This document shows, piece after piece, positions 1-64,000 of a stretch of 64,000 bases of DNA (within the stretch, counting starts at the first letter, position 1; each line of letters begins with the position of its first letter). The position numbers and the translations under genes are program-made. Location: positions 13,827 to 77,826 of the forward strand of contig CAYQEJ010000006.1 in NCBI GenBank assembly GCA_964416505.1, written 5' to 3'. The notes under the pieces were generated by a model. The model made no database searches, was not told where the DNA came from, and saw only the letters and a list, made by a program, of their open reading frames with translations. The DNA is from an uncultured Gammaproteobacteria bacterium. Lineage in GTDB: Bacteria > Patescibacteriota > Microgenomatia > Levybacterales > UBA12049.

Positions 1-65
1 GCAATAGTTTTGCGAAAAAAATCTTCGGCTTTTTGCAAGATTCTTCTCTTTTGTTCATCATTCAT
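1..65 (-). CDS. hypothetical protein, N-terminal fragment (gene runs off the window start)
   Basis: Reverse complement of 1-65 begins ATG and reads MNDEQKRRILQKAEDFFRKTIA. It stays open to the window edge. Too short to identify. Confidence 0.2.
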   Translation of the reverse strand, partial: MNDEQKRRILQKAEDFFRKTI

Positions 66-481
66 ATTTTGCATTATACTGCTTGGGAGGCTGGGAAGGA
101 AATAAGCAATTAAATATTTCCAAAAGATATAGTTTGATCGAATTGACTTTTAACTCCCCAAGTTTTAAAGTTTATAAACTCCGAATAGAGTCAAAATAGA
201 TTGATTCGATAGGCTAAAACTCTCGGGTTTTAACTTAAAAATGAAAATCTATAGAGATTCTCAAGCGCATTCAGGATAATTTGTTTGGAGAAACCCTATG
301 GCAGGACAAACAAATGGCAGCACCGCTAAGGAGTTCCTCTTCTGGGGATAAGTGCTGTCTGCTATGACAGAAGAATGAGATGATTCTTCAAAATTCCGAA
401 GAATTCTAGGGATTTTGATGGTGGCAGGAATGCAATCAGGGAAAGAGAGTGAATAGGCATCTACCTACGATCTCTCTTTTT

Positions 482-709
482 TTATTCTGAAAGAGGCCTT
501 TGAGACTGCGCATTAAGCTCTCCAACTAATTTACCTATTTGAAATTCCTGTAAAACTATTACCTGTCTTAAATTAATACATTCATGACAACTCGTAGCAG
601 GTCTACCTCTATGCCTATTTGTTACATGCGCCCCAAATTGCCCCCATGTAGTTTTAAGTTCGTGCCTCAAGACTTCAAGCTGGTTACCGATACTTTCTCC
701 ATTTTCCAT
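482..709 (-). CDS. small hypothetical protein (75 aa), GC-richer than surroundings
   Basis: ORF track 75 aa. Contains a CHEC motif plus His/Arg-rich segment (AHVTNRHRGRP...CHECINL), which may be a degenerate HNH-like or zinc-binding remnant. No confident family. Confidence 0.3.
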   Translation of the reverse strand: MENGESIGNQLEVLRHELKTTWGQFGAHVTNRHRGRPATSCHECINLRQVIVLQEFQIGKLVGELNAQSQRPLSE

Positions 710-752
710 CCGGGTATTCTACCATAAATAGCCTCAAAAATAAACTATAGGA

Positions 753-1307
753 TTATGGATTTGGTGTTGGGGACTCAGCTGGACTCACAGCTGGATCAGG
801 GCTTGGAGATGGAGCTTCTTTAGAAGCTATATCTAGAAGTTCTATTTGAAAAATAAGAGGTGTATTTGGAGGAATCACGCTTCCCTGACCTGTAGCACCA
901 TAACCTAAATCGGATGGAATCGCCACTTGTCTTTTCCCTCCAATTTTCATACCCAAAACTCCCTGATCAAATCCCGGAATGACCTGCCCTGCTCCTACCT
1001 GAAAAGTAAATGGCTGTCCTCTCTGATATGAATTATCAAAAGCTTTACCATCTAAAAATGCGCCGATGTAATTAACTGTTATAGTATCTCCTGCCGCAAC
1101 TGAAGCCGAAGATGAACCTACATTTAAATCCTGCATTTGAAGCTGAGTGAGCACGGGACTAGGAGTCACATTCGCATTTTTCCTAAAACCAAGACCTGTC
1201 AAATCTTCTCCCATTTTTGGAGTTTTTGAAGACTGAAAAACCAGTAAAACCATAAGAAGAATTAAAAGCCCAAATCCACCAATTCCAATTAAATACTTAT
1301 TGTCCAC
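753..1307 (-). CDS. FKBP-type peptidyl-prolyl cis-trans isomerase, N-terminal membrane anchor
   Basis: FKBP domain signature GDTITVNYIGAFLDGKAFDNSY...FTFQVGAGQVIPGFDQGVLGMKIGGKRQVAIPSDLGYG. N-terminal hydrophobic helix and a Pro/Ser-rich C-terminal tail. Confidence 0.85.
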   Translation of the reverse strand: MDNKYLIGIGGFGLLILLMVLLVFQSSKTPKMGEDLTGLGFRKNANVTPSPVLTQLQMQDLNVGSSSASVAAGDTITVNYIGAFLDGKAFDNSYQRGQPFTFQVGAGQVIPGFDQGVLGMKIGGKRQVAIPSDLGYGATGQGSVIPPNTPLIFQIELLDIASKEAPSPSPDPAVSPAESPTPNP

Positions 1308-1340
1308 GGGGGCTATTATAGCAAACTAAACAAGAGGAGT

Positions 1341-1583
1341 TTATTGTGTTCTTGCAACTTTTGCGAGTCTGATCTTTTCTTTCTTCATAGCTTCATCAGC
1401 TGCAACTTTTTCAAAAGCCTTCTGACATTCTTTATTTGTACATACTACAAGCGTATGTTGAAGAGTCATAAAACCACTATCATTTTTAATTTTTTCAGTC
1501 CACGTTTTTTTAACGATTCTTTTGGAACCGCATCTGTCACATTTTTTATCGACTGATTCAATTGGATTTCCAATTTTTGGCAT
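1341..1583 (-). CDS. small zinc-ribbon protein (CxxC...C..C), hypothetical
   Basis: 80 aa with CDRCGSK and CTNKEC cysteine pairs and a Lys-rich tail. The antisense ORF 1344..1556 is rejected. Confidence 0.5.
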   Translation of the reverse strand: MPKIGNPIESVDKKCDRCGSKRIVKKTWTEKIKNDSGFMTLQHTLVVCTNKECQKAFEKVAADEAMKKEKIRLAKVARTQ

Positions 1584-1679
1584 ATTTATTATTGAGTTAA
1601 GAATGAGGAAATAACTCTAGGATCAGTATAGCAGATTTCGCCTCAGAAACCTAATTTTAGATTCTGGTATAATCTAGCC

Positions 1680-3479
1680 ATGAGCGCGAAGCAAATTATT
1701 GATATTTATATTAGTTTTTTTGAAAAAAGAGGACATAAAAGAATTCCTAATTCTCCGCTTATTCCTGAAAATGATCCGACCACGCTTTTTACGAGCTCAG
1801 GAATGCAACCTTTAGTGCCATATCTCTTGGGAGAAACCCATCCGCAGGGAAATCGCTTAGTAGATGTGCAGAATTGCTTCCGCGCAGTAGACATAGATGA
1901 AGTAGGAGACAATAGACATACTACATTTTTTAGAATGCTCGGAAACTGGAGTCTGGGAGATTATTTCAAGAAAGAGCAACTTCCATGGTTTTGGGAATTC
2001 CTAACTAAAGAGCTGAGGATTGATCCAAAAAAACTTTTTGTAACTGTTTTAGAAAGTCCGGAACTTAATCAAACAGATGAAGAGTCAATTCAGATCTGGA
2101 ATGAAATTTTTAACATAGAAGGGTTAAATCGTGGGGATAGAATTCACAAGTATAACGTTGATAAAAACTGGTGGTCAAGATCAGGTACTCCAGATAAAAT
2201 GCCAGTGGGCGAACCAGGCGGCCCAGACTCAGAGGTTTTTTATGATTTTGGAACTCCCCACGATAAAAGATTTGGAGACATGTGCCATCCTAACTGTGAC
2301 TGCGGAAGATTTATAGAAATTGGAAATTCTGTTTTCATGCAATACATAAAAACAGAAGAAGGATTCAATGAGCTTCCTAAAAAAAATGTAGATTTTGGTG
2401 CCGGAGTTGAAAGACTTCTTATGGCCGTAGAAAATCAATCAGATATTTTTAAAACTTCTCTTTTCGCGCCAATCATAAAATCCATAGAAGAATTAACTAA
2501 TAAAAAATATGAAGAAAATTCCAGAGAAATGAGAATCATAGCTGATCATTTAACCGCCTCAGTCTTCTTAAGTAACAGCGGTGTAATCCCAAGCAACAAA
2601 GATCAAGGTTATATTTTGCGCCGCGTTATAAGGAGAAGCACGGATAATTTAAATGTACTAGGAAGCGAGAATCTAGAACCTATAATTAAAGCAATTGTGG
2701 ATCAATATTCTTCTACTGATGAAGCGCTAAATACTAAATTTGATGAAATTAAATCTTTAATCCTTAAAGAATCAACATCTTATAAAAAAACTTTAAATGA
2801 AGCAAAGAAGCTAATTGAAAAAGAGCTTACCAAATCTGGTGGAGATAAAAAAATATCTTCAGACTTAGCATTTAAAGCCATGTCTTCCTACGGCCTCTCT
2901 CCAACTCAGCTCAAAAATCTAGGATATGAATTTAACGAGATAGAGCTCGCAGACTTAATCGATAAGCACGTTGAAATTTCCCGTGCTGGAGCGACCAAGA
3001 AATTCGCAGGAGGACTTGCGGATCATTCGGAACAAACTGTAAGAGGACACACTGCGACTCATCTTATGCATCAGGCAATTCGCGATATGCTAGGAACATA
3101 TGTTCATCAGTCAGGATCAAATATTACAAGTGAGAGAGTAAGATTTGATTTTAACTTTGATAGAAACTTAACTGATGAAGAAATTAAGCAGCTTGAAGAA
3201 AAAGTAAACGAAAAAATAAAAGAAAATCTTCCTGTTTATTTCGAGTTTATGCCTTTAGAAAAAGCTAAAGAAATAGGAGCAATTGGTCTTTTTGATGAAA
3301 AATATTCTGATAAAGTAAAAATTTATCTAATTGGAGACAAAGATCCTAGGAAAGCTTACTCTAAAGAATTTTGCGGAGGACCTCATGTAAACTTTACCTC
3401 TGACATAAAATCGTTTAAGATAATAAAGCAGGAAAATATTGGAAATGGCCTGCGTCGCCTATACGTTACGGTAGGCTAG
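1680..3479 (+). CDS. alaS: alanine--tRNA ligase, short form (catalytic + editing domains, no C-Ala domain)
   Basis: Class II AlaRS N-terminus (HKRIPNSPLIPENDPTTLFTSSGMQP...FRMLGNWSLGDYFK). Editing-domain zinc motifs HTATHLMHQAIR and CGGPHV are present. At 599 aa versus ~870, the C-terminal oligomerisation/C-Ala domain is absent. Confidence 0.9.
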   Translation: MSAKQIIDIYISFFEKRGHKRIPNSPLIPENDPTTLFTSSGMQPLVPYLLGETHPQGNRLVDVQNCFRAVDIDEVGDNRHTTFFRMLGNWSLGDYFKKEQLPWFWEFLTKELRIDPKKLFVTVLESPELNQTDEESIQIWNEIFNIEGLNRGDRIHKYNVDKNWWSRSGTPDKMPVGEPGGPDSEVFYDFGTPHDKRFGDMCHPNCDCGRFIEIGNSVFMQYIKTEEGFNELPKKNVDFGAGVERLLMAVENQSDIFKTSLFAPIIKSIEELTNKKYEENSREMRIIADHLTASVFLSNSGVIPSNKDQGYILRRVIRRSTDNLNVLGSENLEPIIKAIVDQYSSTDEALNTKFDEIKSLILKESTSYKKTLNEAKKLIEKELTKSGGDKKISSDLAFKAMSSYGLSPTQLKNLGYEFNEIELADLIDKHVEISRAGATKKFAGGLADHSEQTVRGHTATHLMHQAIRDMLGTYVHQSGSNITSERVRFDFNFDRNLTDEEIKQLEEKVNEKIKENLPVYFEFMPLEKAKEIGAIGLFDEKYSDKVKIYLIGDKDPRKAYSKEFCGGPHVNFTSDIKSFKIIKQENIGNGLRRLYVTVG

Positions 3480-3485
3480 TTCTCT

Positions 3486-5786
3486 ATGAAATTACCAAAT
3501 CTGCCCTTTTTGGAGAAAAAGAATAACTCAGAGTATTTCCTCTCATTGGTACTTCGCGATGAAAAAGCTAGCGCTGTAGTTTTTCATGAAATAAATGGAA
3601 AAATTAACGTGGTAGGAGAACACGTAGAAAATTTCAAAACTTCTATAGAAGACGCCACAGAAGATGAACTATTAGAAATAATCGATAAGGCAGTCTCAAC
3701 TGCTGAAAAAAGTCTTCCCCCAAATGTTCAGAGTCAAAAAACAATTTTTGGTGTAAAAGAAGATTGGATTGAAAATGGAAAGATAAAACCTCAATATCTT
3801 TCAAAACTTAAAAAAGTAAGCGATGAACTGGATTTTAAACCAATGGGATTTTTGGTAATTCCAGAAGCTATTGCGCATTTGCTGGCTAAGGAAGAAGGTG
3901 CTCCTATTAGCGCAATCCTAGCTGAAGTAGGACATAAATCTACAAGCGTCTCAATAATAAGAGCTGGAAAGTTGATAGAAACAAAAAATGGACCGATTTC
4001 TGATTCCATGGTAGAAAGCGTAGAGAATTTAATAAAACAATTTACCATAGAAACCTTACCAGCAAGAATTATCTTATTTGATGGAGGACGTGAAGATATT
4101 CAACAAAAATTTATTTCACATAAGTGGAGCAGAGAACTTCCCTTCCTACATCTTCCCCAAGTAAGCGCACTCCCAGCGAATTTTGACGCAAGAGCGGTAC
4201 TTTCCGGGGCTGCAACTCAAATGGGATTTGATGTTTTCGAAGCTTCAGTTACGAAAGCTGAAAAAATCGATAAAGGAGAGGTTCCTGAAATGGAAAAGCC
4301 GATAAAAGAAGAGGAAGATAAAACCCTAGGCGAAGCAGCGACTGAGTTTGGTTTTGTTGGCGGAGACATAAAAGACGAAGAGAAACCAGACGAAAAGATT
4401 GAAGAAGATGAAGAAATTGAAACGCTAGAATCAAACGAGCCAAAGATTAATGAAAAAATGCACATGGATGAAAAACCAAAAACAGCTGTTATGGATAACA
4501 TTTCCCCTGCCGATCAGTTTAGGGAAATTCCAGATGAAATAAAATTAAATAATGCTGATAAAAAACCTCTTCCAATTAATGCATCATTTATATCTATTGG
4601 CATTTTAAATTTTGTTAAAAAAATTCACATAGGAAAATTTGTTAAAGGCGCCAATAGCTCCAGGAAAAAACTTTTAATTGGCATAATTCCATTAGCTATC
4701 TTACTTTTAATTCTCTATTTATATCTTTTTGGGAGAAGCGCTACTGTAACTCTGGGTATTAATGGGCAGGAAAAAGAAAAAGAAGTAGATGTAACTTTTT
4801 CTCAAAGTGAATCTACTAATGCCTCTGAAGACATAATAAATTCAAATTTCATTACAGTTACGGAGGATGGGAAAAAATCTATCCCAACAACCGGTAAAAA
4901 AGAAGTTGGAGATAAAGCAAAGGGAGTGGTAACAATGTTTAACAGCAACTCAAATGGCGTAACTCTCCCAGCCGGAACAATAATTACTTCTTCAAATGAC
5001 CTCAAATTCTCAACTGATAAAGCTGTTACAATAGCTTCTTCCTCTGGAGATATTTTTTCAGGAACAGAACCTGGAAAAGCTGATGTTCCTGTTACTGCAG
5101 AAAAATTTGGAACTAACTATAATCTCCCAAGCAATACTAAATTTAGCGTAGAAGGAAGTTCTTCTATAGCTGCAAAAAATGATAAAGCATTTTCTGGTGG
5201 AACTAAAAAAGAAATTAAAGTTGTCGCTAAAAAAGATTTAGAAAAATTAGCAACCGACCTTCAAAAACAATTAGAATCAAGCGCCCAAGATGATCTGAAA
5301 AAACAGGCAGATAATGATTCAACTATTCTTCCAAATTTCATTACAGTTGAGTTTGATAAAAAAAGCTATTCTAAGGATGTAGATGATGAAGCGACTGAAG
5401 TAAGTCTTACTGCAAGTATAAATTATATTGGTGTTACGTATAAGAATGAAGATATTTTAGCTTTCGCAAAAGACAAATTAGAAGATGGAAGCGATCTAGA
5501 AGTTGATAAAGATAGCGTGGAAACAAGCGCTACCAATATTAAGAGCAAAGGAAAATCTGCAACAGGAAATCTCAAAATTAAAGCAAGACTTGTACCAAAA
5601 CTTGATCAAAAAACTCTCATAAAAGAAATAAAAGGTAAATCTACCAAAGAAGCTACTAGAAAACTAAATGAAATCGATGAGGTAAATAAGGTAGATATTA
5701 AAATTTTTCCACCAATTCCATTTCTACCAAATCGTCTTCCCTTCACCTCAGGGAAAATAAAAATTTCAACGGAGAAAAATGGCTAA
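3486..5786 (+). CDS. membrane protein: N-terminal FtsA/PilM-like actin-fold domain, one TM helix, large extracellular C-terminal domain
   Basis: N-terminal ~380 aa resemble the actin-like ATPase fold of FtsA/PilM (e.g. PISAILAEVGHKSTSVSIIRAGKLIETKNGPISDSMV). An acidic linker follows, then the TM segment LLIGIIPLAILLLILYLYLFG and a ~350-aa Ser/Thr/Lys-rich ectodomain. It starts 7 nt after alaS and its 3' end overlaps the sortase gene. Confidence 0.5.
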   Translation: MKLPNLPFLEKKNNSEYFLSLVLRDEKASAVVFHEINGKINVVGEHVENFKTSIEDATEDELLEIIDKAVSTAEKSLPPNVQSQKTIFGVKEDWIENGKIKPQYLSKLKKVSDELDFKPMGFLVIPEAIAHLLAKEEGAPISAILAEVGHKSTSVSIIRAGKLIETKNGPISDSMVESVENLIKQFTIETLPARIILFDGGREDIQQKFISHKWSRELPFLHLPQVSALPANFDARAVLSGAATQMGFDVFEASVTKAEKIDKGEVPEMEKPIKEEEDKTLGEAATEFGFVGGDIKDEEKPDEKIEEDEEIETLESNEPKINEKMHMDEKPKTAVMDNISPADQFREIPDEIKLNNADKKPLPINASFISIGILNFVKKIHIGKFVKGANSSRKKLLIGIIPLAILLLILYLYLFGRSATVTLGINGQEKEKEVDVTFSQSESTNASEDIINSNFITVTEDGKKSIPTTGKKEVGDKAKGVVTMFNSNSNGVTLPAGTIITSSNDLKFSTDKAVTIASSSGDIFSGTEPGKADVPVTAEKFGTNYNLPSNTKFSVEGSSSIAAKNDKAFSGGTKKEIKVVAKKDLEKLATDLQKQLESSAQDDLKKQADNDSTILPNFITVEFDKKSYSKDVDDEATEVSLTASINYIGVTYKNEDILAFAKDKLEDGSDLEVDKDSVETSATNIKSKGKSATGNLKIKARLVPKLDQKTLIKEIKGKSTKEATRKLNEIDEVNKVDIKIFPPIPFLPNRLPFTSGKIKISTEKNG

Positions 5787-6492
5787 ATATTATCAAAAAG
5801 GAAAGAAAATAAATTATAAGATTTTTCTTAAATTAATAAGTGTAATTATTTTAATTTTTGGAGGAATTTTATTTGCATACACTTTTTTCCCATTAATCTC
5901 ATGGAAAATATATTTTGCTCCCGCATTTGCCTCTCAAAAAATTCAAACTCCTATCCCAAATCAGACAGTTATAAATCCTTCTAATATTGGCACTCTTATT
6001 GCAAATGCCACCAATTCACTAAATACGGATTATACAAATGCCTACAACTGGTACCCCGGTGCACTTCAAAAATCGAATAACATAGCTACATATAAAATCT
6101 CATTTCCAAAAATTGGCATAACGGACGCAATAGTTTCCAATGAAGATGCTGATCTTTCGAAACATTTAGTGCAATTTAATTCCGATACTCTCCCAGGAAA
6201 GGATGGAAATTCAGTTATATTTGGACACTCTACTCTTCCTCAACTTTATGATCCCAAAAATTACAAAACTATTTTTGCGAATGCATACAAATTAGAAGTG
6301 GGAGATCAAATTATTACAGAGGTTAATGGAATAAAAAATAATTATAAAATTGTAAACATAACTGTAGTGGAACCTACCGACACTTCTCCTCTCGCACAAA
6401 ACTTTACAGACAGTTTTTTAACTATAATTACATGCACGCCACCTGGTACAATTTGGAAAAGACTAATCATAAGAGCAAGAATTGAGAAATAA
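5779..6492 (+). CDS. sortase family transpeptidase
   Basis: N-terminal TM anchor, catalytic His context (NSVIFGHSTLP), TLxTC-type active site (LTIITCTPPGT) and a downstream conserved Arg (RLIIRAR). Confidence 0.8.
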   Translation: MAKYYQKGKKINYKIFLKLISVIILIFGGILFAYTFFPLISWKIYFAPAFASQKIQTPIPNQTVINPSNIGTLIANATNSLNTDYTNAYNWYPGALQKSNNIATYKISFPKIGITDAIVSNEDADLSKHLVQFNSDTLPGKDGNSVIFGHSTLPQLYDPKNYKTIFANAYKLEVGDQIITEVNGIKNNYKIVNITVVEPTDTSPLAQNFTDSFLTIITCTPPGTIWKRLIIRARIEK

Positions 6493-6624
6493 TGGAAAGA
6501 ACAGGTATAAAAAGAATTTTAGTAAATATATGGCCTACGATTTATCGAATAGTAAATAATACTTTTTATTTTTTTATTAATTTTTTTAAAAATTTAATAA
6601 ACTTAATGTTAAACCAAATTAAAA

Positions 6625-7899
6625 ATGGATGAAAAAGAACAAGCTATAGCAGCTATCAGAAAAAAACTTGTTGGCAAAAACTTAACCTATAAAGAGATCT
6701 ATGCAATTATGGATCAGATCTCCCAAAACAAATTAGGAGATATTCTCACTACTTATTTCGCTGCCTCTGGTTTTTCAAAAGGTTTTTCAGATGATGAAAT
6801 TTATTATCTTACAAAAGCCATGGTAGAAACAGGACAACAATTAAAATTCTCAGGAATAGTTGCAGATAAACATTCCATTGGGGGAATTCCAGGAACGAGG
6901 ACTACTTTGATAGTTATTCCTATTATTGCTTCCGCTGGATTTAAAATTCCCAAAAGCTCATCGCGCGCCATCACCACTCCTTCAGGAACAGCAGATGACA
7001 TGGAAATCTTAGCTCCTGTAAATTTAACAAAAAAGAAAATTTACGATGTAGTTGAAAAAACAAACGCCTGCATAGTTTGGGGAGGAAGCTTCAATATCGC
7101 TCCAGCTGATGACATCATTATAAAAGTAGAAGAAGCACTTCTTTTTGAAAGCTACGACAAAATTCTAATATCAATAATGGCGAAAAAGGTAGCATTTGGA
7201 AGCAATCATGTAGTCATAGACGTTCCATATGGAAAATATGTAAAAGTCCATACGCTTACTGACGCAAAACTTATAAAATCAAAATTCGAAAAATTAGCAA
7301 AAAAATTCAATATAAAAATTGAAGTACTTGTTCATAAAACCGAAGAACCAGCAGGACGCGGAATCGGACCAGCACTTGAAGTAAGAGAGTCACTAAGAGT
7401 TCTTGAACAAGATTCATTAAAAAGCGAGGATCTCGAAGCAAGAAGCATAAATCTAGCAGGAACACTTTTGGAGATCTGTCTTGCAGATTCAAGTCATGAG
7501 CTCCAAAAATCAATTAGAGAAAAGTATAAAAATGGCTTCAACTGGGCGCAAGATATTTTGACCTCAGGACAAGCTCTCGTTAAGATGAAAGAAATAATTA
7601 AAGAACAGGGTGGAAATCCAAACATTAAAAGCTCTGGTATAAAAATAGGCAAACAATCATTCACTCTAAAAGCTTCAAAAAAATGCGAGATTGAAAGTTT
7701 TAATATAAAAAATCTAACTCTTATTTCAAGAATCTTAGGTGCTCCAAATATGAAGGGATCTGGTATATATTTAAACAAAAAAATTGGCGAAAAAATCAAT
7801 GCTGGCGACGTAATCTGTACTTTTTATTCTGATTCTGTGTATAATCTTAAGGAAGGTAAAGAGTCAATTAATAATTTCCCTTTAATAAACTTTAAATGA
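6625..7899 (+). CDS. thymidine/pyrimidine-nucleoside phosphorylase family (GT family 3 fold)
   Basis: KHSIGGIPGTRTTLIVIPIIASAG and TPSGTADDME are typical of thymidine phosphorylase / AMP phosphorylase. Confidence 0.8.
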   Translation: MDEKEQAIAAIRKKLVGKNLTYKEIYAIMDQISQNKLGDILTTYFAASGFSKGFSDDEIYYLTKAMVETGQQLKFSGIVADKHSIGGIPGTRTTLIVIPIIASAGFKIPKSSSRAITTPSGTADDMEILAPVNLTKKKIYDVVEKTNACIVWGGSFNIAPADDIIIKVEEALLFESYDKILISIMAKKVAFGSNHVVIDVPYGKYVKVHTLTDAKLIKSKFEKLAKKFNIKIEVLVHKTEEPAGRGIGPALEVRESLRVLEQDSLKSEDLEARSINLAGTLLEICLADSSHELQKSIREKYKNGFNWAQDILTSGQALVKMKEIIKEQGGNPNIKSSGIKIGKQSFTLKASKKCEIESFNIKNLTLISRILGAPNMKGSGIYLNKKIGEKINAGDVICTFYSDSVYNLKEGKESINNFPLINFK

Positions 7900-8852
7900 A
7901 GAGAATCTATATAACAGTAGGAATCTTGGCTGTAATTATAGTTATTTCCCTTGGCTGGTGGATTAGAGGAACCTCACCTGCAAATAAAAATGACCAGACC
8001 CCAAAAATATTTATAGTTGAAAAAGGACAAGGTGTAAGAGCAATTGCAAAAAATCTTAAAGATGAAAAACTTATAAAGGATCAAATAGCTTTCTTTTTAC
8101 TCACTAAACAAACTGGATTAGATAACAAAATTCAGGCAGGCAGCTTCAGATTGAACCCTTCCATGAGCGCCCAAGAAATTGCTAAGGCTTTAACTGTTGG
8201 AACTGAAGATGTTTGGATAACAATTCCTGAAGGTCAACGTGCTGGAGAAATTTCTGATGCTCTCGAAAAAGTTATGCCAAACTACGATCCTTCTTGGTAT
8301 AAAAAGCTTGAAGCTAATGAAGGCTATTTATTCCCGGACACATATCTACTCCCAAAAGAGGCTGATATAGATACCGTTATTTCAATAATGACAAATAATT
8401 TTGAGGCAAAATATGAAACTATTGATACTTCAAAGGTCAACCTTACAAAAGCTCAAATAGTAACATTAGCTTCTTTAATTGAGCGGGAAGCAAGACACGA
8501 CGAAGACAGACCCATGGTTTCAAGCGTAATTCATAATAGACTTAATATCGGCATGAAACTTGATATAGATGCAACTCTGCAATACATAAAAGGCTACGAT
8601 AATTCTCAAGAAAAATGGTGGTCATCAAATATAACTAACGCAGATAAAACCTCGAATTCACCCTACAACACCTACAATCACGCAGGTCTTCCTCCAGCTC
8701 CAATCTCAAATCCAGGACTCACAAGCCTTCAGGCTGCAGTAAATCCAGCTAATACAGATTACCTATATTACATAACAGACAAAAATGGAATAAATAGGTA
8801 TGCAGAAACTCTAGATCAACATGAGGCTAACATTTCTCGCTACGGATTATAA
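7896..8852 (+). CDS. mltG: endolytic murein transglycosylase MltG (YceG-like)
   Basis: N-terminal TM helix, then a YceG-like domain (FRLNPSMSAQEIAKAL...ITIPEGQRAGEI...LIEREARHDEDRPMVSSVIHNRLNIGMKLDIDATLQY). Start overlaps the upstream stop (ATGA). Confidence 0.8.
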   Translation: MKRIYITVGILAVIIVISLGWWIRGTSPANKNDQTPKIFIVEKGQGVRAIAKNLKDEKLIKDQIAFFLLTKQTGLDNKIQAGSFRLNPSMSAQEIAKALTVGTEDVWITIPEGQRAGEISDALEKVMPNYDPSWYKKLEANEGYLFPDTYLLPKEADIDTVISIMTNNFEAKYETIDTSKVNLTKAQIVTLASLIEREARHDEDRPMVSSVIHNRLNIGMKLDIDATLQYIKGYDNSQEKWWSSNITNADKTSNSPYNTYNHAGLPPAPISNPGLTSLQAAVNPANTDYLYYITDKNGINRYAETLDQHEANISRYGL

Positions 8853-9155
8853 TTAATTTACTTTTGAAGCTTTGCGGAAAAATCTTTTAGAATTTTTATG
8901 ACCACCTTCATTTAACTCAACATCAATTGATTCTTCAAAATCACCTATTTTTTCTTCTACTTTTTTAAGCTGTACTTTTGCTTCTTTCCTTGCATCATTT
9001 TCAAGCTCTTTTGCTACCTCTGATAGACCAGCCAATCCATCTTCTGTAATTGTTTTCAAAATTTTATTTCCTTTTTTTGTACCTAAAAGAAAAACAGCAG
9101 CTCCGCCAATCAAAGCTCCCAAAAGTACACCATCTGAAAATCTTCCATTTCCCAT
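8853..9155 (-). CDS. YtxH-like small membrane/stress protein
   Basis: Gly-rich N-terminal helix (GVLLGALIGGAAVFLLGTKKG) and a charged coiled tail. Paired with the adjacent DUF948-like gene, as in Firmicutes ytxG/ytxH. Confidence 0.5.
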   Translation of the reverse strand: MGNGRFSDGVLLGALIGGAAVFLLGTKKGNKILKTITEDGLAGLSEVAKELENDARKEAKVQLKKVEEKIGDFEESIDVELNEGGHKNSKRFFRKASKVN

Positions 9156-9430
9156 TATTCTTTTTTATCCTCCTTATCATCCGTGACTTTTTTTATAATA
9201 CTTGCAATTGTTCCCCCAGCTTTAAGCCCCATCAGAATGGAAGAAAGACTAGTAATTGGGGCTGAAACACTCTTTGTGATATCTCCTGTATTATCCAAAA
9301 CCTTATTCGCTTTTGAAATAGTTTGACGAAGATCACGTAATATAAAAAACACCTGAATTCCCAACACCAAAAGAAGAACGGTTAAGGCTATTATTACTAT
9401 AAAAAGAAGTATTTGGGCAGGATCTGTCAT
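9155..9430 (-). CDS. DUF948-like small membrane protein
   Basis: 91 aa: one N-terminal TM segment followed by an amphipathic segment. Family call is by resemblance only. Confidence 0.45.
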   Translation of the reverse strand: MTDPAQILLFIVIIALTVLLLVLGIQVFFILRDLRQTISKANKVLDNTGDITKSVSAPITSLSSILMGLKAGGTIASIIKKVTDDKEDKKE

Positions 9431-9485
9431 GGTATTATCTAACTTATAATATCTAGTGAGCTAGTGTCAAGATACACTCACTATA

Positions 9486-10118
9486 TCAATTACTTAACTT
9501 AATATTTCGAATTAGTGTAGTTGTTCTTCCAAATTTATTTTCTACCTGAAAATTTATAGCGGTTGTTCCCGGAAACAATGTTACCGTTTTTTTAAAACTT
9601 CCATCGGGATTTATAGTAACCTGCTCATTCTCCACCATCAAAATTCCATTTGGATCTGTTTTTCCGCTCACCTCGATAGTTAAATTCTTTACTGCTTCAT
9701 TTTCTTTGGGAGAATCAACTTTTAATCCAGGGTTCAGAATAGCAGATCTATATTGGAATACCAAAAACAAAGTAATAAGTAAGAATATTAACCCAATTAA
9801 AACTGCACTTCTCCCAATTTTAAATCTTGGCAAAACTCTTTCGGATTGAGTCAGACCTCGCGGTAAAACTTCAATATTTTTCTTTTCATCAAATTCACGT
9901 CTAAAAATTGCTAGACTCTTTTCTACCGGAAGACCCAAAAACTTGGCATAATTTCTAACAAATCCGTATGCATAAGATGGACCAGGAAGTTTTTTATATT
10001 CACCTTTTTCAATAGCTTGTAGAAAATCCGCTCTTATCTTTGTAGCCTTAGAAACCTCTTCTATTGTAAGGTTTTTTATTCTTCGCTCCTCCTGAAACTG
10101 GACCCCAATTCTAATCAT
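9486..10118 (-). CDS. rodZ: RodZ-like cytoskeletal protein (HTH + TM + C-terminal domain)
   Basis: N-terminal Xre-type HTH (LTIEEVSKATKIRADFLQAIEKGEY), a mid TM helix and a C-terminal beta-rich domain. Confidence 0.6.
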   Translation of the reverse strand: MIRIGVQFQEERRIKNLTIEEVSKATKIRADFLQAIEKGEYKKLPGPSYAYGFVRNYAKFLGLPVEKSLAIFRREFDEKKNIEVLPRGLTQSERVLPRFKIGRSAVLIGLIFLLITLFLVFQYRSAILNPGLKVDSPKENEAVKNLTIEVSGKTDPNGILMVENEQVTINPDGSFKKTVTLFPGTTAINFQVENKFGRTTTLIRNIKLSN

Positions 10119-10122
10119 AATT

Positions 10123-12219
10123 CTACTGCGCCTGAGGTTCTCCTAAGATTTGTGAAGGATCTTTTATTAAAACATCTCTTGGCTTACTTCCCTCAGCTCG
10201 ACCCACAATTCCTGCTGCTTCTAATTGATCCAGAATTCTTGCCGCACGAGAATATCCAATAGAAAGCCTTCTCTGGAGAAGCGAGGCCGAAGCTTTATCA
10301 TATTCACAAATAACTCTAACTGCTTCAGCAAATACCGGATCTTTCCCATCAGCTCCCGAAGTTCCAACCCCCGCTCCTTTAGGAGTATAAGGTGTTGAAA
10401 TAATTTCTTCAGTGTATTCAACTGCTGGAGACTTGGATTTAAGAAACTCAACTAATTTTTTAACTTCTTTTTCGGAAACAAAAGCCCCTTGAATACGAGA
10501 TGGTTTCGCCTGATCCGGAGGTATATAAAGCATATCTCCACGACCTAAAAGCTTTTCTGCTCCAGGTCCATCTATTATAACTCTGGAATCAATCATAGAA
10601 GAAACATTGAAAGCAATACGAGCTGGAATATTTGCTTTAATTAGTCCGGTAATAACATCAACCGATGGTCTCTGAGTAGCAACAACTAAATGTATTCCTG
10701 TAGCACGAGCCATTTGAGCCAGACGAGCAATCGTATCCTCGACTTCAACTGGTGCAAACATCATAAGATCAGCCAACTCATCAATAAAAATTATTATATA
10801 AGGAAGCGCTTGAAAACCAGCCAGCTCATTATATCCATCAATATTTCGGACACCACGCTCAGCAAAAGTCTTATATCTTCTATCCATTTCATTTGTTGCC
10901 CATTTAAGCGCTGAGAGAATCTTTTCCACATCTACAATCACTGGCACCATGAGATGCGGGATTCCATTGTAACTAGTAAGTTCTACTCTCTTAGGATCAA
11001 TTAAAATAAGCTTTACCTCTTCAGGTGAAGCCCTAAAAAGAAGGGAAGTGATAAATGAATTTACAAGAACAGATTTTCCCGAGCCAGTGGTTCCAGCAAC
11101 CAATACGTGAGGCATTTTTCCAATATCTGCAATCACAGGATTTCCTGAAACATCAAGCCCTAGGGAAACAGCTAATTTAGATTTTGCTTTCCTCATCACT
11201 TCTGAAGAAAGCATGGTTCTCAATGTTACGACTTCAAGGGATTTGTTTGGAATCTCAATTCCCACAAGATTTCTTCCTGGAATTGGAGCTTCAATTCTAA
11301 TTTGTCCCGTAGGTGCCTGTGTATTTAATGCTAAATCATTTGCCAAAGAGGTAATCTTGGAAACTTTTGTTCCCAATGCAATCTCTAAAGCATACTGTGT
11401 TACCGCTGGACCTAGATTTACCTCTACAACCTTTGCAGTTATTCCAAAACTTTGAAGTGTTCGCTCAATTACCGCTGCAGTTTCCTTAACGTCTCCTCTA
11501 TCTGCTTTTCCTCCTTCACCATCATTTAGAAGATCAAGAGGTGGATATTCCCAAATAAGTCCCGACGAGAGCGTATTTGAGACAAGCTTTTCCGTAATAA
11601 GAGAATCGTCTTTTTTAACAGTATTTGAAACAATTGCGGGTCCATTTTTATTAAAAGATGAATCTTTTATGGTCATCTGCTTGCTAAGAAGAGGATCTTT
11701 TTGTTTTTTAAACATAGCTGTGGGAACCATTTTTCCGCTTGTCTTTTTAAAAGCTCCCAATCCCTTAAGAATCTCATCCACTGAAGTATCAAAAAGAACG
11801 ATTGCTCCAATAAAAATACCAGCTAAAAATACCAAAAGAGTTCCAATAGGGGTAATAACGTCAGAAATGTTTGCAAACATTAGCTGTCCAATATATCCAG
11901 ATCTAAAAAGAACAACAGCTGAACCATAAAGAATTAAAAAACCAATCGCTACGTTTGGCTTAGACAAAGCAAGTTTTGTTTTAAAAAACAGAAACCCGAA
12001 CAAAATCAAAACAAAACCTAGAAAAAATGAAAACGGACCAAAATACTCTCTTATGAAAGTATTTATATAAATAAAAGTATCTCCTGAATTTGTAAAAGAT
12101 AGAAACAGCAAAAGCCCTGTTACGATTTGTCCTAGAGCGAAAATAGTATAAATGGTTTTAGTCTTAAGCTTTAGCTTGAATTTACCACGCTTTCCATAAG
12201 ACCCTCTTTTTCTGGCCAT
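10123..12219 (-). CDS. ftsK: DNA translocase FtsK/SpoIIIE
   Basis: N-terminal polytopic membrane domain, linker, and motor domain with Walker A HVLVAGTTGSGKSV and the FtsK gamma-like C-terminus. Confidence 0.9.
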   Translation of the reverse strand: MARKRGSYGKRGKFKLKLKTKTIYTIFALGQIVTGLLLFLSFTNSGDTFIYINTFIREYFGPFSFFLGFVLILFGFLFFKTKLALSKPNVAIGFLILYGSAVVLFRSGYIGQLMFANISDVITPIGTLLVFLAGIFIGAIVLFDTSVDEILKGLGAFKKTSGKMVPTAMFKKQKDPLLSKQMTIKDSSFNKNGPAIVSNTVKKDDSLITEKLVSNTLSSGLIWEYPPLDLLNDGEGGKADRGDVKETAAVIERTLQSFGITAKVVEVNLGPAVTQYALEIALGTKVSKITSLANDLALNTQAPTGQIRIEAPIPGRNLVGIEIPNKSLEVVTLRTMLSSEVMRKAKSKLAVSLGLDVSGNPVIADIGKMPHVLVAGTTGSGKSVLVNSFITSLLFRASPEEVKLILIDPKRVELTSYNGIPHLMVPVIVDVEKILSALKWATNEMDRRYKTFAERGVRNIDGYNELAGFQALPYIIIFIDELADLMMFAPVEVEDTIARLAQMARATGIHLVVATQRPSVDVITGLIKANIPARIAFNVSSMIDSRVIIDGPGAEKLLGRGDMLYIPPDQAKPSRIQGAFVSEKEVKKLVEFLKSKSPAVEYTEEIISTPYTPKGAGVGTSGADGKDPVFAEAVRVICEYDKASASLLQRRLSIGYSRAARILDQLEAAGIVGRAEGSKPRDVLIKDPSQILGEPQAQ

Positions 12220-12266
12220 ATTTAATCTATTATAACGATACTATTCAAGTCTGGCAAACCTGATTC

Positions 12267-12488
12267 CTAGAAGGTTACTATATCAATTTGTGGAGTATTG
12301 TGAAATTTCACTATTAAGGATTCTTTTTGCGAAGTCCTTTCTCCTACGGGGACATAATAAGATTTAGCATCCAATCTATATGAAGGCCTTCCGCTTGGAC
12401 CTTCTATCCAACCGCTACTTGCAAATGGATTTCTAATATTTGGCTTCTCTACTTTTCTTGGTTTAAATGCTGGACTCTCAATTACCAT
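12267..12488 (-). CDS. hypothetical small protein (73 aa)
   Basis: ORF only. No recognisable motif. Lies upstream of ftsK on the same strand. Confidence 0.3.
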   Translation of the reverse strand: MVIESPAFKPRKVEKPNIRNPFASSGWIEGPSGRPSYRLDAKSYYVPVGERTSQKESLIVKFHNTPQIDIVTF

Positions 12489-12605
12489 GATCCAATAATA
12501 TAATTAAATCTTAAGGCTAGCTTGATTTTATTTGCATTTTTTTCTGACTACTTCCTGACATAAATTATGTTTGCTAATAATTAAATAAACCTTTAAAATG
12601 TCACC

Positions 12606-13898
12606 ATGAATCCAGATGTAATTGAAAAAACATACCCAATCGAGTTCCGAGAAGAAGAGGCAAAAATTTTAGGCGAACATATAAAAAGCAGAAGATCTGT
12701 AGTTTTAATGGGTATGAAGAGAGTTGGAATTAGCAACTTCTTAAGGTTTTTTCTCTATCATGAAGACATAAATAAGAAATATTTGGATGAAAAAAATTAT
12801 TTTATAATTCCAGTTGATTTAAATGATTTAGTTGAAAGAGAAATATATCCATTTTGGGTTTTAACTTTTAAAAGATTAGCTGACGCTGTCGAAAAATCCG
12901 ATCTGTCTGAAGAAATAAAAAAACAAATTGATTTTTATTTCTCAGATAGCATTCAATCTCAAGATTTATTTCTAACAATTGACTACTTAAGAAAAAGCCT
13001 AGTTTATCTTTCTGATAACAATTATCTTCCTACGATATTTTTCCTTCGCTTCGATAGAATGAAGGATGCACTAACCCATGATCTTTTCGCTAATATACAA
13101 GGACTTTTAGATGCTACACACAACAGACTATCTTATGTTATTACGAGCGCCAGAAGCCTTGATCACTTAGAACCAAATATTTTTACTCGACAATCGATGT
13201 TGGTTTTTTCTGATAATGTTTATGTAAAACCAGCCCAAAGAAAAGACACATTAATAATATTTGAATCAAGTCTTAAAAAATACAATTTGGAATTAGATGA
13301 GAACTTAGTCGGCGAACTTTTAAAGTTGGTTGATGGACATACTCAGTACCTTTTGTATGCATTAATTTCAATTAAAGAATATGGAGAAAAAATTAAACCC
13401 AGTGAACTCTTTGAATTTTTAAAAAATGATGAACGTATTTCTCTGCAATCAGAAGAATTATGGGAAAGTTTAAACGGGGGAGAGCAAGAAGTTTTAATTA
13501 AAATCGCGTCTAAAGAAAAAGTTGAAGAAAATGAGTTAAAGGAAAACGATTATCTAATAAATGCTGGATTTATAGATCCTAAAAGCTTAAAAATATTTAA
13601 TCCTATCTTTGATTTCTTTGTAAAAACAAAATCCCATGATAAGAAAAAATTAAAAACAGCGTCAGAATTTTCTAAAAAAGAAAATCTGCTTCTGAAATAT
13701 CTTGAAACAAACAAAAATGAGATTTGTGAAAGAGAAGAAATAATAGAAAACGTTTGGCCCGAAGCAGAAAGCCTGGGAGTAACAGACTGGGCAATAGATA
13801 GATTAGTAGCTCGTGTTAGAAATAAACTTAAAGATAATGATAAAAATTATGAAATTGTTACCATTAAAACAAGAGGCTACAAACTAATAGATAGGTAG
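12606..13898 (+). CDS. putative transcriptional regulator: degenerate Arch_ATPase-like NTPase domain + C-terminal OmpR/PhoB-type winged helix
   Basis: N-terminus SVVLMGMKRVGISNFLRFF resembles the P-loop of the archaeal/bacterial ATPase family (G.RRVGKTSLL) but has GIS instead of GKT. The C-terminal 100 aa match the trans_reg_C fold (REEIIENVWPE...DRLVARVRNKL...IKTRGYKLI). Confidence 0.55.
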   Translation: MNPDVIEKTYPIEFREEEAKILGEHIKSRRSVVLMGMKRVGISNFLRFFLYHEDINKKYLDEKNYFIIPVDLNDLVEREIYPFWVLTFKRLADAVEKSDLSEEIKKQIDFYFSDSIQSQDLFLTIDYLRKSLVYLSDNNYLPTIFFLRFDRMKDALTHDLFANIQGLLDATHNRLSYVITSARSLDHLEPNIFTRQSMLVFSDNVYVKPAQRKDTLIIFESSLKKYNLELDENLVGELLKLVDGHTQYLLYALISIKEYGEKIKPSELFEFLKNDERISLQSEELWESLNGGEQEVLIKIASKEKVEENELKENDYLINAGFIDPKSLKIFNPIFDFFVKTKSHDKKKLKTASEFSKKENLLLKYLETNKNEICEREEIIENVWPEAESLGVTDWAIDRLVARVRNKLKDNDKNYEIVTIKTRGYKLIDR

Positions 13899-13916
13899 TT
13901 TTTATCTGTATTTATA

Positions 13917-14516
13917 ATGGAAGAAGCACTTAGGCATTTTAAAAAAGTAGATCCAAAGCTGTATAAAACTGCACTCATCATAAAACTTTCCGATCATCCA
14001 AAAACTGAAGATTACTTTATAAGCTTAATAGAATCAATCATTTCACAACAATTATCGATAAAAGCATCAGGCACTATTTTTAATAGATTTAAAAAATTAT
14101 TTCCTAAAGAAAAAATTACTCCGGAAAAAATTCTTAAGATTTCTGATCAAAAAATAAGAGAATGTGGAATTTCCTATAGCAAAATAAAATACATAAAAGG
14201 AATTGCACAAGCCGTAATAAACAAGGAGATAAATTTTCAGAAACTTGATTATCTAAAGGATGAAGAAATCATAAATGAATTAATAAAATTAAAGGGAGTA
14301 GGAAAATGGACAGCAGAAATGTTTTTAATGTTCACTTTGGGAAGAAAAGATGTTTTTTCTGCAGGAGATTTAGGACTTAAAAACGCAATGATAAAAATTT
14401 ATAATTTAGAAAAACCTACTCAAGAAGAACTTTTATCAATTAGTGAAAAATGGTCTCCCCACAGAACAATTGCGTCTAGAATTCTTTGGAAAAGTCTTGA
14501 GAAAAAAGCTAGCTGA
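13917..14516 (+). CDS. HhH-GPD DNA glycosylase (AlkA/3-methyladenine glycosylase II-like)
   Basis: Helix-hairpin-helix GPD motif (LIKLKGVGKWTAEMFLMFTLGRKDVFSAGDLGL). Confidence 0.7.
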   Translation: MEEALRHFKKVDPKLYKTALIIKLSDHPKTEDYFISLIESIISQQLSIKASGTIFNRFKKLFPKEKITPEKILKISDQKIRECGISYSKIKYIKGIAQAVINKEINFQKLDYLKDEEIINELIKLKGVGKWTAEMFLMFTLGRKDVFSAGDLGLKNAMIKIYNLEKPTQEELLSISEKWSPHRTIASRILWKSLEKKAS

Positions 14517-15186
14517 TTATTTCCCAAAGATTAAGATCCCCATCCTTTAAAGGAACCTCTCCGAGCCATGCCTTAACTATATATTCAGCTACAACTTCCG
14601 GTTCAATTCCAGACTGAAAATTCCACATTTCAGTTTTTACCGCACCGGGAGAAACTGTAAATATTTTTAATTCTGGGTATTCAAGAGCCAAACTCTTCGT
14701 AAATCCTACAACCCCAAACTTCGTCGCACAATATGTTGCTCGACCGGGGTAAGGAAGGTGTCCAGCTCTAGATGCAACATTTATAATTCCTTCTTTAATC
14801 TGCGCAAATGCAGTAGAGGTCATTTTTATCATTCCTTCTAAATTGGTTCTCAATTGCTTTTCTATTTCTACTAATGTTTCGTGCTCAAATTTTTCCCATC
14901 CAATTACTCCTGCATTGTTTATGAGAATATCTATATGCCCGAATTTCTCTTCAACATTTTTTATGCATTCCTGGATACTTTGATCATCAGTAATATCTAA
15001 GTTAACAATTAAGCTATCTATGGCACCTAATTTTTTACACTCGGCTTCCACGCTGTCCGCTGACTGCTTATCGCTATTATATGTAATGATAACTTTTGCT
15101 TTTTGTCTAGAAAAAGCATATGCAATTTGCTCTCCGATCCCCTTACTTGACCCTGTTATTAAGACAATTTTATTTTCCAAATTCAT
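14509..15186 (-). CDS. short-chain dehydrogenase/reductase (SDR)
   Basis: TGSSKGIG cofactor-binding motif, NNAG, and the YxxxK catalytic motif (YCATK). Confidence 0.8.
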   Translation of the reverse strand: MNLENKIVLITGSSKGIGEQIAYAFSRQKAKVIITYNSDKQSADSVEAECKKLGAIDSLIVNLDITDDQSIQECIKNVEEKFGHIDILINNAGVIGWEKFEHETLVEIEKQLRTNLEGMIKMTSTAFAQIKEGIINVASRAGHLPYPGRATYCATKFGVVGFTKSLALEYPELKIFTVSPGAVKTEMWNFQSGIEPEVVAEYIVKAWLGEVPLKDGDLNLWEIIS

Positions 15187-15235
15187 AATCTCTATTTATC
15201 TTAGCCTTTATTTAAAAAAATGCAATCTACCTAAC

Positions 15236-15264
15236 TTGACTTTTATTTTTTATAAATCTAGAAT
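15236..15264 (+). promoter_or_regulatory. candidate sigma70-like promoter (TTGACT-17-TAGAAT) directly upstream of the 15271 ORF
   Basis: TTGACT at 15236-15241, a 17-nt AT spacer, then TAGAAT at 15259-15264. The ATG at 15271 would be nearly leaderless. Promoter calls are weak in an AT-rich genome. Confidence 0.25.
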
Positions 15265-15270
15265 AGCCGT

Positions 15271-15936
15271 ATGAGAAATAAACAGGCTATTATAGGAATA
15301 ATAGCAGCCTTTGTTATTCTTTTTGGAGCAATCGGAGTCTTCGCACTTAATCGAACAAAAATCCCAGAACCCAATTCCACAATTAATACAGCAACTAAAG
15401 AAACGAAAAATCCCGCGAGCACTCTTGCTAGCATAATCGGATCTGGGAAAACACAGAAATGTTCATTTTCTTCGAAAAATGAATCTAGTCAGACTAAAGG
15501 AACTGCATATCTTAGCGGAAAAAAATTAAGAACAGATTTAAGTACCCAAGTTAATGGGAAAACTTCAATGGTTTATGTAATCAGAAATGGTGACGAAAAT
15601 TATATTTGGGGAACAGAATTTCCCAACAATACCGGTATGAAAATAACAATGTCTATGGATGAAATGATGGGAAAATCAGATACTTCTAATGAAGCTCAAA
15701 AATATTTTGATGCCAATATGGATGTCGATTATAAATGCGAGAACTGGAATGTAGACGAAAAAATTCTTACTCCTCCAACAAATATAAAATTTCAGGATCT
15801 CTCTGAAATGATGCAGATGATGTTAAAAAATGTTTCAAAAACACCAACTTCCTCTACCGGATCAAATGAATGTTCAATATGTAATTCATTAACTGGAGAT
15901 GCAAAATCTGCTTGCCTGAAACAGTTTAAGTGTTAA
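15271..15936 (+). CDS. secreted/membrane-anchored hypothetical protein, Cys-containing
   Basis: N-terminal TM/signal segment (AIIGIIAAFVILFGAIGVFAL). Seven Cys in the C-terminal half, including a CSICNS...CLKQFKC tail. Confidence 0.5.
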   Translation: MRNKQAIIGIIAAFVILFGAIGVFALNRTKIPEPNSTINTATKETKNPASTLASIIGSGKTQKCSFSSKNESSQTKGTAYLSGKKLRTDLSTQVNGKTSMVYVIRNGDENYIWGTEFPNNTGMKITMSMDEMMGKSDTSNEAQKYFDANMDVDYKCENWNVDEKILTPPTNIKFQDLSEMMQMMLKNVSKTPTSSTGSNECSICNSLTGDAKSACLKQFKC

Positions 15937-15999
15937 CCTCTTACAATTCTTTTACATCATTTAAGCTTTAATTTAATTTTTTAAGCATAAAATTAAAAT

Positions 16000-16260
16000 A
16001 TGGTTAATCCAATATGGTTCATAATTTTAGCTGTGGGAATTGCTCTAATTACCCTCTCGCCAGCTCAAATCAGATTTGCTTTAGAAAATCCTTTGACAAC
16101 ACCAACAGTTTTTCTAAATCTAGCAATAATAGTTGCTTTTATTCTGACTTATTTTCACTATCGCGATAGAGCAAATAATAATGGTAAAGAATATAAATTA
16201 GTTGGCTCTAAAGGCGGGAAAGCGACCAAAGTAAAAAAGGGTACGAAGAAAAGGAAGTAG
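16000..16260 (+). CDS. small membrane protein with Lys-rich tail
   Basis: Two hydrophobic helices and the C-terminal tail KGGKATKVKKGTKKRK. Confidence 0.4.
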   Translation: MVNPIWFIILAVGIALITLSPAQIRFALENPLTTPTVFLNLAIIVAFILTYFHYRDRANNNGKEYKLVGSKGGKATKVKKGTKKRK

Positions 16261-16300
16261 TTTGACTAATTCTCAAAAATAATGTTAAGATATTTAGATC

Positions 16301-16777
16301 TTGAGAAAAGAACCACTTCTTTTACTCTTCGTGCTTATTTTTTTGGGTGGATTTTTATTGTTTTCCATTAACAGCAATAACAAAAATCTTATCTCAAATC
16401 CTCTTTTAAAAAATACTCCTTATCCTACTATCGAAACTGGAGGAAATACACAAAGCATTACGCTAGCTCCTTCTTCATCTAAGAATATTGAAGTTTTATC
16501 TCCTAGGTCCGGAGACAGAATTAAGTCAGGATTAGCTGTGAAAGGAAATGCACGAGTTTTTGAAAACGTTGTTTCAATTAGATTACTCGATTCCTTTGGA
16601 AATATTTTAATCGAAACAAACTCCATGGCAAATGCTCCGGATGTAGGTCAGTTTGGACCATTTGAAAAAGAAATTGAATTCAAGACTGATTCTAAAAATG
16701 GAATTTTAGAAGTATTTCAATATAGCGCAAAAGATGGATCAGAAATTGACAAAGTCAGGATCCCTGTTCTACTCTAG
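16301..16777 (+). CDS. secreted protein with Gmad2-type Ig-like domain
   Basis: Signal anchor, then LSPRSGDRIKSGLAVKGNARVFENVVSIRLLDSFGNIL...EFKTDSKNGILEV, typical of Gmad2 immunoglobulin-like domains. Confidence 0.5.
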   Translation: MRKEPLLLLFVLIFLGGFLLFSINSNNKNLISNPLLKNTPYPTIETGGNTQSITLAPSSSKNIEVLSPRSGDRIKSGLAVKGNARVFENVVSIRLLDSFGNILIETNSMANAPDVGQFGPFEKEIEFKTDSKNGILEVFQYSAKDGSEIDKVRIPVLL

Positions 16778-17291
16778 TAAATCTTTCTCTCCAATCCTCT
16801 CCCCACTGCGCAACTTCTTTTTTACTTGGCTCCCATCTATCAAACTCTATAACTGACCCGAAACCTTTTAAAACATGCTGCACAGTCATTCGTGAAACCA
16901 GATTATTCACACTTGATCTAATCAAAAAGGGCTTTTGTCTCATATCATCTGGGTAATTTCTATCAATATAAATTCCAATAGCTAAATCCAAGCTATTCAT
17001 TGCTGCTTGATATGGATTGTCCACTCCCAATCTTCTGTGATGGTAAAAAATTAAGGGATGCACTATTCCTCTCTGATTGAAAAAACTTAAATCACCAGCT
17101 TGAGACAATTCGTCTCTAGCTTGCCTTTGCGCTAGATACATTCGAAGCATTTCTTGATCTACTCCAATAAGTCCTGCCGATGTTGCTACATTAAATTTCC
17201 TATCAAGCGCTGCTGCATCTTTTAAAAATAAATTTGCAAAACTTGGATCAAACCGAATTCCTTCAGGACGAATGTGTCTTGGTCTTTCCAT
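16755..17291 (-). CDS. hypothetical protein (178 aa), moderately GC-rich, unknown family
   Basis: Real-looking ORF with no signal peptide. His/Arg-rich core (FYHHRRLGVDNPYQAAMNSLDLAIGIYIDRNYPDD). Overlaps the upstream gene end convergently by 23 nt. Confidence 0.45.
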   Translation of the reverse strand: MERPRHIRPEGIRFDPSFANLFLKDAAALDRKFNVATSAGLIGVDQEMLRMYLAQRQARDELSQAGDLSFFNQRGIVHPLIFYHHRRLGVDNPYQAAMNSLDLAIGIYIDRNYPDDMRQKPFLIRSSVNNLVSRMTVQHVLKGFGSVIEFDRWEPSKKEVAQWGEDWRERFTRVEQGS

Positions 17292-17312
17292 AAAAAGAGG
17301 ATTATATAAAAG

Positions 17313-18968
17313 TTATACTTCTATAACAACGGGTAGAACTAGCGGACGACGCTTAAGCTGTTTTACTAAATATTTTTCAGCAATATTCCCCAGAGTTCTT
17401 CTAACATAATTCCAGTCTGTAATTTTTGAATTTTTTGGCTTTAAGTTTATTTTTATTTCAGTAGATAAACCATTTATCAATTCATTCACTTCGGCTCCAG
17501 AAAAACCTCTGACAATTATATTTGGTTTATCAACAAGCCCACCGAAAGTATCAATTTCAGCAAGCACTATTACTACTCCTTCTTTAGAAATTTTTTCTCT
17601 ATCTCTAAGAACAAAGGTATCAACCTCTTCTCCGGAAACTTGATCTACGTATACATTTTGAAGTGCAATTTTTTTACCAAGTCTTGCATCTGTTTTTGTA
17701 AATAAAACTTCTTGACCATCATCCGGTAGCAGTATATCTTTATCTAAAAATCCGTTTCGAAGTGCTAATGACTTATAAGCAATCATGTGCTTATATCCTC
17801 CACCTATAGGTAAAACCTTTTTGGGACGAACCAAACTCATCATTAAAGATAAATCTCCTTGGGGACCATGTCCAGAAACATGTAAGCCTTCAAAAACATC
17901 TGAATACAAAACTCTTGCTCCTAATTTTGCAATTTCATCAATCAACGCATTTATTGCTACTTCGTTTCCTGGGATCGGATCTGAAGAAAAAGCAACAGTA
18001 TCTTTATTATTAATTGTTATATCTCTATGATCTCCATTTGTAATTCTTGAAAGAGCTGATCCTTCCTGACCTTGGCTACCTGCAACTATTAAAACTATTT
18101 GTTTGTCATTGTAATTTTTTATCTCTTTTAAATCGATCTCCATATTTTTATCTATCTTCATATAACCAAGCCCTACTGCTATATCTTTTGCCTTAACCAA
18201 AGATCGGCCCACAAAACAAACTCTTCTATTTAAAGCTCTAGCTGCATCAAGCACCTGGTTAAGTCTTGATATATTTGAAGAGTAAGTAGTAAGAATAAAT
18301 TTTCCTGTGGTATTCCTCATTTCATCAAATATTTTTTTACCAATTTCTTTTTCACTTTTTGTAAATCCAGCTCTCTCTGCTCCTAAAGAATCTGACATTA
18401 GACACATAATTCCTTCATCTGATTTTCTAACAATCTTTGCAAAATCAGATTTCTTCCCATCATACGGTGTCATATCAAATTTAAAATCTGAACCGTGATA
18501 AATATTTCCAACAGGAGTTTTTATAAAAATGTTTGACGTATCTGGCACTGAATGAGTAACTCTGATAAACGACAATAGAAAATTTCCAATCAAAATTTCC
18601 TTATCAAAATTAACACTGATTGCTTTTTTATTAACTCCAAATTCTTTTAATTTTTCGTTTATAAAAGCTGCAGTTAACGGAGTTGCATAAACATCAAATT
18701 TTCCTTGAAGCTGCGGAAGAATGTAAGGAAGAGCACCAAGATGATCCTCGTGTCCGTGTGTAATTGCAATTCCTACGATTTTTTTATTTGGATTTTTTAA
18801 AAGATAAGAAATATCAGGAAGCATAAGATCTACGCCAATCATAGTTTCATCAGCAAATCCCAATCCACAATCCACAATCAAAATCTGATTGTTGTACTCA
18901 TAAAGGTGCATGTTTTTTGTGACTCCAGTAACACCACCAAGAGGTAAATATTTTAAAGTATTATCCAT
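17313..18968 (-). CDS. rnj: ribonuclease J (metallo-beta-lactamase/beta-CASP RNase)
   Basis: HxHxDH motif (AITHGHEDHLGALPYI), beta-CASP region and a C-terminal domain. About 550 aa. Confidence 0.9.
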   Translation of the reverse strand: MDNTLKYLPLGGVTGVTKNMHLYEYNNQILIVDCGLGFADETMIGVDLMLPDISYLLKNPNKKIVGIAITHGHEDHLGALPYILPQLQGKFDVYATPLTAAFINEKLKEFGVNKKAISVNFDKEILIGNFLLSFIRVTHSVPDTSNIFIKTPVGNIYHGSDFKFDMTPYDGKKSDFAKIVRKSDEGIMCLMSDSLGAERAGFTKSEKEIGKKIFDEMRNTTGKFILTTYSSNISRLNQVLDAARALNRRVCFVGRSLVKAKDIAVGLGYMKIDKNMEIDLKEIKNYNDKQIVLIVAGSQGQEGSALSRITNGDHRDITINNKDTVAFSSDPIPGNEVAINALIDEIAKLGARVLYSDVFEGLHVSGHGPQGDLSLMMSLVRPKKVLPIGGGYKHMIAYKSLALRNGFLDKDILLPDDGQEVLFTKTDARLGKKIALQNVYVDQVSGEEVDTFVLRDREKISKEGVVIVLAEIDTFGGLVDKPNIIVRGFSGAEVNELINGLSTEIKINLKPKNSKITDWNYVRRTLGNIAEKYLVKQLKRRPLVLPVVIEV

Positions 18969-18998
18969 TTATTTTAGTTTACCCAATAAAATTTATTT

Positions 18999-20060
18999 TT
19001 AATGGGGTAAAAATTGAGCTATGTTTTGCGAATTCAAGTTTATTATAGCATTCTTAGCAAGCTTTCCTTCGACAATTAATCTAGCGATTTTTCTACAAAC
19101 TCCCTCTATACTCCTTTCTAAAGTTCTTATTCCTGAGTCATATCCCAAAGGTCTCACGATAAGAGGCCATACATCATCATTCATTTTTATAGTACCAGGG
19201 GTTAAGCCACTATTAACTGCGATTTTAGGAAACAAATAATTTTTACCAATCATAAATTTTTCTTCGTCTGAGTAAGAAGGCATTTGAATAAGCTCAAGAC
19301 GATCCAATACAGCAGTAGCTATATTCGTTGTATTATTTACAGTAGCCACAAAAAGAACTTCTGACAGATCTATTGGATAATCCACATAATGATCTGTGAA
19401 TGCTTGATTTTGTTCAGGATCCAAGAGTTCAACTAAAACTCCCATAATATCAGCTCGAGCCGATTCCGTTACGCGATCTAATTCATCTAAAAGAATTACA
19501 CTGTTTTTTGATTTTGCATGAATCATTTTTTTTATTATTTGTCCTGGCTCAGCATCTGCATAAAGACGCGATTGTCCTCTCAAATCTCTAACATCTCCCA
19601 TTCCTCCAAGAGGAATTCTTTCAAAATTTCTCCCAAGACTTTCTGCGATCGAATGCGCAAGAGTTGTTTTTCCGGTTCCAACCAGTCCTACCAAGCAAAG
19701 TATTGGAGCTCTATTAGACTTCTGGCCATTTTTTAAATTTAAGATAAGAGAGGCTAAATATTCCAAAATTCTATCTTTTACTTCTACAAGTCCGTAATGA
19801 TTTTTATCAAGCATTTTTTTAGCATAAGCTAAATCAAGATTATCTTTAGTCTCAATTGCATATGGAATTTGAGAAATAACACTTAGATAATTTGCAACGC
19901 TTTCTAAATTGCTATAATTTCCAGCCTGTCTTAAAGAAATTTTCAAAATATCAATCATCCCTTTTGCTTTTTCTAATAGCTCCGGAGGTAAATTCGCAGA
20001 TGCAATTTTCTTTTCTAAATTTTGGATTTGAATTTCAAATCCCTGAGCAGAACTATCCAT
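18999..20060 (-). CDS. Lon-derived AAA+ ATPase module (no LAN N-domain, no protease domain)
   Basis: Matches the Lon helical pre-ATPase region (HYGLVEVKDRILEYLA), Walker A (LCLVGLVGTGKTTLAHSIAESLGRNFERIPLGGMGDVRDLRGQSR) and Walker B (VILLDELDRV). It ends right after the AAA+ alpha subdomain (LERSIEGVCRKIARL). No Ser-Lys protease domain follows. Confidence 0.75.
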   Translation of the reverse strand: MDSSAQGFEIQIQNLEKKIASANLPPELLEKAKGMIDILKISLRQAGNYSNLESVANYLSVISQIPYAIETKDNLDLAYAKKMLDKNHYGLVEVKDRILEYLASLILNLKNGQKSNRAPILCLVGLVGTGKTTLAHSIAESLGRNFERIPLGGMGDVRDLRGQSRLYADAEPGQIIKKMIHAKSKNSVILLDELDRVTESARADIMGVLVELLDPEQNQAFTDHYVDYPIDLSEVLFVATVNNTTNIATAVLDRLELIQMPSYSDEEKFMIGKNYLFPKIAVNSGLTPGTIKMNDDVWPLIVRPLGYDSGIRTLERSIEGVCRKIARLIVEGKLAKNAIINLNSQNIAQFLPH

Positions 20061-20117
20061 AAACTAAGTATATTGTATTTAAAAATTAGTATCTAGTGTG
20101 AAGGGGTAAAACAAAAT

Positions 20118-22541
20118 TTAATAGTGAGTTTTTTTGAAAGGTCTTCTTCCGCCAGATCTAGGATTATTTCTTCGGAAATTTTCTTCGCGTTCACGTCTGA
20201 ATTGCATAGCAAGGGGGTGATCTGAAGGTCCAGCATTTGGATCATCATGACGAGGTCCTTTTAAAGGCGCAGCTTGTTCAAAATCTCCACCTCTATCATT
20301 TCTTGGTGCAAAATCTCTTCTTGGTCCACGACTTCCTCCTCTTCCCCTAAATCCTCCACCGTCTCTTCTTGGACCTCTATCTTCAAAACCACCCCGGTCT
20401 CCACTTCTTTCTCCTCCACCAGATGGCTTATCAGCATCAGGACCAAATTTCATTGAAAGATTTATCCTTCCCTGTTCATCAATCTCAATAACCCTAACTT
20501 TTACTTTATCTCCAATATTAACTACGTCTGCCGGATTTTTTACGTACTCTGAAGACATCTGAGATACATGAACCATTCCTTCTTTTCCAGGTAGGAATTC
20601 TACGAAAGCTCCAAATGGAAGCATTCTCTTAACTTCTGCTTCTTCAAAAATTTCTCCAGGACGTACTTCTCTCATCATATTTGAGATCCAATCAGTTGCA
20701 GACTTAACAGCTACACCATCAACTCCGGAAATAGTTACGCTTCCATCATCTTCTACATCAACCTGTGCTCCAGTTGTAGCAATAATATGTTTAATATTTT
20801 TTCCGCCTGGTCCGATAAGCTCTCCAATTTTATCTACTGGAATTTTTACTGTTTCAATCTTTGGAGCATATTCAGAAAGATTTTTTCTTGGCTCAGGTAA
20901 AGTTTTGAAAACAAGATCCAAGATCTGCATCCTTGCGGTCTTTGCACGATCTAAAATATTTTTTATTTGTTCGTCAGTAAGCCCTGGAATCTTTACATCA
21001 AGTTGAATTGCTGTAACTCCAGAATCTGTTCCTGCAACTTTAAAATCCATGTCTCCCGAGAAATCTTCAAGACCAATAATATCTGTTAGAAGTTCATATT
21101 TTTTATCATCAGACATCATTCCAATCGAAATTCCAGCAACTGGTTTTTTAATTGGAACTCCTGCATCCATAAGAGCTAGCGTAGAACCGCAAGTTGAAGC
21201 CATAGAGCTTGATCCGTTTTGAGACAAAACCTCCGAAACAACTCTAATTGTGTAAGGAAAATCAGCTTGAGATGGAATAACAGCTTCAAGCGCTCTTTCA
21301 GCTAATGCACCATGTCCAATTTCACGTCTAGATGGAGTCCCAACACGTCCAGTTTGACCAAATGAATAAGGAAGCCCTGAATAATGATGAATATATCTCT
21401 TTTCTTCTTCTCCTTCTGCTGATTCAATAAGCTGTCCCATTCTAGGAGATCCTAAAGTCGCAATAGATAATGCTTGAGTTATTCCTCTTTGAAAAAGCGC
21501 TGATCCATGAGTACGGGGTAAAATTCCAACTCTTGCCTGAAGAGGTCTTATTTCATCCATTTTTCTTCCGTCTGCTCTTTTACCTTTTTCAATAACATTT
21601 GATCTAATGATCTTAAACATCACTTTTTCAATTGCAGCAGCAATAGTCTTCTTATCTAATTCTGAAGATGAGTCTTTGAGCTTTGTATCTTCATAAATTT
21701 TGTCAATTAAAGCTCCAGTTTCATCTCCGCCACCTTCTTTATTTACCCGAGATTCAATAAGATTTTGAACATCTTCCTTATATGATTTTTCAATTATTCC
21801 AATTACTTCATAAAGACCTGTTTCTTCCGGAACTGCTAATTTTTCCTGTCCTGCTTTTGCAGCTAATTCTTCTATTCCTTTAATTATGGTTTGTGTCTCA
21901 ATATGTGCTTTTTCAATTGCTTCCATCAAAGTCTCTTCTGGAATTTGATTTGCTCCAGCTTCAATCATGACAGTTTTATCTTTACTTTGAGAAACTACGA
22001 GGTCGAGATCTGAAAATTGCTGCTCTAATCCTGGGTTAATAATGCATGCACTTCCTCCACCTTCTACATTTTCTTTAACACAACCGATTCTTACCGCTCC
22101 GATTGGACCATTCCAAGGAATTCTTGAGATCGCAATTGCAGCTGAAACAGCATTCAAAGCTACTATATCTGCATCATTTTCACCATCAACCGATAATACA
22201 GTTACGATTACTTGAACTTCATTTTTAAAAGCCTTAGGGAAAAGTGGTCTAACAGAACGATCGATTAGGCGTCCTGCAAGAATTGCTTCATCACTTGGTC
22301 TTCCTTCTCTTTTTACCCAACGTGAACCTTTAATTTTTCCACCTGCATAAAGACGCTCTTGGTATTCAATCGACAATGGAAAATAATCTAAATCGGTTTT
22401 TCCACCTTCAACAACCGTAACCAAAACTACGGTATCTCCCATGCGAGCCAAAATTGAAGATGTTGACTGAATAGCCAACTCTCCTGTTTCAAAGGATAAT
22501 TTTTTTCCTGCTAATTCTATTTCTATTGAGGCTTTTTTCAT
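20118..22541 (-). CDS. pnp: polyribonucleotide nucleotidyltransferase (PNPase) with ~110-aa Arg/Gly-rich C-terminal extension
   Basis: Two RNase PH domains, KH and S1 domains (GEIFEEAEVKRMLPFGAFVEF). The tail is GGGERSGDRGGFEDRGPRRDGGGFRGRGGSRGPRRDFAPRNDRGGDF... Confidence 0.92.
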   Translation of the reverse strand: MKKASIEIELAGKKLSFETGELAIQSTSSILARMGDTVVLVTVVEGGKTDLDYFPLSIEYQERLYAGGKIKGSRWVKREGRPSDEAILAGRLIDRSVRPLFPKAFKNEVQVIVTVLSVDGENDADIVALNAVSAAIAISRIPWNGPIGAVRIGCVKENVEGGGSACIINPGLEQQFSDLDLVVSQSKDKTVMIEAGANQIPEETLMEAIEKAHIETQTIIKGIEELAAKAGQEKLAVPEETGLYEVIGIIEKSYKEDVQNLIESRVNKEGGGDETGALIDKIYEDTKLKDSSSELDKKTIAAAIEKVMFKIIRSNVIEKGKRADGRKMDEIRPLQARVGILPRTHGSALFQRGITQALSIATLGSPRMGQLIESAEGEEEKRYIHHYSGLPYSFGQTGRVGTPSRREIGHGALAERALEAVIPSQADFPYTIRVVSEVLSQNGSSSMASTCGSTLALMDAGVPIKKPVAGISIGMMSDDKKYELLTDIIGLEDFSGDMDFKVAGTDSGVTAIQLDVKIPGLTDEQIKNILDRAKTARMQILDLVFKTLPEPRKNLSEYAPKIETVKIPVDKIGELIGPGGKNIKHIIATTGAQVDVEDDGSVTISGVDGVAVKSATDWISNMMREVRPGEIFEEAEVKRMLPFGAFVEFLPGKEGMVHVSQMSSEYVKNPADVVNIGDKVKVRVIEIDEQGRINLSMKFGPDADKPSGGGERSGDRGGFEDRGPRRDGGGFRGRGGSRGPRRDFAPRNDRGGDFEQAAPLKGPRHDDPNAGPSDHPLAMQFRREREENFRRNNPRSGGRRPFKKTHY

Positions 22542-22603
22542 TTATTTTTCTTACTTTCCCACACACTACTAAAATTTTGAAGGTTAATGAAGTTTAATAA
22601 AAA

Positions 22604-22873
22604 TTAATCTTTCAATCCAACTTTTTTAGTAATATCTCCTGCTCTTATTTTATCAACTTTTGTTAAAAAGTTAATAAGTCTTCTTCTTTTTGCAATCATA
22701 GATAAAAGTCCACGTCTTGAATGAACATCATGACCGTGTGCTTTTAAATGCTCTGTCAATCTTTCGATTCTTGTTGTAAGAAGTGCTATCTGAACTTCTG
22801 GGCTTCCTGTATCTCCTTTTGCAGTTGCAAATTTATTTATAATTTCTTGTTTTTCTGTTGTTGTTAATGGCAT
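22604..22873 (-). CDS. rpsO: 30S ribosomal protein S15
   Basis: MPLTTTEKQEIINKF...GDTGSPEVQIALLTTRIERLTEHLKAHGHDVHSRRGLLSMIAKRRRLINFL. The ORF-track start at 22966 is an upstream extension overlapping the neighbour. The ATG at 22873 fits the S15 N-terminus. Confidence 0.85.
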   Translation of the reverse strand: MPLTTTEKQEIINKFATAKGDTGSPEVQIALLTTRIERLTEHLKAHGHDVHSRRGLLSMIAKRRRLINFLTKVDKIRAGDITKKVGLKD

Positions 22874-22904
22874 ATAGGTTCGTATTATATCAGAATTTTG
22901 AGGC

Positions 22905-23903
22905 TTACTCAACATTCGTTGAGCCCTTGTATATTTTAGGGGCCAACCAGTCTGGTGGAGCGTCATCTTTTGCCTGCGCTGAGCCTACCGACTGAACATC
23001 TTTAGGAAATTCTCTTACTCTTCTTTGTAAGCTTGCTAAGCTATCCTGAACTGGTGCTGGCTGAAATGGATTCACTGGATTAACTGGATTTGAATTAATT
23101 TGAGCTGCATTTGGTTGTGGCATTACATCATCTGTAAATGCATTTAAAGCTTGGGTATAATTTGGTCTTTGATTAGAAGCGCCTGCTGCTCTAACTGCTC
23201 CATTTCTTATAAGTATTCCCGCCATTTCAAAAGCTAAAGAGCTCGTAGATGGGCTTTGGAAATCATTTGTTGCAGCAACTATTCCACTAAGTAAATTTTG
23301 AGACACATCAGGATCTAGCGGATAAGCTAAGGTTAAAAGAATATTTGCGATTTGTTCAGAAACTGTTGATGCACCTTGACCAACTACTACAATGTCTCCA
23401 AATCCCTCATTTACTCCAGCTTTATCAATATTAACAATCGTAACTCCGTTAAGATCATTCATATTAAACATGCTTGTTAATTCTGACATTCTTCTTACTC
23501 CTATTGCTATTAAAACTTTTGGAGCTCCACCTGATCTTCTGAATAACACATCTTTCTCTCCAAATGAAAGAGAATTATCTTTAGGCTTAACAATGATATT
23601 TAAAAGGCCAGCTTCAAGAGTATATGAAACTTTTCCAATTTCATCTCCTTTATATGGGAAAGAAACTATTAAATCTCCACCAGCTCCTTCGAAAGAAGTT
23701 TTTACCCTATCGATTCCAACCAAGTTTGAGACTTCAACGAGTGGCTCTTTTGAAGAAATGATTGAAGCTGATTTACCCATTGATGTAAGAGTAAGATAAA
23801 GCGCTAAAGCTCCACCCATCTCATCAATTGTATAATTTGATCCTACAATAATTCCGAAGTTATTTTCTCTGTCAAAAATGTCTCTAAGTCTTTGAATATC
23901 CAT
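22905..23903 (-). CDS. DHH-family (NrnA-like) protein with substituted catalytic motif (DHH changed to DKA), probably catalytically inactive
   Basis: Aligns by eye to NrnA: IVNIDKAGVNEGFGDIVVVGQGASTVSEQI versus B. subtilis KIDHHPNEDPYGDLLWVDTSASSVSEMI. Motif I lacks the Asp/His. No GGGH in the C-terminal part, which is a low-complexity Pro/Asn/Gln-rich tail. Confidence 0.6.
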   Translation of the reverse strand: MDIQRLRDIFDRENNFGIIVGSNYTIDEMGGALALYLTLTSMGKSASIISSKEPLVEVSNLVGIDRVKTSFEGAGGDLIVSFPYKGDEIGKVSYTLEAGLLNIIVKPKDNSLSFGEKDVLFRRSGGAPKVLIAIGVRRMSELTSMFNMNDLNGVTIVNIDKAGVNEGFGDIVVVGQGASTVSEQIANILLTLAYPLDPDVSQNLLSGIVAATNDFQSPSTSSLAFEMAGILIRNGAVRAAGASNQRPNYTQALNAFTDDVMPQPNAAQINSNPVNPVNPFQPAPVQDSLASLQRRVREFPKDVQSVGSAQAKDDAPPDWLAPKIYKGSTNVE

Positions 23904-23934
23904 AAATTTGTAATAAGCAGTTCTATAGGCTTAT

Positions 23935-25356
23935 TTAGCTATGGCATATTACCATATCGCCTATCGCAAAGTCAATAGAAGGCCCTACTATTATTCCGGC
24001 CTCTTGACCTGCTTCAACTTTTGAGGTCTGATCTTTTCCTTGTCTAACTGAATTTATATAACCTTCCCCAATCACTTCTTCTTTTCTCTCAATCCTAACT
24101 TTATCTCCTTTAGCAACACGCCCTTCTACTACTTTTATTCCCATTACCTTTTGCTTTTCATAAGGGAAAATCGCCAAGACCTGAGCAACTCCATAAACTT
24201 CCTCGAGAAGAGACAGTGCTTTTCCTTCAACTACATCATTAATCTCATCTAGCATTTCGTAGATAATGCTGTAAGACTTTGCTAGGACTTTTTCAGTTGA
24301 AGCAAGACGCGCAATATCTGGTTTTATTTTTATATTAAATCCTAAAACAAATGCTCCGATTGACTTAGCGAGGAGTATATCAGCAGCTGTAATTTCACCT
24401 GTTTTCTTTGAAATTAAGTTTAATTTTTCTGGAATAGAAGCCGTAATTGCTTCAAGTGAACCAATTGTATCGGCAACCAGCATTATTGAAACATAGTCCT
24501 GATTATTTTTACGTTTATTTTCTTCCTTAATTTCTTTAACTTCACTCCCACGATTCACTACACTTCCTACGCTTGGAGCTTTCTCAAAACCTAAAATCTC
24601 AACAGCTTCTCCTACAGTCGCTGATTGAACCTGTTTTCCTGAATCTGAAATTAATCCTCTAACTTTTCCTGAAACTTCTCCTGTAGTTATTTCGTCTCTG
24701 ACATTTATAGTTCCATTTTTTATTATAACCGTAGCTTTCGGCCCTGCTTTAGGATCCTGCTTAGATTCAATTATAACTGCTTCAAGAAGACCTCCTGAAT
24801 TTATTTTTTCGTCCTTTGTACGAAGATCATTTACTAAAAGAATCAAATCTAAAAGTTCTTTAATGTTTGATCCTGCTTTTGCTGAAACTTCAATAATTGG
24901 CACATCTCCACCATAACCCTCAATTAAGACTTCTTCCTTCATTAATCCTTGTTTTGCTTTTTCAATGTTTTTTTGTGGATCATCAGATTTTGTTAAAACT
25001 ACTATATATGGCACTTTTGAAGCTTTAAGAAGAGAGATGCTTTCCTTTGTTTGGGGCATTACTCCATCAACAGAAGACACAATTAGAAGTCCTATATCCG
25101 CAGCTTGAGCACCTCTTCCTCTCATTTTCGCAAACGCTTCATGCCCAGGAGTATCTATAAAAGTAATTCTTCTTTTTTCCCCTTCGTGGTCTACTTCTAC
25201 AGTAGACGCTCCAATTTTTTGCGTAATTCCTCCAAATTCACGCGCTGCGACACCTGTTTTCCTGATTGTATCTAAAAGAGTGGTTTTACCATGGTCAACG
25301 TGGCCTAAGACTGCTACGACAGGAGGAAATTGATTAGATTCATTTTTTGTGTCCAT
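23935..25356 (-). CDS. infB: translation initiation factor IF-2 (minimal form: G domain + C-terminal domains)
   Basis: G1 motif AVLGHVDHGKTTLLD, DTPGHEAF and NKSD. 473 aa with no N-terminal extension. Confidence 0.9.
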   Translation of the reverse strand: MDTKNESNQFPPVVAVLGHVDHGKTTLLDTIRKTGVAAREFGGITQKIGASTVEVDHEGEKRRITFIDTPGHEAFAKMRGRGAQAADIGLLIVSSVDGVMPQTKESISLLKASKVPYIVVLTKSDDPQKNIEKAKQGLMKEEVLIEGYGGDVPIIEVSAKAGSNIKELLDLILLVNDLRTKDEKINSGGLLEAVIIESKQDPKAGPKATVIIKNGTINVRDEITTGEVSGKVRGLISDSGKQVQSATVGEAVEILGFEKAPSVGSVVNRGSEVKEIKEENKRKNNQDYVSIMLVADTIGSLEAITASIPEKLNLISKKTGEITAADILLAKSIGAFVLGFNIKIKPDIARLASTEKVLAKSYSIIYEMLDEINDVVEGKALSLLEEVYGVAQVLAIFPYEKQKVMGIKVVEGRVAKGDKVRIERKEEVIGEGYINSVRQGKDQTSKVEAGQEAGIIVGPSIDFAIGDMVICHS

Positions 25357-25392
25357 ATATTAGATTCTTGAAGAAAAGCACAATTTCTCATA

Positions 25393-26571
25393 CTAGGATT
25401 CTTTTGGGTTTTCTTCGTCTTGAGATTCAATTTTGTCTTCAGGTTTTTTTGCTTCTGGACTTTCTACTGTTTCGTTTGCTTCAGTTGCTGGATTATCATT
25501 TTCTGGTTCAACATTTTCAAGAGTTTTTACCTCACCAGTATCAGGATTTTCTGCAGTCATAGGCTTAATTTCAGAAACTTCTTCAGCTACTTCTGCTGGT
25601 TTTTCTTTAGACTCTACTGCTCCCTCTTCTCCTTCTATTTCGATTCTATATCCTGTTAATTTTGATGCTAATCTCACATTTTGACCATCCTTACCAATTG
25701 CTAATGAAAGTTCATCCTGTGGAACTTTTACGCGAGCTGTTTTCTCTTTTTCGTCAATATCAACTGTTATATTTTTTGCTGGGCTTAATGCTTGAACTAA
25801 ATAATCTCTGGCATTTTCTTGCCATTGAATAATATCTATTTTTTCAAGCCCATTGAATTCTGCGATAATTGCTTGCACTCTTACACCTTTTTGTCCTACA
25901 CATGAACCTACTGGATCAATTCCAGGCTGAGATGAATAAACTGCAATCTTCGACCTATTTCCCGGTTCTCTTTCGATAGCCTTTATTTCAACTGATCCTT
26001 GAGCGACCTCTGGAACTTCACGCTTTAAAAGCCCTTCTAAAAGACCATTATCTGCTCGGGAAACAACTACTTCTTCTCCTTTTGGACCTTCATGAATTTC
26101 TTTTAAGAAGACTGTTATCCTTTGATTCAAATGATATTTTTCATTGGAAATTTGCTCGGAAACAGGCATGACTCCTTCTGCTTTTCCAACATCCACTATT
26201 ATATTTGGACCTGCAAACCTTAGAACCATTCCATTTACTATAGTTCCAATTCTTACTTTATAATCTGTAATAATAGCTTCTTTTTCTTTTTCTCTTATTT
26301 TTTGAAGAATTACCTGTTTTGCTGTTTGAGCCGCGATTCTTCCAAAACCAGGAGGTGTTACATCTAAGTCTTTGTGAAATATTTTTGCTTCTCCACTATT
26401 TGGATCAAGAGTTGCCGAATATTCTTCAACTTCAATTTCAGGATGATCTTTTCTATAAGCCGCGAGAATAGCGTTCTGAACTGTTTCCAGAACTATATTT
26501 GCGTCTATTCCTCTTTCGTTAGCTACTTGATTTAAAGCTAGTGCGAATTCACTTCTTTGAACTGCTGGCAT
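25393..26571 (-). CDS. nusA: transcription termination/antitermination factor NusA with acidic C-terminal tail
   Basis: NusA N-domain, S1 and two KH domains (GPNIIVDVGKAEGVMPVSEQ...GSCVGQKGVRVQAII...). C-terminal Glu-rich tail. Confidence 0.9.
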   Translation of the reverse strand: MPAVQRSEFALALNQVANERGIDANIVLETVQNAILAAYRKDHPEIEVEEYSATLDPNSGEAKIFHKDLDVTPPGFGRIAAQTAKQVILQKIREKEKEAIITDYKVRIGTIVNGMVLRFAGPNIIVDVGKAEGVMPVSEQISNEKYHLNQRITVFLKEIHEGPKGEEVVVSRADNGLLEGLLKREVPEVAQGSVEIKAIEREPGNRSKIAVYSSQPGIDPVGSCVGQKGVRVQAIIAEFNGLEKIDIIQWQENARDYLVQALSPAKNITVDIDEKEKTARVKVPQDELSLAIGKDGQNVRLASKLTGYRIEIEGEEGAVESKEKPAEVAEEVSEIKPMTAENPDTGEVKTLENVEPENDNPATEANETVESPEAKKPEDKIESQDEENPKES

Positions 26572-26623
26572 AGTGGGATTAAGTATACCAGATTAGGAGG
26601 CTAGCTTCAAGGCAATAATAGAC

Positions 26624-29011
26624 TTATTTATTATTTTTCCTAACAGAAGCGCCCTTAACACTTGGCCCAAAAAGATCAGTCAGGAGAGCATTCGACTGAT
26701 TAATCAGATTCTCATATCTTCTCATCTGATCATAATCGCTTTCACTTAACCATTCCTTTTTAGTAATTTTATTATTTATATATAATGCAATTTCATTTTC
26801 TTCCTTAAGAAGATCTACTGCTTTTTTGATCTTAATTTGATCTTTACTCGAATCCCCTATCCAAGTTTTTATAACGACTAATACTTCCGATGAATTACTT
26901 GCCTCTTTTGACCAATATTGAACTTCCTTGTCTGTATAAGTTGGAACACCGTCAACCAAAGAAAAATTTTTATTTATATTTTCTTTTGGCCAACATGAAG
27001 AGCGACATCCGCCTACGATATTTGTAATATTTGTCTTTAAAAGGAATCCCCAATTTCTTGAGTCCATACTATATTCCCTATTGTCTCCTAGAATTACGTA
27101 ACTATTCGCTGGTATTTCGATTACGCTTCCTTCTTTAATAAATGCATCACCATAAGTTTTTGTATTACCAACATATCCCTCAACAAGTCTTTGATCATTG
27201 ATATAAACATTTCCACCTAATATCTTTAACTTTTCACCCGGTAATCCGATTATTCTTCCTATTCTATGTTCAGATAAATTTCTTGGAAATTTATATATAA
27301 CAACATCGCCCCTATTGATTAGATCTCTATTCTCATCAAAACCAGTAGTCGAGTATTCTTCAGTATTCATGTAGCTAGGATTCATAGCGTCTCCATTAAT
27401 TACAAAATTTTTATGGCCTGGGAGCCAACCATTAAGAAGAAGATTTAGAACCACAAATCCACTAATGATCAAAATTATTACTGAAACAATTAAGTTCCAT
27501 AAGATTGGATGACTTCTAATCTTTTCTTCATTTGTTTTAAGATATCTTAAGCTAACCGATGAACCAATCCCCCTGTAAAACCACCCTTCAACTTCGACAT
27601 CTCGACCAATCAATTTCTTTACTTTCCGTAGAGCAAAAAATAAATTGCCAATAAATGAAAGCAGTGAATTGTAATTTAAAAAAGTTAAACCAGATTTATC
27701 CTGAAGCATAACATCTTCGCTAAAAACATATCCCGGAATACCTTTTCCAATTATTTTTCCATTAAGCCTAATCACTCTTCCTCTTATTGGAGAAGCATAT
27801 ATATTTCTCATCTCATCAATAATTGTTGTATCAGATGCTTTTCCAAATGGATGTGAATAAATTGTTTTTATTAATAACCCCATTGAAAAACCAATTAATG
27901 CAGCCCAAAGATTAATAAAATAAAAGGCAAAAACTGCAAGCATTATTGGCATAATTAAAACTAAGAGTCCTATAAAAAAGTTAACATACAGCTTTACTTT
28001 ATTTATTTTCAATCTTGTTATCGCGGCGTCTATATCAAATGAAAAAGGTTTTCCGAGTTTTTTCGATAGATCACTTAAGTGATCTATTCTCCTACCTGTT
28101 AAAGGGTGTGTTGATGATAGTTCTAATAATTTCGCCCACGGGCTGACACGATCATAAGCAAGTGCTTCTGCAATCAAATTTGGATTACTATTGGTTTCGT
28201 ATGTAATAAGCCCAACATTTTTAGCATTTTTTACATCCGTTATTCCTAAATGTCTTGTGCTCTGTAAAAGTCTTTTAGATTTATCATCATCTTTTGCCGC
28301 CACAATTCCATATGCAATCTTTATTAAAGCGTTGGATAAATCTTGAGGAGACGTAAGTTTTGCTGAAAATTCATCCGCTAATCTTTCCCTAATCCTACTC
28401 AAATAATAAAGTAAATAAACACTGACAATATATAGAGCATAAGAAGCTAAAGCGATCAACTTTAGATTTCCAGATTTCTTCCCTTTTGCTCTTATTAAAA
28501 CTGCGTAGATTTCATATAAAATCTGAACAAGCGTACTAGCTATCATCATTACGACAAAATCCCTATGAACTATATGCCCAAGCTCATGAGCAATTACTGC
28601 TTCCTGTTCATTTTCACTTAAATATTCGAATATACCCTCAGTAATTATTAATCTAGAGTTGTATCTTGCAGTTCCGTATGTAAAGGCGGTCGGATTCTTA
28701 TCAGGAATTATTCCAATTTTAGGAAATTTGAAATTATGCTCTGCGCAAACTTTTTTAATTAATTCTGCTAATTTTACATGTTTTTCTGTAAATTCTTGCT
28801 CAGTCTCGAAACTTATTTTATAAAAAATTTTATTAAAAAAATCAGTTAAAGCGGGAGAGATAATCCAGGAAATAAAATTTATTATTATCGTTAATCCAAT
28901 GGCAAAATAAACATTAAGTTGATCTAAATAAATTAATGATGCCAAAACTATAGCGAATACAAATGAAGTAATTAGTCCGAGAGTAAATAAAGATGCTCCA
29001 AAAAGCCTCAC
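26624..29011 (-). CDS. fusion protein: M48 (HtpX-like) zinc metalloprotease + signal peptidase I (S26)-like domain with non-canonical catalytic residues
   Basis: HEXXH (AVIAHELGHIVHRD) and a downstream ADEFSA glutamate, within multiple TM helices. The C-terminal half has SPase I boxes: NGDAMNPSY (box B, Ala where the Ser nucleophile is expected), RGDVVIYKFP (box C), GRIIGLPGEK (box D, Gly where the general-base Lys is expected) and VILGDNREYSMDSRNWGFL (box E). Confidence 0.7.
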   Translation of the reverse strand: MRLFGASLFTLGLITSFVFAIVLASLIYLDQLNVYFAIGLTIIINFISWIISPALTDFFNKIFYKISFETEQEFTEKHVKLAELIKKVCAEHNFKFPKIGIIPDKNPTAFTYGTARYNSRLIITEGIFEYLSENEQEAVIAHELGHIVHRDFVVMMIASTLVQILYEIYAVLIRAKGKKSGNLKLIALASYALYIVSVYLLYYLSRIRERLADEFSAKLTSPQDLSNALIKIAYGIVAAKDDDKSKRLLQSTRHLGITDVKNAKNVGLITYETNSNPNLIAEALAYDRVSPWAKLLELSSTHPLTGRRIDHLSDLSKKLGKPFSFDIDAAITRLKINKVKLYVNFFIGLLVLIMPIMLAVFAFYFINLWAALIGFSMGLLIKTIYSHPFGKASDTTIIDEMRNIYASPIRGRVIRLNGKIIGKGIPGYVFSEDVMLQDKSGLTFLNYNSLLSFIGNLFFALRKVKKLIGRDVEVEGWFYRGIGSSVSLRYLKTNEEKIRSHPILWNLIVSVIILIISGFVVLNLLLNGWLPGHKNFVINGDAMNPSYMNTEEYSTTGFDENRDLINRGDVVIYKFPRNLSEHRIGRIIGLPGEKLKILGGNVYINDQRLVEGYVGNTKTYGDAFIKEGSVIEIPANSYVILGDNREYSMDSRNWGFLLKTNITNIVGGCRSSCWPKENINKNFSLVDGVPTYTDKEVQYWSKEASNSSEVLVVIKTWIGDSSKDQIKIKKAVDLLKEENEIALYINNKITKKEWLSESDYDQMRRYENLINQSNALLTDLFGPSVKGASVRKNNK

Positions 29012-29051
29012 GAAAATATAATTTCAAATTAAAATTAAGAAGTCAATTAGA

Positions 29052-29555
29052 TTAGAATTGATCCTGAGGAATATTGATGATTTTCGAATAATGTTTACCA
29101 CTTCTCATTTTTGTGTTAACTGTCAACTTCACATCTTTAGCTCTATGAAGCACACATCTTTTTCCAGAACAGCTACCAAATGGTATTTCATATCTTACAA
29201 AAGGCTTACCATTGATATTCCCTGTATAAATTTCCTTTCTCGGAATAAATGACCCTTCAACCCCGCCCCTTACACCATTATCTCTATTTGTATAATTTAA
29301 ATTATAATAAACATACTCTACCCCATTAAAATCTTCAAAATCTATAAATAAAGCTTTTTTGTCACTTCTCACGTAAGGTGTTGCGAAAACACCGTCGTTA
29401 TTTGTACTTGTCCATAAAGTTGTTGTTCTTTTAGTGGATGCAAAAGAGTTGTTATTTAATGTAGACAAAAAGAAAAAAGAAAGGAATAAGACTACGGGTA
29501 GAATAATCTTCAGTTTCATTAGTTTTATAATATAAACATAAAGACAATTGAACAA
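29052..29555 (-). CDS. secreted hypothetical protein
   Basis: Likely true start MKLKIILPVVLFL (about 29519) giving a signal peptide. The mature part is Asn/Tyr/Gly-rich with 3 Cys. Confidence 0.45.
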   Translation of the reverse strand: MFNCLYVYIIKLMKLKIILPVVLFLSFFFLSTLNNNSFASTKRTTTLWTSTNNDGVFATPYVRSDKKALFIDFEDFNGVEYVYYNLNYTNRDNGVRGGVEGSFIPRKEIYTGNINGKPFVRYEIPFGSCSGKRCVLHRAKDVKLTVNTKMRSGKHYSKIINIPQDQF

Positions 29556-29590
29556 TATACCTAAACAATAAATTACTAAATCAAAATATG

Positions 29591-31984
29591 TTAATTTTTT
29601 GTGAAAATTAATGTGGAATTTTGGTCAACTGAAATATTAATACTATCTCCTCTTACAATCTCTCCTGAAAGCATTTTTTTAGCTATTTCGTCTTCTACTT
29701 TATCCTGAATAAAACGAGCAAGTGGCCTTGCACCAAACTCCTCATCAAAACCACCTTTAGAAATAACTTCTATCGCAGATGGTGAAAAATTTAAAGCAAT
29801 ATCTTGTTCTTTTAACTTGGAAATTAATTTTTGAAGCATCAAATTGGTAATTTCTGAAATCTGCGAAGAACTTAAAGGATTAAAAATAACTATGTCATCA
29901 AATCTATTTAGAAGTTCAGGTTTAAATAATGCATTTTTCTGAAGAAAATCCAAAAGCACCTGATTGGAGAGCGAAGAATTTGACCTTAAGCTTTCCCTAA
30001 TTAACTCTGAACCTGCGTTACTAGTTGCAATAATGATAGCATTAGTAAAAGAAATCGTCCTCCCGCTTGAATCCGTCATTCTTCCATCATCTAAAACTTG
30101 AAGAAACAAATCTATAATTTTTTCATTTGCTTTTTCAAATTCATCGAGAAGAATTAGACAAAATTGATGATTCAAAACTTGATCAAGAAAACTGCCTGAA
30201 CTGTTTTCCAAAAATCTTCCAACAGAATCTGGACTTCCATATTCACTCATATCTACTCTAACTATTTTTTCTTCCCCTCCAAAATAAATTTTGGAGATAG
30301 ACTTTGCTGTTTCTGTTTTTCCCACACCAGTTGGACCTAAGAATAAAAATGAGATAGGTTTTTCTCGTGTCAGACCAACTCTAATTCTCCTGATTGCCTG
30401 CGATATTGATTTAATTGCCTGATCTTGACCAATCACAAACCTATGCATTTCCTTTTCCAGATTTAACAATAAGCTTTTTTCTTCCTGTGTAGGAGATCCA
30501 ACCGGAATATGACTTCTGTCACGTACTTTAGATAAAACATCTTCTTCTAAAACAATTTTGTTTTTTCTATTCGAAAGCCTTATTGAATTTGCAGTTTCTT
30601 CCAAAAGCTCTACAGCAGTTCCAGGAAGAGAAGCAGCCAGGTCAAATTTATCGGCATAAAAAATAGCAGTACGAATCGATTTGTAACTTAATTTTATTTT
30701 ATATTTTTCTTCTATATCTTCAGATTTTTGTAAAATCATCTTTAAAGCCTCATTACTGTCGGGTTCTTCTAATTTTATAATTTCAAATACTTCACGAAGA
30801 GAATTTTTCTCAAAATAGTTCTTGTATTCTCCGTTTGTCATTGTCGCAATTATTGGCATTTTTCCATCTTTAAGATAAGGAAGAATTGCTCCAGATAAAT
30901 TTACCCCATAAGAACTTGATCCTAAAAGATTTTGGAACTCTGGTATAAATAAAATTATATTTCCAGAATGTTTTACCTCTTCAATTATCGCCTGTAATCT
31001 TACCTCAAGCTCTTCTCTGTTCTGCGTCCCCGCAACTAGTGAACCTACAGATATTTCCAAAAATCTTCTATGATTAAGTTTTTTATTTAAGTTCGATTCG
31101 TAGCTATCAAAAATAAAATTTTCAACAAGTGTTGTTTTACCAACTCCTATATTTCCCACTAATAAAACATTGTTATCAGAATTTTTTTGAAGAGCCTCAA
31201 GCATTACTCCATACTGATCTTCACGTCCCTCGATATAAGATCTTTTTCTAATATTTGAAAATGTAATATCTTTTGTATAGTTTTTAGTTTCAGGTGTCCA
31301 TCCCCAAACTAGTGTTTCACCGATGCCAATTCCTATAAATCTTACGCGTCTTTTTTTAATTTCTTCTTCTTTAAAACTAATTCTTGCCCAATGATTAATA
31401 TTTAAAATATCATCCTCTTTTAATTTATTTGCAAATAATAATTTGGTTTGGTTCTCTGTTATTAAAAAATAAGAAGTCAATAAATCTGAAGAAGTAATAT
31501 ATTTTCCACTCTGACTTGACGCAATTTGAAAAGCTTTATTAAATAATTCTTCTTTTGTAAATTCCACAATCTCAAAAGAATTTTTATCAATTGCACACTT
31601 TTCAAGATAAAACCTGCCCCCCTTACTATTTAGTAGATAGCTAATTATGGATTTCGTATTTTTCTTAAACAAAACAGAAATTAATGCCTCTTTAGTAAAG
31701 CAGTCCAGTAAATTTTCTGGATTCTCTCTGATAGATTTAGAAGGAAATATTTCTTCCAATTCAAACTTAATAAAGATATGAATTATCAATGCAAGAGATA
31801 ATACAAAAAGTGGAACTGCTATATTCAATCCGTAAGCTATGGAATAAATTAACCACCCTAAAAAAATAAAAAATAAAATTATTTTTATAAATAGGAAAAC
31901 CAAAGAATTGTAAATTAAACTAACGCCAACTTTTCCCTCTCTCATAAAATAAATAAAATTGCCAATGTAAGCACAGGCCACCAA
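29591..31984 (-). CDS. membrane-anchored ClpA/ClpB-family double AAA+ protein (NBD1 Walker B degenerate)
   Basis: N-terminal TM helices instead of a Clp N-domain. NBD1 has Walker A LLVGNIGVGKTTLVENF but its Walker B reads ILFIPEF (Pro in place of Asp). NBD2 is canonical (FLFLGPTGVGKTETAKSI, LILLDEFEKANEKIIDLFLQVLDDGRMTD, sensor/Arg finger region). The ORF-track start is a TTG. Confidence 0.75.
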   Translation of the reverse strand: MVACAYIGNFIYFMREGKVGVSLIYNSLVFLFIKIILFFIFLGWLIYSIAYGLNIAVPLFVLSLALIIHIFIKFELEEIFPSKSIRENPENLLDCFTKEALISVLFKKNTKSIISYLLNSKGGRFYLEKCAIDKNSFEIVEFTKEELFNKAFQIASSQSGKYITSSDLLTSYFLITENQTKLLFANKLKEDDILNINHWARISFKEEEIKKRRVRFIGIGIGETLVWGWTPETKNYTKDITFSNIRKRSYIEGREDQYGVMLEALQKNSDNNVLLVGNIGVGKTTLVENFIFDSYESNLNKKLNHRRFLEISVGSLVAGTQNREELEVRLQAIIEEVKHSGNIILFIPEFQNLLGSSSYGVNLSGAILPYLKDGKMPIIATMTNGEYKNYFEKNSLREVFEIIKLEEPDSNEALKMILQKSEDIEEKYKIKLSYKSIRTAIFYADKFDLAASLPGTAVELLEETANSIRLSNRKNKIVLEEDVLSKVRDRSHIPVGSPTQEEKSLLLNLEKEMHRFVIGQDQAIKSISQAIRRIRVGLTREKPISFLFLGPTGVGKTETAKSISKIYFGGEEKIVRVDMSEYGSPDSVGRFLENSSGSFLDQVLNHQFCLILLDEFEKANEKIIDLFLQVLDDGRMTDSSGRTISFTNAIIIATSNAGSELIRESLRSNSSLSNQVLLDFLQKNALFKPELLNRFDDIVIFNPLSSSQISEITNLMLQKLISKLKEQDIALNFSPSAIEVISKGGFDEEFGARPLARFIQDKVEDEIAKKMLSGEIVRGDSINISVDQNSTLIFTKN

Positions 31985-32277
31985 ATAAAAAATGCCAAAA
32001 AAGTAATTTCAAAAAAAATTAGCAGTAACAAAACAAATGAATCCACGATTATAAAAACACTTTTTACAAAAATTCCCATACCAATAGAAAATGCAACTAA
32101 TCCTTTTCTATACTCATTTTTAAGAGGCTTGAAGAAAGTTCTTATCATAAGCGGGAGAGAAAGAATCTGAAGAGCAGCGTGGTTTAAGCTCATGAAATAG
32201 TTTATAAGCCTCAAAGGCGCCTCGAGATACCAAAATTTAAGAAATAAAAATGGAATGGATAAATAAAATCCGGGCAT
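31942..32277 (-). CDS. polytopic membrane ORF, possibly the frameshifted N-terminal part of the downstream ClpA/B-like gene
   Basis: 111 aa, all hydrophobic helices. Overlaps the TTG start region of the 797-aa ORF by 43 nt in another frame, next to A/T homopolymer runs. Confidence 0.35.
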   Translation of the reverse strand: MPGFYLSIPFLFLKFWYLEAPLRLINYFMSLNHAALQILSLPLMIRTFFKPLKNEYRKGLVAFSIGMGIFVKSVFIIVDSFVLLLLIFFEITFLAFFIWWPVLTLAILFIL

Positions 32278-32307
32278 TAAATTAAGTATATGAACTTGAG
32301 GCCAAAA

Positions 32308-33372
32308 TTACAAACCTGCTTTAATCTCCTGAGCTAAAAACGGATTCCACATGGCTCCAGTCGCACTCATTACAGCATCTGCGCCTTTTGATCTGTATTC
32401 GAAGTATTCTTTTGCGAGAGTAACTCCCCCAACTCCAATTATTGTAAAATTCAAGCCCATCTCTTCGCGCAATCTATATAATCTTTCGGTCATTTCTAGC
32501 CCTGCCCATTTAATTGGATGACCACATGTTCCCGATTTTAATCTCATCTGGCCACCTGGCAACGCTTGCTCTCCGTTTTCTTTGTAAACTTTTGCAGGAA
32601 TCGTATTGATAGCAGAAATTCCGTCGGCTATCTTTCCAACAGAACCAATTAATTTTTCCAGCAGTTTTTGATCTTCAAAATATGCAATTTTTATAATTAA
32701 TGGCATGTTTCCAATCTCATTTTTTATCTTTTCAACAATTTTAATAGTTCTTTGAATATCAAAGCAAACTAGATGCGCTGATCCTTCATTTGGACAGGAA
32801 AGATTTGCTTCCATAACCTTTACCCCAGTTTCTTTAACAAGTCTTACAGCTAATACATAATCTTCAATAAATTTATCTACGTTTCCCTCAGTCGTACCTT
32901 GAAAACTACCAATCACAACTTGTCCTTTTTTTGCATGCTTTATGCTTTTCGCCAAATCTTTCTGCCAAACTTCTGGATTCATAGAAGGAACTCCGAATGA
33001 ATTAGTTACAGCTAAAGGACTTCCATACTCTTGATTTCCAATCACTCCCTTTTCTGCCATCTCTAGAGTTAGGTCACCTTTTACTTTTACCGCTAAAACA
33101 TTCGGCCACTCATTTGAGATGCGGAATTTTGTTCTAACTGTTTTATAGGTAACGATGTCAAATCCTTTGTCTAATGCTGCATTAACATATTTTGAATTAA
33201 GAAGGGGGCCTGCAGGAATTCCAAAAGGAGTAAAAACAGGATTTCCAAAAAAATAATGATCTGGAATTCTTTTATCTTTATAGACTTTTTTGCTAGAAAA
33301 CTCTCCAAAAGGACCTTTTTTATAATTATCTTCGTAGGAAAGTAACGGATCAAAAAATGGTTTATGAATCAT
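32308..33372 (-). CDS. dihydroorotate dehydrogenase family protein (PyrD-like TIM barrel)
   Basis: FGIPAGPLLNS (substrate loop), ANLSCPN (conserved N-L-S-C-P-N), IGVGGV (FMN phosphate-binding). About 40-aa N-terminal extension. Confidence 0.65.
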   Translation of the reverse strand: MIHKPFFDPLLSYEDNYKKGPFGEFSSKKVYKDKRIPDHYFFGNPVFTPFGIPAGPLLNSKYVNAALDKGFDIVTYKTVRTKFRISNEWPNVLAVKVKGDLTLEMAEKGVIGNQEYGSPLAVTNSFGVPSMNPEVWQKDLAKSIKHAKKGQVVIGSFQGTTEGNVDKFIEDYVLAVRLVKETGVKVMEANLSCPNEGSAHLVCFDIQRTIKIVEKIKNEIGNMPLIIKIAYFEDQKLLEKLIGSVGKIADGISAINTIPAKVYKENGEQALPGGQMRLKSGTCGHPIKWAGLEMTERLYRLREEMGLNFTIIGVGGVTLAKEYFEYRSKGADAVMSATGAMWNPFLAQEIKAGL

Positions 33373-33414
33373 TAGCAGTATTCTATATTATTTTATCAAA
33401 ATATCAATTTACAA

Positions 33415-33846
33415 CTAGAATCCAATTTTCTCAACAATTAAATATACAAAAAAATTATTATACAAATAATGCATAAATATTGCGATGATAACACTCACAA
33501 TTAACCAATAGACTCCCCTCTTACCCAATAAATAAATGAAGACAATATTTGAAGTATGAATTAAAGTTGTAAAAATCAATCTAACAAAAAACAATTTCAT
33601 GTTTCCTAATGCTAATATATTGGTTAAGTATAGAAATGATTCAGAAAGAGAAAATAAGATACCTGATAAAATAACTAGATTAATCAGCTTCCTTTTTATT
33701 TTTTCTTCTTCTTTAAGTATAAAAATAACAATTAACGCTGAAAAAAATTCTTCAATTACTGATGGAAAAGGAATAATCCATTCCAAAACCATTATTGGTA
33801 ATGGGCCAAAAAAGGAAAGAAGAGGAAGTATGTATAGCGCATTCAT
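33415..33846 (-). CDS. small polytopic membrane protein, possibly CPBP/PrsW-like
   Basis: Four to five TM helices. Glu pair (VIEEFFSAL) and a HxxxN-like HYLYNN resemble CPBP motifs only weakly. Confidence 0.35.
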   Translation of the reverse strand: MNALYILPLLSFFGPLPIMVLEWIIPFPSVIEEFFSALIVIFILKEEEKIKRKLINLVILSGILFSLSESFLYLTNILALGNMKLFFVRLIFTTLIHTSNIVFIYLLGKRGVYWLIVSVIIAIFMHYLYNNFFVYLIVEKIGF

Positions 33847-36800
33847 TAGTTAGAAATTATATACTGATCATTAACCCACCCTTTTATCAGTTTATCGTCA
33901 GTTTCTATTTCAACCTGAACCCATCCTGGTGATTCGTTTATTTTTTTTGCTTTCAAATTAGCGGTAATACTTTTTAAGATTTTCGTTGAGGTAGAAGGTC
34001 CGGATCTTAAATTTACTGCACTTGGCGTTGCAATAATTTCAATATTTTGGATTTCGGATTTTACTCCTAAAACAGACTTCGAATCTTCAATGTTTACTTC
34101 ATCATCTTCTCCTCTAGTTTTTTTATTTTCTTTTGTTTCAATAGTTTTTTCTCGGGGTAAATCATTTCGTAATTCATGAGTAATTTTCTTAGAAATAAAA
34201 AATACAAAAATTATTGAAATTAAAACTAAGATTATTAAAAACATGATTATTAATATTTTTTTTGTAACTCTCTTATCTAATTCATCAATCAAATCAGCAA
34301 GAGGCTGAAAATAATTTTTATAAAATTTCTTAGAGTCATTGTCTTTTCTACCATGTCCCGCTAAGGCTCTCATATAAAACGCCATAAAAACAAAACCAGC
34401 AAGTAGAATAATTACTATTCCCCACACAGCAAATGTTTGAACACCACCCACAAATCCGAATAATGAATTTGCTGAACTAGCTGAAGTAGCTAGCGTCTTA
34501 AGATCATCTATCTCAGCTTTAGCCTTATCTACCTGAGTCTTAGCATCACGGTATGCTTTTATTCTCTGCTCTGGAGTATTAGCTTCTTTCTGAATTCTAC
34601 TAGCTGAATCCAAAGAAGCTATCACATCTGCATAAAGAGTCGCTCCTTGACCAAAATAAGTTGTCCCCTTTAGTGGCCCATAAATTTCTTTTGCTTGAAT
34701 TCTTAGTGAATCTATTTCCTCGTCAGAAATTTTCCAAATATCTTCTACTTCAACTGAATAAATTTTTGTTTGATTAGGAGACAAAACTACCTGACCGCTT
34801 GCATAATAAGCGTCTTCTGAAGCATCATACTCAATTGTCAAATCATCATCTTTTTTTATCACATCTTTATCTGTAGCTTCTTTAGGAAGATAAAACTTAA
34901 CCGGAACAGTTTGCCTTATTGAAGTTGGGTTTGTAATTAAAGTTTTAAATATAATACTTCCTTCTTCAAGCCAAGTCTGAATAATAGGGGACTTCGTACC
35001 ATTTTCTAAAAGCGTCTTATTTGCTTGTGTTAATGCCTGAAGAGCTAAAACGCTATTTTTTAAACTCTGCAGATCTGAAGCATTTGCTTTCGAAAGCGTA
35101 AGAATATCTGAAACTCCCGAAATTGAATTTGAAGATGAGACATCAGAGGAAATTGAATTGACAGCATCTATAATATCAGATGCTGTATAGCTATCCCATT
35201 TTGCCAAAACATCTGAAAGACCTGCTCCTGAGGTATCGAGATCTTGGATTGTTTCTTTATTTAATTTAAGTCTTCCATACAAAGTCGCATCTGAAGAAGT
35301 ATCAGAACTAGTACCGATCTTGGTTTGCATAGATGATATTTCTGAAATTATCGATTGCAAATCCTGATATGCTGTTGTCGATTTCCCATTATAGTTTAAT
35401 TCGCTTCTCAAACTATTTAGATTTGCCTCTGTTGTAATAGCTGAATTATAAATATCATCTGCAGTTCTTGATCCCCATTTTCCTTTTATACAATTAACCT
35501 GTCCAAAGATCGTAGAATCCAAACATGTATCGGCTGAGTCACCTAGCGAAGCGACATCCAGATTGTTGATTGCAGTCATTAAATCAGAGATTGTATAAGA
35601 ACCCCACTTAGCAAGAATCGAATCAGCTTTGGAGTCTATAGAATCCACAGTAGTATTTACAGAATCCACAGTTGTACCTATCGCATCAACGCTTGATTGA
35701 ACTCCAGCTACATCAGTAGAGACCTGAGACAAACTTTTGTTATCCGGACCCTTAATTGAGGTTGTACTCGATGAAATATCCTCTCGGGTGGCTTGTATTT
35801 TACCAAACACCGTAGAAGCCGCAGAATTATCGCCAGAAGAACCTATATTTGTATTTAGAGTTTGTGCATATGTCTTTATTGCTTGAATATCCTGATATGC
35901 AGTTGAAGATTTTCCACCATAATCCAATTCACTTCGCAGAGAAGCAGAATACGTTGCAGCATTATTTGCAGCAGCATAAAGAGTATCCGCAGTTTGACTA
36001 CCCCACTTATCTCTAATACACTTTATCCCTCCGAAAACAGTACTTGTTACACAACTATCTGCGCTCGTTCCTAGACTAGACTCCAAATCATCTACATATC
36101 CTATAACATCAGACATTGAATAAGATCCCCATTTACTTAAGATGTCAGTAGTATCCGAAAAAATAGAATCGATATTCGTATCAAGAGTATCAACTTTTGC
36201 TTCAATTGAATTTAAAGAATTTTGCGCGGTAACTAGTCCAGAATTAATCTGGGTAAGATCTTTATTCCCGGAACCTTTTATAGAGGTTGTAGCTGAAGAT
36301 GTAGCATTATTTACATCTGTTTTCGTTGCCAAACTTTCCCCGTTATCTAGACTTGCTCCTGTTAGAGTTCTTGTTGCTGAGCTCCAAATATCCGTAACCA
36401 ATGTCCCAAATGTAGTTAACGATCTCGCTGAATAACTCCAGATATCAGAAATTAATGTGCCGAATGAACTTAAAGTTCTAGATGGATAATTCCAAATATC
36501 AGCTACAGCAGGAATACTATTTTGAAGCTTTTCTCCAAAAGAACCATTATTTGTATGCGCGCTCGCTGTAGCATCCCACACCTGATCAGGAATATTTTCT
36601 TCAATAGTAAAAGTTTTATCGAGCCTTAACGTTTGACCATTTGTAGTGCAAGTAATTTGACTTCTATAAGTTCCCAAAGTCATACCTGAAGTATTAAAAG
36701 CATAGTAATACCATCCATCATTTTGGGCAGCCGAGGTCATAGATTGAGAATTTAAGAATAAGGAACCATCGGGGTATCTTGCGGTTAATGTACAAGTAGC

Positions 36801-36977
36801 ATCTATTATGGGGTCATAACTATCATCATAAAGATATTCCCCTATTGAACAACTAGAGCCTTCCGTGCATTTTTGATAGCCTGCAGTTGCGGCATAAACA
36901 ACATTTTTTGAAATAAATACAGAAAAACAGATAAAAACTATTAAAAATACAGTTTTTATCTTAATATGAGACAGCAT
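33846..36977 (-). CDS. large (1043 aa) tandem-repeat surface protein with C-terminal TM pair and SH3b domain
   Basis: Signal peptide, N-terminal beta-rich domain, about 2.3 copies of a ~170-aa Ser/Thr-rich repeat each with a Cys pair (ADSCVTSTVFGGIKCIRDKWGS / ADTCLDSTIFGQVNCIKGKWGS). Two TM helices, then a bacterial SH3-like domain (PSAVNLRSGPSTSTKILKSI...GWVQVEIE...KGWVNDQYI). Confidence 0.75.
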   Translation of the reverse strand: MLSHIKIKTVFLIVFICFSVFISKNVVYAATAGYQKCTEGSSCSIGEYLYDDSYDPIIDATCTLTARYPDGSLFLNSQSMTSAAQNDGWYYYAFNTSGMTLGTYRSQITCTTNGQTLRLDKTFTIEENIPDQVWDATASAHTNNGSFGEKLQNSIPAVADIWNYPSRTLSSFGTLISDIWSYSARSLTTFGTLVTDIWSSATRTLTGASLDNGESLATKTDVNNATSSATTSIKGSGNKDLTQINSGLVTAQNSLNSIEAKVDTLDTNIDSIFSDTTDILSKWGSYSMSDVIGYVDDLESSLGTSADSCVTSTVFGGIKCIRDKWGSQTADTLYAAANNAATYSASLRSELDYGGKSSTAYQDIQAIKTYAQTLNTNIGSSGDNSAASTVFGKIQATREDISSSTTSIKGPDNKSLSQVSTDVAGVQSSVDAIGTTVDSVNTTVDSIDSKADSILAKWGSYTISDLMTAINNLDVASLGDSADTCLDSTIFGQVNCIKGKWGSRTADDIYNSAITTEANLNSLRSELNYNGKSTTAYQDLQSIISEISSMQTKIGTSSDTSSDATLYGRLKLNKETIQDLDTSGAGLSDVLAKWDSYTASDIIDAVNSISSDVSSSNSISGVSDILTLSKANASDLQSLKNSVLALQALTQANKTLLENGTKSPIIQTWLEEGSIIFKTLITNPTSIRQTVPVKFYLPKEATDKDVIKKDDDLTIEYDASEDAYYASGQVVLSPNQTKIYSVEVEDIWKISDEEIDSLRIQAKEIYGPLKGTTYFGQGATLYADVIASLDSASRIQKEANTPEQRIKAYRDAKTQVDKAKAEIDDLKTLATSASSANSLFGFVGGVQTFAVWGIVIILLAGFVFMAFYMRALAGHGRKDNDSKKFYKNYFQPLADLIDELDKRVTKKILIIMFLIILVLISIIFVFFISKKITHELRNDLPREKTIETKENKKTRGEDDEVNIEDSKSVLGVKSEIQNIEIIATPSAVNLRSGPSTSTKILKSITANLKAKKINESPGWVQVEIETDDKLIKGWVNDQYIISN
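35180..36320 (-). repeat. diverged in-frame tandem coding repeats (~510 nt unit) within the 1043-aa surface protein gene
   Basis: The protein-level repeats map to roughly these coordinates. Nucleotide identity looks only moderate by eye. Repeat boundaries are approximate. Confidence 0.45.
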
Positions 36978-37153
36978 TATTTATTTTTACTTTCTTTTTT
37001 ACCTCCTTCGCTTTCTCCTCTAAAAGCCCCTAAAACTTCCTTCACAGCTTCAGATAAACCCTTAGCGAATTCTGGTAATTTTTTAGGACCAAATATTATT
37101 AAAAGAACAACAGCGATGATAATTATTTCTGTTTTACCTATTCCATCAAACAT
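36977..37153 (-). CDS. tatA: twin-arginine translocase subunit TatA/E (58 aa, below the ORF-track size cutoff)
   Basis: Manual translation gives MFDGIGKTEIIIIAVVLLIIFGPKKLPEFAKGLSEAVKEVLGAFRGESEGGKKESKNK. The FGPKKLPE hinge motif is typical of TatA. Its stop overlaps the ATG of the downstream surface-protein gene (TAATG). Confidence 0.7.
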   Translation of the reverse strand: MFDGIGKTEIIIIAVVLLIIFGPKKLPEFAKGLSEAVKEVLGAFRGESEGGKKESKNK

Positions 37154-37179
37154 GATTAAACACCTCCCTTCGAGAGCAA

Positions 37180-37899
37180 TTAACGTCTATTTAATAGTAG
37201 ACCAAATTCAAACAAAAAGAAAAGTGGCAAACTAAGCAAAATTAACGAAACAATATCTGTTGGTGGAAGCAAAACAGCAACAATTAGGAGTAAAAAATAA
37301 ATATACTTACGTCTTCTAATAAGCTCATTTCTTTTTATTATATTAAGTCTTATTAAAGCTGAGATTACAACTGGGATCTGGAAAATTAATCCTGTTAAGA
37401 AAGACGTGAATATTATTTGAGCAAAGAAGTTTTGAATATCCCAAAAACTATTAACTCTAACATCTTTCCATACTACTGAGTAAAAATTTATTATTAGCTG
37501 CATTACCCATATTCCAAAAGAGAAACCTAAAACAAAAAGCACAACAGAAAGAGGAGCAAATGTTAAAAGTAATTTAGCTTCATTTGGCTTAAGTGCTGGC
37601 CTAAAAAATACAAAGAAACGAAAAAAAGCCAAAGGCGCAGCAACAATAATTCCACAAAAAATACTTATAGTAAAACTAAGGCTAATATATTGATAAGGAG
37701 AGGTAGTAACAATACTTACCCCTTTGAAAGTATAAAGATTCAAAATAAAACTAAATATTTTCTGACTATTAAAAAACCCCAACACTGCTCCTACTAAAAA
37801 AATTAATCCCACAAAAATAAAACTTTTTCTAAGTTCGAATAGGTATGGCTTATACTTTAAATATAATTCGGAAAGCTGCTGTGATTGATCATCCATCAA
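37180..37899 (-). CDS. tatC: twin-arginine translocase subunit TatC
   Basis: Six predicted TM helices in a TatC-like arrangement (LRKSFIFVGLIFLVGAVLGFF...). 239 aa, upstream of tatA. Confidence 0.8.
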   Translation of the reverse strand: MMDDQSQQLSELYLKYKPYLFELRKSFIFVGLIFLVGAVLGFFNSQKIFSFILNLYTFKGVSIVTTSPYQYISLSFTISIFCGIIVAAPLAFFRFFVFFRPALKPNEAKLLLTFAPLSVVLFVLGFSFGIWVMQLIINFYSVVWKDVRVNSFWDIQNFFAQIIFTSFLTGLIFQIPVVISALIRLNIIKRNELIRRRKYIYFLLLIVAVLLPPTDIVSLILLSLPLFFLFEFGLLLNRR

Positions 37900-37957
37900 C
37901 TAATGTTAACATTCTTACCCTTGATCAAACAATAATTATGTCGATAGAATAGCTTAT

Positions 37958-38374
37958 ATGGGCGCCAAATTTGATCCAATTTTAGGAAAACTCAGAACAG
38001 AAGACTTAGGAATAACTGAAGGAAGTTTCGGAATAACAATTGATGGCGGAGGAAACGTAATCTCAACAGGCGTAAAGGGATACGTTACTATTCCATACAA
38101 CTGCACTATTACGGGATGGGATATATTTGCTGATCAAGTAGGATCCTGCGTAATTGATCTTTGGAAAGATACTTATGCAAATTTTTCTCCCAACATTTCT
38201 GATTCTATTACTGGTTCTGAAAAACCTACTTTAACCTCAGCGCAAAAAAATCAGGATAATTCACTATCTACCTGGACAACATCTATTAGCGCAGGGGACA
38301 TAATTGCATTTAATGTAGATAGTGCTACAACAGTAACTCGGGTAAATGTTATTATTAAAGTGAATAAAATTTGA
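37958..38374 (+). CDS. hypothetical protein (138 aa), first gene of a GC-rich cassette
   Basis: No signal peptide. Gly/Thr/Ser-rich, beta-type composition (GSFGITIDGGGNVISTGVKGYVTIPYNCTITGWDIF). Its stop overlaps the next start (ATGA at 38371). Confidence 0.5.
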   Translation: MGAKFDPILGKLRTEDLGITEGSFGITIDGGGNVISTGVKGYVTIPYNCTITGWDIFADQVGSCVIDLWKDTYANFSPNISDSITGSEKPTLTSAQKNQDNSLSTWTTSISAGDIIAFNVDSATTVTRVNVIIKVNKI

Positions 38375-40548
38375 ACATGGCAAAACTAGCAGTAAATATT
38401 AATTATGGAAGTTTATCTACCTATGTTTTTCCGGGTGGATATGACTCATCAAAACTAGGCTTAGGACCCTTAATGACCCAGAAAAATGCAGGCGGAGAAG
38501 GTAGCTATGCAGGTCCTTATCCAATCGCCCTGGCAAGACCTATGGAACAAAGCACTACAATTCCTGGAGTTTATCCCTGGGCAATGCAATGGTCTACTAC
38601 GATTGACTGGGTATTCCTGGCCGATAACGCCGCAGCAGCAGCAACTAGAAGAATTATACTTTATACATACAATCGCTCAACAAATGCTTTTTCATGGCAA
38701 GGATTTATAACTGTTGGATTCCCATTCGGAGGAACCCAAGGCACATACACAATAACTGGAATGAGAATGACATATGACACATACTCAACTGGAACTGCAA
38801 GTGCCTCAGGTACTGCCGTTACTGGTTCAACTACAGCTTGGCAAGCGGCCAGAATATCTGCTGGAGCGAGAATAGGGTTTGGTTCAACTGATCCAACCCA
38901 AATAACAACATGGTATGAAATATCAGCTATCGGCAGTGACACAGGTATTACACTTAGCACTTCTGCAGGAACAGTTAATTCCGGTTCGTATGTTATAGAA
39001 GAGCTGAGAGCCGTAATTCTTACAAAAAACGGTACCACTGCTACAAATGGAGGATTATTTATAGTTAAAGGGCTAAATTTTTCAACATTTAATACTGCTG
39101 GATCACCAACTATCGCAGCTGCTACCACAACCGATAATATACGAGCAACCTTTTGGGTTAAAGATGCAGCAACTTCTACAAACACAAACGGTACCGGGCT
39201 TGCTATTCAGACGAAAGACTCAAATACTCAACATTATGTCTGGGTACTACAAGGAACTACCACCATGCAGCTCTATAAATTTAATTTAAGGGCAGCATTA
39301 ACGCTCACCTCTGGTGCGGATACGGCTAATTCTTGGCAATTTTCCACTGGAGTTTCTGCGACGCTAACAGGAACTGCATCACAGGCCAATAATGGCAGAC
39401 TTGCTAACATGTCTTCCGGACCCGGTTCTGGCTTAAACTGCATCTACTTTACAACGACTACTAGAATATATCGATCTATTGATGTCTCAACGATTACCAC
39501 CGGAGTCACAAATTTTCTCGCAGATAATTCCGCTGAAATTCCGCCAGGAAGCGCAAGCTCCACTGCTGCAACATCTCTACTTAACAGCATCGAATATGCA
39601 ACATCATTGGATAAAATGATAGTTATGACTACAGGTGCTGCAGGTGTTAGGTCATATGTTACTCAATACAGAACTGATTCTGGACAATGGGATAGATTAT
39701 TCCTAATTGATAATAAACAAATTGATCAATCTTTAGCTGATTCTACGCTTACTCCTTTTCCTGCAATTCTAGCAAGAGCTTTTTCAGTTTGGTCAGAAGG
39801 CGGAGTAGCATATCTAGCAGGTATCGGCACAACTGCAGCAACTAATCTGCTATACGCTATCCCATTGGGGGCAGATTGGGAATACACTTCCACAACTAAT
39901 TGCAGATTGGTAACACCTGCTTTTAGCACACCAAACGTTAGCTCGTATGATAAAGTTTATACTAATTCCATAACAATTCTTGGTGGAGCAACTGGACAAG
40001 TTCTAGGTTTACCCCTTGAAGCTTTCGAAACTCATTATCGAACGACAGGCATATCTGACAATTCTGGAAGCTGGACCACGCTTGATGATACTGGCGACTT
40101 ATCCAGTATTCCACCAGCTACCGAAATCCAATTCGCATATGACTTCAGAACAATAGGAACGACTTGTATTCCTGCAAGACTTCTTAGCACTACTGTTACC
40201 TACAATGACCTTTCAACTGATTCGCATTTTCAGCCATCAGTAACAAACTCATCCGCAGCATCAAAAATATTTGCCTGGAGATTTTCAACAGAATTCGGCG
40301 GGACAGTTCCTGCGCTACGTATTCGTCTCTACAATGCCGTAACCAATGGAATTTTATTAGACGACAATACAACCGATCACTCTGAGGGAACATGGGAACA
40401 ATCAACTGATGGTGGATCAAATTGGACATCCTACACTACCGTGGGCAGTCCATTATCAGACAAGTCAAACGAAACAACATATATTCGCTATACTCCCACT
40501 TCTATTGCAGATAACATAAAAGTAAGGGCACTACTTACTCAAAATTAA
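38371..40548 (+). CDS. large Thr/Ser/Gly/Ala-rich hypothetical protein (725 aa), fibre/structural-like, no signal peptide
   Basis: About 45% GC versus about 25-30% in the flanks. Low-complexity, beta-rich composition with very few Cys and no TM helix. Resembles phage tail-fibre or surface-fibre proteins in composition only. Confidence 0.6.
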   Translation: MNMAKLAVNINYGSLSTYVFPGGYDSSKLGLGPLMTQKNAGGEGSYAGPYPIALARPMEQSTTIPGVYPWAMQWSTTIDWVFLADNAAAAATRRIILYTYNRSTNAFSWQGFITVGFPFGGTQGTYTITGMRMTYDTYSTGTASASGTAVTGSTTAWQAARISAGARIGFGSTDPTQITTWYEISAIGSDTGITLSTSAGTVNSGSYVIEELRAVILTKNGTTATNGGLFIVKGLNFSTFNTAGSPTIAAATTTDNIRATFWVKDAATSTNTNGTGLAIQTKDSNTQHYVWVLQGTTTMQLYKFNLRAALTLTSGADTANSWQFSTGVSATLTGTASQANNGRLANMSSGPGSGLNCIYFTTTTRIYRSIDVSTITTGVTNFLADNSAEIPPGSASSTAATSLLNSIEYATSLDKMIVMTTGAAGVRSYVTQYRTDSGQWDRLFLIDNKQIDQSLADSTLTPFPAILARAFSVWSEGGVAYLAGIGTTAATNLLYAIPLGADWEYTSTTNCRLVTPAFSTPNVSSYDKVYTNSITILGGATGQVLGLPLEAFETHYRTTGISDNSGSWTTLDDTGDLSSIPPATEIQFAYDFRTIGTTCIPARLLSTTVTYNDLSTDSHFQPSVTNSSAASKIFAWRFSTEFGGTVPALRIRLYNAVTNGILLDDNTTDHSEGTWEQSTDGGSNWTSYTTVGSPLSDKSNETTYIRYTPTSIADNIKVRALLTQN

Positions 40549-40549
40549 T

Positions 40550-40735
40550 ATGGCACTTACTGACATTTTATTTCCAGATGGAGACTCGCAAAACTTCATT
40601 CAGACAATGAACCGAGGAAATATTGGAACTATTAATGATTATCTTACAGAAGCTGATTCGAATTCAGGAATACTCGTTGGAGAATGGACATCAACTACTA
40701 CTGCCGAAACCACTGCTTATACTTGGGTCAGTTAA
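40550..40735 (+). CDS. small hypothetical protein (61 aa), third gene of the cassette
   Basis: Starts 2 nt after the 725-aa gene. Thr-rich tail (EWTSTTTAETTAYTWVS). Confidence 0.35.
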   Translation: MALTDILFPDGDSQNFIQTMNRGNIGTINDYLTEADSNSGILVGEWTSTTTAETTAYTWVS

Positions 40736-41566
40736 CTAAAAAGTTGAGCTAAAACTTGCATAACTTTCCGATGCACGATTACTCCAATCATATCCACTTG
40801 CCCCTTTTGCATATAAAAACGATCCATCCCCAACCTCTTTAACCATATACCAAGCCCCATCTTTATTTACAAACCCATAATAAAAAGGTGCAGATGCGGT
40901 ATCAGTATTTGCGATTGCATATCCATCAGTAGGAGATTTTATAGCTGGATCTATCAAATCTCCATTTGAATCCTTAACCCCTACTATTCCAGGACCAGGG
41001 ACACTTCCGAAAAATGCAGCTCCTGCTTTTTGTGGATTTATAAGCATAGTTACAAATACGCCCAATCCAGCACCTGCTAATAATTTAAAGAAATGTCTTT
41101 TATCAATTTCCTTAATTCCTCCATATCTCTGAAGCACTAATACATCATCTGTTTTAAAATCAAAAATGTTTTCCTCAAATGAGTAAATTTTATTATTTTT
41201 ATTTATTTTTTTAAATTTAATTCTCTTAAATATTGCGCTAAGCTGATGAAGCTCTAGTGGAAAAAGAATCACAGTAAAAAATATCTCCCTAAACTCCTTT
41301 ATATTCATAATTGATGAGATAAAAAGTAAATTTACAAATATAAAGCTATAGACTGCTAGAAAAATAGAGATTTTATTTTTATGATTTTCTAAAAAACCTG
41401 GAAATCTTTTAAAAACAGACTCATAAAAATAAAATATAACCGGAATAAGACTAAATACAAAAACACTTGAAGTTAAATTTTCTGAATTTTTAAACCCGAA
41501 AAAAAACAATGAAAATACAAGAATAAGGTTATATATTAAAATGAGTTTTAAAATAATTTTCTTCAT
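40736..41566 (-). CDS. membrane protein with C-terminal extracellular domain
   Basis: Four to five N-terminal TM helices, then a soluble Gly/Tyr/Asp-rich domain (FFGSVPGPGIVGVKDSNGDLIDPAIKSPTDGYAIANTDTASAPFYYGF). Start overlaps the upstream gene stop (ATGA). Confidence 0.5.
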   Translation of the reverse strand: MKKIILKLILIYNLILVFSLFFFGFKNSENLTSSVFVFSLIPVIFYFYESVFKRFPGFLENHKNKISIFLAVYSFIFVNLLFISSIMNIKEFREIFFTVILFPLELHQLSAIFKRIKFKKINKNNKIYSFEENIFDFKTDDVLVLQRYGGIKEIDKRHFFKLLAGAGLGVFVTMLINPQKAGAAFFGSVPGPGIVGVKDSNGDLIDPAIKSPTDGYAIANTDTASAPFYYGFVNKDGAWYMVKEVGDGSFLYAKGASGYDWSNRASESYASFSSTF

Positions 41567-42186
41567 TTTATTGATCTAGTATTTTTTTCATTTATCCAAC
41601 CCCAATCTGAATCCACAGAAACCTTATACCAGCCTGAAGAGTATTGATAATATTCCAATATTTCCCCCACATTTTTTTTGCCGACAATTTGAGAAATAGT
41701 AGTAGCATCTTTATAAATGTCTATGCTTTTTCTAGATGGATCATAAACTTCAATCTTTCCTTTTGAAGTCAAAATGCCTGTAGGATTTGGGCTAATCAAT
41801 TGATTGTTAGTTACGTTCTCACTATTTTGATTTACATCAGAACTTTTCGAAGAATAAGTCGATACACCAAGTGTCGAATAATCTGGATTTTCGGAAGTAA
41901 TAATATTATCTACTCTGGAATTAAGTCTTCTTATATTTTCCCTATCTCTTTCTGCCATTTTTTTCGCCTGAACCCCAGACTCTCGAAGCACAGAAAGCTC
42001 CATTTCATGTCTTATTTTTTCCTCCTGAAGAGAATTTATTTTTAGAAAACTCGTTGTAAGAATAAAAACCAAGAAGATAACTATAATTAAAAAGGCCCCC
42101 AATTTCTTTTTGTCATTAGTTAAATTTTGGAATGAGAAATCTATTTTTTTCCACGTCATTAAATTGGGCAAATTAAAGTCCGACAT
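41563..42186 (-). CDS. membrane-anchored coiled-coil protein with C-terminal SH3b domain
   Basis: N-terminal TM (LGAFLIIVIFLVFILTTSFL), a coiled-coil segment and a C-terminal SH3-like domain (KDATTISQIVGKKNVGEILEYYQYSSGWYKVSVDSDWGWINE). Confidence 0.55.
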   Translation of the reverse strand: MSDFNLPNLMTWKKIDFSFQNLTNDKKKLGAFLIIVIFLVFILTTSFLKINSLQEEKIRHEMELSVLRESGVQAKKMAERDRENIRRLNSRVDNIITSENPDYSTLGVSTYSSKSSDVNQNSENVTNNQLISPNPTGILTSKGKIEVYDPSRKSIDIYKDATTISQIVGKKNVGEILEYYQYSSGWYKVSVDSDWGWINEKNTRSIK

Positions 42187-42248
42187 TAACCCATTTTATG
42201 CATATTTAAAGTATTTAAGCAATTATGGGGATTGAGAATAGAAGATGT

Positions 42249-43283
42249 TTATAATATTTTTCCAAATCCGGGTTCTACCAAAAATCTATTGTTTTCAAAG
42301 ATCAAATTTTTCCTTATCCAAACTTTTTTGACTCGTCCTTTTAATTTCCATCCCTCAAATGGAGACCATTTACATTTCGTTTGCAAATCCAAGCCTCGCA
42401 CAATCCACTCATCATTCTCATCAACCTCAATTTCAGCGTCCTGATTTATTCCAAAAATTTCTGAAGGCGCATCATGACAAAGTCTTTTAACATCTTCTAT
42501 TGAAATCAAATTTTTATCTACTGCTGTTAAAAGTAAACCTAACGTGGTTTCTAAATTAGGAACTCCAAATGGAGGATTTTCAGAATCTTTTTCCTCTTTC
42601 ATGTGTGGTGCATGATCTGACTCGATCAAATCAATATGCTTTAAATTTTTAAAAGCAAACTCTCCGAAACCATCATAAACCGGAGGCTTCATCATTCCAT
42701 AGGATTTCAAACTCTTAACATCTTTTTCAGTTAAAAATAAATGGTGAGGAGTAACACCGCAAGTGATCGGTAGCCCTAATTTTTTAACGTTAATTATCTT
42801 TTCTAATTCTCCCTGTGAACTAACATGACAAACATGTGTTCTTTTTTTTGTTTCCTTACAAACCTTAATAACTAGGTCAATCACATCTTCCTCTGCATGA
42901 ACTAAAATTGGCTTATCGATATTCCATGCATCATAAATTTTTAATAATTTCTTTTGATCAATTATGAATCCTCCTGTCGTTTGATTTAGATAAATCTTCA
43001 AACCCAAAACTTTTCCATCTACTTTTTCAAATTCTTCTAAATTATCTCCTAATGACCCAAAATGAAATCCAATATCAGAAACTATTTGATTTTGTGCGAT
43101 TTCAATTTTGCGATTCAAACGCGCTAAAGAAGTTATTGGCTCTAAATTATTTGGCATGTCTATTATAAAAGTAAAACCTCCGGAAATTGCTGCTTTAGTT
43201 CCCGTAAAAAAATCTTCTTTATACTCCTGTCCGGGAGTTCTTAAATGGACATGCGGATCAATAAGCCCAGGAAGTTTTATCAT
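42249..43283 (-). CDS. pyrC: dihydroorotase-like cyclic amidohydrolase
   Basis: GLIDPHVHLRTPGQEYKEDFFTGTKAAISGGFTFIIDMPNN is typical of class I dihydroorotase/allantoinase. Downstream His/Asp ligands (VHAEED, HVCHVSS, DHAPH). Confidence 0.75.
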   Translation of the reverse strand: MIKLPGLIDPHVHLRTPGQEYKEDFFTGTKAAISGGFTFIIDMPNNLEPITSLARLNRKIEIAQNQIVSDIGFHFGSLGDNLEEFEKVDGKVLGLKIYLNQTTGGFIIDQKKLLKIYDAWNIDKPILVHAEEDVIDLVIKVCKETKKRTHVCHVSSQGELEKIINVKKLGLPITCGVTPHHLFLTEKDVKSLKSYGMMKPPVYDGFGEFAFKNLKHIDLIESDHAPHMKEEKDSENPPFGVPNLETTLGLLLTAVDKNLISIEDVKRLCHDAPSEIFGINQDAEIEVDENDEWIVRGLDLQTKCKWSPFEGWKLKGRVKKVWIRKNLIFENNRFLVEPGFGKIL

Positions 43284-43828
43284 CCCAAATATTTATTTAT
43301 ATAATCAATTGCTTCCTGAGGTGTCTTGGCAAAATAGACAAATTCATCTAATTTTATTTTTAAATTTGATTTTAAAAATCCCTCGTCCCTCATTCTATCA
43401 ATCTGAATCTTCAAGCCTTCATAGAAATTATCTGTATTAAGAATTATAACTGGCTTATTATGATGCCCTGTTTTTCGAAGCTCTATAATATCTGTTATCT
43501 CATCAAGCGTACCAATTCCACCCACCAAAGCAATAATAGCGTCAGATTTTTCAAGCATTGCAGCTTTTCGCTCACCCAAAGATTTAGCGATTATCATTTC
43601 ATCAGCATCTTTCCTAGCTAAATGATGAAAAACCTCCATGGAAACTCCGTAAATTTTCCCGCCTCCATTTTTTACCTCATCGGCAACCACTTTCATAATT
43701 CCAATATCTGTTCCGCCCCATACAAGATGATAACCGTTCTTCACCATAAGACGCGCAAACTGCCTGGCATCTTTTTTATATTTTTCGTCCACATCTTGAG
43801 CTGAGCAAAAAACAGCAATATTTTTCAT
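43280..43828 (-). CDS. LOG-family nucleotide 5'-monophosphate nucleosidase (TIGR00730-like)
   Basis: VFCSAQ...GYHLVWGGTDIGIMKVVAD...IALVGGIGTLDE. The GGxGTxxE and PGGxGT-like motifs are typical of LOG/YgdH proteins. Confidence 0.8.
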   Translation of the reverse strand: MKNIAVFCSAQDVDEKYKKDARQFARLMVKNGYHLVWGGTDIGIMKVVADEVKNGGGKIYGVSMEVFHHLARKDADEMIIAKSLGERKAAMLEKSDAIIALVGGIGTLDEITDIIELRKTGHHNKPVIILNTDNFYEGLKIQIDRMRDEGFLKSNLKIKLDEFVYFAKTPQEAIDYINKYLG

Positions 43829-43851
43829 GAAGAGATTATAACAGAATTAAA

Positions 43852-45162
43852 TTAGGCTTCGAATGGGATAAACACTGGAGCTTCAGCAACTAATCCGCTT
43901 TGTTCCGCTGCCTGAATTGCTGACTCGATATTTCTCGCTTGAATAGGTCTAAAGGTAACAATATCAGGCGTATACACAACGCCATCTATTTCTCTTCCGT
44001 ATTTTCTTTGCTGCTCAATATCGCCAATATTTAATCCATGGTCTCCATAAAGAGTATACTGGGGACCTGCTGTTCCTGGCATATCTTTTATCCAAGATCT
44101 TAAATAACCTTCTCTTTCTACATCCCCTGGATCCATAGGCATAGCATTTCCTAAAAGAGTAGGTAATTCATCAGGCCCTTTCTCTAAATTAATCGCAGCT
44201 CTTCTTATGTCGCTTAGAACTGCTGCCGTTGTCGCATCTCTACCTGCACCTCTACCAGTATGCATTTGACGTCCTGCTAATTCCCAATCAAACATTACTC
44301 CGTTAAATACGCCATTTACTGCTGCAAGCGGATTATCGCGGCTTATAAGTGCTGGCGTTACTCTTGCCTCAAAAAGACCATCATCTCTTCTTTTTGCAAT
44401 TGCTAAAAGTTTTATGTCATGATTCGGTCCCCCCTCTTCTTTGGAATAATGACGGGCAAATCTGAAATCTTCTGCGCTAATATCCGTAATACCTCTTCTA
44501 TCTATATTTTCTGGATCAACTATAGAATTAAATCCGAGCATAAAAAGAATTGCCAGCTTATATGCTGCATCCATTCCCTCTATGTCTGATGTGGGATCTG
44601 CTTCAGCATACCTGGCAGCTTGAGCTTCCGCTAAGGCATCACCAAAACTCATTCCTTCATCTCTCATCCTAGTTAAAATATGATTTGTGGTTCCATTAAC
44701 AATACCTACAATCGCACTAAGTCTATCCACCCTAGTTCTGTCACGTAAATAAGAAACTACATCAATTCCTCCCCCAACTGTTCCTTCAAATTGAAAATCT
44801 ACCTCTTCTTCCCTAGCCACAGAAAACAAATCCTCAGGATATGTCGCCACTGGACCTTTAGCTGGAGTAACCACGCTCATTCCTTCATGCATCGCATCAA
44901 TCATAAAATTTCTTGAACCTTCAGGATGGACACCACCTGGCGTTTCAACTATTATCTGAATATTTGGATCATGCAGAAGCTGTCTAGAAGTTGTATAGTG
45001 AGGCCCCTGAAATTCTCTTTTAGGGTTTAACGGATTTTGGACAGCCACTCCTCTAAGCTCAAGCCCCCATTCGGGACCATGCTTCATAAGCTCTCGGATT
45101 ACTCCTCCGCCTACAGTTCCTGCTCCTCTAACCCCTACTCCAATTCTTTGTCTTTCAGCCAT
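43852..45162 (-). CDS. hom: homoserine dehydrogenase, GC-rich (~50% GC), C-terminal ACT region replaced
   Basis: NAD-binding N-terminus (IGVGVRGAGTVGGGV), GIVNGTTNHIL and YAEADPTSDIEGMDAAYKLAIL catalytic-domain motifs. The C-terminal ~100 aa do not look like an ACT domain. Confidence 0.85.
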   Translation of the reverse strand: MAERQRIGVGVRGAGTVGGGVIRELMKHGPEWGLELRGVAVQNPLNPKREFQGPHYTTSRQLLHDPNIQIIVETPGGVHPEGSRNFMIDAMHEGMSVVTPAKGPVATYPEDLFSVAREEEVDFQFEGTVGGGIDVVSYLRDRTRVDRLSAIVGIVNGTTNHILTRMRDEGMSFGDALAEAQAARYAEADPTSDIEGMDAAYKLAILFMLGFNSIVDPENIDRRGITDISAEDFRFARHYSKEEGGPNHDIKLLAIAKRRDDGLFEARVTPALISRDNPLAAVNGVFNGVMFDWELAGRQMHTGRGAGRDATTAAVLSDIRRAAINLEKGPDELPTLLGNAMPMDPGDVEREGYLRSWIKDMPGTAGPQYTLYGDHGLNIGDIEQQRKYGREIDGVVYTPDIVTFRPIQARNIESAIQAAEQSGLVAEAPVFIPFEA

Positions 45163-45216
45163 ATTGAGAGCAGGAGCTGATTATATAATTACCGCAATCC
45201 AAACTGCAAGGGGAGA

Positions 45217-46089
45217 TTAAAACCAACCGGATTTCTTCTTGGAGTTATCAAATTCACGAAGAAGCTCTTTCTGACGGGATGTAAGATTTTTTGGAATAAC
45301 TACTTTTACCTGAACATAATGATCGCCTTTATGCGACCCTCTTACATGCATTATTCCTTTTTCCCTAAGCCTAATTACGGTATTTGGTTGAGTTCCTGAA
45401 GGAATTTTAAGTTTTACTTTTCCCTCTACTGTCTCCACTTCAATTTCAGTCCCGAGAGCTGCATCTGGAAATGAAATCTCTTCTTCAGTTACTACATCAT
45501 AACCCTCTCTTTTAAATCTAGGGTGAGATTTTACTTCTATCAGAACGTCATATGTTCCAAATCTAACTCTTTGACCATTGTCTACTCCGGCTGGAATTTT
45601 TACTGTCTGAGATTTTCCTTCAATAGTAACTTTTTTCGTAACTCCTTTTACCGCATCCATGAAATCAATTGTTAAAGAATAGACTGGACGACGCTCACGT
45701 CCAAATGGATTGCCGCCCCCAAAGAATTGTTCAAATATCTCAAATGGATCAGAAAAACCACCAAAATCAAATCCCTGACCATTTCCGCCAGTAGAATATG
45801 TGTAAGTAAACGGTCCGCTTTGACCTCCGAATCCTCCACCAAAAGGACCCTGACCGCCACCTTGCTTAAAAGCATCATGCCCAAATTGATCATATGAAGC
45901 TCTTTTTTGAGAATCCGACAACACCTCATAAGCTTCAGTTACTTCTTTAAATTTGGCTTCTGAAGCTTTATCCCCTTTATTTCTATCTGGGTGATGCTCA
46001 AGCGCAAGCTTTCTATATGCCTTCTTAATTTCAGCATCAGTTGCGCCTTTACTTACACCTAAAACTTGGTAGTAATCTCTGTCAGCCAT
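45217..46089 (-). CDS. dnaJ: DnaJ-family co-chaperone, class II/CbpA-like (J domain + G/F region + C-terminal domains, no CxxCxGxG zinc finger)
   Basis: [33 protein letters not shown] (HPD motif), a Gly/Phe-rich linker, and no Cys repeats. Likely start MADRDYYQ at 46089. The ORF-track extension to 46167 is probably spurious. Confidence 0.85.
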
Positions 46090-46229
46090 AGGCCTAATTC
46101 TATCATTTTTCGAGCTCAAATTAAAGCTAAAAAGCCATTTCAAAAAGCTTTTTATTGCATTTTTCAAGCATATTTCTTATCGATTTCCCATACTAGCGTC
46201 TTAACATAATTAAGGAAGGAGGTGGAATA

Positions 46230-46508
46230 ATGATTAGTTTGATTTTATGGGCAGTTTTTGGAGCTATAGTTGGATTTATTGCTGACTATATCGATAGGAA
46301 TGTAGCCTTAAATTGGACAGAAAGAGTAATTGTAGGAATTGTTGGAGCAATCGTGGGAGGAAGCGTTACCCAACTCCTTACAACAGGCACAATTGGAATT
46401 TCAGCTGCTGCAGGATTTGATCCTGTTTCTATGATTGTAGCTGTATTGGGCGCATTGGGTGCTCTTTTTGTTTACAAGAGAGTCCGAAGTACTCGAAGCG
46501 TTGTATAA
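46230..46508 (+). CDS. GlsB/YeaQ/YmgE-family small membrane stress protein
   Basis: WAVFGAIVGFIADYI...IVGIVGAIVGGSV Gly-zipper TM helices. Strong GGAGG RBS upstream. Confidence 0.7.
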   Translation: MISLILWAVFGAIVGFIADYIDRNVALNWTERVIVGIVGAIVGGSVTQLLTTGTIGISAAAGFDPVSMIVAVLGALGALFVYKRVRSTRSVV

Positions 46509-46515
46509 AACGCAG

Positions 46516-46540
46516 GAGGGGTGCGCATTCTTAAAACGCA
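46516..46540. terminator. candidate bidirectional stem-loop between convergent genes
   Basis: GGTGCGC-ATTCTTAAAA-GCGCAC-like hairpin (gtgcgcattcttaaaacgcac) between the + gene end (46508) and the glmS end (46542). Short stem, weak T-tract. Confidence 0.2.
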
Positions 46541-46541
46541 C

Positions 46542-48320
46542 TTACTTTACAGTTACACTTTTTGCTAAATTTCTTGGCTTATCTGGATCCTTAATTCCTT
46601 TTTCAAGAGCCATAAAATATCCTAATAATTGAAAATATACAACCTGCGGAATTAGAGTAGCCTCTAAAAGATCATCAGTTTTTAGAAAAACATCAAAGAC
46701 ATCGCTCTCTTTAGGTCCTACCCCTATTATGAATCCACCTCTTGCCTTTACCTCCTGAGCATTTGAAATTATCTCATCATAGGTTTCATCATTTGGAGCA
46801 ATTATAAAACATGGTGTTCCCTTTTCAATTAAAGCAATCACTCCATGCTTTAATTCTCCACCAGCAAATCCCTCAGCATGAGTATAAGATGTCTCTTTAA
46901 GTTTTAGTGTTCCTTCCAAAGCTGCTGCATAAGAAAGACCTCTTCCAAGAATATATATATGTTCTTTATTTTTTAAGTTTTTTGCTAATTTTTTTATTTC
47001 TGAAAGATTTTCTTCCTCAATTAATTTGCTGACATTTTTTGCGGCATCAAATAATATTCTTTTACCTTCTTTCTGCCGACCAGAAAGAGTATAAGCTGTT
47101 AAAAGCAAGACTGCGAACATTGAAGTAAAACTTTTTGTTCCAATTACCGCTTTTTCCTGGCCTGCTCCCAGCATAACTCTAAAATCAGCCTGGCGATAAA
47201 TAGTTGATCCCATTACGTTTACGATTGCTGCAACTTTAGCGCCTTTTTTCTTGGCCTTACTTACGGGCTCTACAACATCAATTGTTTCACCGGACTGAGA
47301 GATTGGGATTATAAGACTATTTGGAGTTAGGTAATCCTCAAGATAGCTAAACTCTGATCCAATGGAAAAATTTATATGCCTTTTAGCAATTTTAGAAAAT
47401 GAATAAACTCCGGATAATGCTGCATATGAAGCACTTCCGCATCCTAACATAAACGCTCCCTTGGATTTTTTTATCATCTCAGAAAAATTTTTAATTTGCT
47501 CATCATAAGTGCTGGCAATATTTTCCAAAACTCTTGGTTGTTCTGCGATTTCCTTCTGAAGAAAATGCTTATAATTTCCTTTTATCGTATTTTCAAATTC
47601 CCAATCAAGCTTAATAAACTCGGGTTTTATCTCTTCTCCACTAGGCAATTTAAATAATTTAAGCGAATTTCCCAATAAAACCATTTGGTTATCTTCAAGG
47701 AAAACCACTTCTTTCGTATACTCAACAATTCCAGAAGCATCAGATGCAATAAACATTCCGTCACTATTTTTACCAACTATTAAAGGCGACCCCGTCTTAG
47801 CTGCAACAATTTCGTTTGTTTTTGTATTGATAGCTACAACCGCATTAAGACCTTTTATAGAATTGAAAGCATCCCTAAAAGCAACAGGAAAGTCTTGCAA
47901 GGCCTGGCCTTGCGAGGCTAAATTTTCCTCAACAAGATGTGGAAATATTTCCGTATCAGTCTCTGATAAAAATTTATGGCCTTTTTCCAAAAGATCTTTT
48001 TTTATTTCCTGATAATTCTCAATTATTCCATTGTGAACAACTGCAATACTTCTGCTGCAGTCTAGATGAGGATGTGAATTTGCTTCTGTCACGCCTCCAT
48101 GAGTAGCCCACCTGGTATGTCCAATTCCAATTTCACTTTCTGGAAGATTAACCTTAGCATCTCCAATTTTCCCTACATGTTTCTCGATTTTTATTTGATC
48201 ATTTTTCTTTACAGCTATTCCCCAAGAATCATAACCTCTATACTCTAAAAGCTTTAAACCCTTTAGAACCATATTTGGGGTATCTGTTTTTTTACCGACA
48301 TATCCAAATATTCCACACAT
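46542..48320 (-). CDS. glmS: glutamine--fructose-6-phosphate aminotransferase
   Basis: MCGIFGY N-terminal nucleophile glutaminase domain followed by two SIS domains. 592 aa. Confidence 0.92.
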   Translation of the reverse strand: MCGIFGYVGKKTDTPNMVLKGLKLLEYRGYDSWGIAVKKNDQIKIEKHVGKIGDAKVNLPESEIGIGHTRWATHGGVTEANSHPHLDCSRSIAVVHNGIIENYQEIKKDLLEKGHKFLSETDTEIFPHLVEENLASQGQALQDFPVAFRDAFNSIKGLNAVVAINTKTNEIVAAKTGSPLIVGKNSDGMFIASDASGIVEYTKEVVFLEDNQMVLLGNSLKLFKLPSGEEIKPEFIKLDWEFENTIKGNYKHFLQKEIAEQPRVLENIASTYDEQIKNFSEMIKKSKGAFMLGCGSASYAALSGVYSFSKIAKRHINFSIGSEFSYLEDYLTPNSLIIPISQSGETIDVVEPVSKAKKKGAKVAAIVNVMGSTIYRQADFRVMLGAGQEKAVIGTKSFTSMFAVLLLTAYTLSGRQKEGKRILFDAAKNVSKLIEEENLSEIKKLAKNLKNKEHIYILGRGLSYAAALEGTLKLKETSYTHAEGFAGGELKHGVIALIEKGTPCFIIAPNDETYDEIISNAQEVKARGGFIIGVGPKESDVFDVFLKTDDLLEATLIPQVVYFQLLGYFMALEKGIKDPDKPRNLAKSVTVK

Positions 48321-48358
48321 ATTGAATTGAATTATACCATTTTAGAAGATATTAGGAG

Positions 48359-50275
48359 TTAATTTACTACTTCGCCTTCAACTGGTTCTTCTGAAGTTTT
48401 TGATCCTTCTGTCTTTGCATCTTCCGAGCTATCTTTTGCCTGCTCATCTGTCTGACCTTCTGCCTGATTATTTCCCCCTGGTTGATTCTGATACATCTGT
48501 TGACCAACTTTTTGAAGTGAATCAGATAATTCTTTTGTTTTTGCTTCAAGATCTTCTTTTGATCCAGTTGGTAAAATTTCTTTAAGGGCTTTTATTTTTT
48601 CCTCAACCTCTGACTTTAATTCAGCTGGAACTTTATCCCCACCGTCAGCTAATGATTTTTCAGCAGTAAAAATGAGTGAATCAGCTTGATTTCGTGCTTC
48701 CACCATCGCCTTTGCTTCTTCATCTTCTTTTGCATGAGCTTCAGCATCTTTTGTCATTTTATCGATTTCCTCATCAGTAAGTCCTGTTGAGCCAGTAATT
48801 TTAATGCTTTGCTCTTTTCCGCTAGCTTTATCTTGTGCTTTTACACTAAGTATTCCTGAAGCATCAATATCAAAACTTACCTCTACCTGAGGAACACCGC
48901 GTGGCGCAGGCGGAATACCATCCAAAATAAATCTTCCAAGCGATTTATTATCTTGTGCCATTGCTCGCTCTCCCTGCAATACATTAATTTCTACCTGAGT
49001 TTGATTATCCGCAGCTGTAGAGAAAACTTGAGATTTGGAGGTAGGAATTGTTGTATTTTTTGAAATAAGAGGAGTTGAAACTCCACCCAAAGTCTCTATT
49101 CCAAGAGTAAGTGGCGTTACGTCCAAAAGTAACACATCTTTAACTTCTCCGCCAAGAACTCCTGCTTGTACTGCTGCTCCAACAGCAACCACTTCATCTG
49201 GATTTACGCTCTTATTTGCTTCTTTTCCAAAGAACTTAGCTACAGTTTCAACAATTTTCGGCATTCTAGTCATTCCTCCCACCAGAACTACCTCGTCGAT
49301 TTCATTTACCTTTACTTTTGCATCTTTAAGAGCCTGCTCAACTGGCTTAAGTGTTTTCTGAACTAACTCATCAACTATTTGCTCAAGTTTTGCTCGAGAC
49401 AAAGTCATTGTTAAGTGCAAAGGACCACTTTCGCCCTGAGTAATAAAAGGCTGATTAATTTGAGCTTCTGTAGACGAAGAAAGCTCAATTTTAGCCTTTT
49501 CTGCAGATTCCCTAAGTCTTTGAAGAGCTTGTGGATCTTTCTTTAGATCTACTCCATTTTCTTTCTTAAACTCTTCAGCTAAATAATCAATTATCGCCTG
49601 ATCAAAATCATCTCCTCCAAGATGAGTATCTCCATTTGTAGATTTAACCTCATATACTCCTTCTCCAAGTTCGAGAATAGAGATATCAAATGTTCCTCCA
49701 CCGAGATCATAAACAGCAATCGTATGAGCATTTTTCTTATCTAATCCATAAGCAAGCGCTGCTGCTGTAGGCTCATTTATTATCCTTAATACCTCAAGGC
49801 CAGCAATTTCTCCAGCTTGTTTTGTAGCTTGGCGCTGCGAATCATCGAAATATGCAGGAACAGTTATGACAGCCTGGGTTACTTTATCTCCCAAGTATGC
49901 CTCTGCATCAGATTTAATTTTTTGAAGAATCATAGCTGAAACTTCTTGAGGAGTAAGTGTTTTACCTTCTACTTCTACGACAGCCATTCCTTCACGGCCT
50001 TCTTTTATTGTGTATGGAAGCCATCTAGAATCAAATTGAACTGATTCATCTTTATATTTCTTACCCATCAATCTTTTTATTGAAAAGATTGTGCTTTTTG
50101 GCTTAAGAACAAGCTGTCTCTTTGCAACATCTCCCACCACATGACTTATAGGGTCCACTACTGATGGGATAGTGTTTCTACCTTCACTTGAGTGGATAAC
50201 TTTTGGTGCTCCACCTTCCATTACGGCTACGCATGAGTTTGTTGTTCCTAAATCAATTCCTATTATTTTTGCCAT
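48359..50275 (-). CDS. dnaK: molecular chaperone DnaK (Hsp70)
   Basis: [32 protein letters not shown], substrate-binding domain and an acidic EEVD-like tail. Confidence 0.95.
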
Positions 50276-50276
50276 A

Positions 50277-50762
50277 TTAGTTTTTTTGTCCTCCTACTAT
50301 TACTTGTGCTGGACGCAGTGTTTCATTATTTATTATAAAACCTGGCCTAACTTCTTCAAGTACTTTTCCATTCTCCCCTTCTTGCACCGAAACACATTCC
50401 ATAGTCTGAGGATCAAAATCCCTGCCCGTGGATTCAATCCTACTAACCCCTTCTTCAGAGAGAACGTCTAAAAATTTCTGTATAGAAAGATTTAATCCGT
50501 CGTCTTGAATATGTTTCTGCGCAAGAAAAAGATTATCTAAAACAGCTAAAAGTTTCAAGATGAGACTTTTATTTGCTGTTTTTATCCAAATTGCTTTCTC
50601 AGCTGATATCCTTCTTTCTAGATTCTGATAATCAGCAAGCGCTCTTTTTAATTGATTTTCAAGGTTCGTAAGCTCGTTATTTTCTGTTATCTGTTCTTCC
50701 TCATCTACAACTTCTTCATTTATATCTTTTTTCAATTCACTTTTTTTCTTCATCTTTACCAA
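50277..50762 (-). CDS. grpE: nucleotide exchange factor GrpE
   Basis: Coiled-coil N-terminus and a GrpE beta-domain. Positioned between hrcA and dnaK. Confidence 0.85.
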
Positions 50763-51487
50763 CCTCTTGCTACTTCTTCAATCAAATTTCCAAAATATCT
50801 CACTGTCGGAACTACATATGTGTAATTTAATCTAGTTGGACCTATTACTCCAATTTCTCCTCCGGTATTTTGTGGAGTCATGTATCTTTTAAATACAAAT
50901 CCGTACGGACCGGAAAGACGTGGCCCCAATTCTTCACCCATTAAAACCTGTATTTCCTCATCTCTTCCAACTGCTTCAAAAATTGGCCTGAAGCATTCAA
51001 ATTCATCAATTGCGCTAAGCAGAGTTTTCGTTATGTCTATATCAAAAAACTCTGGCATCTCAAGCAAATTTGCATATCCGGAGATGAAATATTCCCCAGA
51101 ATCAGTTGCTGCGATCGCAATTGCTCCTGTTTTGCTTGCAAGCGCACGAGTAACTTCTTTGAGAAATTCATGCTCCTTGTCTCTTATATCCCAAACCTTT
51201 TCTTTCATTGAGACTTCTTCTGCAACCGAAAGCTCTTTCTCCTTCATAAGCTGCTTAACGTAAAATTTCATTGCAGCTGGAGTTGGAACACGTCCGGAAG
51301 AAATGTGAGTTTTTTTAAGATAACCGTAGTTAGTTAACCTCACCATTTCATTTCGAATAGTTGCAGGCGAAGCTGAGAGAGAATGTTTTTTCTCAAGAGT
51401 CTCAGAGCCTACAGGTTCTGCTGTTTCAATGTACTCTTCGATCAAAGACTTAAGAATCTCGATCTGACGTTGTGTTAGATCGTGCAT
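50756..51487 (-). CDS. hrcA: heat-inducible transcription repressor HrcA (short form)
   Basis: N-terminal winged-helix region (LTQRQIEILKSLIEEYIETAEPVGSETL...SPATIRNEMVRLTNYGYL). 243 aa. Confidence 0.8.
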   Translation of the reverse strand: MHDLTQRQIEILKSLIEEYIETAEPVGSETLEKKHSLSASPATIRNEMVRLTNYGYLKKTHISSGRVPTPAAMKFYVKQLMKEKELSVAEEVSMKEKVWDIRDKEHEFLKEVTRALASKTGAIAIAATDSGEYFISGYANLLEMPEFFDIDITKTLLSAIDEFECFRPIFEAVGRDEEIQVLMGEELGPRLSGPYGFVFKRYMTPQNTGGEIGVIGPTRLNYTYVVPTVRYFGNLIEEVARGW

Positions 51488-51528
51488 ATTTCTAGAAATA
51501 TTTAATCCTAAATGGCCAGTTTTTAGGG

Positions 51529-51555
51529 TTAGCAGTAATATAGCATGTCTGCTAA
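51529..51555. promoter_or_regulatory. CIRCE-like inverted repeat (TTAGCAGTA-N9-GTCTGCTAA) upstream of hrcA-grpE-dnaK
   Basis: Perfect 7-bp arms TTAGCAG / CTGCTAA separated by 13 nt. Compare the CIRCE consensus TTAGCACTC-N9-GAGTGCTAA. Located 42-68 nt upstream of the hrcA start. Confidence 0.55.
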
Positions 51556-51573
51556 TTCATGTCAAGAGGGTTG

Positions 51574-52530
51574 TTATTTTGACCTCGACTGAAGAAATTC
51601 TAGAAGACCTTCGTGAAGGTGTTTCTTACCTTTCCAAACAACAATATTATATCCTTCCATAAATTCTGAGGGATCTTCCTCTCTAAAATCAATTGACCGA
51701 ACACTCGGAGAAACAGCTTCACTCATATGCCTGTCTGTTCCACCTCTAACTGAAAATTTATCACCCCAGATTTCAATATTTTCTGGGTTTAGGATATCTT
51801 CTCTAGTAAGCCCTATACTTTGAATAACTGATTCATCTTCTAATGCTCTTTTGACAGCAGTTGTCTTAGACACGTCCCTAAGTGCAAAATCTACTGCGAA
51901 TACACCACCCAGTCTGGGAGAAATTGGTATATCGGAATCTCTAAATAATTTTTCTGCATATTCTAAAATCGGAATACGTAAATCATTATTTTGAAAACCT
52001 AGTTCGTTCATTTGCTCTGGAGTTAAATCATAACCATTTACGATCTCAAGCGTAATTTGCGGACCTCGGTCTTCAAACATTACCGATCTTGGGTCGTTAC
52101 CTGCTAAATCTAAGAATTTCTTAACTGGCATAGGATCAAAGATTTTTAAATTAAACTCGCTGATAATTTGCTTTACTAATTCCCTCCAGGTTTTCTTTTG
52201 ATCTTCTGATAAATCGTAAACGCTATAAAATGGTTTTTCTTTAAGCATTCCATCAGAATTATGACCCCACACTTCTGCTCCACTGCAATGCCCTACTAAT
52301 ATTTTTGCTCTTAACTCCTGAGGAATTTGATCTACTATTCTCCATTGAACGCTTTTAAGGCCTTGACCCGTCACGAAAAATATTGATTTTCCTTCTCCCA
52401 ATAAATCTTTAAGCTCTCCGATCATTTCAGGTTCTGCTGGTTTATACAAATCAGCAATGGTTTCATCGACATCTGAAATTATTAATTTAATTTTTTTATT
52501 CCATTCAATTTTCAAAGACTTATCACTCAC
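51574..52530 (-). CDS. HAD-superfamily hydrolase-like protein
   Basis: DxDxT motif I (LIISDVDETIADL) and motif II Thr (FFVTGQG). Specific subfamily unclear. Confidence 0.5.
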   Translation of the reverse strand: MSDKSLKIEWNKKIKLIISDVDETIADLYKPAEPEMIGELKDLLGEGKSIFFVTGQGLKSVQWRIVDQIPQELRAKILVGHCSGAEVWGHNSDGMLKEKPFYSVYDLSEDQKKTWRELVKQIISEFNLKIFDPMPVKKFLDLAGNDPRSVMFEDRGPQITLEIVNGYDLTPEQMNELGFQNNDLRIPILEYAEKLFRDSDIPISPRLGGVFAVDFALRDVSKTTAVKRALEDESVIQSIGLTREDILNPENIEIWGDKFSVRGGTDRHMSEAVSPSVRSIDFREEDPSEFMEGYNIVVWKGKKHLHEGLLEFLQSRSK

Positions 52531-52621
52531 AAGGCAATTATAACAAAACTACGATTTACTAAAATTTGCAAAGAAAACTAGGAGAAAATGCACCCAATAG
52601 TTGGAAAATCAAAAAATATAC

Positions 52622-53386
52622 TTATTTGTTAATTTTAATTTTTTCAAAAAGCCAGATTCTATGCTGTCCAAAATATGTTGTTGAAGTATTCAGAAATTTC
52701 AATCCATCTTCCTTACCCCATTTTATTATTTGATTTTTTGAATGAAATTTCGCAATTGGCGTAAAAAACTGGTCTGCGATAAGCTGTATCGTCTCTTCTC
52801 TAGTTCTTTTTTCACCATAATAAAACTCAGTGAATTTTTTTACGGATCCAGTTAACAACTTAGACACCTCATCTGGCTTTTTATTTCTAAATAGTTTCTT
52901 TGCAATCTTATAAACAAAAGGGTAGAAATGATATTTCGTATAGAGAAGTACAAGTAATTTTCCTCCTGGCTTCGTTATTCTTGCACATTCCTTAAAACCT
53001 TTACGAGTGTCTGGAGTATGGTGCAACACTCCTATGCAAACCACGATATCAAAATAATTGTCCGGAAAATCGATTTCCAATGCATCACCAAGTTTGACTT
53101 TTATTTCTGGATAATGTTTTTTGACATAGTCAATCGAAGTCTTACTTATGTCAATTGCATATACATCAGCGCCGGCTTCGCTTAAAATTTTGCTTATAGT
53201 ACCTTGACCACAGCCAACATCCAGAATCTTTTTTCCTTTTAATTTGCTGAAATCCAAGTGCTTTGACAAATGACTCTTTAAGTAAACTTTTCTTTTTTCA
53301 GAACCGTCCGGATAGTTATATCTATTGTAAAAATCTTTTACTTTAGATGATGAATTATTTTCCTTTTTTAACAAAACCACAGACAC
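52622..53386 (-). CDS. class I SAM-dependent methyltransferase
   Basis: Motif I ILDVGCGQGTIS, motif II DVYAIDIS, and post-I acidic residue. Confidence 0.75.
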   Translation of the reverse strand: MSVVLLKKENNSSSKVKDFYNRYNYPDGSEKRKVYLKSHLSKHLDFSKLKGKKILDVGCGQGTISKILSEAGADVYAIDISKTSIDYVKKHYPEIKVKLGDALEIDFPDNYFDIVVCIGVLHHTPDTRKGFKECARITKPGGKLLVLLYTKYHFYPFVYKIAKKLFRNKKPDEVSKLLTGSVKKFTEFYYGEKRTREETIQLIADQFFTPIAKFHSKNQIIKWGKEDGLKFLNTSTTYFGQHRIWLFEKIKINK

Positions 53387-53396
53387 ATAATCTCAG

Positions 53397-53801
53397 ATGC
53401 ACAGACTAAAATCAATTTCTTGCTATACTAAACTTATGGAGAAAACTAGAAGAAAAATTAAACCAATCGCCAGGAAAAGACATAACTATGTTTATTTGTT
53501 AATTTCAATTTTACTTCTCATAATTCTTTCTTATCTTTTTGTAAATTTTTCACCTTTTCATAAATTTCAGATTTTCAATTTTTCACTTCCTATTCTTCCA
53601 ATTTTCTTTTTTCTTTTAGGAATTTTTATTTACTGCCTTTCTACTTTTATATTTATAGGGAAACAGCACGGAGTAATAATATGCATTTTTACATTAACTT
53701 ATATCCTTATGCGCTTAATAGGCTTGACCCATTGGATTTTTTTAATCCTAATTTTAGGACTATTAGTTACTACCGAACTTTTTATAATCAAGAAAAAATA
53801 A
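53397..53801 (+). CDS. small polytopic membrane protein, hypothetical
   Basis: Three to four hydrophobic helices after a basic N-terminus. Confidence 0.35.
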   Translation: MHRLKSISCYTKLMEKTRRKIKPIARKRHNYVYLLISILLLIILSYLFVNFSPFHKFQIFNFSLPILPIFFFLLGIFIYCLSTFIFIGKQHGVIICIFTLTYILMRLIGLTHWIFLILILGLLVTTELFIIKKK

Positions 53802-53835
53802 CCCCAACCAAGCTCACTTCTGCTATAATCCAACC

Positions 53836-55251
53836 ATGAATAAATTTTATATTACAACTGCAATTCCTTATGTAAATGGACGACCACACATAGGTCACGC
53901 TCTTGAATATTTTCAAGCGGATACCATAAGAAATTATCATAAACTCTTAGGAGAGAGCACTCTTCTTCTATCAGGAGCTGATGAAAACGCACTTAAAAAT
54001 GTTCAGACCGCAGAAAAAGAAGGAATTTCTACCCAGGAATTATTGGATAGAAATTCAAAAGTTTTTGAAGAATCATATGCAAAACTCGGTGTAAAATTGG
54101 ATGTTTTTGAAAGAGGATCTGATTCTTATCATCATTTTCCGGGTGTTCAAAAATTATGGGAATTATGCGAAAAAAATGGTGATATTTATAAAAAATCTTA
54201 TACTGGTCTTTACTGCGTAGGGTGTGAGAGCTTTAAAACTGAAAAGGAATTAGTAGATGGAGAATGCCCAGAACATCTAAAAGAACCTGAAAAAATTACA
54301 GAAGAAAATTATTTCTTTAAACTCTCAAATTATCAAGATAAATTATTAGATCTAATTGAAAATGGCGAACTTCAAATAATTCCAGAAAGTAAAAAAAATG
54401 AAATAATCAGTTTTATAAAACAAGGGCTTGAAGATTTCAGCATCTCAAGAAGCCGCGAACGTGCAAAGGGGGTTGGAGTTCCAGTTCCTGGAGATGACTC
54501 ACAAGTAATGTACGTTTGGTTTGATGCTTTAGCAATTTATATAACCGGAATTGGATACGGAGTTGAAGAAGATAAATTTAATAAATGGTGGCCAGCAGAT
54601 ATGCATGTAATTGGAAAAGATATAAACAGATTTCATACTATTTATTGGCCAGCAATGCTTTTATCAGCTGGACTCTCTACTCCTAAAATAGTTCTTGTCC
54701 ATGGATTTGTGCAAAGCGGAGGACAGAAAATGTCCAAGTCGCTTGGAAATGTAATCGATCCTTTTGAAATTTCAGAAAAATATGGACTCGAGGCTTTTCG
54801 CTATTACATGCTTTCTCAAATTCCTACAACTGACGACGGAGATTTCACCATCGAAAGGTTTAAAGAAGTTTACAATGCAGATCTCGCAAACGGACTTGGA
54901 AACTTAGTTGCGCGCGTTGCTCGCCTTTGTGAAAAAGTAGAATTAGATAAATTACCAGAGATAAATTTAAACGAAGATTATAAAAATAAATTCGAAGAAT
55001 TCAGATTTCATGAATTTTTAGGAAATGTTTGGGGAAGAATTTCTGAAATTGATCAAGAAATTGAAAAAGAACAACCATGGAAAGTTGAAGATTTAGCAAA
55101 GCTTAAAGACTTGCTTCAAAACTGGGTTGAGAGAATTAACCAAATCGCTTTTGAGATTAAACCATTTTTACCAGAAACTTCAGGAAAGATTCAAAATATA
55201 TTTAACGAATCAAAAGTAAAATCTGTAAATCCTCTATTCCCAAGAATTTAG
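53836..55251 (+). CDS. metG: methionine--tRNA ligase (minimal class I form)
   Basis: HIGH-type motif (PYVNGRPHIGHALEY), a CxxC...CP zinc knuckle (CVGCES...ECPEH), KMSKS (QKMSKSLGN). No C-terminal tRNA-binding appendage. Confidence 0.9.
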   Translation: MNKFYITTAIPYVNGRPHIGHALEYFQADTIRNYHKLLGESTLLLSGADENALKNVQTAEKEGISTQELLDRNSKVFEESYAKLGVKLDVFERGSDSYHHFPGVQKLWELCEKNGDIYKKSYTGLYCVGCESFKTEKELVDGECPEHLKEPEKITEENYFFKLSNYQDKLLDLIENGELQIIPESKKNEIISFIKQGLEDFSISRSRERAKGVGVPVPGDDSQVMYVWFDALAIYITGIGYGVEEDKFNKWWPADMHVIGKDINRFHTIYWPAMLLSAGLSTPKIVLVHGFVQSGGQKMSKSLGNVIDPFEISEKYGLEAFRYYMLSQIPTTDDGDFTIERFKEVYNADLANGLGNLVARVARLCEKVELDKLPEINLNEDYKNKFEEFRFHEFLGNVWGRISEIDQEIEKEQPWKVEDLAKLKDLLQNWVERINQIAFEIKPFLPETSGKIQNIFNESKVKSVNPLFPRI

Positions 55252-55252
55252 C

Positions 55253-56314
55253 CTAAGATTCTTTATCTTCCTTCATCTGCTGAGCTCTTAAATAAAAAGT
55301 GACTAATTGTGCGCTTCTCTTTGCTCCCACTTTTTTTCTAATTTCAGTCAACTTAGCATCATATTCATCCGCTGAAAGATCTAATTTAGTAGCTATATCT
55401 CCTTCCTGAGAATGATAAGTTAAACCATCAACTATTCGCCTTTCTACTTCATCTAAAGAATCAAAAACTTTTGGATCAAAATCATTAGGCACAACGCTTG
55501 CTAAATCTATTATTCCTTTTTCAGAAGCAGCACCAATAGCTGCAAGACTACTCTTAGGTTTTCCCAACCTTATACTCAAACCTCTTAGCTCACGCCTGAC
55601 ATCATGTCTTTTAGCTAAACCTAATTTTCTTTGAATATCCTCCTCCTTTTCTCCTCTGACATATAAATCCAAAACTTGTTGCTGAAGAGGAGTTAATACA
55701 CCTTCAGCTACTTCAAAATTAGACTCTCCACTTCTGACAGGTTTAAATATATTAATTTCTGGTTTTTGAATTCCACTTGATCTGGCTTCTTCTTTTCTTG
55801 CATTAGTTGCACCAAGACCAAAAACAAATATTTGAAAATTATTTCCAGCACCTATATTTCTCCTAATTGCGCCTACTCTTTTCTCAATATCTGCAGCTGG
55901 AATTCTCAATGCAAATGCTATTTCCGGATAATCAGCTCCCATAAGAAGAGAGCTAATTATTTTTCTATCCTGGGGATCAGAAATTCTTGCAAAAATATCT
56001 GGATTAAATCTTTCAGGAAGCACAGAATCAAGAGTTAAGGAACCTCGAGCCAAAAGTTTTTCCAAAGCAGCCCTATTACTACCAACTCCAAGATTTGCTC
56101 GCATTAATCCCAGTCTATTTTTTACATCCATAGCTCTTATTCCCATAACCTCCCCTATTCTTTCATAATCATAACCAGAAGAAAGAAGAACTAATGGCTC
56201 ATATAACGATCCTGAAGCACCCTCTTTTCTTGCAGACATAGGTACGGAAGGACCTTCCTGATTGATAATTTTAATTGGAGTTATACTTGGAAATTCTACC
56301 CGAGGCTCAGCCAT
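55253..56314 (-). CDS. protein with four tandem LuxR/GerE-type HTH-like repeats, GC-rich
   Basis: Repeats of about 70-80 aa each carry an HTH-like core (GYDYERIGEVMGIRAMDVKNRLGLMRANLG; GADYPEIAFALRIPAADIEKRVGAIRRNIG; VRGEKEEDIQRKLGLAKRHDVRRELRGLSIRLG; TYHSQEGDIATKLDLSADEYDAKLTEIRKKVG). Confidence 0.5.
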   Translation of the reverse strand: MAEPRVEFPSITPIKIINQEGPSVPMSARKEGASGSLYEPLVLLSSGYDYERIGEVMGIRAMDVKNRLGLMRANLGVGSNRAALEKLLARGSLTLDSVLPERFNPDIFARISDPQDRKIISSLLMGADYPEIAFALRIPAADIEKRVGAIRRNIGAGNNFQIFVFGLGATNARKEEARSSGIQKPEINIFKPVRSGESNFEVAEGVLTPLQQQVLDLYVRGEKEEDIQRKLGLAKRHDVRRELRGLSIRLGKPKSSLAAIGAASEKGIIDLASVVPNDFDPKVFDSLDEVERRIVDGLTYHSQEGDIATKLDLSADEYDAKLTEIRKKVGAKRSAQLVTFYLRAQQMKEDKES

Positions 56315-56349
56315 ATTATTATTCTATTTGAAATAAACTTATCTAACAA

Positions 56350-57798
56350 CTAGAATGGCTTTTTTCTTACATGATAGATTTTCGCTGTACCAAACTCTTT
56401 ATATTTTTCAATGGTTCCATCTTTTTCCATATTATTTAGGCCTGAAATAAAATCTTCACGATTCGCCAAAAGATTTATAATGTTCCATTCCGGAGAAGTA
56501 TCAACAATTAAATACTTTGGATCTCCTGCCCACTTAAACCATTTACAATTTTTTTCACTGCATGGGGAATTTTTAGAAAAATCTTTTCCATCTCCCCACA
56601 TAGTTACTATCAACCCTCTATTTGAAACATGCGGAGAAATATTTACCTGAGTAACTATATATGCATCCTTGGGAATAGCATTAATTGCCATTTTTATATT
56701 CTCAACTCCAGACGGTTTTGTCCAAAACCATGATTTAGATAAATAAGTCAAAGGAGCATGCAAAACATAAGTTGTAAAACATGCAAAAAACAATATGTAA
56801 ATACTTAAATATTTATTATTTAGTTTTTTAAATTTCCCAATCACCAAAATTAATGGCCAAACTAAAAGAATAGAATCAGTTACTCGATAGTGAAGAAAAA
56901 TGCTTTGAGCAGATGTGACCGTATTATTTCCTAAAATAAAATAATGCGCCAAGTCTCCAAGATATGGAATTAGAAATAAAGGATTTAACAGGGGCAAAAA
57001 ACCAAAAGAGTTCAAAGTATAAAAAATAACTTGCCTTTTCTCTGGAGTATTAAAAAAATTAAATAAATTAATATCTGATAAAAGTCCATTTTCGTTTGCA
57101 AATCTATAGCCACCTACAAAATGCGGAAAATAAATAAAGAAAATTCCAGATAAATAAATAACAGAAACAACCATAAGCAAAAAATTTATTTTCCGTTTAT
57201 TAAAAATTAGATAGACAAATGAAATTAGAAAAGTTAAAAGGGCAATATCTTCTTTAGAGGTTATTGCAAAAAAGAAAAATAAAATTGTTAGCCATTTGTT
57301 ATTTTTATCTAAAAAGTAAATAAAAAATGTTAAAAAACTTGCTCCAAAAACCAAACTGTGAACATCCGACCACAATGCATTTTGAACCCCAAAAAAAGTA
57401 AAGTAAGAAAAAAGAAGCGAAAGAGAAAGAAATTTGTTAATTTTATATTTCCTTGCCAATAAGTAAACAGGGATTCCGGAAAATGAAAATAAAATAGATT
57501 GCAATAAAATTAATGTTTCAGAATTGGGATGAATCCAATAAAAAGGAGAAAGAATTAAAAGAATAAACTCAATATGATCCCAAAAGACAGGAGTAAATGC
57601 ATAAGCATGAACCGTAGAATTCGGAAATGCAAAATGACTATACTGCCAAACTGATTGATTAATTACAGCTAAATCATAACCTGATAAAAAATGAAAATGT
57701 TTTACAAGACCTAATACTAAATATGCAATAAAAAAAATAAAACAAATTAAAATGGCAAAATAATTTTCTTTTATAAAATTAGCTAAAAAACTTCTCAT
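56350..57798 (-). CDS. DUF2079-like polytopic membrane protein (putative GT-C-type glycosyltransferase)
   Basis: About 12 TM helices. N-terminal loop SGYDLAVINQSVWQYS resembles DUF2079 family proteins. Large C-terminal soluble region. Confidence 0.5.
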   Translation of the reverse strand: MRSFLANFIKENYFAILICFIFFIAYLVLGLVKHFHFLSGYDLAVINQSVWQYSHFAFPNSTVHAYAFTPVFWDHIEFILLILSPFYWIHPNSETLILLQSILFSFSGIPVYLLARKYKINKFLSLSLLFSYFTFFGVQNALWSDVHSLVFGASFLTFFIYFLDKNNKWLTILFFFFAITSKEDIALLTFLISFVYLIFNKRKINFLLMVVSVIYLSGIFFIYFPHFVGGYRFANENGLLSDINLFNFFNTPEKRQVIFYTLNSFGFLPLLNPLFLIPYLGDLAHYFILGNNTVTSAQSIFLHYRVTDSILLVWPLILVIGKFKKLNNKYLSIYILFFACFTTYVLHAPLTYLSKSWFWTKPSGVENIKMAINAIPKDAYIVTQVNISPHVSNRGLIVTMWGDGKDFSKNSPCSEKNCKWFKWAGDPKYLIVDTSPEWNIINLLANREDFISGLNNMEKDGTIEKYKEFGTAKIYHVRKKPF

Positions 57799-57847
57799 CT
57801 CAATCTAAATGATTGCATTTTTGTAACAATTTTACTACTGTTAGCTT

Positions 57848-58363
57848 ATGGCCTCATTCATTTTTATTATCATAAGCTCTCTTGTTGTTTATCTATTTAT
57901 TATTACTGCAATTAGAGTTTTTGGAAAAAGAGAAATATCTCAATTATCAGTTATTGATTTGGTATTTATACTTCTTATAAGTAATGCTGTGCAAAACGCA
58001 ATGGTCGGGGGAAATACAGATTTACTAATTGGCGGACTAATTGCTGCTGCAACACTTTTTATTTCCAATTATTTTTTGGGAGAAATTTTCTACAGATCAA
58101 AAGCGATAAGCAAACTAATTCAGGGTGAACCACTCATGCTTATATATGAAGGGAAACCAATACTTGATCATTTAAAAAAAGCAAAAATTTCCAATGACGA
58201 ACTTGAAGCTGCAATAAGAGAACACGGAGTTGCCAATATTTCCGAAGTGGACTTGGCAGTACTCGAACGAGATGGAAATATAAGCGTATTATCAAATAAT
58301 TACAAAAATAAAACGACTAAAAAAAGAAAGGGAAATAAGATTTTTTCTAGAGAAATAATGTAA
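57848..58363 (+). CDS. DUF421/YetF-family membrane protein
   Basis: ITAIRVFGKREISQLSVIDLVFILLISNAVQNAM is typical of YetF N-terminal membrane domain. C-terminal soluble YetF-like domain. Confidence 0.65.
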   Translation: MASFIFIIISSLVVYLFIITAIRVFGKREISQLSVIDLVFILLISNAVQNAMVGGNTDLLIGGLIAAATLFISNYFLGEIFYRSKAISKLIQGEPLMLIYEGKPILDHLKKAKISNDELEAAIREHGVANISEVDLAVLERDGNISVLSNNYKNKTTKKRKGNKIFSREIM

Positions 58364-58528
58364 TTAAGGGGTTGCTACTCCAAGAACCGCTTGACCGAAA
58401 GAAGAATAAAGAAGAAATGCTCCGATTAAGACTCCTACCATACCAGCAAGCATAGTAAATAAAACTACTCCCATCGCATTTTGATCTGTATAAAGCTTAA
58501 AGTGTCTGTATTGCTTCTTCTTTGCCAT
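58364..58528 (-). CDS. possible small membrane protein (54 aa), not in the ORF track
   Basis: Manual translation: MAKKKQYRHFKLYTDQNAMGVVLFTMLAGMVGVLIGAFLLYSSFGQAVLGVATP, one TM helix. Could be spurious. Confidence 0.25.
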   Translation of the reverse strand: MAKKKQYRHFKLYTDQNAMGVVLFTMLAGMVGVLIGAFLLYSSFGQAVLGVATP

Positions 58529-58570
58529 AATTTAATTAAGAACCAATTCAAAATCTTTGTCAAGAGGATT

Positions 58571-59041
58571 TTAAAGTGACTGTGCTACTGCAATTATCGG
58601 CTCTGGAGAATTTCCGGCTTTAAGCCATACAACCGGAGAAACTGGTCTCTCTTCAATTAAAAGACCAGAATCTGGTAAAGTAAGATAATTCACAACCCCT
58701 ACAGGATGCAAATCTTGCCTTATATGCGGAAATACCTCACTTAACCCTTCAATCAGTCCGGCAGTGCCTTCTGCGGATTGTGCAAACTGGAATCCTGGAA
58801 TAACGGGACCATTTGGAGTTGGAATTGAAAAAATAGCTCTTTCCGCAATCTTTGCATCGACCTCGCCCGGCCCTATATTTAGCAACCTTGCCACTTCAAT
58901 TGGACTCAAACCTGAGCCGATTAGCTGCCTAAGTTTTATCTGCGCATCCACTGAAGCCATTACTTCAGCAGAAACTGGCCCATCTACCGATAAACCAATT
59001 CTAGCTAATTCCTTTATCTGATCTTCACTTAGTCTCTCCAT
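58571..59041 (-). CDS. hypothetical protein (156 aa), GC-rich, N-terminal HTH-like segment
   Basis: LSPIEVARLLNIGPGEVDAKIAE resembles the repeat unit of the 55253..56314 protein. No other motif. Confidence 0.4.
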   Translation of the reverse strand: MERLSEDQIKELARIGLSVDGPVSAEVMASVDAQIKLRQLIGSGLSPIEVARLLNIGPGEVDAKIAERAIFSIPTPNGPVIPGFQFAQSAEGTAGLIEGLSEVFPHIRQDLHPVGVVNYLTLPDSGLLIEERPVSPVVWLKAGNSPEPIIAVAQSL

Positions 59042-59095
59042 TGATTGGTAAGTCTATCACTATTTATTCTTATAATCAAAAGTTATAATAAAAAC

Positions 59096-59899
59096 ATGAT
59101 AGACGTTCATTGTCATTTAAATTTTAAATCTTTTACCCAAGATTATAGAGAAGTCATAAAAAAGGCAGAGGAAGACGGTATAGATTTTATAATTAACACT
59201 GGGACAAGTATTGAATCTAGCAAGCGCGCAGTTGAACTAGCAGAAGAATTTCCCAATCTGTATGCAATAATCGGGGTTCATCCTCACCATGCAGATAAAG
59301 TAAAAGATAATTTCGTAGATGAACTTGAAAAAATCGCTAAATCATCAAATAAGGTTGTTGGAGTTGGAGAAATTGGTTTGGACTATTTTTCTTATGCCTC
59401 GAATGGAATAGTTGAACCTAAACTTCAAAAGGAGGTTTTTATTTCTCAGTTAGAACTCGCGAATAAATTAAATCTTCCACTTCAGATTCACAATAGACAA
59501 GCGGGAAATGATATTTTAGAAATTTTAAATTCCCATAAAAATCTTATAAAACAAAATCCACCTGGAATGTTTCACTGTATGTCAGGAGATATTGATTTTC
59601 TTAAGAAGGTTTTGGAACTTGGATTCTATGTAGGATTTGACGGAAATATTACTTATGAAGGGATTGCAAAAGGCGAAAATACTCCCTTGCCTGAGCTTAT
59701 TAAGATTGCTCCAATCGAAAGAATAGTTACTGAAACAGACTCTCCGTATTTAACCCCTGAACCCTATAGGCGTAGTAGGAATGTGCCTTCCTATGTTATA
59801 ATTGTGGCTAGAACTATAGCTAAAATAAAAGCTATTTCGCAAGATTCCGTCCAACTTTCTACAGTTCAAAACGCAAAAAATATTTTCAAATTAATATGA
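59096..59899 (+). CDS. TatD-family metal-dependent hydrolase (DNase)
   Basis: MIDVHCHLNF, GVHPHH, GEIGLDY and a downstream Asp ligand (ETDSPY). Start taken at the ATG encoding MIDVH. The ORF-track 5' extension is probably not translated. Confidence 0.8.
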   Translation: MIDVHCHLNFKSFTQDYREVIKKAEEDGIDFIINTGTSIESSKRAVELAEEFPNLYAIIGVHPHHADKVKDNFVDELEKIAKSSNKVVGVGEIGLDYFSYASNGIVEPKLQKEVFISQLELANKLNLPLQIHNRQAGNDILEILNSHKNLIKQNPPGMFHCMSGDIDFLKKVLELGFYVGFDGNITYEGIAKGENTPLPELIKIAPIERIVTETDSPYLTPEPYRRSRNVPSYVIIVARTIAKIKAISQDSVQLSTVQNAKNIFKLI

Positions 59900-61389
59900 C
59901 AGAATTTTTTAATATAATTTTTACACGCTACCCAGTAAAAACACATAGATCTCTCTTGGCACTACCTGGTATCATCTCCTGGACACTGATTCTTTTTCCA
60001 GTATGGGGCGCTATTTTTGTACCTTATATAGTTGCCTATTTTATACTTTTCTTCGACGTTTACTGGTTTTACAGATCATTTTCTTTAATGTTTACAGCAT
60101 ACATTGGATCTAAAAAAATAAAAGAAGCCGAAAAAGAAAATTGGTTAGAAAAAGCGCAAAAACATCCAGAGTTTAAAAAAATTAATCACATCATAATAGT
60201 ACCCAATTATAAAGAGACCGAGGAAAAACTTAGAAGAATCGTGGGAACAATTACGGCCCAAACTTTCCCTCTAGAAAGAATTCATGTAGTTTTAGCAATG
60301 GAAAAACGTGAAGAGGAAGGACGCAAAAAAGCAAACAAAATAATAAAGGAGTTTGAAAATATTTTCGGAGGAATATATGCAACATACCACCCAGATATTC
60401 CTGGTGAAGTAAAAGGAAAATCTTCAAATGAATCTTTTGCTGGAAAAGAAATAAACAAAATTCTTATTGATTCTAATCTAATAGATGTTAATTTCACGAC
60501 TGTTACTACAGCAGATGCAGACTCTATGTTCGACAGACAATATTTCTCTTACCTTGCTTACGACTTCTTAAGAGAAAATAAAAGATATAATAGATTCTGG
60601 CAATCAGCAAATGTTGATCATAATAATTTCTGGAGTGTTCCAGCTGCAAGCCGTGTATTTTCATTTTTCTCAAGTCTTCATAGAACCGGACTTTTAGTTC
60701 AGGGCGATCGATTAATTGCAACCTCTACTTATTCGCTCTCTTTTCTACTACTTAAAAGAATAGGTTATTGGGATACAGACGTTATTCCTGAAGATTATAG
60801 GGTTTATTTTAAAGCCTATTTTATGATGAAAGGTGATTTAGCTGCAAATCCAATCTTCCTGAAAACATCTATGGATTCTCCTCTTTCTCCCACATACATA
60901 GGTAGCTTAAAAAATAAATATTCCCAAATTAGACGTTGGTCTTATGGAGCGAGCGATGATCCAATATTTATAAAATGGTGGCTTACGGTTCCTGGAGTTC
61001 CATTCATAAGAAAAACAAAAATTCTTTTTCATGTTTTACTAGACCACTTCCTCTGGCCTGCCAACTGGTTTATTCTAACAATAGCAACAAGCGTAATCAC
61101 GCTACTTAATCCACAATTTTCAAGAACCTCATTAGGCTACAGTCTTCCAGTACTAGCAAGAATTATTCTAACTACTTCTCTCATAGCATTAGTTGTTATG
61201 ATAGTAATAGATTATAGAAATAGACCAAAACATTTAAGTAAATCAAGATTTAGAGAACTTATGTTTCCGTTAGAATTTATACTTATGCCAATTGCAGGAT
61301 TTTTTCTAAATTCTCTTCCTGCAATTATTTCACATACTCAACTTATGCTAGGGAAAAAAATGGAATACAAAGTGACTGAAAAATTATGA
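59896..61389 (+). CDS. membrane glycosyltransferase family 2, processive (cellulose/chitin-synthase-like)
   Basis: N-terminal TMs, DxD-type region (TVTTADADSMFD), QxxRW motif (QIRRWSYGASDD) and C-terminal TMs. Start overlaps the TatD stop. Confidence 0.7.
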   Translation: MTEFFNIIFTRYPVKTHRSLLALPGIISWTLILFPVWGAIFVPYIVAYFILFFDVYWFYRSFSLMFTAYIGSKKIKEAEKENWLEKAQKHPEFKKINHIIIVPNYKETEEKLRRIVGTITAQTFPLERIHVVLAMEKREEEGRKKANKIIKEFENIFGGIYATYHPDIPGEVKGKSSNESFAGKEINKILIDSNLIDVNFTTVTTADADSMFDRQYFSYLAYDFLRENKRYNRFWQSANVDHNNFWSVPAASRVFSFFSSLHRTGLLVQGDRLIATSTYSLSFLLLKRIGYWDTDVIPEDYRVYFKAYFMMKGDLAANPIFLKTSMDSPLSPTYIGSLKNKYSQIRRWSYGASDDPIFIKWWLTVPGVPFIRKTKILFHVLLDHFLWPANWFILTIATSVITLLNPQFSRTSLGYSLPVLARIILTTSLIALVVMIVIDYRNRPKHLSKSRFRELMFPLEFILMPIAGFFLNSLPAIISHTQLMLGKKMEYKVTEKL

Positions 61390-62843
61390 AATTGATAACG
61401 CGACTTGAGAAAAGCGCATCTTTCTGGTTTCTTATAATTGCATCATTATTTTTCTTTCTTTTTCGCTGGCCTTCTCTTTTTGAACCTTATTGGTATGGAG
61501 ATGAAGGAATTTATCAAGCACTTGGAATTTTAATAAGAAATGGCGCTTCGTTATATTCAGAGGCTTGGGACAATAAACCTCCCCTTTTATATGTAATTTA
61601 TGCAATTTTCAATTCTGATCAGTTTGCTCTTCGTACGCTTTCTTTAATTTTTGGATTAGCTTCAGTTTGGGCCTTTTTCTTTACAGCAAGAAAACTTTTT
61701 CCAAAAACAAAATGGGCCACATATATTTCAACAGGAATTTACACATTTGCATTTGGAACAAGAATAGTAGAAGGAAATATTGCTAACGCAGAAAACTTTA
61801 TGCTTCTACCTATTATTACAAGCGCATATCTAATAGTGTCGGGAGAATTTGTAAAAAAAGCGTGGCATTTTAAATTTCATCTCCTAGCAGGATTTTTATT
61901 AAGCCTCGCTTTTCTTACAAAGATCGTAGCAGCATTTGATTTCCTTGCTCTACTTTTCTTTATATTAATTGATCATGAAAAAGATCTTAGCGATAAAATA
62001 AAACTTAGAACTATTCCATATATTATTGGATTTAGCGCTCCGATCCTTGTAACTCTTGGCTACTTTTTTGTAACAAATAATTTCAAAGACACGTTAAATG
62101 CATTCTTATTTAGCAATGTGGGATATGTTGGATACGGAAATCAATTTATAATTCCTCAAGGATTACTTTATATAAAAGCTGGACTTTTAGGAACTTTCTT
62201 AGCATTTCTTTTTTTCAAGAGAAAAAAAATTCCAAGAAATATTTTATTAGTTAGCGCATGGTTTTCTTTTTCTCTTTTCAGCGCATTTTTTGCTCAAAGA
62301 CCTTATACGCATTACATGATTATGCTTCTTCCGAGCTTTTCTTTAATGATTGCTGCAATTATAGAAGAAAGGAAAACAAGAATTTTCTTAATAATATTTT
62401 TAATTGCGGGATATATCGCTGTAATTAATACATTTAATTTAAAAGGAAAAATTATTCAACACTATACAAACCTCATTGCATTTTGCTCAAGCAAAAAAGA
62501 CGTTTCCAGCTATCAGTCTTTTTTCGACAGAAACACTCCAAGAGATTATGAGTTAGCAAGATATATAAAAGCAAACACCACCAAAGAAGACACAATTTTC
62601 ATTTGGGGAAACAATGCGCAAGTATACAAATTAGCAGAAAAAACTCCAATAATGAGATATACTGTCGCTTATCATATAACTAACTATCCTACGGGATTAA
62701 CTGAAATGGATATTGCTATAAAAACAAAAAAACCCAAATTTATTATTGTTATGCCGAATGCAGGAGATTATCCTCTTTCCTTAACAGATTATGATAAAAA
62801 AATAAATATTAGAGGAGCAGAAATTTATGAAAAAATATTTTGA
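61386..62843 (+). CDS. GT-C fold glycosyltransferase (ArnT/PMT-like)
   Basis: About 11 TM helices. First-loop acidic motif YWYGDEGIY is typical of GT39/GT83-type enzymes. Confidence 0.55.
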   Translation: MKLITRLEKSASFWFLIIASLFFFLFRWPSLFEPYWYGDEGIYQALGILIRNGASLYSEAWDNKPPLLYVIYAIFNSDQFALRTLSLIFGLASVWAFFFTARKLFPKTKWATYISTGIYTFAFGTRIVEGNIANAENFMLLPIITSAYLIVSGEFVKKAWHFKFHLLAGFLLSLAFLTKIVAAFDFLALLFFILIDHEKDLSDKIKLRTIPYIIGFSAPILVTLGYFFVTNNFKDTLNAFLFSNVGYVGYGNQFIIPQGLLYIKAGLLGTFLAFLFFKRKKIPRNILLVSAWFSFSLFSAFFAQRPYTHYMIMLLPSFSLMIAAIIEERKTRIFLIIFLIAGYIAVINTFNLKGKIIQHYTNLIAFCSSKKDVSSYQSFFDRNTPRDYELARYIKANTTKEDTIFIWGNNAQVYKLAEKTPIMRYTVAYHITNYPTGLTEMDIAIKTKKPKFIIVMPNAGDYPLSLTDYDKKINIRGAEIYEKIF

Positions 62844-63180
62844 ATACATTAAAAAAGATAGGTTAATTTTCAGACTTTATATTATTTCTTTCCTATTCAT
62901 TTTAATCACAATTATTTTTATTGTTCTTACTTATTCAAAATTACCCCCTTTAATTCCCATGTATAATCAACTTCCATGGGGAGAAAATAGACTTAGCTCA
63001 ACCTTGGGAATATTTATTCCTTCAATAATAGTATTTGGAATGTTTGTGGCAAATATTGCTTTATCTGGATTAAGCTATTCACATTCTCCCCTAATTGCAA
63101 GATTGATTTCCGTAACTACATTTTTAATTATTATTCTTAATTCGCTTTTTATTTTTAGAACTATACTTTTAATAATCTGA
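62827..63180 (+). CDS. small membrane protein, hypothetical
   Basis: Three predicted TM helices. Overlaps both neighbours. Confidence 0.4.
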   Translation: MKKYFEYIKKDRLIFRLYIISFLFILITIIFIVLTYSKLPPLIPMYNQLPWGENRLSSTLGIFIPSIIVFGMFVANIALSGLSYSHSPLIARLISVTTFLIIILNSLFIFRTILLII

Positions 63181-64000
63181 TGGGGGATATTTTCAATATT
63201 CATATTTTTTTACCGTTTATTTTTGCGCTTATTTCAACAGCAATTTTTACTCCAATTTCAATTATTATCTTTAAAAAAATGGGCATCATAGATGACCCAA
63301 AAGTAAGACGGCATCCGGCTGTGATTCACTCAAAACCAATTCCCAGAGGAGGTGGAGTTCCTCTTTTTCTAGGAGCTCTTATCTCCGCATTTATTTTTCT
63401 CCCACATACAGCAATTACAAATACTATTTTCTTAGCATCATTTATATCTCTTATAGTTGGATTTATGGATGATAAGCTTGATATTTCTCCTTATGTTAGA
63501 TTTATAGTAAATATTTTTTGTGCAGTACTAGTAGTCGCATTTGGAGTTAGCGTAAATTTTATCACCAATCCGCTTGGAGGAATTTTATTCTTAAATGAAT
63601 TAAAAGTTCCATTTAGCATTCTTGGTATTTCTGGATTCATATCGCTTGCTCAAGTCGTTGCGGTTCTTTGGATTGTGTGGGTTATGAATATGCTTAACTG
63701 GAGTAAAGGTGTCGATGGGCAAATGCCAGGAATAGTCGCAATATCAGCAATATTTATCGGAATTCTTAGCTTAAGATTTGGACTGGGAGACTCCCTAACC
63801 CAGACAACAACAACTCTTTCTTTCATAATAGCTGGATGTGCTATTGGATTCTTAATATACAATTTTCATCCAGCAAAAATATTCCCTGGATACGGAGCAA
63901 CTTCTATTTATCTTCTACTTGCGGTAGTATCAATCCTTTCCAGCGCAAAACTAGCAACTGCAATTCTTGTAATGGGTGTCCCTCTTGCAGATGGAGCGTT
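63180..64000 (+). CDS. polyprenyl-phosphate N-acetylhexosamine-1-phosphate transferase family (WecA/MraY-like), 3' end outside window
   Basis: Manual translation from the ATG overlapping the upstream stop (TGATG). DDxxD-type loop (MDDKLDI), NMLNWSKGVDGQ (compare NxxNxxDGxDG) and IFPGYGAT. Not in the ORF track because it runs off the window. Confidence 0.7.
   Translation, partial: MGDIFNIHIFLPFIFALISTAIFTPISIIIFKKMGIIDDPKVRRHPAVIHSKPIPRGGGVPLFLGALISAFIFLPHTAITNTIFLASFISLIVGFMDDKLDISPYVRFIVNIFCAVLVVAFGVSVNFITNPLGGILFLNELKVPFSILGISGFISLAQVVAVLWIVWVMNMLNWSKGVDGQMPGIVAISAIFIGILSLRFGLGDSLTQTTTTLSFIIAGCAIGFLIYNFHPAKIFPGYGATSIYLLLAVVSILSSAKLATAILVMGVPLADGA

Follow-up and report, generated by a model that had tools for sequence, protein, structure and literature searches.

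The anti-sigma factor RsiW is cleaved at site 1 by PrsW (family M82), and proteases paired with sorting signals are known from the exosortase/PEP-CTERM and rhombosortase/GlyGly-CTERM systems. Tat 'hitchhiker' co-export is exemplified by HybO/HybC of E. coli hydrogenase-2 and by DmsA/DmsB. Tat is also combined with Sec in the dual targeting of polytopic membrane proteins of the actinobacterial Rieske Sco2149 type (PMC5449189, PMC3471235). In Bacillus subtilis, a substrate gene lies beside a dedicated minimal TatAC translocase in phoD-tatAd-tatCd (PMC3827258). The 64-kb window (the whole stretch of DNA that was analysed), from an ultra-small, Dojkabacteria-like CPR bacterium, contains one copy of a conserved CPR envelope gene module in the order tatC-tatA-BIG-prsW-like, where BIG is a 1043-aa surface fibre protein. 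About 80 related species share the tat-BIG-protease arrangement, which is a real, previously undescribed envelope module, not a chance neighbourhood. Like phoD-tatAd-tatCd, the module has TatA and TatC without TatB in a single-membrane cell, with an exported protein encoded adjacent (PMC3827258). In contrast to PhoD, which has a twin-arginine signal, the signal of BIG is Sec-type and lacks RR, and the module adds an intramembrane protease, up to eight tatA copies across loci, and signal-less partner genes.

The tat genes, their junctions and the protease

Coordinates are those of the window, and features are on the minus strand unless stated otherwise; the positions and sequence features given in the earlier note proved correct. 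The head-to-tail genes tatC, tatA and BIG include the only tatC and the only tatA of the window. TatC (37180..37899; Pfam TatC, E=3e-40) has 239 aa counted from a TTG, but a start at the ATG at 37896 (238 aa) is more likely. Its alignment with the A. aeolicus TatC structure 4HTS runs the full length (residues 17-236), and equivalents of the twin-arginine-binding positions E15, F94 and E103 of E. coli TatC are conserved. The 58-aa TatA with an FGPKKLPE hinge (36977..37153), which the earlier note had proposed and found missing from the ORF track, matches Pfam TatA_B_E (48.4 bits where the cutoff is 21; E=5.6e-13), while scoring below NCBIfam subfamily cutoffs; its absence is explained by a 60-aa listing threshold.

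The 26-nt spacer between tatC and tatA (37154..37179) contains a GGGAGG ribosome-binding site, and the 61 nt around it can fold (-15.1 kcal/mol, z=-3.4) with the SD/AUG region paired; this fold is ruled out as a terminator, having no U-run. The earlier note's reading depended on a TatA family match and on there being no promoter or terminator between tatA and BIG. Besides the Pfam match, the tatA stop and the BIG ATG share one base in a TAATG overlap, AAATAATGCTG, as that note had observed, and neither kind of element can fit there. A second TAATG overlap, also of 1 nt, joins the BIG stop to the ATG of a 143-aa ORF, AACTAATGAAT. A terminator scan returned three terminator-like sites against 3.5 +/- 1.8 expected, which is chance level. 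Translational coupling through the TAATG junctions would fix the ratio of TatA, fibre and protease.

The 143-aa ORF (33415..33846) encodes a PrsW-like intramembrane protease. The window protein itself has no Pfam match; 33 of its 41 orthologues match PF13367 (PrsW-protease). Invariant residues are E32, E33, E69, R89, T93, H97, H126 and N130; every catalytic-type residue is retained, and the signature of EExxK, a conserved E, H, and HxxxN is like that of PrsW. Unlike PrsW, the module protease has only about 130-143 aa, and no anti-sigma or sigma factor is encoded nearby. This protease and its TAATG junction were overlooked by the earlier note, as were the conserved linkage, the dockerin-type relatives without protease, and the wider cluster.

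Architecture and topology of BIG

BIG (33846..36977) begins with a Sec-type signal peptide (residues 1-30, 36888..36977), recognized by hydropathy, with a KIK n-region, a hydrophobic core and the site VYA/A. There is no RR anywhere along the window protein. RR is found at 5 of 61 BIG family N-termini, with the SRRxFLK consensus context at none of the 61, and the earlier description of a Sec-type signal without twin-arginine thus holds for the family as well as the window. Residues 35-126 (36600..36875) form an Ig-like beta-sandwich of the filamin or macroglobulin MG type (AlphaFold pLDDT >90) with conserved cysteines C37, C43, C62 and C110; its best PDB matches are a Lin-41 filamin domain and MG domains of C3/alpha-2-macroglobulin (E 3e-4 to 1e-3). 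Residues 121-215 (36333..36617), the most widely conserved part of BIG (100/103 hits), contain a VWDxxxxxHxxxGSFGxxL motif, after which an 18-aa unit, DIWxYxxRxLTxFGTL, occurs three times.

The stalk (residues 227-664, 34986..36299) consists of two full repeats of about 174 aa and a partial third copy (579-664). The full repeats, 227-399 and 402-575, are identical at 80/174 positions (46%; z=39.8 against shuffles) and carry the Cys pairs 309/320 and 485/496, in keeping with the earlier count of about 2.3 diverged repeats with Cys pairs. This array is apparent at the protein level; at the DNA level, TRF reports as sole repeat a 54-nt unit at 36382-36502, which codes for the 18-aa units, the divergence of the 174-aa repeats being too high for them to be visible to TRF. 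Among 72 BIG family members the stalk repeat occurs in 0 to 6 copies, and the suggestion that it is a length-variable spacer is borne out. Next come a seven-strand beta-sandwich and a three-helix bundle (residues 665-839, 34461..34985; mean pLDDT of the structure model 83.5), which constitute a conserved module, TWLEEGSIIFKTLITNPS...YLPKE, which includes invariant residues and has no specific match in the PDB. The C-terminal module of BIG is matched by 918 clusters at 50% identity.

Beyond the signal, hydropathy indicates two hydrophobic helices, at about 841-874 and 902-934. TM1 (residues 841-870, 34368..34457) has the unusually conserved sequence GFVGGxQTxAVWGxxxxxxAGFVFxAxYMR, in which G841 and G844 are invariant and F842, G845, Q847, W852, G853, F862 and Y868 nearly so. 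Such conservation goes far beyond the needs of a passive anchor. As in protease/sorting-signal systems, the gene beside that of the protease encodes a protein whose TM segment has a conserved signature motif, then a hydrophobic helix and basic residues; unlike in those systems, TM1 is not at the extreme C-terminus, being followed by TM2 and SH3b, and cleavage is putative. A basic cytoplasmic loop (871-903) precedes TM2 (residues 904-926, 34200..34268), and residues 986-1040 (33858..34022) are an SH3b domain (Pfam SH3_3, E=1.1e-8, above the Pfam cutoff). Family members without a Pfam SH3 call still have a divergent SH3b-like tail.

The earlier note was right about the two TM helices and the C-terminal SH3b domain but not about a protein 'tipped' by SH3b. 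By topology, an ectodomain of about 810 residues stands on TM1 by its C-terminal end, which makes the N-terminal Ig-like domain the distal tip, and SH3b, leaving TM2 through a linker of about 60 residues, is extracellular at the membrane-proximal base. Because SH3b lies beside the cell's own membrane, its putative binding of the cell's own wall is more likely than binding of a host's wall, and it would tether BIG there. A C-terminal bacterial SH3 domain beside a membrane anchor resembles SH3b wall anchors (lysostaphin-type; TIGR04211 'SH3_and_anchor'/YgiM), although the BIG score for TIGR04211 is 20.8, far under the cutoff of 65, and in BIG the domain lies at the foot of a fibre of 810 residues, not on an enzyme.

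Proteins with dual Sec/Tat targeting (PMC5449189) show a similar succession of TM, basic loop, TM and globular C-terminal domain, and TM1 of BIG, besides its high conservation, carries a polar Gln close to the outer end, as might be expected if TatA were a membrane partner or insertion helper for the TM hairpin and SH3b. That role is very improbable, given that none of 106 BIG family members has a Tat-like RR motif ahead of TM2, and it is weakened by dockerin-type relatives, which have neither TM hairpin nor SH3b yet have tatC-tatA directly upstream.

Conservation of the linkage

BIG has 103 homologues, the closest named one in Candidatus Dojkabacteria (73% identity), and occurs at 112 places in GTDB species genomes. 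Counting one locus per GTDB species, the immediate upstream gene of BIG, co-directional with it, is tatA at 59 of 75 loci (79%), usually with a gap of 3-8 nt, and tatC takes its place at five more; the chance of tatA being the immediate upstream neighbour is <1%, with about four tatA in a genome of roughly 1000 genes. Within the 48 loci that have full flanks (>=3.5 kb on each side), tatC is present in 42 and the PrsW-like gene in 47. At least three gene orders keep the linkage: tatC-tatA-BIG-prsW, tatA(n)-tatC-BIG-prsW, and tatA-BIG convergent with prsW-tatA-tatC-tatA-tatA. The tight coupling of Tat to a large envelope protein, which the earlier note had called unusual, is therefore no accident of one genome.

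In distant relatives of BIG, only the N-terminal 230 residues are in common, there is no membrane anchor, and the TM hairpin and SH3b are replaced by a C-terminal dockerin. All three such loci have tatC-tatA preceding the fibre gene, lack PrsW, and have cohesin-type genes downstream; thus the presence of Tat goes with the fibre head, and that of PrsW with the TM anchor. A dockerin with a cohesin-domain gene next to it recalls cohesin-dockerin display and implies anchoring in trans. Unlike in cellulosome-type anchoring, there are no glycoside hydrolases, and the BIG of the window is not dockerin-type.

These data bear on a reading with no direct functional link, in which Tat, BIG and protease, as envelope genes of streamlined genomes, stay together through shared regulation or because their synteny was inherited. 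CPR genomes are small and syntenic, independent roles are plausible for all components, and at two loci (L019 and L036) BIG and PrsW are present but tat genes are absent from the surrounding 5 kb. This explanation is nevertheless doubtful, since the adjacency far exceeds chance and survives several rearrangements and tatA duplications, as well as a switch, seen in distant CPR lineages, from TM/SH3b anchoring to a dockerin.

Neighbouring genes and candidate Tat cargo

A search for twin-arginine substrates, which the earlier note had advised, leads to a 276-aa polytopic membrane protein (40736..41566) encoded 2.8 kb away. Its internal twin-arginine-type signal (DKRHFFKLLAGAG...AGA/AFFGS) belongs to a family with the pattern DRRxF(L/I/F)K, in which RR is present in 95 and KR in 23 of 118 members. 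Like the Sco2149 type, it has N-terminal TMs, an internal RRxFLK ahead of the final hydrophobic helix, and a globular domain at the C-terminus; this likeness does not extend to BIG, in which TM2 is not preceded by RR. Judged by its signal, the 276-aa protein is likely a genuine Tat cargo. The AxA site past its last helix suggests that the C-terminal domain, whose 95 aa contain no known cofactor motif or Pfam family, may be cleaved off. Its orthologue stands first in the operon of L085, whereas in Microgenomatia the RR-bearing family is 22-25 kb from the cluster, so the link to BIG is loose there.

BIG itself is not a canonical Tat cargo. It might still be a dedicated cargo of TatAC with a non-canonical RR-less signal, in the manner of PhoD and TatAdCd: translocase-adjacent cargo is known in Bacilli (PMC3827258), BIG retains its own upstream tatA even where the main tat operon is elsewhere, which would fit if each cargo molecule required additional TatA, and the linkage goes with the N-terminal, exported region of BIG. 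This is unlikely, however, considering the Sec-like signals with strongly hydrophobic cores, the rarity of RR at family N-termini and its absence ahead of TM2, the RR-binding glutamates retained in TatC, and the perfect RRxFLK signals in the same genomes, which indicate that RR recognition has not been abandoned.

It is established, or nearly so, that Sec exports BIG by way of a cleavable signal lacking RR, that the TM1-loop-TM2 hairpin holds it in the membrane, and that it projects a variable-length stalk with an N-terminal Ig-like head. The RR-bearing protein nearby argues for BIG as a partner of Tat cargo rather than cargo. On gene context, it is plausible, if tentative, that BIG is a Sec-exported, wall-tethered fibre made together with a canonical Tat system that exports its partners and a protease that acts on its anchor. 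The Tat proteins made from the same transcript would be a canonical RR-recognizing TatAC, as the E15/F94/E103 equivalents of TatC and a textbook RRxFLK family in or near the cluster suggest, and would not export BIG. TatAC would export folded partners that work with the fibre, namely the 276-aa family, with which signal-less phage-like or beta-helix cluster proteins may ride along. The mini PrsW-like protease may act on the conserved TM1 anchor of BIG, in maturation or release.

The signal-less proteins include those of three divergent genes (138, 725 and 61 aa; 37958..40735, plus strand), which are part of the conserved cluster: their orthologues adjoin tatC in L001, and in L085 those of the 725- and 61-aa genes are co-directional with tatC-tatA-BIG-like. 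The 725-aa protein has no sequence similarity to the beta-helix and X503 proteins of Microgenomatia. A motif of about 25 residues, AVWDxxxxxHxxxGxxGxxL, is shared by BIG (26/88) and a signal-less beta-helix protein encoded at the head of the tat operon in related loci (26/41), and is absent from the remaining approximately 950 neighbouring genes. As in Tat hitchhiker systems, only one cluster protein (the 276-aa family) has an RR signal and several others are signal-less, sharing the fibre motif or resembling virion structural proteins. Unlike in those systems, redox cofactors play no part; for the signal-less proteins, assembly into complexes and export are putative, and they may simply be cytoplasmic.

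The 138-aa protein matches the phage 'virion structural protein' phrog_10330 (1e-21), a domain of cyanophage. Together with fibre-like W-x5-R-x-L-T-type repeats and beta-helix proteins, and a local GC of 0.41 against about 0.33, this would fit a prophage remnant or phage-derived cassette with BIG as a phage fibre. Such an origin is scarcely credible, however: no BIG relative turned up among 2.9 million IMG/VR viral contigs, nothing in 50,697 phage records matches the 725-aa protein, and the cluster, which holds the sole tatA and tatC of the window, shows species-level conservation in several CPR classes and in L001 is flanked by the housekeeping genes for NusA, IF-2 and DnaJ. The 276-aa gene overlaps by 4 nt a gene (41563..42186) whose 207-aa product crosses the membrane once and has an SH3b-like C-terminus, and this gene pair is also found in L001, L025 and L088.

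Organization of the tat genes and their products

Four minus-strand genes of the window form a head-to-tail series: tatC (37180-37899), tatA (58 aa, 36977-37153), the gene for a 1043-aa surface fibre protein, BIG (33846-36977, an ORF with an SH3_3 domain), and a 143-aa membrane ORF (33415-33846) that is PrsW-like by its orthologues. The tatA stop and the BIG start overlap by one base (AAATAATGCTG), as the earlier note had stated, and the BIG stop and the start of the 143-aa ORF likewise have one base in common (AACTAATGAAT), which that note overlooked. Upstream, tatA lies 26 nt downstream of tatC, in a gap that contains a GGGAGG ribosome-binding site. The TTG start listed for tatC directly precedes an in-frame ATG (TTGATGGATGAT; window 37896-37899), and the ATG at 37896 is the likelier start because the orthologue in L001, a related locus from another CPR genome, has 238 aa. 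A terminator scan gave three hits, at the chance level (3.5 +/- 1.8 expected), none of them at a gene boundary except a weak 5-bp hairpin over the tatA ribosome-binding site; Rfam and tRNA scans of the window (G+C content about 0.33) returned nothing. Both findings that the earlier note had named as counting against its operon were looked for and neither was made: the tatA product matches the TatA family, and the one-base overlap leaves no space for a promoter or terminator before BIG.

A hairpin at 37140-37200 on the minus strand, spanning the tatC-tatA spacer and the start of tatA (-15.1 kcal/mol, z=-3.4; equalled by 1 of 200 shuffles), base-pairs the tatA AUG and ribosome-binding site and may represent translational control, or chance.

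The product of tatA covers positions 1-52 of the 53 in Pfam model PF02416 (48.4 bits versus a cutoff of 21, E=5.6e-13), which confirms the gene proposed earlier, and it consists of an N-terminal transmembrane (TM) helix, an FGxKK(L)PE hinge and an amphipathic helix (MFDGIGKTEIIIIAVVLLIIFGPKKLPEFAKGLSEAVKEV...). Its scores fall below the NCBIfam subfamily cutoffs (NF011430, the best, 48 versus 62; TIGR01411, 44.8 versus 53.9), so it is a family member to which no TatA, TatB or TatE subtype can be assigned. TatC matches PF00902 over positions 3-208 of 208 (138.7 bits, E=3e-40) and has the six-helix core, aligning with residues 9-231 of A. aeolicus TatC (4HTS); it scores below the TIGR00945 cutoff (118 versus 132.7). 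Equivalents of E. coli E15, F94 and E103 are present (yLFELRks and FFrPALkpnE aligned), and those of H12 and Y100 are Y and K, respectively. In a 2026 structure of TatBC with a signal peptide, E15, F94 and E103 contact the two arginines and the consensus Phe (PMC13323110). A survey has recorded Tat (TatA and TatC) in Microgenomatia (PMC9166423).

Architecture and distribution of the fibre protein

The N-terminus of BIG carries the Sec-type signal without twin arginine (RR) that had been described from the sequence: residues 1-30 (MLSHIKIKTVFLIV...) are strongly hydrophobic and end in VYA/A, and RR is absent from the entire window protein. Residues 35-126 are modelled as an Ig-like sandwich (pLDDT above 90), the closest solved folds being filamin and macroglobulin (C3 / alpha-2-macroglobulin MG) domains; the fold search with this domain gave generic Ig/MG/filamin matches only and no specific function. 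The four cysteines of this head are almost invariant across the family. After it come the motif VWDATASAHTNNGSFGEKLQ and three 18-aa DIWxYxxRxLTxFGTL repeats, the sole repeats of BIG visible in the DNA (TRF, period 54 at 36382-36502). The longer tandem repeats reported earlier are real at the protein level: residues 227-399 and 402-575 are copies of a unit of about 174 aa (80 of 174 positions identical, z=39.8), each full copy has a Cys pair, and a partial third copy occupies 579-664. Residues 665-839 are predicted to form a seven-strand sandwich and a three-helix bundle (mean pLDDT 83.5); a fold search of this C-terminal module against the PDB gave no significant match and hence no specific function. 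The first membrane helix, TM1 (841-870), is unusually conserved (GFVGGxQTxAVWG...AGFVFxAxYMR), and downstream of it are a basic loop, TM2 (about 904-926), a linker of about 60 residues and an SH3b domain (986-1040; PF08239, SH3_3, 35.5 bits versus a cutoff of 27, E=1.1e-8). Pfam calls an SH3 domain in 53 of 103 BIG homologues, and the remainder have a divergent SH3b-like tail.

The positive-inside rule places both the 810-residue ectodomain and the SH3b domain outside the cell. By this topology the earlier description of BIG as 'SH3b-tipped' was a misreading: SH3b forms the base, next to the membrane, and the Ig-like head is the distal end. The topology behind the common annotation 'SH3 domain-containing protein' is thereby revised. 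TM1 is similar to exosortase-type sorting signals in having a motif, a TM helix and basic residues (841-873). In all members examined, however, it is followed by TM2 and SH3b, and BIG lacks the extreme C-terminal position that such a layout requires.

The nearest named homologue of BIG, from Candidatus Dojkabacteria, is 73% identical. The family has 103 matches in a 90%-identity cluster database and 112 confirmed places among GTDB species genomes, in Shapiro-, Woese-, Davies-, Levy-, Roizman-, Gottesman-, Ames-, Beckwith- and Collierbacteria, WWE3 and Dojkabacteria; the C-terminal module is matched by 918 clusters at 50% identity (449 with E<=1e-30). The number of 174-aa units ranges from none to six among 72 members (one in 48, at least two in 18), which supports, between species, the suggestion that the array is a length-variable spacer.

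Conserved linkage of tat, fibre and PrsW-like genes

HMMs for TatA, TatC and the 143-aa protein, built from the window and the first related loci, were used to scan 82 non-redundant loci. A tatA gene lies directly upstream of BIG on the same strand in 59 of the 75 loci with upstream sequence, mostly with gaps of 3-8 nt and in several cases overlapping it, and tatC takes this place in five further loci of the 75. Where both flanks extend for 3.5 kb or more (48 loci), tatC is present in 42 and a homologue of the 143-aa protein in 47. The gene order is tatC-tatA-BIG-prsW in the Dojkabacteria-like group and WWE3 and tatA(n)-tatC-BIG-prsW in Shapirobacteria, whereas most other Microgenomatia have tatA-BIG convergent with prsW-tatA-tatC-tatA-tatA. 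Given so few tatA genes in a genome of about 1000 genes, chance adjacency of tatA and BIG would be well below 1%, and because the adjacency outlasts rearrangement and duplication, it points to selection rather than inherited order. A rival explanation, considered unlikely, is that these are co-regulated envelope genes that function independently of one another. The families of all parts of the module are already known; their combination and its conservation are new, and a literature search found no description of the linkage.

Most BIG loci have three or four copies of tatA, and the maximum is eight. The consensuses of tatA genes sorted by position are almost identical, leaving a specialized BIG-specific paralogue unsupported. 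Arrays of tatA paralogues beside a single tatC (for example, at 9658-10820 of L018, and in L041, L059, L076 and others), typically of three or four and up to eight per locus, are seldom seen in genomes this small (about 1 Mb). Some 30 Microgenomatia loci (such as L018, L030 and L084) have a gene of about 315 aa with Fic/DOC and DeoR-like HTH domains that is divergent from tatA-BIG and just upstream of it; a PIN-HTH pair occupies the same position in 11 other loci (such as L004, L010 and L029).

The 143-aa protein of the window has no Pfam hit at E<=0.01; PF13367 is matched by 33 of its 41 aligned orthologues (best E=3e-9), and NCBI names orthologues 'PrsW family glutamic-type intramembrane protease'. 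E32, E33, E69, R89, T93, H97, H126 and N130 are invariant in these 41 sequences and K36 is almost so, a pattern (EExxK ... H ... HxxxN/D with a second-helix Glu) that is characteristic of the PrsW/CPBP superfamily. A profile search with the alignment gave 86 matches, all of about 130 aa, forming one tight family. These proteins are like PrsW but half its size, and no anti-sigma factor is encoded nearby.

The farthest relatives of BIG have only the N-terminal 230 or so residues (head and W-repeats) in common with it, with an identity of about 33%. In place of a TM anchor they have a C-terminal dockerin, which implies that this type of fibre is anchored in trans rather than by the TM hairpin and SH3b. 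All three placed loci, from Doudnabacteria, Yonathbacteria and one further MAG (L085, L086 and L087), have tatC-tatA directly before the dockerin-type gene and genes for cohesin-type or related secreted proteins after it, with a cohesin domain in the next gene of L086. No PrsW-like gene lies within 5 kb in any of the three, whereas homologues of the 143-aa putative protease accompany the TM-anchored form in 47 of 48 loci. Because the dockerin loci keep tatC-tatA and are without PrsW, Tat linkage tracks the fibre head and the protease tracks the TM1-TM2-SH3b anchor, which supports the idea that the protease would act on the conserved TM1 region. The same contrast weakens the proposal that TatA is a helper for the BIG hairpin and SH3b: the anchorless relatives keep tatC-tatA upstream, and the proposal is very improbable.

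Candidate Tat cargo and the wider cluster

CPR bacteria account for a large share of bacterial diversity. They depend on other cells or are attached to them, and very little is known of their envelopes. To our knowledge they have none of the cofactor-bearing respiratory enzymes that are classic Tat cargo. Why many of them retain Tat, often with three to eight tatA copies, is the question for which this module suggests an answer that is specific and open to testing: in these genomes, Tat is linked to a dedicated mini-protease and to large surface fibres, whose family comprises hundreds of 50%-identity clusters.

RR occurs in only five of 61 BIG-family N-termini, never as SRRxFLK. Before TM2, none of 106 members has RR followed by any residue and two hydrophobic ones, and ten of 106 have any RR. 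Absence of the consensus from both places rules out BIG as a canonical Tat cargo, and BIG also lacks the RR motif immediately before the last TM helix that would mark a Sec/Tat dual-targeted membrane protein. The nearest precedent for the gene arrangement is Bacillus phoD-tatAd-tatCd, but the cargo there has RR and BIG does not. BIG as a Tat cargo of a non-canonical kind is an unlikely reading, slightly less probable than that of co-regulated, independent envelope genes.

A genuine RR-type protein is present in the cluster. A scan of all window ORFs for RR motifs gave two unconvincing matches only, and the candidate, a 276-aa membrane protein (40736-41566, minus strand), has KR in this genome and is recognized through RR-bearing homologues. 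It has about four N-terminal TM helices, then EIDKRHFFKLLAGAGLGVFVTMLINPQKAGA/AFFGS (the internal Tat-type signal reads DKRHFFKLLAGAG...AGA/AFFGS), then a domain of about 95 residues that belongs to no Pfam family. Among 118 homologues, the (D/E)(R/K)RxF(L/I/F)K motif is RR in 95 and KR in 23, at a median position near residue 150. This layout, in which Sec-type TM helices come first, an RR motif lies within the protein ahead of the last helix and a globular domain forms the C-terminus, is that of Sec/Tat dual-targeted proteins (PMC5449189, PMC3471235), and the 276-aa protein looks like a CPR-specific dual-targeted or internally cleaved Tat cargo. Since TatC keeps its binding residues and this family has the dual-targeted architecture, Tat here is, judging by sequence, canonical, with at least one probable genuine cargo other than BIG. 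A degenerate Tat unable to read RR is ruled out by those TatC residues and by the textbook RR of the family, which is encoded in the same genomes and is a clean set of candidate cargo.

A 207-aa protein with one membrane span and an SH3b-like C-terminus is encoded at 41563-42186 (minus strand); its gene overlaps the 276-aa gene by 4 nt, and the two are a conserved pair (L001, L025, L088). The RR-protein gene and its upstream partner are 22-25 kb from the BIG/Tat cluster in Shapirobacteria and Roizmanbacteria.

Candidate partners of the fibre are also found. Three divergent genes (37958-40735, plus strand), for proteins of 138, 725 and 61 aa that have no signal peptide, flank the tat operon in a region of raised G+C content (0.41 versus about 0.33). 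They are not a local insertion, because orthologues occur in two other loci: they flank tatC in L001, and in L085 a co-directional operon with gaps of a few nt encodes an RR protein of the 276-aa family, the 725-aa orthologue, a 213-aa protein, the 61-aa orthologue, TatC, TatA, the BIG-like protein and two secreted proteins. The 138-aa protein matches phrog_10330 (1e-21), a family of phage 'virion structural protein', and shares 41% identity with a cyanophage S-CAM1 protein. The cluster might on this account be a phage remnant, but relatives of BIG are absent from IMG/VR, the 725-aa protein has no phage match and the flanking genes are housekeeping genes, so that a phage origin is scarcely credible.

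In Microgenomatia a protein of about 500 aa, a right-handed beta-helix protein of 432 aa (PF13229) and small coiled-coil proteins occupy the corresponding positions, and none of them has a signal peptide. Iterative profile searches did not connect the 725- and 138-aa proteins of the window to X503 or the beta-helix proteins of Microgenomatia. A motif of about 25 residues, AVWDxxxxxHxxxG(T/S)xGxxL, ends 26 of 41 beta-helix proteins, at their extreme C-terminus, and occurs just after the Ig head in 26 of 88 BIG proteins (residues 134-153 of the window's BIG) and in none of the other 950 or so neighbouring genes.

We suggest that BIG is a Sec-exported stalk that would be held by its TM hairpin, with SH3b tethering it to the wall of its own cell; that Tat may export folded partners working with BIG; that the protease may mature or shed BIG at TM1; and that translational coupling could set the stoichiometry. 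Taken whole, this reading has a little less than an even chance of being right. A broader and distinctly speculative proposal, unlikely to hold in all its parts together, is that Tat is largely dedicated to building surface appendages in Microgenomatia, Dojkabacteria, WWE3 and some Paceibacteria-type CPR lineages. Folded, signal-less, phage-like fibre and beta-helix proteins would leave the cell by way of an enlarged translocase with multiple TatA, perhaps carried along by the one RR protein of the cluster, and would then be mounted on Sec-exported BIG; the fibre would be anchored in cis (TM hairpin and SH3b, processed by the mini-PrsW) or in trans (dockerin-cohesin). If true, Tat would have a role new to it, in assembling an attachment organelle, in organisms without the redox enzymes that it normally serves.

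Genes for the 500-aa, coiled-coil and beta-helix proteins begin the tat operon in L013-L017, L021, L026, L030, L040 and about 30 other loci. Many MAG records with this cluster of CPR type bear the title 'uncultured Gammaproteobacteria' or 'Pseudomonadales' (L007-L010, L015, L026 and others), which looks like mislabelled taxonomy; L007 is the same contig as L001, the BIG of which is 71% identical to that of the window.

Follow-up and report, generated by a model that had tools for sequence, protein, structure and literature searches.

Three closely spaced plus-strand genes (ORF1, ORF2 and ORF3; Table 1), which lie beside the Tat genes tatC and tatA in a 64-kb stretch of DNA analysed here (the window), represent one lineage's variant of a conserved and hitherto undescribed operon in the ultra-small CPR/Patescibacteria and form the cargo half of a surface-protein locus. 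The core of this locus, consisting of a jelly-roll partner domain, the ~720-aa propeller protein ORF2 and a ~61-aa protein, is homologous to a gene module that tailed phages have in their structural region, and in the CPR operon the partner domain bears a twin-arginine signal peptide where the phage N-terminal region was. Based on gene order, ORF2 is a putative Tat-exported cargo. The reading that we prefer, to which we give a probability of about 0.5, is that ORF2 leaves the cell folded via TatAC on this signal-bearing partner and thereafter serves at the surface as a binding protein. The literature on Patescibacteria, Saccharibacteria and Southlakia in relation to Tat, tail fibres or hitchhiking gave no published account of the locus.

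Table 1. Features of the cassette and of its neighbourhood in the window.
Feature	Coordinates	Strand	Size, match or remark
1043-aa giant surface protein	33846..36977	-	SH3_3, 1.1e-8; conserved last gene of the operon
tatA, Tat pore-forming subunit	36977..37153	-	Pfam TatA_B_E, 5.6e-13
tatC, Tat translocase receptor subunit	37180..37899	-	Pfam TatC, 3e-40
Intergenic region, divergent tatC/ORF1 starts	37900..37957	.	58 bp
ORF1	37958..38374	+	138 aa; stand-alone jelly-roll domain; without signal peptide
ORF2	38377..40548	+	723 aa from ATG 38377; 725 aa from TTG 38371
ORF3	40550..40735	+	61 aa; member of a small-protein family
276-aa protein, homologue of the canonical Tat-signal partner	40736..41566	-	hhalign 99.8%
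207-aa single-TM protein	41563..42186	-	TM at residues 25-54; partner 5' of the 276-aa gene

As described in the initial annotation, three genuine plus-strand ORFs occupy positions 37958-40735, between the minus-strand tatC and the minus-strand gene for a 276-aa membrane protein, and the largest product is indeed rich in Thr, Ser, Gly, Ala and Asn (T 15.9%, S 10.2%, A 10.1%, G 9.1%, N 5.4%), with 3 Cys residues and with neither a signal peptide nor a TM segment. None of the products of ORF1, ORF2 and ORF3 contains a hydrophobic segment, a Tat motif or a Tat or Sec-like N-terminus, and the ORF2 frame cannot be extended 5' beyond the TTG codon. The junctions are different from those first given: as opposed to an ATGA overlap, ORF1 (stop codon TGA, 38372-38374) and ORF2 either share a TTGA overlap, or ORF2 begins at the ATG located 2 nt past the ORF1 stop, which is the start used in gene calls on homologues, and the gap between the ORF2 TAA and the ORF3 ATG is 1 nt, not 2. 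The GC content, which had been put at 40-52% inside the cassette versus 22-30% in the flanks, was overstated, as 400-nt windows give 0.39-0.44 versus 0.27-0.35. The view that the cassette is compositionally foreign fails in turn, since its GC3 (0.232 for ORF1, 0.275 for ORF2 and 0.262 for ORF3) equals that of the host (median 0.232 over the whole window, sd 0.032, range 0.16-0.305) and the excess lies at codon position 2 (GC2 of 0.552 in ORF2 versus about 0.34), where it results from the richness of the proteins in Thr, Ser, Ala and Gly.

In its canonical form, the CPR operon runs from the Tat-signal partner through ORF2 (1-3 copies), a protein of ~200-275 aa, a protein of ~61 aa, tatC and tatA (1-2 copies) to the giant protein, with intergenic gaps of mostly a few to a few tens of nt. 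In 62 of the 68 CPR species loci the flank fetched around ORF2 includes tatC, and in the other six the contig ends less than 2 kb from ORF2. ORF3 aligns with the canonical 61-aa family at an hhalign probability of 99.9%. The consensus of this family starts MALTDINFQEGEGQDF, and its canonical place in CPR is past the ORF2 genes (and past the ~200-275-aa gene where present) and before tatC; a member is found 3' of ORF2 in 57 of 73 genomic loci and in 18 of 79 viral loci. Homologues of the giant protein are present in 41 loci, mostly directly 3' of tatA, and in the window this protein combines a Sec-type N-terminal signal with Thr/Ser-rich repeats, two C-proximal hydrophobic segments and a C-terminal SH3_3 domain. 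It thereby bears out one side of the claim that SH3b-domain proteins flank the cassette on both sides, while the 207-aa protein on the other side has no Pfam match at E<=0.01; an orthologue of the latter has a weak SH3_3 match, and in relatives its position is taken by an SH3_3 protein or by an unannotated protein.

In the window this order is rearranged: relative to tatC the ORF1-ORF2-ORF3 block is inverted, the block has gained a phage-type ORF1, and the gene for the 276-aa partner converges on ORF3. Because the block is divergent from tatC and convergent with the 276-aa gene, co-transcription has been lost here. The identical inverted arrangement is found in relatives at 79% and 93% identity, one relative being labelled Dojkabacteria.

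The cassette had initially been considered a possible prophage remnant or variably present island, and a recent foreign adhesin island without a resident function would be in line with the numerous phage homologues of ORF1 and ORF2, with the closest relative of ORF2 beyond its own lineage (63% identity, on a phage-like contig), with the place of the window's ORF2 clade among viral and prophage-like sequences in the tree described below, and with the scarcity of ORF1 in other CPR loci. This reading is nevertheless largely refuted, and we regard it as very improbable: the ORF2 family is fixed beside tatC throughout the CPR, as mentioned above, the GC3 of the cassette is host-like, and its arrangement is unchanged in the relatives at 79-93% identity, the last two observations together arguing for a resident function. 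In a syntenic relative the neighbours are housekeeping genes (IF-2, NusA, DnaK, GrpE, HrcA and GlmS), and tRNA and Rfam scans of the whole window returned nothing, both of which agree with the earlier statement that no integrase, terminase, capsid or tRNA lies nearby. The search for repeats or att-like sites flanking the cassette returned only short AT-rich chance matches, and of the features expected of a prophage or island (integrase, terminase, capsid, att, tRNA, deviant synonymous composition and variable presence) none was found. On the initial annotation's own terms this speaks against its reading, because homologues at the same locus in relatives have host-like composition. It is at most plausible that a phage-derived block replaced a resident copy long ago.

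While the cassette is resident, its phage kinship is evident from homology. ORF1 matches phrog_35197 (8e-34) and phrog_10330, a 'virion structural protein' (1e-21), and in phage contigs an ORF1-like domain forms the C-terminus of the protein directly 5' of the ORF2 homologue; an ORF1-type domain is found 5' of ORF2 in 34 of 79 viral loci, and ORF1 is otherwise rare among CPR loci. One phage protein with an ORF1-like C-terminus matches collagen-like tail-fibre families, and in its contig (L092) it is followed at once by ORF2. In another contig (L119) the gene order is sheath, tube, ORF1-domain protein, ORF2, terminase and portal; in some phages the ORF2 gene is closer to head or neck genes than to fibre genes. 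The distal jelly-roll domains of phage tail fibres, PBSX XepA and SPbeta YomS are the nearest known comparison for ORF1. The proposal that ORF1 derives from the Tat-partner domain by duplication and divergence was rejected, because hhalign found no similarity between them. The initial suggestion of a phage fibre or receptor-binding protein, which had been drawn from composition, thus gains a basis in homology from the PHROG matches of ORF1 and from phage synteny. For ORF2 and ORF3, searches of Pfam, PHROGs, PADLOC and PDB sequences gave no match.

The viral relatives of ORF2 are confined to uncultivated IMG/VR contigs (237 IMG/VR matches) and prophages, including a prophage of the cultured strain Rufibacter ruber CCM 8646 (NZ_LRMM01000045.1), and tblastn of ORF2 against 50,697 GenBank phage records gave no match. 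In an NJ tree of ORF2, which is a distance tree only, the Tat-linked CPR proteins are interleaved with viral clades, and the window clade lies amid viral and prophage-like sequences. A single domestication, in which the Tat-linked CPR ORF2 proteins would form one clade, was tested and is unsupported, given this mixture of CPR and viral clades.

The connection of this phage-related module with the Tat translocase is made by the partner protein. In a motif test at the level of regular expressions, [KR]RxF[LF]K with a following h-region was found in 58 of 61 genomic partner proteins, and AxA after the motif in 53 of 60, as opposed to 0 of 196 ORF2 proteins, 0 of 62 ~275-aa proteins, 0 of 73 61-aa proteins, 0 of 37 ORF1-domain proteins and 0 of 51 giant proteins for the same Tat motif. 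Four phage homologues of the partner domain are without a Tat signal, of which three form the C-terminus of a larger protein and one is a stand-alone protein of 126 aa. Among all ORFs of 80 aa or more in the 64-kb window, only the gene for the 276-aa protein combines a Tat-like motif with an uncharged hydrophobic stretch. Its product has the features of a Tat substrate, with a KR variant of the motif in an internal position: four N-terminal TM segments are followed by a cytoplasmic loop, the Tat-like DKRHFFK, the h-region LLAGAGLGVFVTML and an AGA cleavage-type site, a topology which would place DKRHFFK on the cytoplasmic side and export the C-terminal domain of ~95 aa. This exported domain diverges from the canonical partner past the first ~25 residues, and homologous partners are located directly 5' of ORF2 in the loci L021 and L165/L166. 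A comparable case is the actinobacterial Rieske protein QcrA, which has dual Sec/Tat insertion and an internal twin-arginine-like motif before its last hydrophobic helix. Like QcrA, the 276-aa protein is polytopic, with an internal motif before the last helix and a folded C-terminal domain that would be translocated by Tat, but it has neither a sequence relationship to QcrA nor a cofactor domain, and its AxA-type site after the helix, unlike in QcrA, suggests cleavage.

The Tat system exports folded proteins and also signal-less subunits bound to a signal-bearing partner, such as Escherichia coli HybC with HybO and DmsB with DmsA. The ORF2 locus is like these systems in that the gene for a signal-less folded protein lies beside that for a small twin-arginine partner, and here it also adjoins tatC and tatA. 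It is different in that the cargo is a relative of phage structural proteins as opposed to a cofactor-containing redox enzyme, in that the mature domain of the partner has phage relatives, and in that the motif of the window partner is KR as opposed to RR and internal, after four TM segments; co-export, established for the known pairs, is inferred here. Of the options initially named for ORF2, 'exported non-classically' is the most attractive, with Tat as a concrete candidate route. In the mechanism that we propose, signal-less ORF2 would fold in the cytoplasm and bind the partner, and TatAC would carry the complex over the membrane, with ORF2 'hitchhiking' on the twin-arginine signal of the partner, which would then be removed at the AxA site. 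The propeller protein would be displayed at the cell surface, where the giant protein with its SH3 or dockerin domain might hold it, and would bind or cleave a glycan or protein on the surface of a different cell, just as its phage relatives would, provided that they are parts of the tail fibre. An ORF2-partner heterodimer of ~90 kDa fits within known Tat cargo sizes, whereas a fibre-like trimer or a complex of three paralogues would fall outside. Gene order is the sole ground on which ORF2 export is deduced. Among the 31 tatC loci of CPR type whose upstream sequence extends over 3.5 kb or more, to which this tally is limited, 11 have the ORF2 operon, 4 an alternative cargo, 3 the partner only and 13 none of these, which rules out that CPR tatC is devoted solely to ORF2 cargo. 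In four metagenomic loci an unrelated protein of ~900-1030 aa, rich in Thr, Ser, Gly and Ala, fills the ORF2 slot behind the same partner, suggesting a general partner-plus-cargo design.

ORF2 itself is a member of a sharply bounded, unannotated family of proteins of about 710-720 aa, which falls into 621 clusters at 50% identity and has a core formed by a six-bladed beta-propeller. It is all-beta, with an N-terminal arm, the propeller and a C-terminal beta-rich region. A Foldseek comparison to the PDB gave generic propeller matches only (TM 0.25-0.30), headed by the endosialidases of coliphages K1F and phi92, with which ORF2 has the all-beta propeller architecture in common. As with phage propeller receptor-binding and tail-fibre proteins, the homologues of ORF2 are found in structural modules, after proteins that end in an ORF1-like domain. 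Members of the family keep a constant length, share 50-60% identity across phyla and have numerous invariant Arg, Asp, Glu and Tyr residues, a conservation that is unusually high for a receptor-binding tip, so that an enzymatic or internal structural role fits at least as well. This conservation, the Asp-box-like motif STDGGSNW near the C-terminus and the absence of a signal peptide would suit a cytoplasmic enzyme or assembly factor, for instance a glycosidase- or lyase-like propeller, that modifies or matures the partner or the giant protein while the partner alone is exported. We consider this unlikely, as no catalytic family matches ORF2 in sequence, the phage ORF2 gene is located in the virion structural module directly after fibre-like genes, and tandem triplets of ORF2 paralogues are more usual for structural or binding proteins; moreover, if export were limited to a domain of ~140 aa, the tight association with a translocase of folded proteins would lack an explanation. 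Repeated SxDxGxxW Asp-boxes and a profile match, which would mark ORF2 as a member of the sialidase/BNR proteins, were not found.

If ORF2 is exported with its partner, its role at the surface can be read in more than one way. It is conceivable, although still doubtful, that episymbiotic CPR domesticated a phage receptor-binding module for folded export by TatAC and attachment to the host surface, with exchange with phages retuning its specificity. It is equally tentative that, in such a history, the fibre shaft of the partner was swapped for a twin-arginine signal peptide and TatAC became genomically attached to the module. The locus is similar to R/F-type tailocins, eCIS and T6SS in that phage structural genes have been fixed in cellular genomes for cell-cell interaction, but the CPR locus keeps the fibre-type module only, without sheath, tube, baseplate or lysis genes, and release via Tat would replace lysis or a dedicated apparatus. 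We consider it quite improbable that the exported ORF2 complex serves, as opposed to an adhesin, as a protective or structural layer of the envelope, either an S-layer-like lattice or a mask or decoy of phage receptors that keeps out related phages. The composition of ORF2 is like that of abundant proteins, the operon is conserved with a giant anchored protein, and the apparently frequent phage exchange in the NJ tree would fit an arms-race or exclusion role; PADLOC defence models and Pfam S-layer families, however, gave no match, S-layer proteins usually have their own signal peptides, and evidence of lattice-forming domains was not found. Likewise, PADLOC gave no match for the cassette (ORF1-3), for its 276-aa and 207-aa neighbours or for the 275-aa protein of the canonical operon.

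To our knowledge, CPR are largely without cofactor-containing redox enzymes, the classic cargo of Tat. The locus shows a clean evolutionary step in which a phage domain becomes a putative secretion adaptor by an N-terminal swap for a Tat signal, and if the preferred reading of folded export on the partner is true, Tat 'hitchhiking' would extend past redox enzymes. Tat is present in several CPR classes (PMC9166423). Two questions about the CPR become testable with this locus, namely the cargo of Tat export and the surface proteins that mediate contact with host cells. For the large unannotated ORF2 family, genomic context now predicts localisation, partners and export route, and the prophage homologue in the cultured Rufibacter strain opens the way to biochemistry and virion localisation.

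The intergenic region between tatC and ORF1 is possibly a shared regulatory region. Weak promoter-like matches on the plus strand are located at 37906-37933 and 37921-37950 and are not above chance for the region, and promoter-like or terminator-like sites around the cassette are likewise not above shuffled expectation; no terminator was found between ORF3 and the convergent 276-aa gene. A gene pair of the 207/276 type is also found where neither tatC nor ORF2 is nearby, in Shapirobacteria, with an SH3_3 protein as the first member, and in Roizmanbacteria, with an unannotated protein of 181 aa in this place.

Relatives of ORF2 were found on 134 stretches in a search set of one-genome-per-species representatives, nearly all of them in bins of Patescibacteria (CPR), where the gene is linked to the twin-arginine translocation (Tat) genes. 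In 62 of the 68 CPR loci with ORF2, tatC lies inside the fetched flank, and the remaining 6 contigs end less than 2 kb from ORF2. The usual operon begins with the gene of a ~200-aa partner protein. One to three tandem ORF2 genes come next, then genes for proteins of ~200-275 aa and ~61 aa, tatC, one or two tatA genes, and finally the gene of a giant protein of 1000-1400 aa with a Sec-type signal; most intergenic gaps range from a few nt up to a few tens. Judged by its sequence, the predicted Tat signal of the partner is unmistakable (typically ...DDNKRVFLKALGIAGAGLVASQILPKKSEA/LVMGSTPSS...). A Tat motif with h-region was present in 58/61 genomic partner proteins and followed by an AxA site in 53/60, and it was detected in none of 196 ORF2 proteins, 62 ~275-aa proteins, 73 61-aa proteins, 37 ORF1 domains and 51 giant proteins; the signal is thus carried exclusively by the partner. 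The tat linkage is absent from the non-CPR matches (Armatimonadota, Lysinibacter, Polaromonas, Rufibacter and Roseomonas). Tat is not dedicated to ORF2, as among 31 informative CPR-type tatC loci only 11 have the operon. TatA and TatC have been noted in Microgenomatia, Paceibacteria and Saccharimonadia by one survey (PMC9166423), and our literature search found no description of a tat-linked ORF2 operon.

The same slot holds a different cargo in four metagenomic loci (L193, L195, L216 and L218), where a Tat-signal partner precedes a ~900-1030-aa protein, a ~195-316-aa protein (homologous in 3/4 loci) and tatC, an order that supports a general partner-plus-cargo design. This cargo is rich in Thr, Ser, Gly and Ala and carries the motif YRYDSExDxWQQLASP, with no HMM similarity to ORF2; the 61-aa protein was detected only in L216, and L193 encodes two Tat-signal partners in tandem (208 and 515 aa). 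In the set of species representatives, several contigs that carry the CPR-type operon (L005, L021, L025, L029, L036, L065, L073 and L080) are titled 'uncultured Gammaproteobacteria bacterium', and L005 also has CPR-like housekeeping neighbours; these bin labels are probably wrong.

Positions of the cassette, its neighbours and the comparison loci
Feature	Coordinates	Strand	Product
ORF1	37958-38374	+	138 aa
ORF2	38371/38377-40548	+	725 aa from TTG, 723 aa from ATG
ORF3	40550-40735	+	61 aa
276-aa gene	40736-41566	-	partner homologue
276/207-aa gene pair	40736-42186	-	
143-aa ORF	33415-33846	-	143 aa
L249, Shapirobacteria	6459-7672		locus of a 276-type gene
L250, Roizmanbacteria	6543-7807		locus of a 276-type gene
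L193	2172-7950		alternative-cargo operon
L195	2158-6707		alternative-cargo operon
L216	2915-7999		alternative-cargo operon
L218	3331-7917		alternative-cargo operon
L001, Armatimonadota	2913-4034; 7300-7740		ORF2 homologue locus
L041, Rufibacter ruber	5950-8031		693-aa ORF2 homologue

The phage flavour noticed in the initial annotation proved to be real homology, in that the ORF2 family is part of phage structural modules and ORF1 matches phrog_35197 (8e-34), phrog_10330 'virion structural protein' (1e-21) and also virion proteins of T4-like cyanophages, encoded in a region where genes for tail-fibre assembly are annotated. The IMG/VR scan returned 237 ORF2 matches. In the 519-kb contig L119, tail sheath and tail tube are followed by genes for a 1613-aa protein and for a 330-aa protein with an ORF1-like domain at its end, and then by the ORF2 homologue, terminase and portal. 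In at least one contig (L092) ORF2 adjoins a tail-fibre gene, whose collagen-like product has a C-terminal ORF1-like domain. In 34/79 viral loci the gene immediately upstream of ORF2 encodes an ORF1-type domain, located at or near the C-terminus of proteins of 117-1646 aa, and in 18/79 a 61-aa protein lies downstream. In 4 viral loci, this position is taken instead by the domain found in mature CPR partners, and these proteins have no signal peptide. The partner domain is of phage ancestry, as are ORF2 and the 61-aa protein, whose family includes ORF3 (hhalign 99.9%; consensus start MALTDINFQEGEGQDF). ORF1 has 450 homologues, with 55-74% identity in a ~115-aa domain, and is otherwise a phage hallmark. 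A myovirus-like prophage of Rufibacter ruber CCM 8646 (NZ_LRMM01000045.1), a cultured Bacteroidota isolate, holds its ORF2 homologue amid terminase, portal, Neck1, protease, major head and sheath genes, and may serve as an experimental handle.

ORF2 itself had no match in Pfam, PHROG, PADLOC or PDB sequences. Its more than 1672 homologues, 50-60% identical over the full length, are nearly constant in size (about 707-723 aa, some 788-803 aa), all unnamed and without a Pfam domain. When 1.84 billion representatives were searched by profile, the family proved to be bounded, with 621 clusters passing E<=1e-3 and 268 passing E<=1e-30. The AlphaFold2 model is all-beta (pLDDT 80, pTM 0.77) and shows a predicted propeller fold, with the best Foldseek PDB matches, the endosialidases of phages K1F and phi92 and P22 gp10, at TM-scores of only 0.25-0.30. 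ORF2 fell outside the tail-fibre PHROG, sialidase/BNR, prophage and defence-system families; positive assignments were obtained solely for ORF1, as a PHROG virion protein, and for the neighbouring 276-aa protein, whose Tat signal was recognised at regex level, and the locus belongs to none of the families tested. Tandem triplets of ORF2 paralogues, ~800-950 aa each, occur in some CPR operons (L045, L056, L064-L066, L068, L070 and L072), each position forming its own clade in a neighbour-joining tree, and some phage contigs in IMG/VR (L127 and L129) have triplets as well. The Armatimonadota homologue, on a 1.36-Mb contig without tat genes at the locus, is followed by a 59-aa ORF3-like gene and lies near IS605 OrfB/TnpB-like, HNH endonuclease and RNase T genes.

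In the window, the three ORFs are as tightly packed as first described. The ATGA overlap reported between ORF1 and ORF2 is absent; the ORF1 stop (TGA, 38372-38374) is either overlapped by a TTG at 38371 or followed after 2 nt by the ATG at 38377, the start chosen in gene calls on homologues. ORF2 cannot be extended N-terminally because a stop precedes the TTG, and it contains no hydrophobic segment (Thr 15.9%, Ser 10.2%, Ala 10.1%, Gly 9.1%, 3 Cys). The ORF3 ATG lies 1 nt past the ORF2 TAA, and its own TAA (40733-40735) abuts the stop of the convergent 276-aa gene; with no intergenic base and no terminator-like structure at 40733-40738, the convergent transcripts would run into each other.

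The cassette had also been read as compositionally foreign. Its GC content is higher than that of the flanks (0.39-0.44 vs 0.27-0.35 in 400-nt windows), a milder contrast than was stated, but third-position GC (ORF1 0.232, ORF2 0.275, ORF3 0.262) is within the range of 51 window ORFs (0.16-0.305; median 0.232, sd 0.032), and the reading of a foreign composition fails. The excess in ORF2 is at codon position 2 (0.552 vs about 0.34), because Thr, Ser, Ala, Gly and Pro codons have C or G there, and the adjoining 1043-aa Thr/Ser-rich protein behaves likewise; the GC bump thus stems from amino-acid composition and is no signature of recent transfer. No tRNA, Rfam element, flanking repeat or terminator marks the ORF1-3 block.

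One arrangement is common to the window, a 93%-identical relative (L002/L005) and a 79%-identical Dojkabacteria-labelled bin (L163): giant protein, tatA and tatC on the minus strand, then ORF1, ORF2 and ORF3 on the plus strand, then the 276-aa and 207-aa genes on the minus strand. Flipping the ORF1-3 block would give back the canonical order, which a 61%-identical relative (L165) shows as 276-like partner, ORF2, 80-aa protein, tatC, tatA and giant protein. The nearest relative of ORF2 outside its own lineage (63% identity) is in a phage-like contig, and Tat-linked and viral clades are interleaved in the neighbour-joining tree. We infer, as one plausible history, that an ancestor of this lineage exchanged its resident copy for an ORF1-ORF2-ORF3 block of phage origin, inserted in inverted orientation, and that the block has ameliorated since then. 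The 276-aa protein, from the only Tat-motif ORF in the 64-kb window, shows homology to the partner family (hhalign 99.8%), with four additional TM segments at its N-terminus, ahead of the motif DKRHFFK-LLAGAGLGVFVTML...AGA/AFFGSVPGPGIVGVKD; its predicted topology would keep the Tat-like motif cytoplasmic, resembling dual Sec/Tat-inserted Rieske proteins.

HybO/HybC and DmsA/DmsB are Tat hitchhiker export pairs, and the locus would work alike, with a domesticated phage fibre-type module as cargo. ORF2 would fold in the cytoplasm and bind a partner, and TatAC would carry it across the membrane as a hitchhiker; after cleavage of the signal, the complex would be presented at the cell surface, perhaps held by the giant protein, which has an SH3_3 domain in the window and dockerin and MG2 domains in L003. 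While the descriptive findings on the operon and families are held with high confidence, hitchhiker export, read from gene order, is given an even chance (about 0.5), and a surface role as adhesin, lectin or depolymerase is its least secure step. Several points count against this reading or limit it: the window block is no longer co-transcribed with tatC, the exported domain of the 276-aa protein has diverged from the canonical partner, the 207/276-type pair occurs with neither tat nor ORF2 beside it in Roizmanbacteria and Shapirobacteria, the operon is missing from most informative CPR-type tatC loci, and the strong conservation of ORF2 suits an enzymatic role no less than that of a receptor-binding tip. 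The two processes that the locus would combine, co-export by Tat and domestication of phage genes, are both known.

In these Shapirobacteria and Roizmanbacteria loci, neither tatC nor ORF2 was found near the multi-TM 276-type gene with its Tat-like motif. The preceding gene encodes an SH3_3 protein in Shapirobacteria and an unannotated 181-aa protein in Roizmanbacteria, mirroring the pair in the window, and small genes of 149-163 aa follow. In the window, the stop of the giant 1043-aa gene overlaps the start of a 143-aa ORF that comes directly after it; this ORF has no Pfam match and keeps the same position in close relatives (a cluster of 4 loci).
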